Shown piece by piece: positions 1 to 32,000 of a DNA stretch of 32,000 nt. The stretch's first letter is position 1; each line of letters begins with the position of its first letter. The position numbers and the translations under genes were made by a program. The stretch lies in the NCBI GenBank assembly GCA_026016245.1, contig CP061211.1, positions 150,001 through 182,000 on the forward strand. The letters are read 5' to 3'. Under the pieces are notes generated by a model that made no database searches, had not been told where the DNA came from, and saw only the letters and a program-made list of their open reading frames with translations. The stretch is from Candidatus Pacearchaeota archaeon. GTDB taxonomy: Archaea; Nanobdellota; Nanobdellia; Pacearchaeales; UBA284.

Positions 1-26
1 CAGTTAATGTAAGTACTGGCTATGGA

Positions 27-773
27 ATGAGTGAAGTAGTACCTGCCACTTCCTACTTTACTAAATGGAAGGGAAAGCTGACCCAAGATAAATTAAGCAT
101 TGGTTATAATGAAGAAAAAAATATTGGAGCTATAAAATTTGAAGCTGATGGTAACAGAGAAATAAGAGATACAGGAGTTTATTATTTATCCAATGTCATA
201 AATCTTATTGTTTTTAAAGGACGTAGGTTGGATGAGTCTAATTTGGATAGGTATACAAATCCCCTCATAAAAGAAGCTTTAGAAATTTTAAGAAAAGATC
301 TTGAACCAGTAAGGACAAACAGAACAATTCAACAAGTAATAGAAAATACAAAAATAGATGAGCCTGAGAGATTAAAGTGCGAACCTAAAAAATTTGATTT
401 TTTGGGGGAACTAGGAGACTTGGTTGGATATATGGATAATCTTGTTGCAGAGAAAGGTGGGTTTGCTGGCATGAGCATAGTTGATCAGCAATATGAGGCT
501 CCTGACAACAAGAATGCTGGAGAAATTATTATTAAAAAGAGATCTGAAATTTCAGATTTTGTTGATAAGTATCAATTAAGTGAGTTAGGTGCAATAGCCA
601 AAGGAGCGATCATTATTAATGCTCTTCTTGAAAGCAGGATAGATGAAGCTCTAGCTCTTGCTAAGTATCTTCCTGATAACTATAAAGAAAAAGTTTATTC
701 AATTGTTGAGGATATCCAACAGAATTATTCTCAAAATAATAAATTAAATCAAAACAACTTGAAAGGGGGTTAA
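27..773 (+). CDS. hypothetical protein; may be the 3' part of a longer gene
   Basis: 248-codon ORF. No in-frame stop between nt 3 and the ATG at 27, so the frame is open to the window edge. Composition matches neighbouring genes and the next + strand gene starts 4 nt after its stop. No motif recognised. Confidence 0.5.
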   Translation: MSEVVPATSYFTKWKGKLTQDKLSIGYNEEKNIGAIKFEADGNREIRDTGVYYLSNVINLIVFKGRRLDESNLDRYTNPLIKEALEILRKDLEPVRTNRTIQQVIENTKIDEPERLKCEPKKFDFLGELGDLVGYMDNLVAEKGGFAGMSIVDQQYEAPDNKNAGEIIIKKRSEISDFVDKYQLSELGAIAKGAIIINALLESRIDEALALAKYLPDNYKEKVYSIVEDIQQNYSQNNKLNQNNLKGG

Positions 774-776
774 AAA

Positions 777-1664
777 ATGAAATTTATAGCTTTATTAATG
801 GCCCTTGTTTTAGTAATTGCAATGCTTCCTTCAACTTTTGCTGTTGGAGTAAAGCCTATATGGACAACTGAAAGTGTTAAAAGTATAAGAGAGAAATTTA
901 CAGAGCAGAGCACTTTTAGAGAACAAATCAAGCAGCAGATTCAGGATTGTAAAGACAGGGAGGATGAAGAGTGTATGGCTATAAAAGAGGCTGCTCAACA
1001 ACTTACAAAAAATATTCTTTTGAGAGTATGTTCAAGAAGTGAGGATATTTTTGAGAGGTTTGAAGATAGGATAGAGAAGGATCCAAAACTGACTGAGGAA
1101 GAGAAAGATGTATTGAAAGAATCTCTACAGAACCAGAAAGACCAATTAGAAGAGATCTGCGAAGATATTGAAGATGCAGATGAAGAAAGACTTAAGGAAA
1201 TTGTTGCAGAGATTAGGGCCTTGATAAAAGGAACTCATCTGAAATTTAGGATTGCAAGAAAACTTGTCCTTTTGCATAGAATGGGCTTGATTATTGAGAG
1301 GGCTGAACATCTTGAAACAAAACTAGATGATTTTATAGAGAAATGGAATTGTACAAATACAACCAACATAGATCCTCTTGTAGAACAATTTAACAGCCAG
1401 ATAGCAGAGGCAAGAGAATCTTATAATGAAAGCAGAGATTTATGGGGCCAGTTTATAGAAACTGTACAAAATCATGAACCAGACACTGAAATACTTAGAG
1501 AAGCTCAGTCAAAGATGCAAGAAGCTCAGTCAAAGCTAAAAGAAGCTCATAAAACTCTTAAAGAAATAATTCAGGAATTAAGAAAGTGTAGAGAAGCTAG
1601 TGGAGAGGAAGAAGAGCCTGAAGAAGAACCAGAGGAAGAGGAAGAAGAGGAGCCAGAAGAGTAA
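777..1664 (+). CDS. predicted secreted or membrane-anchored coiled-coil protein with a poly-acidic C-terminal tail
   Basis: N-terminal hydrophobic signal-like segment MKFIALLMALVLVIAMLPSTFAVG. Long E/K/Q/L-rich helical region. C-terminal EEEEPEEEPEEEEEEEPEE. Several Cys residues. No catalytic motif recognised. Confidence 0.6.
   Translation: MKFIALLMALVLVIAMLPSTFAVGVKPIWTTESVKSIREKFTEQSTFREQIKQQIQDCKDREDEECMAIKEAAQQLTKNILLRVCSRSEDIFERFEDRIEKDPKLTEEEKDVLKESLQNQKDQLEEICEDIEDADEERLKEIVAEIRALIKGTHLKFRIARKLVLLHRMGLIIERAEHLETKLDDFIEKWNCTNTTNIDPLVEQFNSQIAEARESYNESRDLWGQFIETVQNHEPDTEILREAQSKMQEAQSKLKEAHKTLKEIIQELRKCREASGEEEEPEEEPEEEEEEEPEE
1500..1551 (+). repeat. 21-nt in-frame tandem duplication (about 2.5 copies) inside the coiled-coil ORF
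   Basis: gaagctcagtcaaagatgcaa / gaagctcagtcaaagctaaaa / gaagctcata, encoding EAQSKMQ-EAQSKLK-EAH. Confidence 0.8.
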
Positions 1665-1672
1665 ATAAGAAA

Positions 1673-1882
1673 ATGGAATCAAGAATACTTATGATAGTTT
1701 TAGTTATTATGCTCCTCTTGACACTTTTTCTTGTTTCAGGTGCTGGTTGTGGTGAAGAAGAAGTCAGTGCAGAAAGTCTAGATTCAGAATTAAGTGATTT
1801 GGAAAGCATGAGTCAGGCTCTTAATGATTTGGAGTTTGATATGAATGAATCAGAGTTAGATGATTTAGAAGGGATTATCTAA
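1673..1882 (+). CDS. small acidic protein with an N-terminal transmembrane or lipoprotein-like signal
   Basis: 69 aa. Hydrophobic N-terminus ILMIVLVIMLLLTLFLVSGAGC followed by a D/E/S-rich tail. The Cys after VSGAG loosely resembles a lipobox. Starts 9 nt after the previous stop. Confidence 0.45.
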   Translation: MESRILMIVLVIMLLLTLFLVSGAGCGEEEVSAESLDSELSDLESMSQALNDLEFDMNESELDDLEGII

Positions 1883-2252
1883 TCTCTTTCTTTTTATTTT
1901 TATAAATACCCTCAACTATCCCTTCTGCGAATTTTTTTGAATCTTTTGGGGTTGAGTCATAAAAAGAAATTTTATATTCATGAGGAATTTCACTTAATAT
2001 CCCCCATAATTCATTTTTTGTTAAATCAGAAGGCAAGGCTATATATGCATTTCCTATTATATAAGCTGTAATGTCTCTGTCATTTCTAGTTCCAATAGTT
2101 TGAGGATTAAATACATGAATATCTTTTACTTTTACATCAATCCCCCTGCCTAAAGTTTCTTTTATATTCCATATCACTACTCCTTTCCAATTAAAATTAA
2201 GATCAAGACCTATCTGGATAAAATTCCGTAATTCTTCAATTAGATTTGTCAT
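1875..2252 (-). CDS. hypothetical protein
   Basis: 125-codon ORF filling the gap between convergent neighbours. Overlaps the + strand ORF by 8 nt at the stops. No motif recognised. Confidence 0.5.
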   Translation of the reverse strand: MTNLIEELRNFIQIGLDLNFNWKGVVIWNIKETLGRGIDVKVKDIHVFNPQTIGTRNDRDITAYIIGNAYIALPSDLTKNELWGILSEIPHEYKISFYDSTPKDSKKFAEGIVEGIYKNKKKEIR

Positions 2253-2295
2253 TTTTATTTAATTATAGAAATACAAGGAAGAAATTTTTAAAGAT

Positions 2296-2994
2296 TTATA
2301 TTCTAAGATGTATCTGTTCAAAATAAGGTTTAAGTGCTTTCTGAAATTTTTTAAGCTCTTGTTTTGTATAAGGTTCTATTTTTTCATAGTGCTCGATTAG
2401 TGTGTTTTGTGGCTGGAATTGCTGTAAAGAGAATAATTTGTTTGCTTGACTTTCTTTCAGATATTGTGCTATTTCCATCAGCTTTTCTTCTGTAATGATC
2501 CCTGGCACGCAAGTAGTTCTAAACTCATAATTTTTTATTTGTTTGATGATTTCTATTGATTGTTTTATTTGCTCTATATCTATTATTCTTTGGGCGACTC
2601 TTTCATAATCATCTTGCTTTATGGTTGTTTTAATGTCCATTGCTATGTAATCCACAAGTTTGTTTTTTATTAGGGTTTGAAGCATTTCTGGATTTGAGCC
2701 ATTTGTATCTATCTTAATTAGGAATCCTAGTTCTTTGATTTTCTTGCAGAATTCTGGCAAATCATTATAGATTGTGGGCTCTCCTCCACAAATAACGACT
2801 GCATCAATGAATCTTTTTCTTTTTTCCAGATAAGAGAAAATTTCTTCTTCAGATATTGCTGGCACTTTTTTTAGCACAAGCTGGGGATTATAACAGAAAG
2901 GGCATCTAAAATTACAGCCTTGGACAAAGATTGTTGAGGAAATTTTTTTAGGATAATCTATTAAAGTAACTTTTTGAAAACCACCTATTATCAT
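2296..2994 (-). CDS. nrdG: anaerobic ribonucleoside-triphosphate reductase activating protein (radical SAM)
   Basis: Radical-SAM cluster motif CNFRCPFCYNP (CxxxCxxC) near the N-terminus, GGEP motif (VICGGEPT), about 230 aa. Lies immediately downstream of nrdD on the same strand (19-nt gap). Confidence 0.92.
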   Translation of the reverse strand: MIIGGFQKVTLIDYPKKISSTIFVQGCNFRCPFCYNPQLVLKKVPAISEEEIFSYLEKRKRFIDAVVICGGEPTIYNDLPEFCKKIKELGFLIKIDTNGSNPEMLQTLIKNKLVDYIAMDIKTTIKQDDYERVAQRIIDIEQIKQSIEIIKQIKNYEFRTTCVPGIITEEKLMEIAQYLKESQANKLFSLQQFQPQNTLIEHYEKIEPYTKQELKKFQKALKPYFEQIHLRI

Positions 2995-3013
2995 TCTTTC
3001 CTTTTTCTTTCCT

Positions 3014-6000
3014 TTAATCTTTTATAGGGATTGTTTTAAGTGTTGTATCAAAAGTTTTTCTGTCAGTGAATTCTGTTCTCTTTCCATTGTTCCATTGATC
3101 TACTGGTCGAAGATAGCCAACAACTCTAGAATAAACCTCACACTTATTTTTGCATTGCGGGCATAGGAAATGTTGTCCAAAAAAGTAGCCATGTTTGGTA
3201 CAGATGCTGAATGTTGGTGTTATAGTGAAATATGGAAGTCTAAAGTTTTCGCAAACTTTTTTTAATAGAGCCTTGATTGCTTCTTTTGATGGCATGCTCT
3301 CCCCAATAAAAGCATGAAAAACTGTTCCTCCAGTGTATTTTGTTTGTAATGGATCCTGTAGTTCTAAAGCAAGAAAAAGATCATTAGTGTAGTTAACTGG
3401 TAGATTTGTTGAGTTAGTATAATAAGGGTCAGCCCCATTTTCCACTGCAGCATTGTTAGCTACAATTATATCAGGAAATGCTTTTTTGTCTATCTTTGCT
3501 AATCTATAACTTGCTCCTTCAGCTGGCGTAGCTTCTAAATTGTAAAGATCATTTGTTTCTTTTTGATATTTTATTATTTCTCCCCTCATAAAGTCAAGAA
3601 CTGATTCAGCAAATTTCCTACCTCTTTCTGTTCCAATATCCAGATTAAATAAATTCATACAAGCTTCATTCATTCCTAATAAGCCAATAGTTGAGAAATG
3701 ATTCACCCAGTATTTATTATAAACTTTTTTTATTTCCCTCAAATAGAATTTTGCATAGGGATACAAGCCTCTGTCAGTAAATTCCTCAAGAACCTTTCTT
3801 TTTATTTCTAGACTTTCCTTTGCTATATTCATTAACTTTCCGAGTTTTTCAAAAAATTCTTCCTCGTTTTTTGTCAAATAACCTATCCTTGGCAAATTTA
3901 TTGTTACTACTCCTATTGAATTACCGCACCAGCTAACTTTTCCATTTCTTCTAACAAAGACGGTGTGATTTTTTACTTCACAACAATAGATTTTTCCTTC
4001 ATAATAAGCTTTTTTGATATTTCTTTTTCTTAGCCTATAATGTTTTGCTTTTTGAACTCCAAGAACATAAATAACCCCAGCTTTTATTTTCCTTCCTTTG
4101 ATTTGAGAAACTTTTTTCTTTTGAGATATACTTGTTCCTAGCCATCCTAATTTCATAATTATTTCCTGTAAATCATCTGCTAATCTTTTAGAAGGAGTCC
4201 AATAATTTATTTGACCAGTAATTTTTCTAACATAACCATCACCTTTTACCATCCAATCAAATAAGATTTTCAACTGTCTTTTACTTAATCTTTTAATTTC
4301 CTTTGGGATAAACTTTTCATATTTATTTCCAAATTGTCGTAAATAAGTCCATAACTGCTTATTACAAATTACAAAATTTATTGCCCTTTCTATATAATAA
4401 TTAAAAGGTAAAGAGTCTAAAACTCTTTTAATCTCTTCTTTTTTCTTTTTATTTACTTGGCTAATCACAGTCCTATAACCATGGTTTTTAGCACTTTTTT
4501 CATTATCAGTACATCCTTCAGCTAACCAGAATCCAAAGAAGCGCAGCCAATTATCCATCTCAATTTTTAAAGCATCTCGATACACCTTGTAAGGAGTTCT
4601 TCCCTGCCTTCCATATTTTGTAAATTTAATTCCAGGCAAAATAAACCATGTTGTCTCTTCTCCTCTCCAAATACCTTGTTTTGGGATACGTTGATTATTA
4701 AAATCAAAATCTTTTGCTTCTACAAACTTTCTTTTACCACTCCCTACTTGGTCTACTACCATTCGATGATTTGGGGTGACTAATAAATCCATGGATTTTG
4801 TTTTAAATTGGCACATTTCTCCTTTATGGTTATATTTGAAAAGTTTTTTTGGTTTATGCAATTCAATTTCATTATTCCTAACTAATGTAAATATCATTTC
4901 ATTTTTGGTTAAATCTTTAAAAAGTTTCCAGCCATTTTCTGTTAAAATTTCTGTTTTTTCATCATAACAACCAGTCAAAGGATTTGCTCCGAATAATCCC
5001 CCCCCTCTTTTAACAAGCTCTCTGTTATCTAACCTTAAGCGGCAACACATACTTCTCGCATCTTCTGGTTTCATATCACTATTAATGAAATTTGAAAAAT
5101 AAGGTATACCATATTTTGCTGTCATTTCCCATATTTTGTCATATTTTGGACTGTTCCATGCAAAATCTTTTGTGATGTTGTATGTGGGAATAGGAAATGT
5201 AAATACTCTATCAACATCATCACCACCAGTATAAACTTCAGTGAGAGCCTGATTAAAAATATCCATCTCTTCCTGGAAATCACCATAAGTTTCTTTCATT
5301 GGGTTTCCTCCTATAATTACTGGCTCGTTTCTCATGAATTCTGGCACTTTCAAATCAAGAGTTATATTTGTGAAAGGTGTATTTCCTGTTATGAATACCT
5401 TGCCATTTCTTCTTGCAATAACTGTTCCGTTTTCAGTATTAGGACACCAGATTGTTCCTAAGTATCTTATCTTTTTGATTTTATTTATGTAAGTATCCTT
5501 GTGTTTTATCAGCCTTAGCACATAAATGGTTTTGGTTCCAATTGTTGGTTTTCTTTCTAAAATAGTTGACCCATATCCTGCATTTGATGCAATTGCCTGT
5601 AAATCATTTAAAATGTCTATGTTAGAAGTTGCAATCTTACAATTCTCAGAGCCTTCAGCTTTCAGGTAATTATCTATAAACAATTCAGACTGACGCTGGC
5701 TCATATCTAATAGAATTTTTGGAATAAAGCTAATACTTGCTTTACTGAACCATTTATGTATTATTTTTGATGATGCAGCATTTAATCTTATTCTCTGAAC
5801 TGGTTTTCCTAAGCCATGTTGAGTATATTCAGAATACTTTAATTTGAAATGTTTTAGCAATTTTTTTATTTCTTCATAATTTTTCTTGTTTTTTATTTCT
5901 GATTGATAAATACTAACTCTATAACAGCATCTGTGTTTGCCTGGTTTTTCTATACTCCCTTCTCCAATTATCCATGCTATTAATTTAATTTGTTCATCAC

Positions 6001-7165
6001 TTACTGGAATGTCTTTCTTAGAATTTTTAGCTGCTATTGGTACAATAAAATGTGATTTTAATTTTATGACTTTTTCAATTGGTTCTAAAACATAATTATT
6101 AGTATTAAATTTTTTTCTTACGACTTTATGTCTAGGGGAAATTAATTGGTCTTGTATCCTATTTTTTAAATTATACATAACCCCTTCATATTCCTTTTTA
6201 AATACACTATTTACTTTTGTGTTTTCTATCACTTTTTTTTCTATATTGAATGTTTTTATTATCATATCTTTTTTTATTTCATTATATTTTTTCCATCCAT
6301 TAATAGTCAGTATTTCTGTATCTTCTGAAATACACTGAAATCCTACACGAGTTGGAACATTTACATTAAACATGAATTCCTGCAAAGCTTGTTTAACTTC
6401 TTTATAACCTAAACCATCATATCGAATAAATGGCGCTAAAAGAGTATCAAAGTTTGATAAAGCTTGGGCACCTGCAGCTTCTCCTTGAAGTGTATAGAAA
6501 AAATTAACAACTTGGCCTAAAGCTACTTTGAAGTGTTTTGCTGGTTTACTATCTATTTTTCCATAAACACCTTTGAATCCTGTCAAAAGCAAATCTTTAA
6601 GATCCCATCCAACACAATATGGAGCAAGAACACCTAAATCATGAACATGAAATGTTCCACTTGTGTGGGCCTCTCTTATTTCTGGGGGATAAATCTTTTT
6701 TAGCCAGTATTGTGATGTTATGAAAGAAGAGACATGATAATTAAGTCCTTGAAGAGAATAAGCCATGTTAGAATTCTCCTTGATACGCCAGTCCTGACCC
6801 GTCAGATATTCCTCTACTTTTTTTGTATTTGTCAAGAGTTCAGAAACTTTTCTTATGTCCTCGTGCTGTTTTCTGTAAAGAATGTAAGATTTGGCTGTTT
6901 CAACATAATTATTTCTCATTAAAACTCTCTCAACAACATCCTGGATACTTTCAACACTAGAGATTTGGCCAGGAGCAAGCTGGTCTTCTATTATGATAGT
7001 AACTTTATGTGCAAGAGTTTCAGCTATCCTCTTGTTTTCTATTTCATCTTTCCCAGTCTCTTTTGTAGCATTAAGTGCTTTTTCAATAGCAACAGCTATT
7101 TTTCCAAGATTGAATTCTGCGATAGAACCATCTCTTTTACGAATCTCTTTTAAAATTTTAGCCAC
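3014..7165 (-). CDS. nrdD: class III anaerobic ribonucleoside-triphosphate reductase, interrupted in frame by two inteins (extein about 715 aa)
   Basis: N-terminal ATP-cone (IRKRDGSIAEFNLGKI...YILYRKQ). Conserved CCRL motif. C-terminal Cys cluster (CTKHG...CPQCKNKC). Glycyl-radical motif RVVGYLRPV, with the Gly codon at 3116-3118. 1383 aa minus 318 and 350 intein residues gives an NrdD-sized protein. The ORF-track start is a GTG at 7163-7165. Confidence 0.97.
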   Translation of the reverse strand: MAKILKEIRKRDGSIAEFNLGKIAVAIEKALNATKETGKDEIENKRIAETLAHKVTIIIEDQLAPGQISSVESIQDVVERVLMRNNYVETAKSYILYRKQHEDIRKVSELLTNTKKVEEYLTGQDWRIKENSNMAYSLQGLNYHVSSFITSQYWLKKIYPPEIREAHTSGTFHVHDLGVLAPYCVGWDLKDLLLTGFKGVYGKIDSKPAKHFKVALGQVVNFFYTLQGEAAGAQALSNFDTLLAPFIRYDGLGYKEVKQALQEFMFNVNVPTRVGFQCISEDTEILTINGWKKYNEIKKDMIIKTFNIEKKVIENTKVNSVFKKEYEGVMYNLKNRIQDQLISPRHKVVRKKFNTNNYVLEPIEKVIKLKSHFIVPIAAKNSKKDIPVSDEQIKLIAWIIGEGSIEKPGKHRCCYRVSIYQSEIKNKKNYEEIKKLLKHFKLKYSEYTQHGLGKPVQRIRLNAASSKIIHKWFSKASISFIPKILLDMSQRQSELFIDNYLKAEGSENCKIATSNIDILNDLQAIASNAGYGSTILERKPTIGTKTIYVLRLIKHKDTYINKIKKIRYLGTIWCPNTENGTVIARRNGKVFITGNTPFTNITLDLKVPEFMRNEPVIIGGNPMKETYGDFQEEMDIFNQALTEVYTGGDDVDRVFTFPIPTYNITKDFAWNSPKYDKIWEMTAKYGIPYFSNFINSDMKPEDARSMCCRLRLDNRELVKRGGGLFGANPLTGCYDEKTEILTENGWKLFKDLTKNEMIFTLVRNNEIELHKPKKLFKYNHKGEMCQFKTKSMDLLVTPNHRMVVDQVGSGKRKFVEAKDFDFNNQRIPKQGIWRGEETTWFILPGIKFTKYGRQGRTPYKVYRDALKIEMDNWLRFFGFWLAEGCTDNEKSAKNHGYRTVISQVNKKKKEEIKRVLDSLPFNYYIERAINFVICNKQLWTYLRQFGNKYEKFIPKEIKRLSKRQLKILFDWMVKGDGYVRKITGQINYWTPSKRLADDLQEIIMKLGWLGTSISQKKKVSQIKGRKIKAGVIYVLGVQKAKHYRLRKRNIKKAYYEGKIYCCEVKNHTVFVRRNGKVSWCGNSIGVVTINLPRIGYLTKNEEEFFEKLGKLMNIAKESLEIKRKVLEEFTDRGLYPYAKFYLREIKKVYNKYWVNHFSTIGLLGMNEACMNLFNLDIGTERGRKFAESVLDFMRGEIIKYQKETNDLYNLEATPAEGASYRLAKIDKKAFPDIIVANNAAVENGADPYYTNSTNLPVNYTNDLFLALELQDPLQTKYTGGTVFHAFIGESMPSKEAIKALLKKVCENFRLPYFTITPTFSICTKHGYFFGQHFLCPQCKNKCEVYSRVVGYLRPVDQWNNGKRTEFTDRKTFDTTLKTIPIKD
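3920..4969 (-). mobile_element. intein 2 in NrdD (aa 733-1082, 350 aa) with a LAGLIDADG homing-endonuclease domain
   Basis: Starts with Cys (NPLTG|CYDEKTEILTENGWK). Block-B TPNH. LAGLIDADG motifs (FFGFWLAEGC, LFDWMVKGDGY). Ends ...RRNGKVSWCGN|S. Boundary codons checked in DNA: TGT at 4967-4969 and AAT at 3920-3922. Confidence 0.9.
5381..6334 (-). mobile_element. intein 1 in NrdD (aa 278-595, 318 aa) with a LAGLIDADG homing-endonuclease domain
   Basis: Starts with Cys (GFQ|CISEDTEILTINGWK). Block-B-like SPRH. Two LAGLIDADG motifs (LIAWIIGEGS, FIDNYLKAEGS). Ends ...RRNGKVFITGN|T. Boundary codons checked in DNA: TGT at 6332-6334 and AAT at 5381-5383. The flanks rejoin to give conserved NrdD sequence. 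Confidence 0.9.
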
Positions 7166-7175
7166 CTCCTAACTG

Positions 7176-7613
7176 TTATTTTTTCCCTAACTCTTTTATT
7201 GTTTTTCTAAAATCCCCAATATCCTCAAATTCTCTATATACAGAAGCAAATCGAATATAAGCAACTTTATCAATCTTTTTCAATTTTTTCATGACCATTT
7301 CTCCTATGATTTTGCTTGGAATTTCAGGGCCATATCCCCTGATTCTTGTCTCTATCTCTGCAACAGCCTTTTCTATCGTTTCCTGACTTACAGGCCTTTT
7401 TTCGCAAGCTTTCATCATCCCTATCAAAAGCTTCTCTCTATCAAAGGGTTCTCTTCTCTCATCTTTTTTTATTACTCTCATATTTGTCTCTATCCTTTCA
7501 TATGTGGTAAATCTCTTTTTACATTTCAAACATTCACGTCTTCTCCTAGTGATGTTTTCTGTATCTCTTTTATCCAAAACTTTTGTATTTCCAGAGCAAT
7601 AAGGACATTTCAT
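7176..7613 (-). CDS. nrdR: NrdR transcriptional repressor (zinc ribbon plus ATP-cone)
   Basis: N-terminal CPYC...CLKC zinc ribbon followed by RFTTYE. ATP-cone with the near-invariant DKVAYIRFASVYREFEDI. 145 aa. Its stop lies 10 nt upstream of the nrdD start. Confidence 0.92.
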   Translation of the reverse strand: MKCPYCSGNTKVLDKRDTENITRRRRECLKCKKRFTTYERIETNMRVIKKDERREPFDREKLLIGMMKACEKRPVSQETIEKAVAEIETRIRGYGPEIPSKIIGEMVMKKLKKIDKVAYIRFASVYREFEDIGDFRKTIKELGKK

Positions 7614-7632
7614 TTTTGATTTATTTTTAAAA

Positions 7633-7648
7633 ACACAATATCTTGTGT
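7633..7648. promoter_or_regulatory. NrdR box 1 (16-bp palindrome ACACAATATCTTGTGT)
   Basis: Matches the NrdR-box consensus as I recall it (acaCwAtATaTwGtgt) at 15 of 16 positions, with perfect ACACAA/TTGTGT arms. Lies 20-35 nt upstream of the nrdR ATG. Confidence 0.7.
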
Positions 7649-7664
7649 CCTCTTTTAATATAAA

Positions 7665-7680
7665 ACTACATATAGTATGT
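7665..7680. promoter_or_regulatory. NrdR box 2, degenerate (ACTACATATAGTATGT)
   Basis: About 11 of 16 matches to the consensus, AT-rich core conserved. Centre is 32 bp from the centre of box 1, which fits the roughly three-helical-turn spacing of tandem NrdR boxes. It directly abuts the predicted TATA box. Confidence 0.45.
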
Positions 7681-7690
7681 TATTTATAAA
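7681..7690 (-). promoter_or_regulatory. TATA box of the nrdR-nrdD-nrdG operon (minus strand reads AAAG-TTTATAAATA)
   Basis: The same 10-mer TTTATAAATA preceded by AAG recurs upstream of two other genes (22721, 23871). Here it is 77 nt from the ATG, implying a 5' UTR of about 45 nt that contains NrdR box 1. Confidence 0.5.
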
Positions 7691-7794
7691 CTTTGTGGTT
7701 TTAAAATTCAAAGGTTTAAAAGAATATTGTTTTATTTTGTATATTTTATAATGTGATAAAACTTATAAAAATCTTTGTATGATAGACCTATATT

Positions 7795-8715
7795 ATGAGA
7801 TTTCCAATTACAACGGAAAAAACTGAATTTGAGTCAACTAATTTTGTAAATTTATCGGAAGCATTGCAAGAATCTTTACAAGATATGGATATAATTAACC
7901 CCAAAACTTATGAAGCTAAACAAAAATATTTTGATTTGCCTATTGAAGAAGGGCTCATGTTAAAATGTTTATCTAAATTTTTTGATCTTACTAGTAATTT
8001 TCATGTTGGCTGCTCTGCTGATATAAGACCACCAAGTTTTGCTTTTTATATGTTTAAAGGTTCGGCTGACACAAGAGAAGGTGCATTTAATTTTTATTAT
8101 CGAAGAATGCTTAAATTAAGTACTTTTTTAGAAAATACTTCTTTTAGAAATGAAAGAGGTGTCAGAGATCTAGAATCACTTGCAAGGGCTTATAATCAAA
8201 GAGAGAATTATGGAGAAAAAATAGGTATCAGTTGGAACGGTTGGACTGGAGATGAAGATAAACAATTTGGCAAAACTGGTTTTTCTGGTGCTAATATTAG
8301 CCTAGAATTTGATAGTAATTTTTTAAAAGAATTTGATGGAGTTGATGATTTAAGTAAAGAACCTTGGGCTTTCAAAAGCCCGCTATATGGAAAATGTACT
8401 CCTTTCTATCAGCTTGCAAAGAACACAAAATTAGCAGAAATAATTAAAGAATATCATAAACAAAAAGAAAAATTAAATCATTATCACCCCCAATTTATAT
8501 TATCTTATAATCTATCTATATTAAACTATAGTATTGATGATGTTTTATTTGGTATTTTTCAAGTTGCGAATAAAATCTTTTCAACTAAAGAAGATATAGA
8601 AACAAATAAAAATATAATAATAGAAAGCTGTTCAAGTTATATCCCAGCTCCAGAAAACTTTGATTTTTATAAAGAAAATCACCTATATTTTAAGCTTGGT
8701 GGTGGGAACAAATAA
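7795..8715 (+). CDS. hypothetical protein
   Basis: 306-codon ORF transcribed divergently from nrdR. TATA-like TTATAAAA at 7763-7770, 32 nt before the ATG. No motif recognised. Confidence 0.55.
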   Translation: MRFPITTEKTEFESTNFVNLSEALQESLQDMDIINPKTYEAKQKYFDLPIEEGLMLKCLSKFFDLTSNFHVGCSADIRPPSFAFYMFKGSADTREGAFNFYYRRMLKLSTFLENTSFRNERGVRDLESLARAYNQRENYGEKIGISWNGWTGDEDKQFGKTGFSGANISLEFDSNFLKEFDGVDDLSKEPWAFKSPLYGKCTPFYQLAKNTKLAEIIKEYHKQKEKLNHYHPQFILSYNLSILNYSIDDVLFGIFQVANKIFSTKEDIETNKNIIIESCSSYIPAPENFDFYKENHLYFKLGGGNK

Positions 8716-8716
8716 T

Positions 8717-9670
8717 TCAAACAAATCCAAGATAGAATTGAATAAAAATAAAGAATATATAAAGTAACAAGAGAGCTATTCCTTCCATTACATATAACTT
8801 AGAGCCACTGTGCAGGAAAGTTGCAAAGAGGAAAGTTAACAAGATTAAAAATATCGCGCTCACAAGAACAAGCATTAAGTTAGCAGTAATAGGAAAGATT
8901 AAAGCTGTAATTCCAAGAACAAGAGTTGAGTTTACGACAACAGAGCCAAAAAGATCACCAAGGGCCATTTCTCCGTAGCCAAGTTGAGCAGCTCTAGCTC
9001 CAAAAGCAAGTTCTGGTAAAGTGGTTCCTATTGCTATAAGAAATAAACCTATAATGATTGGAGGCAACATTAATTCTAGAGATAAAACAGTGGCGTACTT
9101 AACAACAAAATAAGAACTTGCAAAAAGAAAAATCAAGGAAATAACAAATATTATAGAATAAAGTATTACTTTTTCCCTTTTTATTCTTGTTTCATTTTCT
9201 AAAGGCTTTTTGAATTTTTTTCTTCTTTTCAAAATTCTCCAAGAATATAAACAGAAAGCTGCTATTAGAATTATGCCATCAATCCAGTTTAATGAACCAT
9301 CTATAAAGAATAAGACTAGAGGAAGAATTACTATTGGAATAAGAAATAAAGAACTTTTTTTAATATCTTTTTTCTTAATTTTTATTCCTCTAGCAAGAAG
9401 GATCATTATTCCTCCAATAAGTGCAAAGTTAGCTATGTTTGCGCCAATAACGTTTCCTAAACTAAGGGCAGTGTTTTGAGTAAGGGCAGAACTTATTCCA
9501 ACAAAAAGTTCTGGCAAGCTTGTGGCTATTGCTATGATTATGAAAGCTGCTGTAAACTCACTAATACGCAAAAATACTGAAATTTTTCCAATACTTTTAA
9601 CAAGATAAGTTCCACTACCAAAAAGAATAGCACATGAAAGAACAAAAAATAAAATATTTAACCATAACAT
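8717..9670 (-). CDS. Ca2+/cation antiporter (CaCA / YrbG-type Na+/Ca2+ exchanger family)
   Basis: Polytopic membrane protein with two alpha-repeat signatures: ATSLPELFVG...GNVIGANIANFALIGG and GTTLPELAFG...GDLFGSVVVNSTLVLG. Start set at ATG 9668-9670 (MLWLNILFF), 2 nt after the GGDEF stop. An upstream in-frame ATG at 9688 is the alternative. Confidence 0.85.
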   Translation of the reverse strand: MLWLNILFFVLSCAILFGSGTYLVKSIGKISVFLRISEFTAAFIIIAIATSLPELFVGISSALTQNTALSLGNVIGANIANFALIGGIMILLARGIKIKKKDIKKSSLFLIPIVILPLVLFFIDGSLNWIDGIILIAAFCLYSWRILKRRKKFKKPLENETRIKREKVILYSIIFVISLIFLFASSYFVVKYATVLSLELMLPPIIIGLFLIAIGTTLPELAFGARAAQLGYGEMALGDLFGSVVVNSTLVLGITALIFPITANLMLVLVSAIFLILLTFLFATFLHSGSKLYVMEGIALLLLYIFFIFIQFYLGFV

Positions 9671-9672
9671 TT

Positions 9673-10311
9673 TTATTCTATAACACAAACCTTATTTTTT
9701 CCTTTTTCTTTTGCTTTGTAAAGAGCAATGTCAGCCTGATCTAACATATATTGTATTCCTGCTTTTGTTAATTTGGATATGCCCATGCTTACTGTAACTT
9801 TTTCAAACCCTTTTTCAATCCTTTTACTAATAGCTCTTATTTTTGTTTCTGCAATCTTTTTTCTTATTCTTTCAGCTATTTCTCTTGCTTTTTTTAGTTT
9901 CGTATTTGGAAGCACGATAATAAATTCTTCTCCTCCATAACGGGCAACAAAATCTTCTTTTCGCGTCAGCCTTTGAATTGTTTTTGTTGCAGCTTTAAGA
10001 GCCATGTCTCCTTGTAAATGACCATAAGTGTCATTATATTGTTTAAAATTATCAATATCCATCATTATTACAGCTAGAGGCAGGCCTTGTCTTATTGATT
10101 TTTCCATCTCCCTGCCAAGAAGCTCATCAAGAATTCTTCTGTTGAATACACCAGTTAGATGATCTTTTGTTGCATATGAATAAAGCTCATTAAACAGTCT
10201 TCCAAGAGATCGAGCTTCTGGTTTTGGCTTTTTTATTTCACTCCTAATCTGTTTGCTTAATTGCTCTAGCGCAGCATATCTTTTTTCTTTCTTTCCTTTC
10301 CTCTTTTTCAT
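9673..10311 (-). CDS. stand-alone GGDEF-domain protein (predicted diguanylate cyclase), no sensor or TM domain
   Basis: Full GGDEF-domain signature: DHLTGVFNRR, DIDNFKQYNDTYGHLQGD, active site RYGGEEF (nt 9922-9936). RxxD I-site (RKED) lies exactly 5 residues upstream of GGEEF. C-terminal ADIALYKAKEKGKNKV. A basic helical segment of about 50 aa is the only N-terminal extension. Confidence 0.9.
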   Translation of the reverse strand: MKKRKGKKEKRYAALEQLSKQIRSEIKKPKPEARSLGRLFNELYSYATKDHLTGVFNRRILDELLGREMEKSIRQGLPLAVIMMDIDNFKQYNDTYGHLQGDMALKAATKTIQRLTRKEDFVARYGGEEFIIVLPNTKLKKAREIAERIRKKIAETKIRAISKRIEKGFEKVTVSMGISKLTKAGIQYMLDQADIALYKAKEKGKNKVCVIE

Positions 10312-10319
10312 TCTTTTTC

Positions 10320-12965
10320 TTACCTATTAAATATCTTTGGCTTTAAATATTTAAATAGTTCTCCAACAACAAGAATTGATAATGAGATTAAAAAGATTCC
10401 TGAAAATTCTTTAAGTGTTAATGAAGAAGTTCCGAAAAGTGTCTGTAAAAAGGGTGTTTGAACAATCAGGATTTGCAATATGAATGATATTATTATGGCT
10501 CCAAACAGTAGCCAGTTAGCCTTTAGTTTGTAGAGAGACTGTCTGAATGACCTAAAGTTTATTGCATTAAATCCTTCAAAGAATACAAGACCAGTGAATG
10601 CAACTGTCTGAAGTTTTATTGCATCTAAAGCACTTATCATGTTTATAGATAAGAGGATGCCTAGAGTAATTAGTATAGCAAGTAAAAACCAGATTACAAC
10701 AATTCCAGATGTGAATAGTTTAGCTTCTGTTGGTTTTCTTTTCATTACATCTGCCTCAGGATGTTCAAGACTTAATGTTAAGGCTATTATCCCATCACTC
10801 ACGAGATTTATCCATAATATTTGTATAGGTAATAAAGCAAGCATAGTTGGCCAGCCAAGTTGGGAGGCAAAAAGTAGAGCAAAAACAATTATAAAAATCT
10901 CGGCAAGGTTACTGCTTAAAAGATAGTATGAGAATTTCTTTATATTATCAAAAACACGACGCCCTTCTTTGACTGCTTTTGCTATAGAAGCAAAATTATC
11001 ATCTGTGAGAATCATGTCAGAAACATCTCTGGTTACATCTGTGCCTCTTATACCCATTGCTACTCCGATGTCAGCTCTTTTAAGAGCAGGAGCATCATTA
11101 ACCCCATCACCAGTCACAGCTACAATTTCTTTTTGTTCCTTCAGTATGTTTATAATCCTTAACTTTTGTTCTGGAGTTGTCCTTGCAAAAATTACAGTCT
11201 CCTTTATTTTAGATTTTAACTCTTCATCACTCATCTTCTCAATCTCTCTACCAACAACTGCTTCGCCAACCAAACCTATTTGTTTAGCCACTGCTATAGC
11301 TGTCAGCTTAGCATCACCAGTAATCATCTTAACTGCTATCCCTGCTTCCTTTGTTGCCTTAATTGCTTCTTTAACTTCAGGTCTTGGAGGATCTAACATC
11401 CCTTGAAAACCCACAAAAATAAGTTCAGATTCAGCGTCTGTTTGTGTAAATTTTTTATTGACAGGCTTATAAGCAAAACCCAAAACTCTCAAGCCTTGTG
11501 AAGCCATTTCTTCATATACAATTAGAAGCTCTTTTCTTCTTCTTGCCACAAGCCTCAGAGCTGTATTTCCAACAAGTTCTTTTGAACATTTCTCAAGAAT
11601 TACTTCTGGAGAACCTTTTACATAACTTATATTCTGAAAATCTGTCTTTCTAACAATGGACATCATTTTTCTTTTGGAAGTAAAAGCAAATTCCTTTACT
11701 CTAGGTTCTTTTTCAGTTAGAATTTTTTTATCAAAACCTAAATTAGAAGCTATTCTAATAAGAGCTGCTTCAGTAGGATCACCAATAATTTCTTCTTCAT
11801 CATCTATTTTTTCAAGGCGAGCATTATTACATAAACAGTTTATCTTAAGAAGCAGTCTGAGAGCTTTGTCCTTTACTTTTCCTTCCCCTATATTTTCTGC
11901 CTTGATTATTTTGTTATCATAATATAAATTAGTGACTGTCATTTTTTCTTCAGTTATTGTTCCTGTTTTATCTGTGCAGATTACTGTTACTCTGCCAAGA
12001 GTTTCAGCAGCAGGTAATTTTCTTATCAAACTTTTAACTCTATACATTCTTCGAACTGCTATTGCTAAACCAATAGTGATTACAGCTGGCAATCCTTCAG
12101 GAACTGCAGCAACTGCTAAACTTATAGCAGTAAAAAACATTTGAACTTTATCAAGACCAAAATAAATACCAAGTCCCGCTATAACTGCAACAAGAATTAT
12201 TACAATGACTCCAATTTTCTTAGCAAAACTATCGAGCCTGATCTGTAGAGGGGTTCTTTCTGCTCTAGTTTTTTGAACCATGCTAGCTATTTTACCAAAT
12301 TCAGTTTGCATGGCTGTGGCAACAACAAGGGCCTTACAAGAGCCTCTAACAACAGAAGTTCCTTTATAAAGCATGTTGGATCTATTATAAATTTCTGTTT
12401 CCACATCAAGAATCTTGGTTTCTTTATCAACAGGCGTGCTTTCTCCTGTCAAAACAGCCTCATTTGTCTGTAAATCACTAGTTTCTATAATCCTAGAATC
12501 AGCAACAACTTTATCACCTTCTTGTAAAATCAAAATGTCACCTGGAACAATCTCACTAGCAGGAATTTCCTTCAAAATACCAGAACGAAGAACTTTAGCT
12601 TTGGTTACTAACATACCTCTTAAAGCCTGGATTGATTTCTCAGCCTTATAGTTCTGAAAAAAACCAATACCAGCATTCAGAATAACAATACCAAGAATCA
12701 CATACATATCAATCCAATGAGCAACAAATGCTGAAACAATAGCAGCAAGTATAAGAAGAATAACAAAAAAAGATTTAAATTGTTCAAATAAAATTCTTAA
12801 AGGTTCAAACCTTCTAATCTTTCTAATTTCATTCTTGCCATATTCCTCAAGTCTTTTAGTAGCTTCTTTATCATTAAGTCCAGTAAATTTACTTTTCAGT
12901 TTTTCGATTGCTTTATCAGAACTTAAAGTATGCCAATAAATACTTTCCTTTACCTCTTTTTGCAT
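10320..12965 (-). CDS. P-type cation-transporting ATPase, P2 (Ca2+-ATPase-like)
   Basis: 881 aa. N-terminal cation-ATPase motif, TGES actuator motif (LTGESTPV), phosphorylation site CTDKTGTIT, PEGLPAVITIGLA in M4, hinge motif TGDGVNDAPALKRADIGVAMG. Ten predicted TM helices. Confidence 0.93.
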   Translation of the reverse strand: MQKEVKESIYWHTLSSDKAIEKLKSKFTGLNDKEATKRLEEYGKNEIRKIRRFEPLRILFEQFKSFFVILLILAAIVSAFVAHWIDMYVILGIVILNAGIGFFQNYKAEKSIQALRGMLVTKAKVLRSGILKEIPASEIVPGDILILQEGDKVVADSRIIETSDLQTNEAVLTGESTPVDKETKILDVETEIYNRSNMLYKGTSVVRGSCKALVVATAMQTEFGKIASMVQKTRAERTPLQIRLDSFAKKIGVIVIILVAVIAGLGIYFGLDKVQMFFTAISLAVAAVPEGLPAVITIGLAIAVRRMYRVKSLIRKLPAAETLGRVTVICTDKTGTITEEKMTVTNLYYDNKIIKAENIGEGKVKDKALRLLLKINCLCNNARLEKIDDEEEIIGDPTEAALIRIASNLGFDKKILTEKEPRVKEFAFTSKRKMMSIVRKTDFQNISYVKGSPEVILEKCSKELVGNTALRLVARRRKELLIVYEEMASQGLRVLGFAYKPVNKKFTQTDAESELIFVGFQGMLDPPRPEVKEAIKATKEAGIAVKMITGDAKLTAIAVAKQIGLVGEAVVGREIEKMSDEELKSKIKETVIFARTTPEQKLRIINILKEQKEIVAVTGDGVNDAPALKRADIGVAMGIRGTDVTRDVSDMILTDDNFASIAKAVKEGRRVFDNIKKFSYYLLSSNLAEIFIIVFALLFASQLGWPTMLALLPIQILWINLVSDGIIALTLSLEHPEADVMKRKPTEAKLFTSGIVVIWFLLAILITLGILLSINMISALDAIKLQTVAFTGLVFFEGFNAINFRSFRQSLYKLKANWLLFGAIIISFILQILIVQTPFLQTLFGTSSLTLKEFSGIFLISLSILVVGELFKYLKPKIFNR

Positions 12966-12985
12966 AAATAAAACAAGAAAAAAGA

Positions 12986-12997
12986 GATTAAAAATTT
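12986..12997 (-). promoter_or_regulatory. TATA-like box for the ATPase-GGDEF-antiporter operon
   Basis: Minus strand reads AAATTTTTAATC, about 31 nt upstream of the ATPase ATG (12965). This spacing matches the other predicted leaderless promoters in the window. Confidence 0.4.
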
Positions 12998-13000
12998 AAC

Positions 13001-13417
13001 TCAATAATTATTTATTCTAGAAAGATTCTTGTTTAACACTATTGGATTCATTGCTATTAATTCATCTTCGAAAATACTCTCTGGTATTGGATTAAACAGA
13101 AAAATCTTTTTTCCAAGTTCAAAAGCTTTAAAGATTTCTAGAAATGTTGCTCCGCCAATATAATTTCTTTGGCCATTTTTCTCAAAATTTAAAACAAGGA
13201 CTGCATCACTATTTTTTACTTTTTCATTTTGCAATCGAATCATCTCTGATTTCCATTTTATATGAGCTTGCCTTCCTTTTTTCTTTTCTTCCTCTTCTCT
13301 AAAAGGATCCTCATAACTATTAGGAAAAGTCAATTCATGTCCTACTTTCTTAAGTTGTTCTTGTATACAAGGTATTTGATGATAAAAATGCTTGCTACAA
13401 CAAATAAATATTTTCAT
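13001..13417 (-). CDS. small protein resembling the nucleoside 2-deoxyribosyltransferase-like superfamily (tentative)
   Basis: 138 aa. MKIFICCS start, then ...DAVLVLN...NYIGGATFLEIFKAFELGKKIFLFN. This resembles the Rossmann-like pattern of that superfamily. Pattern-level resemblance only. Confidence 0.35.
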   Translation of the reverse strand: MKIFICCSKHFYHQIPCIQEQLKKVGHELTFPNSYEDPFREEEEKKKGRQAHIKWKSEMIRLQNEKVKNSDAVLVLNFEKNGQRNYIGGATFLEIFKAFELGKKIFLFNPIPESIFEDELIAMNPIVLNKNLSRINNY

Positions 13418-13517
13418 AAAAAAATACAGAACTTAAAATATATAAAGATTTCTTAACTCAATGCAAATATTTTTATATGATTTTTTCTCTTTAAAGATGT
13501 AAATAAAAGAGGTGAAG

Positions 13518-15269
13518 ATGGTAAGTTTTGAAGAGATTATCGCAGCTGCTACAGGGAGCGTGTCTTCTATAGGAAATATTATATCTCAATCTCCAGATAG
13601 CCAGTCAATTCTTATTAGTATTGGAATTGTTATTATTATTTCTGCTATTCTTGCTATTATACTTAAATTATTGAAGCAGGAAATAATCCCTGCCTATATT
13701 TTAGCTGGTTTGATTATTGGTCCTCTTGTTTTAGGACTTGTTAAAGATACATCAGTAATTTCAGCCCTAGCAGAGATAGGCATAGCTTTCTTGTTGTTTG
13801 TAGCAGGAATAGAAATTTCATTTAAAAAATTAAAAGAGACTAGTACTGGTTCATTGGTAGCTGGTTTCTTTCAAATCATAATTATTGGTGTTGCAACATT
13901 TTTCATTTCAACAGCTCTTGGTTTTGGAAGAATAGAATCTTTTTATCTTGCTCTTGCCCTTTCTTTCAGCTCAACTATTCTTGTGATAAAGCTTTTTGCA
14001 GATAAATATGAGCTGAATACTTTACATGCTAGAATTGCGATAAGCATTTTATTGATACAGGACATTGTTGCTATCTTTGCTCTAGCCATCTTATCAGGAA
14101 GATTCACACATATTTTTGTTTATCTTGCCTTATTAAAAGTCTTCTTACTGCTCCTAATAGCTTTCTTTTTAAGCAAAACAATTCTCAAGCCTCTATTCAA
14201 TTTTGCTTCTAGATCCACAGAGCTTTTATTCATAGTTTCCATAGCTCTTGTCTTCTTATTTTCTGCTCTTAGCCATATCTTAGGACTTTCAATTATTATT
14301 GGAGCGTTTATTGGTGGTTTATCTCTAGCAAATCTTCGCTACAAAACAGAAATTGTATCAAAAATTCGCCCTCTTAGAGACTTTTTTGCAATAATATTTT
14401 TTGTCTCGCTTGGAATGTTACTAACAACATTCAATTTCAGAGAATTGATAGTTCCTTTGGTAGTTCTTCTTGCTATAGTTTTGATAGCTAAACCATTCAT
14501 AACTGCCTTTTTTATCAGAATAGCAGGTTATGGACAGAGAACAAGTGCTTTAACTGGATTTGGCCTCGCGCAAATATCTGAATTTTCCTTAATACTAATA
14601 CTTCAGGGATTTGTTTTAGGAATTGTGACACAGAAAACTTTCAGTCTTGTTGTTTTAGTAGCTATGATAACAATGGCTCTCACACCTTACCTAATAAGAG
14701 GTAGTCTAACTTTCTACTCAAGATCTATAGGAGCTATAAAAATTATAGAAAAACTTCCAACTGGCAAGGAAAAGACAAGATATAAATTTCAGAAAAAGAA
14801 AACTCTCTTACTTGTAGGTGCTCACAGAATGGGTTCTGTTTTTATCAAAAAGTTGGAAAGATTAAAACATAGAATCCTTGTTGTAGATTTTAATCCAGAA
14901 ATAATTAAAGCTCTAGAAAGAAAAAATATTTCTGCTATCTATGGGGATATAGCAAATACAGAAATTTTCAATCATCTTCCTCTAGCCAAACTTAAAGTAG
15001 TAATATCAACTGTTCCTAATAAGGAGGACAATATTCTCGTAATCAGATATTTCAAAAAGCTTCTCCCAAAAGTATTTGTGACAGTAACAGCGCAAAGAAT
15101 AGATGATGCTCTTGAGATGTATAAACTAGGAGCAGATTATGTAATAAGCCCAATGATAGTCAGTGCAGAACATGCTATAGAAAATATAATAAAACTTAAC
15201 AAGTGGCAATTCAGAAAACTAAAGAAAAAGCAAATAAGATATCTCAGAGATCTAAATAAAACTTTATAA
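13518..15269 (+). CDS. Kef-type K+(Na+)/H+ antiporter (CPA2) with a C-terminal TrkA-N/RCK domain
   Basis: About 12 TM segments typical of the Na+/H+ exchanger family, then the Rossmann-like stretch LLLVGAHRMGSVFIKKLERLKHRILVVDFNPE. Start moved to ATG 13518 because the track start, GTG 13512, lies inside a strong Shine-Dalgarno AGAGGTGA (13508-13515). Confidence 0.88.
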   Translation: MVSFEEIIAAATGSVSSIGNIISQSPDSQSILISIGIVIIISAILAIILKLLKQEIIPAYILAGLIIGPLVLGLVKDTSVISALAEIGIAFLLFVAGIEISFKKLKETSTGSLVAGFFQIIIIGVATFFISTALGFGRIESFYLALALSFSSTILVIKLFADKYELNTLHARIAISILLIQDIVAIFALAILSGRFTHIFVYLALLKVFLLLLIAFFLSKTILKPLFNFASRSTELLFIVSIALVFLFSALSHILGLSIIIGAFIGGLSLANLRYKTEIVSKIRPLRDFFAIIFFVSLGMLLTTFNFRELIVPLVVLLAIVLIAKPFITAFFIRIAGYGQRTSALTGFGLAQISEFSLILILQGFVLGIVTQKTFSLVVLVAMITMALTPYLIRGSLTFYSRSIGAIKIIEKLPTGKEKTRYKFQKKKTLLLVGAHRMGSVFIKKLERLKHRILVVDFNPEIIKALERKNISAIYGDIANTEIFNHLPLAKLKVVISTVPNKEDNILVIRYFKKLLPKVFVTVTAQRIDDALEMYKLGADYVISPMIVSAEHAIENIIKLNKWQFRKLKKKQIRYLRDLNKTL

Positions 15270-16568
15270 TGATTTTATCTCTTTAATCCCCATATCTTTA
15301 AGCTGACTTCTAGGTATAGTTTTAACAAGCTCTCTAATAGTAGAAATCTTTCTCTTGGCTTTAGCATATAATCTTTCTTTCTTAACAAAAGCTTTTTTCC
15401 ATTTTTTCTTGAAAGCTTTGAGATACTTAACATCAATATTAGTTGGAGGGCCAGCAACAACATAATATTTTTCTGGCTCTTTTAAAATAAAGTAAAATTT
15501 AGATATAAGGCTTTTTTCATCAAAATCAAAAGTTCCGCTAAGAATCTTAAAGCCATTCTTCTTCATATAGAAAAATAAAAATTCATAAAATTTCTTTAAT
15601 TTCGCACCAGCAATATCAACTTTCTTTTTTGTGCTGATAGTTTTTAGAGCAACAAATCTTGCTTTATCTTTTCGTGCTTTCTTTTTCCATGCATTAATAT
15701 CAAAAGCTTCTTTAAAGAAAAATTTCTCATTAGGAGTCTTTAAAAAATCCTTACATGCTTTAATGAATCTTGTAAAAGTTTTGAAACTTAAGGCAGCTGC
15801 CGCATTTCTTTCTTTCTGAACAGGATCAATTAAAATTATAGGGGAATGTAATTTAGCTTCATTTAATTCTTTAAATACTTGATTTTTGCTTTTATAATAT
15901 TTCTTTGGGTCAACTACAATTCTGCTCTCTTTTGATATTGGTATTTTCCATTTAGAAGCAGCTCTAATAAAGTTAACAAATGAGCCATAATAAGAGACTA
16001 AAACTTCAAGAGCATAACCTGAAAATCCACGAATGTAGGATTCAGCTCCATAACAATCAGTTCCATAACAGAAGGCCTTTGCTAATCTTATTTCATTAGC
16101 TAATTTCTTGTTCTTTTTTATTTGTTTTAAAATATAAGTAACATGTAAGGGAGAAATGTCAGTAATATTCAAAGCCTGGGATGGTTTCTTAATTGCAAGA
16201 ATAGGAATAAGTTCAAGTTTCAAGTTTTTATATTTGACTTGGAAATAATCTCTAGAGCCTTTTAATCTGATATGTTTTAGTTTACTTGCCCTAATAACTT
16301 GCTCTAAATATCTAGAAAGCTCTTTACTTTTATTTTTGTATCTTGCATAAGGAAACATAATAAAAATATCAATATCATATTTTGTATCTCTCTTCACTAA
16401 AGTTTGTTTTGCAAGAGAACCCCCAACAAATAATTTAGCTTGATATTTTTTTAATTTTGGCCTTAATTTTTTTTCAAATTCCAAAAGAGATTTATCTAGC
16501 AAAATTTTCTCCTTTAATAGAGGAGTAATTTTTTTGCTTACATTTGATAAAATTTGTTGTATTTTCAT
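15264..16568 (-). CDS. cca: archaeal class I CCA-adding enzyme (tRNA nucleotidyltransferase)
   Basis: 434 aa. Class I nucleotidyltransferase signature GGSLAKQTLVKRDTKYDIDIF. Archaeal-type length and architecture. SD GAGGT upstream. Overlaps the convergent Kef gene by 6 nt. Confidence 0.85.
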   Translation of the reverse strand: MKIQQILSNVSKKITPLLKEKILLDKSLLEFEKKLRPKLKKYQAKLFVGGSLAKQTLVKRDTKYDIDIFIMFPYARYKNKSKELSRYLEQVIRASKLKHIRLKGSRDYFQVKYKNLKLELIPILAIKKPSQALNITDISPLHVTYILKQIKKNKKLANEIRLAKAFCYGTDCYGAESYIRGFSGYALEVLVSYYGSFVNFIRAASKWKIPISKESRIVVDPKKYYKSKNQVFKELNEAKLHSPIILIDPVQKERNAAAALSFKTFTRFIKACKDFLKTPNEKFFFKEAFDINAWKKKARKDKARFVALKTISTKKKVDIAGAKLKKFYEFLFFYMKKNGFKILSGTFDFDEKSLISKFYFILKEPEKYYVVAGPPTNIDVKYLKAFKKKWKKAFVKKERLYAKAKRKISTIRELVKTIPRSQLKDMGIKEIKSL

Positions 16569-16569
16569 T

Positions 16570-17358
16570 TCAACCTCTTTTCTTTAGAAGAGTAATTCTT
16601 TCATAACCTTCAACTTTATCTTTCTTAAAATTAATAGTAGGGATATCCTTTTCAAATAAAATTATTTTAAAATATTTCTCTAAATACTTTTTTGAAAATA
16701 TGGTTCCTATATCATCTATCAATATCAAACACCCTTCTGAATCAAGCAAAGAAGATATTTTCTTGATTAGTCCTTTTCTATTTTTTAACTCCCATTGAAA
16801 TTTCTTGGGGGAATGGCACATATAATTGATGCTGTAAACCATATTGGCCAAAATAATATCATATTTTTGATCCAACTTTTTTGGAAAGTTCTTCATATTT
16901 GCTTTGAATGTTCTTACCTTATCAACTGCTTTGGGAAACGGTTCAATTCCGAAAGCAGAAAATCCTTTTTTGTTTAACAAATTAATCAGGATAGGGTAAT
17001 CTCCAAATCCTATTTCCAAGATTTTCTCATCGCCCTTCGTTATTTTTTTAATCAATGAAAAACTGTTTTCATAAAAAATTTCTACAGGAAAAAAACTTTT
17101 GTTCTTTTTTGGAATATTTTGTTTTAATTCAATATACGCTTTTTTAACATTATTCTTATTTAATCCAAATTTATTTTTTTGTATATCTGTTAGTTGATTA
17201 GAACAAACTTGTCTTAATTTTATTCTAAATTTATCCCAATTTTTATCACTGCCTTTTTCTTTAACATAATCATAGTAAATTTTATCAAATGCTTCGGCTC
17301 TTTCTTTTGGAGAATATTTTATACTTAATGCTTTTCTCATCAATATTTCTGGTTTCAT
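16570..17358 (-). CDS. class I SAM-dependent methyltransferase, substrate unknown
   Basis: Motif I ILEIGFGDYP, then the acidic loop FGIEP and post-I/II pattern DIILANMVYS. ATGA start/stop overlap with the upstream GNAT gene. Confidence 0.7.
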   Translation of the reverse strand: MKPEILMRKALSIKYSPKERAEAFDKIYYDYVKEKGSDKNWDKFRIKLRQVCSNQLTDIQKNKFGLNKNNVKKAYIELKQNIPKKNKSFFPVEIFYENSFSLIKKITKGDEKILEIGFGDYPILINLLNKKGFSAFGIEPFPKAVDKVRTFKANMKNFPKKLDQKYDIILANMVYSINYMCHSPKKFQWELKNRKGLIKKISSLLDSEGCLILIDDIGTIFSKKYLEKYFKIILFEKDIPTINFKKDKVEGYERITLLKKRG

Positions 17359-17849
17359 TTTTTAAATTTTTTCTGCATTCTAATAGCAGTATTTTTAAAT
17401 CCAAAACTTTTATGCAAATCTCTTGATTTTTTATTTTTAATAAACATTCCAGCAGCCACAGAATCAACTTTTCTTGATTTTAACCACATTAAGAGATCTT
17501 TAAGCAAAGCCTTAGAAATTTTCTTACCTCTCCAATTTCTTTTAAGGTATATACGGTTTATCTCTCCTTGTGTTTTATCATAACTTTGTATTTTAGCGTT
17601 GGCAAAACCAACAATCTCCTTTTCAATTAATGCTACAATAAATCTTTCACTTAGAGATTTAATATCTTTTTTGTAACTTTTTTTATGCTCTTTTTTCCAT
17701 TTGTCAAAGTCTTTTAGAATATTCTTCTTTGTTTTTTTAGGAAATTGTGTTTTAACTTCATCAACAACTCCCTCTCGATAAATTTCTTCTATTTGCGCAA
17801 TGTCCTCTTTTTTTGCCTTTCTTATTTTCAGTTCAGCCTCTTTTTTCAT
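17355..17849 (-). CDS. GNAT family N-acetyltransferase
   Basis: GNAT core pattern (IVGFANAK...IYLKRNWRGKKISKALLKDLLMWL...). Start set at ATG 17847-17849, preceded by a strong SD GGAGGA 6 nt upstream and 1 nt after the previous stop. The track start at 17870 would overlap the upstream gene by 20 nt. Confidence 0.75.
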   Translation of the reverse strand: MKKEAELKIRKAKKEDIAQIEEIYREGVVDEVKTQFPKKTKKNILKDFDKWKKEHKKSYKKDIKSLSERFIVALIEKEIVGFANAKIQSYDKTQGEINRIYLKRNWRGKKISKALLKDLLMWLKSRKVDSVAAGMFIKNKKSRDLHKSFGFKNTAIRMQKKFKK

Positions 17850-17850
17850 C

Positions 17851-18423
17851 TTATAATCCTCCGTAACCAATATCCAAAGTTTCCTTACCTTTTAAAATTA
17901 AATTGAATTTAGATTTGGAACGAACTAGGGCAATCATTCCATTTTTTTCAGTATATCTTTTTCCTGATTTGCCAAGAAATGTATAAGGTTGCTTCATGAT
18001 TACAAATCCAAATTTCTTATATAATCCTCCTAATTTAGGATCTTTAATATTTGTGCAAAGAAAAGCTACTTCACATTTTTGTTTTCTTAAGTCTTCCATG
18101 CTCTTTTTCATAAGATAAGATGCTATTCCTTTACCTCTTTTTTTCTTGACAGTACATAAACCGCCTATTCCTCCCAGAATAATTTTTTTCCCTTTATACC
18201 TGATGACTCTCCTAAAAAGCTCTACTGTTGAAATAACTGAACTATTTTCTAGAGCTAAGATATGTGCATAACCTTTACTACAATATTTGTCTTTGTTTTC
18301 TTTTACCTCTTTTTTAGGCATTCTAGCATAAAAACATTCATGACAAATTTTTTCTACTTGAGTCTTAAGTTTTCTAGGCACCTTAGAATAAGTTCTGATT
18401 TCGTAAGCTATCTTCTTTTTCAT
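17851..18423 (-). CDS. GNAT family N-acetyltransferase
   Basis: Acetyl-CoA-binding motif KKRGKGIASYLMKKSMEDL in a GNAT-like fold pattern. Start set at ATG 18421-18423 (MKKKIAYEIR), 1 nt after the deoA stop. The track start at 18471 would overlap deoA by 47 nt. Confidence 0.72.
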   Translation of the reverse strand: MKKKIAYEIRTYSKVPRKLKTQVEKICHECFYARMPKKEVKENKDKYCSKGYAHILALENSSVISTVELFRRVIRYKGKKIILGGIGGLCTVKKKRGKGIASYLMKKSMEDLRKQKCEVAFLCTNIKDPKLGGLYKKFGFVIMKQPYTFLGKSGKRYTEKNGMIALVRSKSKFNLILKGKETLDIGYGGL

Positions 18424-18424
18424 T

Positions 18425-19942
18425 TTAACCAACAACCATAGGCATGACTCTTTCTGCAACTTTTTGGGCATAATGTAATTTTGCTAATGTTTCTGCGTAT
18501 ATCGTAAATAATGTTTCTTTCTTTTTTACTTTATCTCCTATGTGTTTATTAAGGTAAATGCCGGCACTTTTATCTGCTGGAGATCCTGCTAGTCTTGCTA
18601 TTCTTGCCATTTTCTTGTTACTTATTTCTTTTAATATCCCTGATTGTTTTGCTTTCATGTCTTGTTTGAATTTTCCTAATCTTAATTTATTTTCTATATT
18701 TCTCAGGCTTCCTCTCTGCGCTTCTATAATCTGCTCAAATTTTTTGTATGCCTCTCCTGAAATAAGAATCCCTTTAGTAACTATATATGCTTGTTTTTCT
18801 GACATTCCTGTTACAAAAGAAAGAAGTTTTGTGGATAAGTAGAGAGCTCTGTTTTCTAGATCTATTGGCCTGTCTTTATCTTGTTTTAAGATAGCAAGAA
18901 CATCTTTCATTTCTAAAATTGTTCCTATACCATTTCCTACTGGCTGGGTTCCATCTGTTAATGCAACTATAATGTTAAGATTTAGTTTTTTTGCTATTTT
19001 CTCAAATTTGTGTTTAAGTTTTTCTGCTTCACTTCTGTTTGACATTTTTGCCCCTTTTCCATAAGAGATATCAATAAGAACATGGCTTGCGTTAACAGAG
19101 AGTTTTTTTGATAAGATTGATGCTAAAAGTTGAGCTTCTGGGTCTAGGCTAAGAATTCTTTCTATCTGAATAATCTTATCATCTGCAGGAGCTAATCCTA
19201 GAGAACCCCCCCAGACTAAGCAGGCATTAGTTTTTTTAACTATGTCTTTTATTTCATTAATGGAAAAATCTATTTTGGCTAAAGTTTCAATAACATCTGC
19301 TGTTCCTGCTGCACTTGTTATTGCTCTGCTAGATGTTTTTGGCATAACTGCTTTCAGCTTTAGTTGATCAATTGCTGAGGCTATTATACTTACTACCAAT
19401 GGAGTTGTTCTATTCCCTTCTACTCCCCCAATACTATGTTTGTCTATTGTAATTGGTTTGTCAAATTTAAGCTGATAACCTGTCTTAACCATGGCTTTTG
19501 TCATGCTAGCTATTTCATCAAAATTCATTCCTTGCAAATAAACAGAAGAGACAAAGAAAGCTACCTCAGCTTCTGTTAGTTCATTATTAACTATGTCTGA
19601 TATGATGGAGTAAATTTCTGTGAATGTTAGAGTTTGGCCATCTAATTTTTTGTGTATAAAACTAACACTTAACGGCTTAAGAGCTGGGCTGATTTCTATT
19701 ATTTCCTTGGATCTAAGCTTTAGATTTTTAAAAATTTCCTGAGATAGAGCAATTTCATCTTTGTTTAAAATGGTTTTGCCGCCTGTAAGGTCTACAGGAG
19801 CAACTATTTCTTTTTTCTTTCCATATCTCTTTATCTTTATTCTCTCACCTACATGTAGATTAAGATAACGTGCAATTTCTTCATGCAGAATAGCTATAGG
19901 TCTTCCAGCAAGTAGATGTAAAGCTTTGACTTTTAGTAACAT
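18425..19942 (-). CDS. deoA: AMP phosphorylase (archaeal thymidine-phosphorylase-family enzyme with an N-terminal extension)
   Basis: 505 aa. N-terminal extra domain of about 90 aa (MLLKVKALHLLAGRPIAILHEE...), then glycosyltransferase family 3 motifs DKHSIGGVEGNRTTP and SSRAITSAAGTADV. SD AGAGGT upstream. Confidence 0.85.
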   Translation of the reverse strand: MLLKVKALHLLAGRPIAILHEEIARYLNLHVGERIKIKRYGKKKEIVAPVDLTGGKTILNKDEIALSQEIFKNLKLRSKEIIEISPALKPLSVSFIHKKLDGQTLTFTEIYSIISDIVNNELTEAEVAFFVSSVYLQGMNFDEIASMTKAMVKTGYQLKFDKPITIDKHSIGGVEGNRTTPLVVSIIASAIDQLKLKAVMPKTSSRAITSAAGTADVIETLAKIDFSINEIKDIVKKTNACLVWGGSLGLAPADDKIIQIERILSLDPEAQLLASILSKKLSVNASHVLIDISYGKGAKMSNRSEAEKLKHKFEKIAKKLNLNIIVALTDGTQPVGNGIGTILEMKDVLAILKQDKDRPIDLENRALYLSTKLLSFVTGMSEKQAYIVTKGILISGEAYKKFEQIIEAQRGSLRNIENKLRLGKFKQDMKAKQSGILKEISNKKMARIARLAGSPADKSAGIYLNKHIGDKVKKKETLFTIYAETLAKLHYAQKVAERVMPMVVG

Positions 19943-19960
19943 TTTACCTCTTTTTAATTT

Positions 19961-21055
19961 TTAGATTGCTAATTTTATCTTTCCTGTTCTATAAAGTTCC
20001 ATAAATATTAGTAAGTATTCAAGAATAATTGGACCGACTATAAGGCCTATTGGACCTATCATCACTAAACCTCCTAACATACCTATTAATACTATTAAAG
20101 GATTTATTCTTGCTCTCTTGCCTACAATAAATGGTTTGACAATATCATCAATAGTGCTTACAATGACAAAACCAAAAACCATCATTAATATACCACTAGT
20201 AACATCCCCCGCAGCAATCATAATCAATCCAAGAGGGAACCAGACAAGCCAAGAACCTACAAAAGGCAGGATTGATAATAAGGTAGCAAGAATTGTGAAG
20301 AATAAAGGAGATGGTGCCCCAAAGATATAGAAACCAATACCAGCAGTAATACCTTGGATTATTCCAATAATAATCTGTCCATAAATAGTTGCATGAGCTA
20401 CATCTTGGGATCTCTTTATTAACTTTTCATTTACTTCAGAACTAAAAGGAAGAATTTCTCTAACATATTTCAATATGCTTTTGCCCTCTTTCAAGAAATA
20501 AAACATGACAAAAAAAGTTATGAAAAGTTGGATGAAAAATTGAGGGGCATTTGTCATAAACTGGCCTACTTGATTTATGAAGCTGTTTGTTAGAGAGACT
20601 AGACCTTGTTGTAATGTAAGTGTAATTTGTCTGGCTAATTCAGGAGAATCAGGGAAAATTGTCAAGATAGCTTTGTTAACAAGATCAAAGATATCAAGTT
20701 TCTGGATTGACATATACAAATTAAAGGCTTCTCTGACTGTAATCTGGGCTATGAAATAAACACCGAGAGCAAGAACAGCTATTACAAGGAGACAGATTAT
20801 TAAAGAGCTTATTGTAGACTTCTTTATCAGTTTATTGAGAAGTTTGTAGGGTTTGAAAAATATGAAAGCAAGTACAATACCAAAAAGTAGAGCTGCTATA
20901 TATGGTTTAATTATCAAAAAAGACAATACTGCAAGAACTGCTGTGATAACTATTGCTATGACTCTTCTTGATGCATGCCTATTCCCCATCATTGTCTCTT
21001 TTCTAGGTTTCATTTTCTTTACTTTTACTGCTCTCTTTTTACCTCTTTTTACCAT
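19961..21055 (-). CDS. AI-2E family transporter (PerM/UPF0118-like permease)
   Basis: 364 aa with about 8 TM segments. Basic N-terminus, and C-terminal conserved region DDIVKPFIVGKRARINPLIVLIGMLGG typical of the family. TATA-like box 30 nt upstream of ATG 21055. Confidence 0.75.
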   Translation of the reverse strand: MVKRGKKRAVKVKKMKPRKETMMGNRHASRRVIAIVITAVLAVLSFLIIKPYIAALLFGIVLAFIFFKPYKLLNKLIKKSTISSLIICLLVIAVLALGVYFIAQITVREAFNLYMSIQKLDIFDLVNKAILTIFPDSPELARQITLTLQQGLVSLTNSFINQVGQFMTNAPQFFIQLFITFFVMFYFLKEGKSILKYVREILPFSSEVNEKLIKRSQDVAHATIYGQIIIGIIQGITAGIGFYIFGAPSPLFFTILATLLSILPFVGSWLVWFPLGLIMIAAGDVTSGILMMVFGFVIVSTIDDIVKPFIVGKRARINPLIVLIGMLGGLVMIGPIGLIVGPIILEYLLIFMELYRTGKIKLAI

Positions 21056-21116
21056 TAAAATATTAATGCCAAAGAGTTTTATAAACTTTTTTAAAGTAAA
21101 GAGCCTTGAGAGAAAA

Positions 21117-22004
21117 ATGAGGAAACCAATAGTAGCTGGACAATTCTATTCAGCAGATAAAACAAATCTGGACAAAGAAATAGAATCTTCTTTTAGGCAT
21201 AGGCTAGGACCAGGGATGCCAAAAGTTCCACTTAAAGAAAAGAGGATTTTTGGAATTATAGTGCCACATGCTGGCTATGTTTATAGTGGATCTTGCGCTT
21301 CTCATGCTTACAAAGAACTTGCAGAGTTAAACAAGAAGAGCTTTCCAGACACTTTCATTCTTCTCGGACCTAATCATAGTGGTTATGGAAAGGCTTTCTT
21401 TTCTCTAACATTTGAAGATTTTGAAACCCCTTTAGGGATTATAAAAAATCATACTGAACTTGGAACTAAAATAATGGAACAGACTTCTCATTTAGGATTG
21501 CAAGAAGACAAGCAAGCACATAATTATGAACATAGTTTAGAAGTACAGTTACCTTTTCTGCAGTTTGTATCAAAGATAGCTAAAAAAGAAATAAAAATTA
21601 TTCCAATAATAATTTCCACGCAAGAATACAGTAAGCTTGTGGCTGTAGGAAGGAAAATTGGTGAAATTTGTAAGGAAAAAAATGTTTGTGTTATTGCAAG
21701 CAGTGATTTTACACATTATGGCCAGAATTATGGATTTATTCCTTTTCCAGCAAGTGAGGCAAAAACAAGGCTGAAGGATTTAGATAGAAAGTCAATTAAT
21801 CATATTTTAAAATTAGAGAGCAAGGCTTTTTATGAAGAAGCGACAAAGACAACAATTTGTGGAACAGGTGCTATTGTTGTTGCAATAGAAGCATGTAAAA
21901 AGATGGGGTCAAAAAAAGCTTCTCTGCTTAAGTATTACACAAGCGGGGATATAGCAAAGAATTATAGTAATGCTGTTGGTTATGCTAGTTTTATTTTTGA
22001 TTAG
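21117..22004 (+). CDS. MEMO1 / AmmeMemoRadiSam system protein B family protein
   Basis: MRKPIVAGQFYSADK..., VPHAGYVYSG, LGPNH, HSLEVQLPFLQ, SSDFTHYG are family signatures. Start moved from 20853 to ATG 21117 because the upstream 88 codons overlap the permease gene on the opposite strand and are not part of the family. Confidence 0.88.
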   Translation: MRKPIVAGQFYSADKTNLDKEIESSFRHRLGPGMPKVPLKEKRIFGIIVPHAGYVYSGSCASHAYKELAELNKKSFPDTFILLGPNHSGYGKAFFSLTFEDFETPLGIIKNHTELGTKIMEQTSHLGLQEDKQAHNYEHSLEVQLPFLQFVSKIAKKEIKIIPIIISTQEYSKLVAVGRKIGEICKEKNVCVIASSDFTHYGQNYGFIPFPASEAKTRLKDLDRKSINHILKLESKAFYEEATKTTICGTGAIVVAIEACKKMGSKKASLLKYYTSGDIAKNYSNAVGYASFIFD

Positions 22005-22632
22005 ATTGTGCAAAAATTTTTTTGCTAGAATAGAGTCTGGATCCTGGTAAATTTAAATAATAAAAATAACCTTCTTTTTTGATTTCTTCTACAAAATCTT
22101 TAGGATAGTTATTCAGATTGCGTGTAAAATTTCTGCCATTGAGGACTTTCTTTTCTAATTTGTCTGGAATTTTTTTTATCAGTCTTTTTATATTCTTAAA
22201 AACAAGATCAATTAAAAGAAGTTTATTCAAATCTAAGTCTATCTTATTTAAGGGTATTTTATAATAAGGAATATATCTAGGGCCATGTTGGATTTTTTTA
22301 TCCATAAATTCATGAAGTTCCCATTTCAAAGAATCTGATATCTTTCTGCTATTAAAATTATCCTTCAGCTCCTGTTCTCTGCCATAAAAGAAAAAGCCAT
22401 TATCATTATTGTTAACTTTTCTTATGTATAATTTCTTTTTCCTTAATTCTATAATATACTCATTACAAATTCCACATAATGTATGCATTGGCAATACCTG
22501 GTTTTGAAGAGGTATCAGTGTTTTGTTTACTCTTATTGTTGCTAAGATGCCATTCCCATTCTCTAGACCTTTAAGATCAAACAAAACTTTACCTAATCTA
22601 TAGATACCATAATATGATTGAAAAGCTGGCAT
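21991..22632 (-). CDS. hypothetical protein
   Basis: 213-codon ORF. The minus strand reads TTTTTAAATA (plus-strand coordinates 22657-22666) about 34 nt upstream of its ATG. No motif recognised. Confidence 0.5.
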   Translation of the reverse strand: MPAFQSYYGIYRLGKVLFDLKGLENGNGILATIRVNKTLIPLQNQVLPMHTLCGICNEYIIELRKKKLYIRKVNNNDNGFFFYGREQELKDNFNSRKISDSLKWELHEFMDKKIQHGPRYIPYYKIPLNKIDLDLNKLLLIDLVFKNIKRLIKKIPDKLEKKVLNGRNFTRNLNNYPKDFVEEIKKEGYFYYLNLPGSRLYSSKKIFAQSNQK

Positions 22633-22720
22633 TTTCTATTCCCCTTATAATCCTTATATTTAAAAACTTTCTAGTATTTCTATCTTTATTGTCACTGCCT
22701 TGTGGTTACAGATAGAAAGC

Positions 22721-22730
22721 TTTATAAATA
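22721..22730 (+). promoter_or_regulatory. TATA box (AAGC-TTTATAAATA) for the 22750 gene; leaderless spacing
   Basis: Identical 10-mer to the boxes at 23871 and 7681 (minus strand). 29 nt from the 5' end of the box to the ATG. Confidence 0.5.
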
Positions 22731-22749
22731 TTGAATCCTTATAAATCTC

Positions 22750-23097
22750 ATGCCAATAGATGTATATATTCCAACAATAGAAGAAGAGCTAACAGAGATT
22801 GAAAAATCTCTAAAAACTGGAGAAATCTTTAATCTATCAGAAAGTGCCATTGAATTATACTATAATCTTGAGGATGACACAAGTAGAGCAAAAGACATTT
22901 CTACGCATTTGTTAGAATCAGGATATACTTTTGTAGGAATTCAGAGAGCAAAAAACGACGAAGTAGCTAAAAAAGTCAAGCAATATAAAGAAAAGGGAAG
23001 GAAGATAGAGGGGGTATCCATCGCTTCAATGAAAATAGATGGGTTTTCTAAGATTACTACACCATTAGAAGACGTGATGGCTTATTTTGTAAACTAA
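22750..23097 (+). CDS. hypothetical protein
   Basis: 115-codon ORF with a promoter-like box at the expected distance. Followed 14 nt later by the next gene, with AAAGGAG upstream of that gene's start. No motif recognised. Confidence 0.5.
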   Translation: MPIDVYIPTIEEELTEIEKSLKTGEIFNLSESAIELYYNLEDDTSRAKDISTHLLESGYTFVGIQRAKNDEVAKKVKQYKEKGRKIEGVSIASMKIDGFSKITTPLEDVMAYFVN

Positions 23098-23111
23098 AAA
23101 GGAGATTAAAA

Positions 23112-23441
23112 ATGGATAATGAAAAATTAGCAGATATTATATGGAAAGGTTTTACTCGAATTGTTCTTCCTGCAGCTTTGCTTGCAATTGTTGGTAAAGG
23201 AATCTATGATATTGGAGATTATAAAAAATCATTAAATAATCCTGATTCAATAGCTACTTATGTTATAAAACCTGGCGATGGTTTAGATATAATTGGACTA
23301 AAAGAAGGTTTTTGTCCATCTTGGATGAGAATCGATGACTGGAGATGCCAAGTTGCAAAAATGAATGATAGAAAACATAATCCTGATAGCCTTGTTCCAG
23401 GAGAAACACTTACACTCCCATTTTATGAAGAAAGGAGATAA
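23112..23441 (+). CDS. small membrane-anchored protein with a LysM-like domain (tentative)
   Basis: N-terminal TM segment IVLPAALLAIVGKGIY. C-terminal YVIKPGDGLDIIG...QVAKMNDRKHNPDSLVPGETLTLP resembles the LysM pattern (Y.V..GD.L..I....N......L..G..L.iP), with a Cys-containing insertion. Confidence 0.4.
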   Translation: MDNEKLADIIWKGFTRIVLPAALLAIVGKGIYDIGDYKKSLNNPDSIATYVIKPGDGLDIIGLKEGFCPSWMRIDDWRCQVAKMNDRKHNPDSLVPGETLTLPFYEERR

Positions 23442-23499
23442 TGTTTAAAAGTTTCTTTTTCTTTGATGTTCTAAGATTAGAGAAAGATATAAAATTTGT

Positions 23500-23838
23500 T
23501 TATTTTTCTGAAAAATGTAATCCCAATTCTTTTGCGCATTTATTAGCTTCTTCTTTACTGACTGCATAAATTATGACTTGTTTTTTAGCAATGCTATCTT
23601 CATAGATGACTACTCCATTTCTTAATACATGAACATATTGTCCTGCTATAGAATACTGCCCTGTTGAAAAGTGGTCTAGTCTTCCTATAAGTGGTTTTTC
23701 TTCTATTTTATCTAAAGTAGAAATATATTTTTTATGAGATATTTTCAAAAATTTCTTATTTTGCTCTTTATCTGGGTTATGATATTCATCTAGATGGATC
23801 TGGTAATTCACTATAAAACCATCTAAGCTTTTTCCCAT
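23500..23838 (-). CDS. hypothetical protein
   Basis: 112-codon ORF divergent from aIF5B. No motif recognised. Confidence 0.45.
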   Translation of the reverse strand: MGKSLDGFIVNYQIHLDEYHNPDKEQNKKFLKISHKKYISTLDKIEEKPLIGRLDHFSTGQYSIAGQYVHVLRNGVVIYEDSIAKKQVIIYAVSKEEANKCAKELGLHFSEK

Positions 23839-23870
23839 TTTTTATTTAAAGTCTTAATAAACTCTTAAGA

Positions 23871-23880
23871 TTTATAAATA
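23871..23880 (+). promoter_or_regulatory. TATA box (AAGA-TTTATAAATA) for aIF5B; leaderless spacing
   Basis: Identical 10-mer to the box at 22721. 32 nt from the 5' end of the box to the ATG at 23903. No SD in between. Confidence 0.5.
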
Positions 23881-23902
23881 TAATTTATCTGGAATATATA
23901 TT

Positions 23903-25645
23903 ATGAAAATAAGACAACCAATCGTAACTGTAGCAGGTCATGTTGATCATGGCAAGACTACGATACTTGATTCTATTAGAGGTACATGTATTGCTGCTAA
24001 AGAGGCAGGCAAGATAACTCAGAAAATCTCTTTTACACATGTTCCATCTGAGATTATAAAAGAAAATTGTAAGACTCTTCTTGAAAAATACAAAATTGAG
24101 CTTGAAATACCTGGATTTTTGTTTATTGATACACCTGGACATGCAGCCTTTACTAACCTAAGAAAGAGAGGAGGGGCTTTGGCTGATCTTGCTATTCTTG
24201 TTATTGATATTAATGAGGGAATAATGGAACAGACAAGAGAGAGTATTGATGTATTGAAAGCTAGTAAAGTGCCTTTTATTGTTGCCTTAAACAAGATTGA
24301 TGCTATAACAGGCTGGACAAAAAGATCTGATGACTTGAAAGAAAGTATAGAAAGCCAGGCTGGTTTTACAAAGAAAGATTTTGAAAAAAAGCTTTATAGG
24401 ATAATCAGTGCTTTTGCTGGCATTGGTTTTGATACTGATATTTTTTATAGAGTAGGAAATTTTACAAAACAAATAACCTTAATTCCTTGTTCTGGAAAAA
24501 CTTGTGAAGGGATTCCAGAGCTTGTTGTCATGTTGGCTGGCTTGGCTCAAAGATTCCTTAAAGGCAAACTTGCTCTTGGTAAGGAAGGTAAAGGAACTAT
24601 ACTTGAAGTTAAGAAAGAGAAAGGAATTATTAATATTGAGGCTATTCTTTATGATGGAATTCTTTCAAAAAAAGACACTCTTGTTATCGCAACCATGGGT
24701 AAGGCAATTGATACAAGAATCAGGGCTTTATTCAAGGCCTTATCCCTTGGAAAAGGGTTTGAGCCTGCTAAAGAGATTAGTGCAAGTGCTGGAATAAGAC
24801 TGCATTTGCCAACAACAGAAGAAATTATTCCAGGAATGCCATTTCTAGTCACAGCAGAAACTAGAGAAGAAAAAATTAATGAATTAAAAAAATCTCTGCA
24901 GAAAGAGGTTGAACAAGTTTTACAGCTAGATAAAGAAGGGATTATTGTTAAGGCTGAATCTCTTGGAAGTTTAGAAGCTTTATTATTCTTACTGAGAAAA
25001 GAAGGTATTCGTGTGAAAAAGGCAGAGATTGGCAATATAAAGAGACAGGATATAGCCTTGGCAATAACAAATCTAGAGACAAGCCCTCTTGAAGCTGTGA
25101 TAGTTGGTTTTAATGTTATTCTTGAGCCTGATACAGAGATTGATGAAAGAATTAAGGTTATAGAATCTGATGTAATATACAAAATTACTGAAGATCTAGC
25201 TAAATGGAGAAAGGAAAAGGAGATTGAAATAGAGAGGGAGAAACTAGCTAAATTGACAATGCCTGGCAAGATTAAGGTTATGAGAAATGTCTGTTTTAGG
25301 CAGAGTAAGCCAGCAATATTTGGTGTTAGAGTAGAGGCTGGAACATTAAAAGCTGGGACAAGGTTAATGAATGAAGAAGGCAAAAAAGTTGACAAAATAA
25401 AGAACATGCAATCTGAAGGCAAGAGTGTAGAGAAAGCTGAAAAAAGTAAAGAGTTAGCAATCTCTCTGCCTAAAATTACATTTGGCAGGCAAGTCAAAGA
25501 AGATCAAATACTATACACAGAAATCCACGAAGAAGATTTTAGAAAGTTAAAGAAGAACAAAAAATATCTAAGCCAGGATGAAATAAAAATTTTACAGGAA
25601 ATAGCAAATATAAAGAGAAAAGAAAAAGCTACTTGGGGGATATGA
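23903..25645 (+). CDS. infB: translation initiation factor aIF5B (IF2-type GTPase)
   Basis: N-terminal RQPIVTVAGHVDHGKTTILD (G1), DTPGH (G3), NKID (G4). 580 aa, four-domain aIF5B length with no bacterial IF2 N-terminal region. Confidence 0.93.
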   Translation: MKIRQPIVTVAGHVDHGKTTILDSIRGTCIAAKEAGKITQKISFTHVPSEIIKENCKTLLEKYKIELEIPGFLFIDTPGHAAFTNLRKRGGALADLAILVIDINEGIMEQTRESIDVLKASKVPFIVALNKIDAITGWTKRSDDLKESIESQAGFTKKDFEKKLYRIISAFAGIGFDTDIFYRVGNFTKQITLIPCSGKTCEGIPELVVMLAGLAQRFLKGKLALGKEGKGTILEVKKEKGIINIEAILYDGILSKKDTLVIATMGKAIDTRIRALFKALSLGKGFEPAKEISASAGIRLHLPTTEEIIPGMPFLVTAETREEKINELKKSLQKEVEQVLQLDKEGIIVKAESLGSLEALLFLLRKEGIRVKKAEIGNIKRQDIALAITNLETSPLEAVIVGFNVILEPDTEIDERIKVIESDVIYKITEDLAKWRKEKEIEIEREKLAKLTMPGKIKVMRNVCFRQSKPAIFGVRVEAGTLKAGTRLMNEEGKKVDKIKNMQSEGKSVEKAEKSKELAISLPKITFGRQVKEDQILYTEIHEEDFRKLKKNKKYLSQDEIKILQEIANIKRKEKATWGI

Positions 25646-25660
25646 TAATTAATGATATTT

Positions 25661-25948
25661 TTAGATTTTTGTTATTAATTTTTTAATTGGTCTATTACTC
25701 TTATTTATAATTTTAAGAAGTAATGAATGTTTTTCTATGTCCTCTCTAATTTCAGGTTTAATATAAAATCTTTCATCTTTTCCATGTACAAAATCATTAA
25801 TCCAGTTAAGCCCCATAACAAAATTCCAATATTTATCTAGATTTGCTCTATAAGTCTGTCTATTTATTTCGAATATTTCTTCTTTAGTTAATCCTTCATT
25901 TGTTGCAATAATAGTAATAATAGAATTTTGTGCATATACAAGTCCCAT
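25661..25948 (-). CDS. hypothetical protein, tightly linked downstream of dnaG
   Basis: 95-codon ORF. Its ATG (25946-25948) lies 1 nt after the dnaG stop codon (25950-25952). No motif recognised. Confidence 0.5.
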   Translation of the reverse strand: MGLVYAQNSIITIIATNEGLTKEEIFEINRQTYRANLDKYWNFVMGLNWINDFVHGKDERFYIKPEIREDIEKHSLLLKIINKSNRPIKKLITKI

Positions 25949-25949
25949 T

Positions 25950-27599
25950 TTAATCTTCCCATCTCCATTTTTGTAATAATTTTAATAGTTTTTCTGAGTC
26001 TCCTTCCCTGTCTGCAATTATTATTTCTTCTTCTAATTTTTTTCTTGCCCTAATTTTTTGGACCTCTTCGACTCTATTAAGAGCTATAGAAACCGATTCA
26101 GGATTATATTGCTGCATACTTAAATAAACCATTGTTTTTTCATCATCTTTTTCTAATCTATTCAATTTTCCTTCTATAAATGCTTGGTATATCCTTTTGT
26201 GTTGTGGATAAGTGAAGAAAGAGACAGGGATTGTTTCAGTTGTTTCTTTTTTTGTTTTTCCTATGTTGTCTGCTTTTTTTTGGATTATTGCTCCAAGAAG
26301 AACTCTCTCTTCAGAAAAACTCTCAGGTAATTCAATATATTCTTCTCTTGGTTTTTCATGTTCTAGCGCCTCAAGTACATCCCCTTCCCTAAAATTTGCT
26401 TTTTTACATAAAACTCTTATCTCTTCAGCTTTTTCTATATAATTTTTTGATACATTGATTAAAGGAAGAATTATGTTAGCAATTTCAATTCTTCCATCTC
26501 TTGTCTCTTTGTTGTGTTTGGAGAGAGCAAGATCCAAAGAGAAATCAAAAAAATCTTTTGCATTTTTTATAGAGTCTAAAAGTAATTCAAGCCCTCCTTT
26601 TCTTATTGTCTCATCAGGATCATTGTATGACCCAGGCAATACAGCCACCTTTACTACCAAGCCATGCTTTTTGAGAGCAGAATAGGAAGTTTTTATAGCT
26701 TTTATTCCTGCTTCATCAGCATCTGTAGCAATAATAACTTTGTTTGCATATTTACTGATGGTCTGGACTTGTTGTTTTGTGAAAGAGGCACTGCATAAAG
26801 AGATAAAATTATCAATTCCTGATTGATGAGCAGAAATAGCATCAGTATATCCTTCCCCAACCACCACATCTCCTGTTTTTCTGATATTTTTCCCTGCAAA
26901 ATTTAATGCATATAAAAAATTTCTTTTCTCAAAGATTTCTGTGTTTCTGGAATTTACATATTTGGCTTCATCATCATCTTTTAAGCTTCTTCCTGTGAAT
27001 CCTGCTATCCTACCATAATGATCAAACAAAGGAAAAATTATCCTGTCACTAAAAAAAGGATAGGATTTTCCACCTTCTTCTTTAGAGAGTAATGAAGTTC
27101 GATATAAAGTATCATCTGTAAATCCTTCTTTTCTTAGCTGTGAGATTACTTTCTCTCCATCTTTTGGTGCGTATCCCATTAGAAATCTTTTAATTGTATC
27201 TTCACTAAATTTTCTTTTATCTTTTAAGTAATCTTTAGCAATTTTTCCTTGTTCTAAATAATAAGAAAAAAGTCTAGAGGCATATTTGTTAGCTTCATAA
27301 AGAATTTTTAGAGATTTCCATGGTTTAATTCCTTCAACATCAAACCCCTTAGTATATAATATCCTTAGAGCAGTTCTATTTCCTACTCCTTCCATAATTT
27401 TAACAAAACCTATGGCATCTCCACCCAGCCCGCATCCAAAACAATAAAAAGTTCCTTTATCTGGCCATACTTTAAATGAAGGTGATTTATCTTCATGGGC
27501 AGGAAAAGGACATAAAGCCCTTAAACGGCCTCCACCATCATCTCGTAAACTTATATCATAACTTTCTAGAACTTGGACTATATCTGGTTTTTTTGGCAT
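25950..27599 (-). CDS. dnaG: bacterial-architecture DNA primase DnaG (CHC2 zinc finger, RNA-polymerase core, TOPRIM, C-terminal helical domain)
   Basis: CHC2 zinc finger CPFPAHEDKSPSFKVWPDKGTFYCFGCGLGGDAIGF. Primase core GRIAGFTGRSL...KYVNSRNTEIFEKRNFLYAL. TOPRIM VVVGEGYTDAISAHQSG and IIATDADEAGIKA. 549 aa. Confidence 0.9.
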   Translation of the reverse strand: MPKKPDIVQVLESYDISLRDDGGGRLRALCPFPAHEDKSPSFKVWPDKGTFYCFGCGLGGDAIGFVKIMEGVGNRTALRILYTKGFDVEGIKPWKSLKILYEANKYASRLFSYYLEQGKIAKDYLKDKRKFSEDTIKRFLMGYAPKDGEKVISQLRKEGFTDDTLYRTSLLSKEEGGKSYPFFSDRIIFPLFDHYGRIAGFTGRSLKDDDEAKYVNSRNTEIFEKRNFLYALNFAGKNIRKTGDVVVGEGYTDAISAHQSGIDNFISLCSASFTKQQVQTISKYANKVIIATDADEAGIKAIKTSYSALKKHGLVVKVAVLPGSYNDPDETIRKGGLELLLDSIKNAKDFFDFSLDLALSKHNKETRDGRIEIANIILPLINVSKNYIEKAEEIRVLCKKANFREGDVLEALEHEKPREEYIELPESFSEERVLLGAIIQKKADNIGKTKKETTETIPVSFFTYPQHKRIYQAFIEGKLNRLEKDDEKTMVYLSMQQYNPESVSIALNRVEEVQKIRARKKLEEEIIIADREGDSEKLLKLLQKWRWED

Positions 27600-27622
27600 G
27601 AGATTAAATAATTGTATATAAG

Positions 27623-27632
27623 TATTTAAAAA
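27623..27632 (-). promoter_or_regulatory. TATA box (minus strand TTTTTAAATA) for dnaG
   Basis: Same 10-mer as the box upstream of rps6e (29391-29400). 33 nt from the 5' end of the box to the dnaG ATG at 27599. Confidence 0.45.
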
Positions 27633-27696
27633 TTTCGTAAGTTTAAAATAGATAATTTTATAAAATATTATTAATTGATATAATTGGCTGAGGAAA

Positions 27697-29397
27697 ATGA
27701 GGGGAAAAGATGAACTTTATGAAAAATTATGCTTCTTATTTAGGCATAGAAACAAAAAAGAGTTTGAAGATTTAGAAAGAGAAATAGTTTATTCTTTCGG
27801 AATAAAAGACCCTTTTGGAGGAGTTAGACATGAGAGTCTTTTTTTAACTTCTATTTTGATGGGAGAGCCATTATATGAAGGGAATGAGGATTTCAGAGAA
27901 TTTTATTTAAGAGGGCTAAGATCTTGGTCTGAATTTTTAAAATATTTGAAATATTTACATGAAAATTTCAATATGCAGTTTCCGGTTATTCCTAGCGATG
28001 CAGATTTTAAAAGAACAATACTAGTAGATTGTAAAGATTCTATAGGATTAATTAAAATATTAAAAAAAGAATATAAAGAATATGACATACAGGTTCCAGA
28101 AATAAAGAAGATAGAAGAAAAAGGAGAACTTACAGTGCTTGATGAAATAAACTATAGATATAGTTTTAAGAATAATCCGCAGATTATAGAGCATGTAATA
28201 AGAATATTAAATGGAAATAAACAATTTTATGTTCCATTAATAAGAGATAGATTAGAGGAGATAAAACAAACAACTAGAAGAATAGAAAATAATGTATCTT
28301 TTGATTTATTTAAATATGGAAAATTTCTTTCTTCGATAGCTTCTAAATTAGGGATAGAAGTAGATGGTCATTTCTCAAGGAAAATAGATTATGCTCCACA
28401 AAAAATAACTTACTCAAAAAAGGAGGGATCTTCACATGTGATAGAAATAAAAGAAGAAAAGCAACGTTCACTTTTTGCAGAGATTATAATAAAGAGACAG
28501 GATCCTTTATCTCAATTTATAGAAGTAAAGAAAAATGGAGAAATATTGTCAAAAATTGCTTATGGTATTTATTTTTTTGGTAAAAATGGATTTGATATTG
28601 AGTATCCACAATTCACTTCTCTAGAAGGTAGATTAGAAGAAAAATTTGATCAAGTTAAACCTTCATTAATAAAAGTAATTAAAGAATTATTAGAAGGAAG
28701 GCAAAATCCCTTACCTTTTCACTTGGGTGATAACCAAATAGTTTCTTGGTTGGAGAGATTTATAAGACAAGACTATATAGAAGAACTCAGAAAAACACAA
28801 AATTTTGCATCCTCTGTTTTGAGTGATGATATAAATACCAGTATTATAAAAATCATTGAGGAGATAAATTACAAAAAGTGGCCAACAAAAACTCATAGTT
28901 ATCTTGGGACGCCAAAAAAATATGGTGTTTTCCTGCAAAAAATCTATGATAATACCTCATTAACATTTGTTTCTCTTCTTAGTAAAAACATTATAAATTA
29001 TGAAAAAGAAAATACGGGTACAAAATTAAGAAAAAGAATAGAGGAAATAGAAGAAAAAAAGAGAGATGTTACTAGATTATTAAGAGAACACGAGACTGCA
29101 TTGAAAGAGGCCTTGAAGAGTTTAGAGTCAGAAAAGAAAGAGAAAGTTTTCATGCTTAATTCTCTTTATAGCATGAAAGAATATGAAAAAAGATTAGAAA
29201 AATTGGAAAATGGAGAGAGAATTGAGATAGAACCCTTAAATACTAAATTATGGGCAGATGTTCCTTTTTATCATGTTGAAAAATACAGTAAAAAACTTCA
29301 TGATATTTGTGAAAAAGTGGACTCTAATATAAGAAGTTACAGATTTTATCCAGGCAAAAAAGTCTTTGGTAATAACAATCATACACAATGTTTTTAA
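27697..29397 (+). CDS. large hypothetical protein with a C-terminal coiled-coil segment
   Basis: 566-codon ORF divergent from dnaG. SD-like TGAGGA 4 nt upstream of the ATG. C-terminal K/E-rich heptad region (KLRKRIEEIEEKKRDVTRLLREHETALKEALKSLESEKKEK). No Walker, nuclease or polymerase motif recognised. Confidence 0.6.
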   Translation: MRGKDELYEKLCFLFRHRNKKEFEDLEREIVYSFGIKDPFGGVRHESLFLTSILMGEPLYEGNEDFREFYLRGLRSWSEFLKYLKYLHENFNMQFPVIPSDADFKRTILVDCKDSIGLIKILKKEYKEYDIQVPEIKKIEEKGELTVLDEINYRYSFKNNPQIIEHVIRILNGNKQFYVPLIRDRLEEIKQTTRRIENNVSFDLFKYGKFLSSIASKLGIEVDGHFSRKIDYAPQKITYSKKEGSSHVIEIKEEKQRSLFAEIIIKRQDPLSQFIEVKKNGEILSKIAYGIYFFGKNGFDIEYPQFTSLEGRLEEKFDQVKPSLIKVIKELLEGRQNPLPFHLGDNQIVSWLERFIRQDYIEELRKTQNFASSVLSDDINTSIIKIIEEINYKKWPTKTHSYLGTPKKYGVFLQKIYDNTSLTFVSLLSKNIINYEKENTGTKLRKRIEEIEEKKRDVTRLLREHETALKEALKSLESEKKEKVFMLNSLYSMKEYEKRLEKLENGERIEIEPLNTKLWADVPFYHVEKYSKKLHDICEKVDSNIRSYRFYPGKKVFGNNNHTQCF

Positions 29398-29400
29398 ATA
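29391..29400 (+). promoter_or_regulatory. TATA box (TTTTTAAATA) for rps6e; leaderless spacing
   Basis: 29 nt from the 5' end of the box to the ATG at 29420. Overlaps the last codons and stop of the preceding ORF. Confidence 0.45.
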
Positions 29401-29419
29401 ATATTATAATAAAATTAAT

Positions 29420-30034
29420 ATGCCATTCAAACTAGATATAGGAGATCCAAAATCAAAAAAGACATTTCACATAGAAACAGCTAGTGAGATATTCATAGGA
29501 AAAAAGATTAGTGATACAGTAAAAGGAGATGCAATCAAAGAATTTCCTCTTTCAGATTATGAATTTACAATTACAGGAGCAACTGATAATGCCGGCTTCC
29601 CAGCTCTTTCTTTTATCGAAGGATCAGGAAGAAAAAAAGTTCTTCTAACTAGGGGCAAGGGTTTGAAAAGAGTAAGAAAAAAGAAAAAATCAAGAAAGCC
29701 TATTAAAGGACTGAGATTGAGAAAATCTGTTCATGGTAATATAATAGATGATGATATTTCTCAAATAAATCTAAAAGTCACAAAACAAGGAGCTAAATCT
29801 CTTGAAGAAATTTTTGGAAAAAAAGAAGAAGTGAAGGAAGAGAAAAAGGAAGAAAAGCCAGTAGAAAAGAAAGAAGAAGAAAAAGTTGAAGTAAAGCCAG
29901 AGGAAAAGAAGGAAGAGGCTAAGCCTGAAGAAAAACCCAAGGAAAAACCGAAAGAAGAGGAAAAACCAGAAGAAAAACCAGCTGAGAAGCCGAAGGAAGA
30001 AAAAGTAGAGGAGAAAAAGGAAGAGGCTAAGTAA
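29420..30034 (+). CDS. rps6e: ribosomal protein S6e (eS6) with a C-terminal K/E/P-rich extension of about 70 aa
   Basis: N-terminal MPFKLDIGDPKSKKTFHIE..., ITGATDNAGFP, GRKKVLLTRG, LRLRKSVHGN are S6e signatures. Residues 134-204 are low-complexity (KEEKP/EEKKEEAKP-like). Confidence 0.9.
   Translation: MPFKLDIGDPKSKKTFHIETASEIFIGKKISDTVKGDAIKEFPLSDYEFTITGATDNAGFPALSFIEGSGRKKVLLTRGKGLKRVRKKKKSRKPIKGLRLRKSVHGNIIDDDISQINLKVTKQGAKSLEEIFGKKEEVKEEKKEEKPVEKKEEEKVEVKPEEKKEEAKPEEKPKEKPKEEEKPEEKPAEKPKEEKVEEKKEEAK
29819..30031 (+). repeat. purine-rich low-complexity coding tract (degenerate KEEKP-type repeats)
   Basis: About 210 nt almost entirely A/G on the + strand. gaaaagaaggaagaggctaag recurs near-identically as gagaaaaaggaagaggctaag. 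Encodes the S6e tail. Confidence 0.8.
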
Positions 30035-30089
30035 TTCTTGTAATTTAAAAGTAGTAAAATTTATAAGTAAGAAAGATTATCTTATTTCT

Positions 30090-30371
30090 ATGGCAATGTA
30101 CTATTCATTTATCTATAAAGTAGAAGGTCTTGAAGGAAAATACTTTTTAGACCATCGTTATGGAAAGAAAGGAGTTGCAGATTTTTTTAATTTGAAAGAA
30201 AGAAGAAAGGAAATTGAACAGATAGCATGTGTTATTAATTCTGATGATCATTTTAATGAATTAGAAGATATAGTTTTGAGAGCTACAAAAGGTGAAATTA
30301 ATGAAGAACAGCTAAGAAAAATGATCAAATTCATTCAAAATAAAATAGAACCTTTAAACCCAAAAAAATAA
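30090..30371 (+). CDS. hypothetical protein
   Basis: 93-codon ORF. TATA-like TTTATAAGTA at 30060-30069, 30 nt upstream. Its stop is 1 nt before the next ATG. No motif recognised. Confidence 0.5.
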   Translation: MAMYYSFIYKVEGLEGKYFLDHRYGKKGVADFFNLKERRKEIEQIACVINSDDHFNELEDIVLRATKGEINEEQLRKMIKFIQNKIEPLNPKK

Positions 30372-30372
30372 A

Positions 30373-31050
30373 ATGGCATTAGTACCTTTGATATTATATT
30401 TATTTTCGCAATTAATTTCTCCATTTCCCGGAGGACATCAGTATACAGTAAAAGAATATTATCCTGATTCTGATTCAGTTAAAGCTGTTAAAATTCTCAG
30501 AAATTATAAAAATAGAATGGAATGTGATTTTGTTACAGGACAGGCCACTCTTATAGTTGTGGATAATAATAAAGATATAAACCCAGATCAGTTATTTGTT
30601 TTAAGTAGGATAGGCAAAGGAGCAGCTGCCCAATATATACGCCCACAAGAACAAAAAGATGATTTTGAAGCTAGTAAAAAATTTATGCAAGAATTGTACA
30701 ATGATTATTATTATAATAAAGATAATACGCAAAAAAATAGAATTCCCGAATTTAGTTTGATGCCTGATGGAGGTTATCAATTTATAATATATGAGGATGA
30801 TGGAATTAAAATGCTAAGAAGTTTTGATAAAACCAATTCTGCAGAAGGTTGGTCTTTGAAAGATGACACTACTTTTGTTGTTTTAGATCAAGGTAGAGAT
30901 GGGAAACCAGAGTATGCAATAAAGATTGTGAATGGAAATGGAGAATATTATACTTTATCAAAACCAGAAAATTTTGAGGAAAGATATAAATCAGAGGATC
31001 TAATGAAAAAACTTTATAGAGAAGATAAAAAAGCAAGAGGGATTAAGTAA
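30373..31050 (+). CDS. hypothetical protein with an N-terminal hydrophobic (signal/anchor-like) segment
   Basis: 225-codon ORF. N-terminus MALVPLILYLFSQLISPFPGG. Tightly coupled to the preceding ORF. No motif recognised. Confidence 0.5.
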   Translation: MALVPLILYLFSQLISPFPGGHQYTVKEYYPDSDSVKAVKILRNYKNRMECDFVTGQATLIVVDNNKDINPDQLFVLSRIGKGAAAQYIRPQEQKDDFEASKKFMQELYNDYYYNKDNTQKNRIPEFSLMPDGGYQFIIYEDDGIKMLRSFDKTNSAEGWSLKDDTTFVVLDQGRDGKPEYAIKIVNGNGEYYTLSKPENFEERYKSEDLMKKLYREDKKARGIK

Positions 31051-31081
31051 GATTTAAAAGTTTGAATTCTCTTTTTGTTTA

Positions 31082-32000
31082 GTGGTAGATAATAAGAATA
31101 AACAACCAGAATTGAATATTGGTTTAGTTGGACATATTGATCATGGTAAAACTACTCTACTTTATCAACTTACAGGGGTATGGAGTGATAAGCATAGTGA
31201 GGAATTGAAAAGAGGTATTACAATTAAGTTAGGTTATGCTGATTCTTTGATTAGAAAATGTGAAAAGTGTGGCAAGTTTACAACAAAGCCTGTTTGTGAA
31301 TGTGGTGGCAAAGTTTCTGAAATAAGGTATGTTAGTTTTGTTGATGCTCCTGGTCATGAAATGTTAATGGCAACTATGTTAGGAGGGGCTGCTATTATTG
31401 ATGCTGCCTTACTTGTCATAGCTGCTAATGAACCTTTTCCACAACCTCAGACAAAAGAACATCTACTTGCTCTAGAAGCTAAAGGAATTAGTCAAGTAAT
31501 AATTGTTCAGAATAAGCTTGATTTAATTACAAAAGAGGAAGCCAAGAAACAGTATGATGCAGTAAAGAAATTCATTAAAGGAACTATTGCTGAAAATGCC
31601 ACCATAATTCCTATTTGTGCTCAGCAAGGAATTAATATAGGGGCTTTACTTGAGGCTGTAACAAAATTAAAAATTCCTGAGCATGATACAATAAGCAAAC
31701 CTTTGTTCCTTATAGCTAGAAGTTTTGATGTTAACAAGCCAGGAACTAAACCAAAAGATCTCAGTGGGGGTATTCTTGGAGGCTCGCTTAAAAAAGGTAA
31801 ATTAAAGATTGGAGATATAATTGAAATTAAACCAGGACTGGCGAAAAAGAAACATGATAAAACTGAATATTATGCTATTAAGACAAAAATTACTGGACTT
31901 AGAGCTGGAGTAAACAAACTTAGCGAGGCTTTACCTTCTGGAAGCTTGGCAATTCAAACATCTCTTGATCCGCTGTTAGCAAAAGCAGACAGTCTTGCAG
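31082..32000 (+). CDS. eif2g: translation initiation factor aIF2 gamma subunit, 3'-truncated by the window end
   Basis: Not in the ORF track because no stop falls inside the window. The frame opens after TAA at 31055-31057. GTG at 31082 gives VVDNKNKQPELNIGLVGHIDHGKTTL (G1), then the zinc ribbon CEKCGKF...CECGG, DAPGHE (G3) and NKLD (G4). TATA-like ATTTAAAA lies 30 nt upstream of the GTG. Confidence 0.88.
   Translation, partial: MVDNKNKQPELNIGLVGHIDHGKTTLLYQLTGVWSDKHSEELKRGITIKLGYADSLIRKCEKCGKFTTKPVCECGGKVSEIRYVSFVDAPGHEMLMATMLGGAAIIDAALLVIAANEPFPQPQTKEHLLALEAKGISQVIIVQNKLDLITKEEAKKQYDAVKKFIKGTIAENATIIPICAQQGINIGALLEAVTKLKIPEHDTISKPLFLIARSFDVNKPGTKPKDLSGGILGGSLKKGKLKIGDIIEIKPGLAKKKHDKTEYYAIKTKITGLRAGVNKLSEALPSGSLAIQTSLDPLLAKADSLA

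Follow-up and report, generated by a model that had tools for sequence, protein, structure and literature searches.

The 212-residue product of an open reading frame at positions 9673–10311 (minus strand) of the window, a 32,000-nucleotide stretch of Candidatus Pacearchaeota DNA, is probably a true archaeal diguanylate cyclase that has been passed on by vertical descent and belongs to a Pacearchaeota-specific family that arose from one ancient acquisition of a bacterial GGDEF domain. The protein is a stand-alone GGDEF enzyme encoded by the second gene of a predicted three-gene transcription unit. The coordinates and lengths of the reading frames and the gene spacings all agree with those of the original prediction.

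The GGDEF domain and its N-terminal module

Comparison of the protein with the Pfam GGDEF profile PF00990, a check that had been proposed at the outset, revealed a match far beyond chance, spanning residues 48–207 and all 161 model positions (E=9.3e-48; a score of 162 bits where the cut-off is 23.8). The cyclase also exceeds the TIGR00254 cut-off of 37.4, scoring 172 bits. The AF2 model (pLDDT 81.5) superimposes on the c-di-GMP-bound GGDEF structure 3IGN with an rmsd of 1.6 Å over 155 columns, and its fold is that of active, c-di-GMP-bound GGDEF structures (3IGN, WspR, DosC and PleD). The domain is complete, as claimed, and with all catalytic residues intact it is predicted to be active.

Three motifs, all on the minus strand, were checked by translation: the substrate- and metal-binding motif DIDNFKQYNDTYGHLQGD (10006–10059), the I-site RKED (R117–D120; 9952–9963) and the family-invariant active-site GGEEF (G126–F130; 9922–9936). 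The active-site motif had been correctly recognised, but positions 9922–9936 encode GGEEF, and the RYGGEEF assigned to them occupies 9922–9942. D85 is the predicted metal ligand, and N93 and D102 are the predicted guanine-recognition residues; they correspond to PleD D327, N335 and D344, respectively, by the constant offset of 242 in the alignment ranges, and the role of PleD D344 is documented (PMC9140294). The original prediction had read GTP specificity from the Asp of NDTYGH. That residue is D94, the equivalent of PleD D336, whereas the specificity residue is D102, the last of HLQGD. Since D102 is itself an Asp, as opposed to the Ser/Thr of Hypr enzymes (PMC9140294), and is invariant in the family, the conclusion of GTP specificity still stands. 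The 36 aligned orthologues, whose mean column identity is just 54%, all share D85, D87, N93, D102, R124, GGEEF and K201. At least 90% of family members keep the R and D of the RxxD I-site. This site, predicted to confer allosteric product inhibition, is intact five residues upstream of GGEEF, as had been noted, and the spacing is that of R359–D362 in PleD.

The N-terminal module, residues 1–47 (10171–10311, minus strand), was delineated from AF2 secondary structure and family conservation. It consists of a Lys-rich tail, a helix at residues 3–26, a KPKP break and a stalk helix at residues 33–47 that runs into DxLTG, the two helices being predicted with moderate confidence (pLDDT 53–70). The N-terminus is basic and helical, as first described, with 15 K/R among its first 40 residues; it is not, however, featureless, since it carries a conserved, family-specific helical segment of ~35 residues, and positions L15, E25, K28, P31, L36, F40, L43 and Y44 are conserved in the family. 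Hydropathy gave no transmembrane segment in the cyclase (19-residue maximum 0.75) and Pfam no PAS, GAF or REC domain, which bears out the view of a protein lacking these elements. Alignment pairs residues 36–47 with the DgcR stalk helix and, weakly, residues 14–76 with the stalk of SiaD, a sensor-less, stalk-dimerised, partner-activated cyclase (PMC8457831). The bacterial near relative P0054 sits in a SiaABCD-type operon.

The transcription unit and its surroundings

The cyclase gene lies tightly between two transporter genes on the minus strand, and the gaps first reported were reproduced: 8 nt from the ATPase stop to the GGDEF ATG and 2 nt from the GGDEF stop to the CaCA ATG. The first gene (10320–12965; 881 aa) encodes a P2A-type, Ca2+-ATPase-like P-type ATPase with Cation_ATPase_N, E1-E2_ATPase, Cation_ATPase and Cation_ATPase_C domains (Pfam), for which the best NCBIfam models are the PMR1-type (683 bits, below the cut-off of 798) and SERCA-type Ca2+-ATPases. 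The third (8717–9670 from its ATG; 317 aa) encodes a CaCA-family Na+/Ca2+ exchanger, NCX_Mj/YrbG-like, with two Na_Ca_ex repeats (E=1.2e-44); it matches NCX_Mj structures over its full length (E=4.5e-25), and both (G/A)T(S/T)LPE alpha-repeat motifs are present.

The TATA-like box attributed to this unit is real. An archaeal BRE/TATA-like element, GAGTTAAATTTTTAAT (12987–13002, minus strand), ends 21 nt before the start codon of the ATPase gene in a leaderless-type layout, and in six lineages G.GTTAAATTTTTA is invariant and keeps a constant spacing to the first ATG, among them one whose operon has no GGDEF gene (L115) and one whose operon has no ATPase gene (L007). Similar boxes occur 25–35 nt upstream of the ATG of other first genes in the window; none was found before the internal genes of the unit, and the only SD-like sequence of the GGDEF gene is a weak GGT. 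From the spacing and the promoter position, we infer that the three genes are co-transcribed from their own archaeal promoter, as had been proposed.

A divergent gene for a CPA2 (Kef-like) cation/H+ antiporter with a TrkA_N (RCK) domain (13512–15269, plus strand; Pfam) is the conserved upstream neighbour in synteny group A (the window, L114, L091, L009, L007, L097 and L098). The Kef/ATPase intergenic region contains a lineage-specific insertion (12996–13462, minus strand) with orf138 (13001–13417), flanked by a 10-bp direct repeat, ATTGAGTTAA, with copies at 12996–13005 and 13453–13462; orf138 is absent from L009, L091 and L114, where the rest of the intergenic region is colinear. On its downstream side the locus is framed, in a conserved manner, by NrdR, with a Zn-ribbon and an ATP-cone (7176–7613, minus strand; Pfam), and next to it an intein-containing NrdD (3014–7165).

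Family history and alternative explanations

Some 50 orthologue clusters at 46–91% identity form one clade with 95% bootstrap support, monophyly being measured (95/100) against the 67 closest bacterial GGDEFs. The orthologues sit on contigs of up to 692 kb among archaeal housekeeping genes, with neighbours such as aIF2-gamma, S6e, aIF5B, CCA enzyme, diphthine synthase, IleRS, proteasome or L24e/S28e/L7Ae. Across related archaea the cyclase itself is conserved, its three-gene synteny only in part: CaCA follows it in 6 and ATPase precedes it in 4 of ~19 informative lineages, and half of the family adjoins TatD and diphthine synthase instead. GGDEF is directly upstream of CaCA in the window, L114, L091, L009, L002 and L005.

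Only the GGDEF gene of the three has bacterial nearest relatives. Every named homologue among the best 120 is a DPANN archaeon, both for the ATPase (49–100% identity) and for the CaCA exchanger; the two families are DPANN-wide, and L115 and L116 possess an ATPase–CaCA–NrdD operon that has the same promoter but lacks a GGDEF gene. These observations refute the suggestion that the three genes were acquired en bloc from a bacterium. The ATPase and CaCA genes are native to DPANN, and the GGDEF gene, alone in its bacterial affinity, was inserted into their operon. The ATPase–GGDEF–CaCA order is lineage-specific and the calcium link facultative.

It is rather unlikely that the locus encodes a dedicated Ca2+-coupled module with the cyclase tied physically or allosterically to the ATPase and/or the exchanger, with Ca2+ flux governing c-di-GMP synthesis or the transporters being gated by c-di-GMP. 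The tight spacing and conserved common promoter point in that direction, as do the GGDEF–CaCA adjacency, kept down to 56% protein identity, the presence of at least one cation transporter (Kef, ATPase or CaCA) beside the cyclase in every group A and B lineage, and the precedent of c-di-AMP, a cyclic dinucleotide that controls cation transporters (PMC10249747). However, groups A and B are one clade (96% bootstrap) and a single insertion into the pre-existing ATPase–CaCA block can explain all the adjacencies, which are not independent evidence. In L007, L095, L097 and L098 of group A the cyclase is kept and both transporters are gone from the locus; unrelated genes lie between the partners in L009 (GT2) and in the closest relative, L114 (91% identity), where a heparinase-like gene separates ATPase from GGDEF. 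No transporter was found near the cyclase in 14 lineages of groups C and D, and in one group C/D lineage the ATPase homologue is on a contig just as long as that of the cyclase (162,650 bp), most likely the same one, without adjoining it. The transporters carry no extra regulatory domain, the Kef protein having TrkA_N only and no RCK_C (Pfam). Coupling of cyclic-dinucleotide synthesis to Ca2+ flux is therefore not a property of the family.

We also consider it improbable that the conserved domain does something other than c-di-GMP signalling in vivo, such as making another product (pppGpG or a mixed dinucleotide), binding GTP or c-di-GMP in the role of a regulatory subunit, or mediating contact with a bacterial host or partner in place of internal signalling. 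The GG(D/E)EF motif, normally lost in degenerate, non-catalytic GGDEFs, is intact; strong purifying selection holds all catalytic and guanine-selection residues invariant, the position that sets specificity carries Asp and not the Hypr Ser/Thr, and conservation of the I-site implies binding of a c-di-GMP product. What speaks for such a role is that the sequences examined revealed neither a turnover enzyme nor a receptor: EAL, HD-GYP and PilZ domains and c-di-GMP riboswitches did not turn up in the window or in the flanks annotated for 12 related lineages, but these amount to <5% of each genome, so that this absence neither supports nor excludes a complete pathway. Pacearchaeota genomes are also small (near-complete contigs of 0.69–0.71 Mb), detection of c-di-GMP has yet to be reported for an archaeon (PMC10249747, PMC8646023), and some GGDEF domains have other activities, that of GdpP acting as an ATPase (cited in PMC8646023).

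A link to deoxyribonucleotide supply, with the NrdR ATP-cone as cyclic-dinucleotide receptor, is very doubtful. In every informative lineage of groups A and B, NrdR and/or RNR genes follow the cyclase on the same strand within 3.3 kb, and NrdR of Listeria and Streptomyces binds c-di-AMP with a KD of about 3 μM; ATP-cones are, however, adenine-specific, and c-di-AMP does not promote DNA binding (PMC12051234). The ATPase–CaCA–NrdD order exists without the cyclase, so its proximity to NrdR is inherited synteny, and no RNR genes were found near the cyclase in groups C and D.

The host of the gene is a true member of the Archaea. Genes reported earlier for a class I CCA enzyme, aIF5B, S6e and aIF2-gamma were confirmed on the same contig, and a Pacearchaeota protein in GenBank, encoded on a contig of 710,724 bp, has 100% identity to the cyclase. 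An independent Logan assembly, 100% identical over 9,166 bp, spans both operon junctions, so the mis-assembly that had been feared is not borne out. The GC content of the gene is 0.332 (window, 0.312), and its dN/dS of 0.13–0.15 is similar to that of neighbouring genes. Although specialists have warned of artefacts behind archaeal GGDEF matches (PMC5847659, PMC10086821) and the neighbours of one family locus, L106, look bacterial, an artefact, whether from contamination, from chimeric assembly or from the very recent transfer of a non-functional gene, is effectively refuted by the identical junctions in two assemblies, the position of the gene mid-way in a 710-kb contig with native GC, its clade of orthologues, at least 25 lineages of which, from many samples and assemblers, have archaeal core-gene contexts, the archaeal-type promoters upstream of the cyclase gene in each case where it leads its unit, and a dN/dS of about 0.14.

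Proposed mode of action and significance

The genuine archaeal diguanylate cyclase that we favour is most likely stalk-dimerised, product-inhibited and controlled mainly by transcription. By analogy with bacterial homologues, two monomers would pair through their N-terminal helices and stalk (residues 3–47), bringing together two GTP-loaded GGDEF domains for condensation with Mg2+ held by D85 and E128/E129. N93 and D102 would read guanine, so that the product would be c-di-GMP, and its binding at the RKED I-site would limit output. As there is no sensor domain, control would be mainly transcriptional; a partner on the conserved N-terminal helices, acting as SiaC does on SiaD, may add to it. 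Being the middle cistron of the ATPase–GGDEF–CaCA unit, under the conserved leaderless-type BRE/TATA element, the cyclase would be made whenever the Ca2+-extrusion genes are expressed. This arrangement, created by insertion of the cyclase gene into the pre-existing DPANN ATPase–CaCA–NrdD block, is dispensable for the family.

The literature agrees with the original prediction that c-di-GMP signalling is still undescribed in archaea (PMC10249747, PMC5847659, PMC10086821), and GGDEF matches in DPANN MAGs have received an earlier passing mention (PMC8646023). The cyclase would be a known kind of enzyme in an unexpected domain of life and, in a tiny-genome Pacearchaeota host, offers a concrete opportunity to test for the use of c-di-GMP by archaea.

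The ATPase–GGDEF–CaCA locus and its promoter

Checking of the open reading frames in the window placed the three genes of the original prediction exactly where it had put them, all on the minus strand: an 881-aa P-type ATPase with a complete P2-type set of Pfam domains (10320–12965), a 212-aa GGDEF protein matching PF00990 and TIGR00254 (9673–10311), and a CaCA exchanger with two Na_Ca_ex α-repeats (8717–9670; Pfam, E=1.2e-44). The ATPase stop codon is separated by 8 nt from the ATG of the GGDEF gene, and the ATG of the CaCA gene lies 2 nt past the GGDEF stop codon, the longest CaCA reading frame beginning at a TTG at 9688. The best NCBIfam models for the ATPase are of the PMR1 type (683 bits; cut-off, 798) and the SERCA type (635 bits; cut-off, 703), both matched below their cut-offs, and from comparison with TIGR01522 and TIGR01116 we infer the ion specificity of a P2A Ca2+-ATPase. 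The CaCA protein scores 158.8 bits against TIGR00367, under the cut-off of 179.65; with its two α-repeats and its full-length similarity to NCX_Mj (E=4.5e-25 across residues 2–308, both (G/A)T(S/T)LPE motifs aligned), it fits the NCX_Mj/YrbG type.

The element GAGTTAAATTTTTAAT (12987–13002) ends 21 nt before the ATG of the ATPase gene. Six lineages (the window and the related loci L114, L091, L009, L115 and L007) share the core G.GTTAAATTTTTA without variation and at a constant spacing to the first ATG, which bears out the proposal that the three genes have a TATA-like box of their own. The conserved promoter of L115 is followed by ATPase–CaCA with no GGDEF gene, while in L007 the ATPase is absent and the element therefore lies immediately before the GGDEF gene. 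The conservation of the promoter, taken with the 8-nt and 2-nt gaps, suggests that ATPase, GGDEF and CaCA are read as one transcript from an archaeal leaderless-type promoter.

The region between the ATPase gene and Kef, a divergent CPA2 antiporter gene (13512–15269, plus strand), contains an insertion (12996–13462, minus strand) carrying orf138 (13001–13417), which has no Pfam or NCBIfam match and is absent from L009, L091 and L114. The 10-bp sequence ATTGAGTTAA stands as a perfect direct repeat on both sides of the insertion (12996–13005 and 13453–13462) and restores the GAGTTAA half of the promoter element. Across the window, genes that open a transcription unit (at 7795, 13001, 19961, 21991, 22750, 25950 and 29420) have a TTTWTAAA-type box 25–35 nt 5' of the ATG, in a leaderless layout, whereas genes internal to units (e.g., 777, 3014, 15264 and 18425) have a GAGGT/GGAG Shine–Dalgarno motif instead; the contrast provides a usable rule for calling operons in this genome. 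An AI-2E-family transporter gene (19961–21055, minus strand) overlaps the longest reading frame of a Memo-like protein (20853–22004, plus strand; TTG start) by about 200 nt on the opposite strand. Since the Memo domain starts at residue 92, the true start probably lies downstream of the TTG.

The GGDEF protein and its bacterial counterparts

The PF00990 match covers residues 48–207 of the protein and positions 2–161 of the 161 in the profile (E=9.3e-48; 162.5 bits against a cut-off of 23.8), and TIGR00254 (NCBIfam) scores 171.9 bits against 37.4. The domain is thus full length, as had been claimed, and the protein is likewise free of sensor domains (Pfam) and of transmembrane segments, its highest 19-residue hydropathy being 0.75. 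Translation verifies DIDNFKQYNDTYGHLQGD, RKED (9952–9963) and GGEEF (9922–9936); the last coordinates had been attributed to RYGGEEF but encode GGEEF only.

In an alignment of 36 family members (mean column identity, 54%), D85, D87, N93, D94, G97, H98, D102, R124, GGEEF, K201 and N206 are invariant; these include the active site, residues 126–130, and the metal-binding aspartate, D85. The predicted RxxD I-site is intact in both the translation and the alignment: R117-K-E-D120 lies five residues before the active site, with the arginine and aspartate kept in ≥90% of family members. Adding 242 throughout, which agrees with the PDB alignment ranges, converts D85, N93, D102, R117, D120 and G126–F130 into D327, N335, D344, R359, D362 and G368–F372 of the bacterial cyclase PleD. 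The position of PleD D344 is Ser/Thr in Hypr enzymes (PMC9140294). The guanine-specific residues N93 and D102 are invariant in the archaeal family, and the Hypr-type Ser/Thr is absent. The specificity residue is, as anticipated, an aspartate, but it is D102, at the end of HLQGD, and not the aspartate of NDTYGH.

The AlphaFold (AF2) model has a pLDDT of 81.5, with values of 80–97 in the GGDEF domain. It superposes on the Marinobacter structure 3IGN with an rmsd of 1.6 Å (Foldseek E=5e-16; 42% identity) and also on DosC, DgcB, WspR and PleD, as c-di-GMP- or GTP-analogue-bound GGDEF domains. The fold is common to PleD, WspR and 3IGN, with 39–42% identity over the domain. Shared with canonical bacterial GGDEF proteins are the metal, guanine and phosphate ligands (D85, N93, D102, GGEEF and K201), the RxxD motif five residues before the active site and the helix preceding DxLTG that forms the dimerisation stalk. 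The archaeal protein differs from them in having no REC or other input domain, in its DPANN host and in its archaeal BRE/TATA promoter.

The N-terminal 47 residues are predicted to form two helices, 3–26 and 33–47, with KPKP in between. Residues 36–47 align with the stalk helix of the bacterial protein DgcR that precedes DxLTG. The first helix is peculiar to the archaeal family (about 30 residues, no match elsewhere) yet conserved within it, at L15, E25, K28 and P31. In front of it runs a Lys-rich tail whose length varies and in some members reaches about 60 residues. When the N-terminal 50 residues, a short, basic and little informative query, were compared with 1.84 billion representative proteins, only two marginal matches emerged.

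The closest architectural analogue is SiaD of the Pseudomonas aeruginosa SiaABCD partner-switch (PDB 7E6G), which is also sensor-less, its I-site-bearing GGDEF domain being preceded only by short helices at the N-terminus and a stalk; the match to 7E6G reaches into the N-terminal helices (query residues 14–210). SiaD activity depends on a stalk-mediated dimer that is stabilised by the partner SiaC (PMC8457831). P0054, one of the nearest bacterial relatives of the archaeal protein, is encoded in a SiaD–SiaB–SiaC–SiaA-type operon; SiaA (HAMP-PP2C), SiaB and SiaC are absent from all the archaeal loci examined. The SiaD model NF038266 scores 163.5 bits, below its equivalog cut-off of 290, and is matched at profile positions 83–252 only, the archaeal N-terminal part being about half the length of that of SiaD. 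In view of the score and the missing Sia partners, we take SiaD as a model of how the archaeal protein may work, and not as its family.

The reading that we favour, and regard as fairly probable, is that the protein is a diguanylate cyclase controlled mainly at transcription. Two monomers would pair through the stalk, the paired enzyme would make c-di-GMP, and product inhibition would limit it; the chief control would be transcriptional, here by co-expression with genes for Ca2+ extrusion, and a partner on the conserved N-terminal helix could add a further level. That this conserved GGDEF protein has some other role in vivo, or another product, seems to us unlikely. Neither the window nor the annotated regions flanking related loci yielded genes for EAL, HD-GYP or PilZ proteins; the sequence covered amounts to <5% of each genome and is uninformative either way. 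An Rfam scan of the 32-kb window gave no family at gathering score, c-di-GMP riboswitches included.

Neighbourhoods of the cyclase and history of the operon

The Pacearchaeota family divides into four groups that differ in gene neighbourhood, with bootstrap values from full-length columns of 83% for A, 98% for B, 94% for C, 87% for D and 96% for A and B together (L096 being included in the sets for A and A+B). Group A (the window, L114, L091, L009/L096, L007, L095, L097 and L098) has the arrangement Kef / [ATPase]–GGDEF–[CaCA]–NrdR–RNR, and group B (L002 and L005; L099 is too short to judge) has LGT / GGDEF–CaCA–NrdD. In the 14 lineages of groups C and D, the cyclase gene diverges from TatD/diphthine synthase in surroundings free of transporters; one of these genomes has an ATPase homologue that is not adjacent to the cyclase, most likely on the same contig (162,650 bp).

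All named proteins among the top 120 homologues of the ATPase (49–100% identity) and the top 120 of the CaCA protein (52–100% identity) are from Pacearchaeota, Woesearchaeota, Aenigmatarchaeota or Nanoarchaeota, with no bacterial name in either set. The two genes occur together on several small contigs, and in L115/L116 the ATPase is followed, after a 33-nt gap, by CaCA–NrdD–NrdG, with the cyclase absent. We conclude from the homologues and the L115/L116 block that the transporters are a native DPANN pair. The cyclase gene alone has bacterial nearest relatives, and it entered by insertion between the two transporters; the suggestion that the operon was acquired en bloc from bacteria is thereby refuted.

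A cyclic-dinucleotide module dedicated to Ca2+, as the original prediction envisaged, has in its favour that the ATPase–GGDEF–CaCA wiring is real in the window, and the survey of relatives for the three-gene synteny found the same compact form in L091. In other lineages, however, the arrangement is interrupted or missing. In L114, whose cyclase is 91% identical, a gene for a 601-aa heparinase II/III-like protein separates ATPase and GGDEF; in L009/L096, a GT2 glycosyltransferase gene separates GGDEF and CaCA; and L007, L095, L097 and L098 have lost both transporters from the locus. Of about 19 lineages that are informative, 6 have CaCA directly after the cyclase and 4 have the ATPase before it; the wiring is local, and a dedicated module finds no support as a property of the family. 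Moreover, because groups A and B form one clade, the adjacencies can stem from a single insertion and do not represent repeated independent association. The cyclase is always retained; the transporters are not. We therefore doubt that the module is a dedicated one.

Ties between cyclic-dinucleotide synthases and cation transporters, including a CPA2 antiporter with RCK, are known from c-di-AMP systems (DacA/CdaA with KtrA, CpaA and KhtT; DacZ in Haloferax), and no cyclic dinucleotide other than c-di-AMP is established in archaea (PMC10249747, PMC12699388). Here both the fold of the enzyme and its nucleotide differ, and the tie is one of gene proximity only, in half of the family; RCK_C, CBS and USP receptor domains were not found by Pfam in the neighbours of the GGDEF gene in the window. 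A minimal Pacearchaeota c-di-GMP circuit, in which one sensor-less cyclase, its output set jointly with Ca2+/cation-extrusion genes, would serve ion homeostasis through non-canonical receptors (the ATPase, the CaCA protein and the RCK-bearing Kef being candidates), is in our estimation decidedly improbable. If it existed, it would be the first c-di-GMP circuit in the domain Archaea, with c-di-GMP filling the ion-homeostasis role that c-di-AMP holds elsewhere.

A link to NrdR (7176–7613, minus strand) and ribonucleotide reductase might be drawn from the binding of c-di-AMP by NrdR ATP-cones (PMC12051234), but their proximity to the cyclase is inherited from a block that had no GGDEF gene, and we hold such a link to be very unlikely. 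NrdR as a cyclic-dinucleotide receptor was likewise set aside as a reflection of inherited synteny.

Between the conserved promoter and NrdR lies a hot spot for insertion. In L009 it holds a GT2 glycosyltransferase gene and a methyltransferase gene (6638–7372 and 8393–9166), in L114 a gene for a heparinase II/III-like protein (6194–7999) and in the window a 306-aa reading frame of no known identity (7795–8715). The GT2 gene beside the GGDEF gene in L009 recalls c-di-GMP-regulated polysaccharide synthases and is confined to one lineage. NrdD in the window (3014–7165, minus strand) is 1383 aa long, compared with about 700 aa in L002, L005 and L009; its Pfam matches place Intein_splicing and LAGLIDADG between two NRDD segments, and the two Cys...HN-type insertions suggest two inteins with remnants of homing endonucleases. 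In groups C and D, a DUF763 gene adjoins the cyclase in two lineages (L110, 2808–3161, overlapping the cyclase stop codon; L004, 4885–5970), and a histone-deacetylase-family gene overlaps the cyclase stop in L092 (6660–7481); these neighbours are possible functional partners.

Archaeal descent and significance

GenBank contains an entry with 100% identity to the protein, named 'GGDEF domain-containing protein [Candidatus Pacearchaeota archaeon]' and encoded on a contig of 710,724 bp. In the Logan assembly of DRR463595, a 9,166-bp contig matches window positions 2350–11515 at 100% identity and covers both junctions, ATPase/GGDEF and GGDEF/CaCA. The GC content of the GGDEF gene is 0.332 and that of the window 0.312, and the archaeal markers reported for the window were confirmed (class I CCA-adding enzyme, aIF5B, S6e and, at the 3' end, aIF2-γ with its zinc ribbon).

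About 53 clusters of proteins of 207–266 aa share 46–91% identity with the GGDEF protein, beyond which scores fall to bacterial REC-, GAF- and PAS-GGDEF proteins. Their gene neighbourhoods, determined for 25 distinct lineages, include aIF5B, S6e and aIF2-γ (L002, on a 692-kb contig, and L005); the CCA enzyme and Kef (the window, L114, L091, L009, L007, L097 and L098); TatD, diphthine synthase, IleRS and proteasome genes (L004, L092, L101–L104, L108 and L110); and L24e, S28e and L7Ae (L093). In units that begin with the GGDEF gene, the ATG has a TTTTTTAA-type box 25–30 nt upstream, in a layout identical to that of other first genes in the window. The family, leaving out L093, whose placement is uncertain, is monophyletic in 95 of 100 neighbour-joining bootstraps against the 67 closest bacterial GGDEF proteins. 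The dN/dS ratio is 0.13–0.15, similar to that of neighbouring genes, and dS, at 0.42 for the closest pair, is unsaturated. Viral contigs scanned with the N-terminal motif gave no match, so the family is not phage-borne. In a GTDB scan with the patterns FKxYNDxYGH and ARYGGEEF, all 80 loci among the matches listed were bacterial GGDEF proteins.

The neighbourhoods in 25 lineages, the monophyly and the dN/dS ratio stand against a recent, non-functional transfer; together with the identity, assembly, GC and promoter evidence, they exclude contamination, chimerism and such a transfer for practical purposes, and an artefact as the explanation of the gene is hardly conceivable.

One locus from the metagenome scan, L113, proved to be bacterial and high in GC, with a GAF-GGDEF protein that the pattern had picked up falsely; it was excluded. 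In L106 (9095–12624), the family member P0037, on an 86-kb JGI contig, is followed by bacterial-looking genes for a β-barrel protein with a signal peptide and an 814-aa repeat protein; a chimeric contig, a transfer and mis-binning of the lineage are all conceivable. The window also encodes a complete DnaG primase of the bacterial type (25950–27599, minus strand; Zn-ribbon, DNAG_N and Toprim), which, with the NrdR repressor, illustrates the many bacterial-type genes of this DPANN lineage.

Reviews describe c-di-GMP as undetected or undescribed in archaea and its cyclases as almost exclusively bacterial (PMC10249747). A single GGDEF protein from archaea was known to Galperin et al., who raised the question whether contamination accounts for the regulators of bacterial type that turn up in archaeal bins (PMC5847659); in Römling's view, the occurrence of GGDEF proteins 'needs to be confirmed in archaeal contigs' (PMC10086821). 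Braun et al. left unanalysed >300 BLAST hits, many in Asgard and DPANN assemblies (PMC8646023), among which the Pacearchaeota proteins presumably figure. Earlier archaeal cases, such as Methanocella arvoryzae CAJ37382, a REC protein with a degenerate GGDEF domain in 'Ca. Micrarchaeum' and the Asgard/DPANN hits, are single sequences or uncurated counts whose authenticity has been doubted (PMC5847659, PMC10086821), whereas the Pacearchaeota family is intact, forms a single clade, lies in synteny with archaeal core genes and shows purifying selection. We found no specific description in the literature of a diguanylate cyclase in Pacearchaeota or DPANN. Annotation of the gene, and hints that it exists, predate this work. 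The present analysis contributes evidence that the gene is genuine and of ancient standing in Pacearchaeota, that it is intact and maintained by selection, and how it came to be inserted.

Overall, this is a known kind of enzyme in an unexpected domain of life, and the interpretation originally placed on it is partly supported. The locus and its orthologue clusters settle the question of authenticity where one archaeal order is concerned: context, promoter, composition and descent all mark the gene as archaeal, and selection keeps every catalytic residue. Whether any archaea use c-di-GMP becomes a matter for direct experiment on a soluble 212-residue protein, and genomes of 0.7–1 Mb with a single sensor-less cyclase offer a small gene set in which to seek new types of receptor. 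The family is also a case of domestication, in which a bacterial signalling gene entered a native Ca2+-transporter operon and was kept even after the transporters had left the locus.
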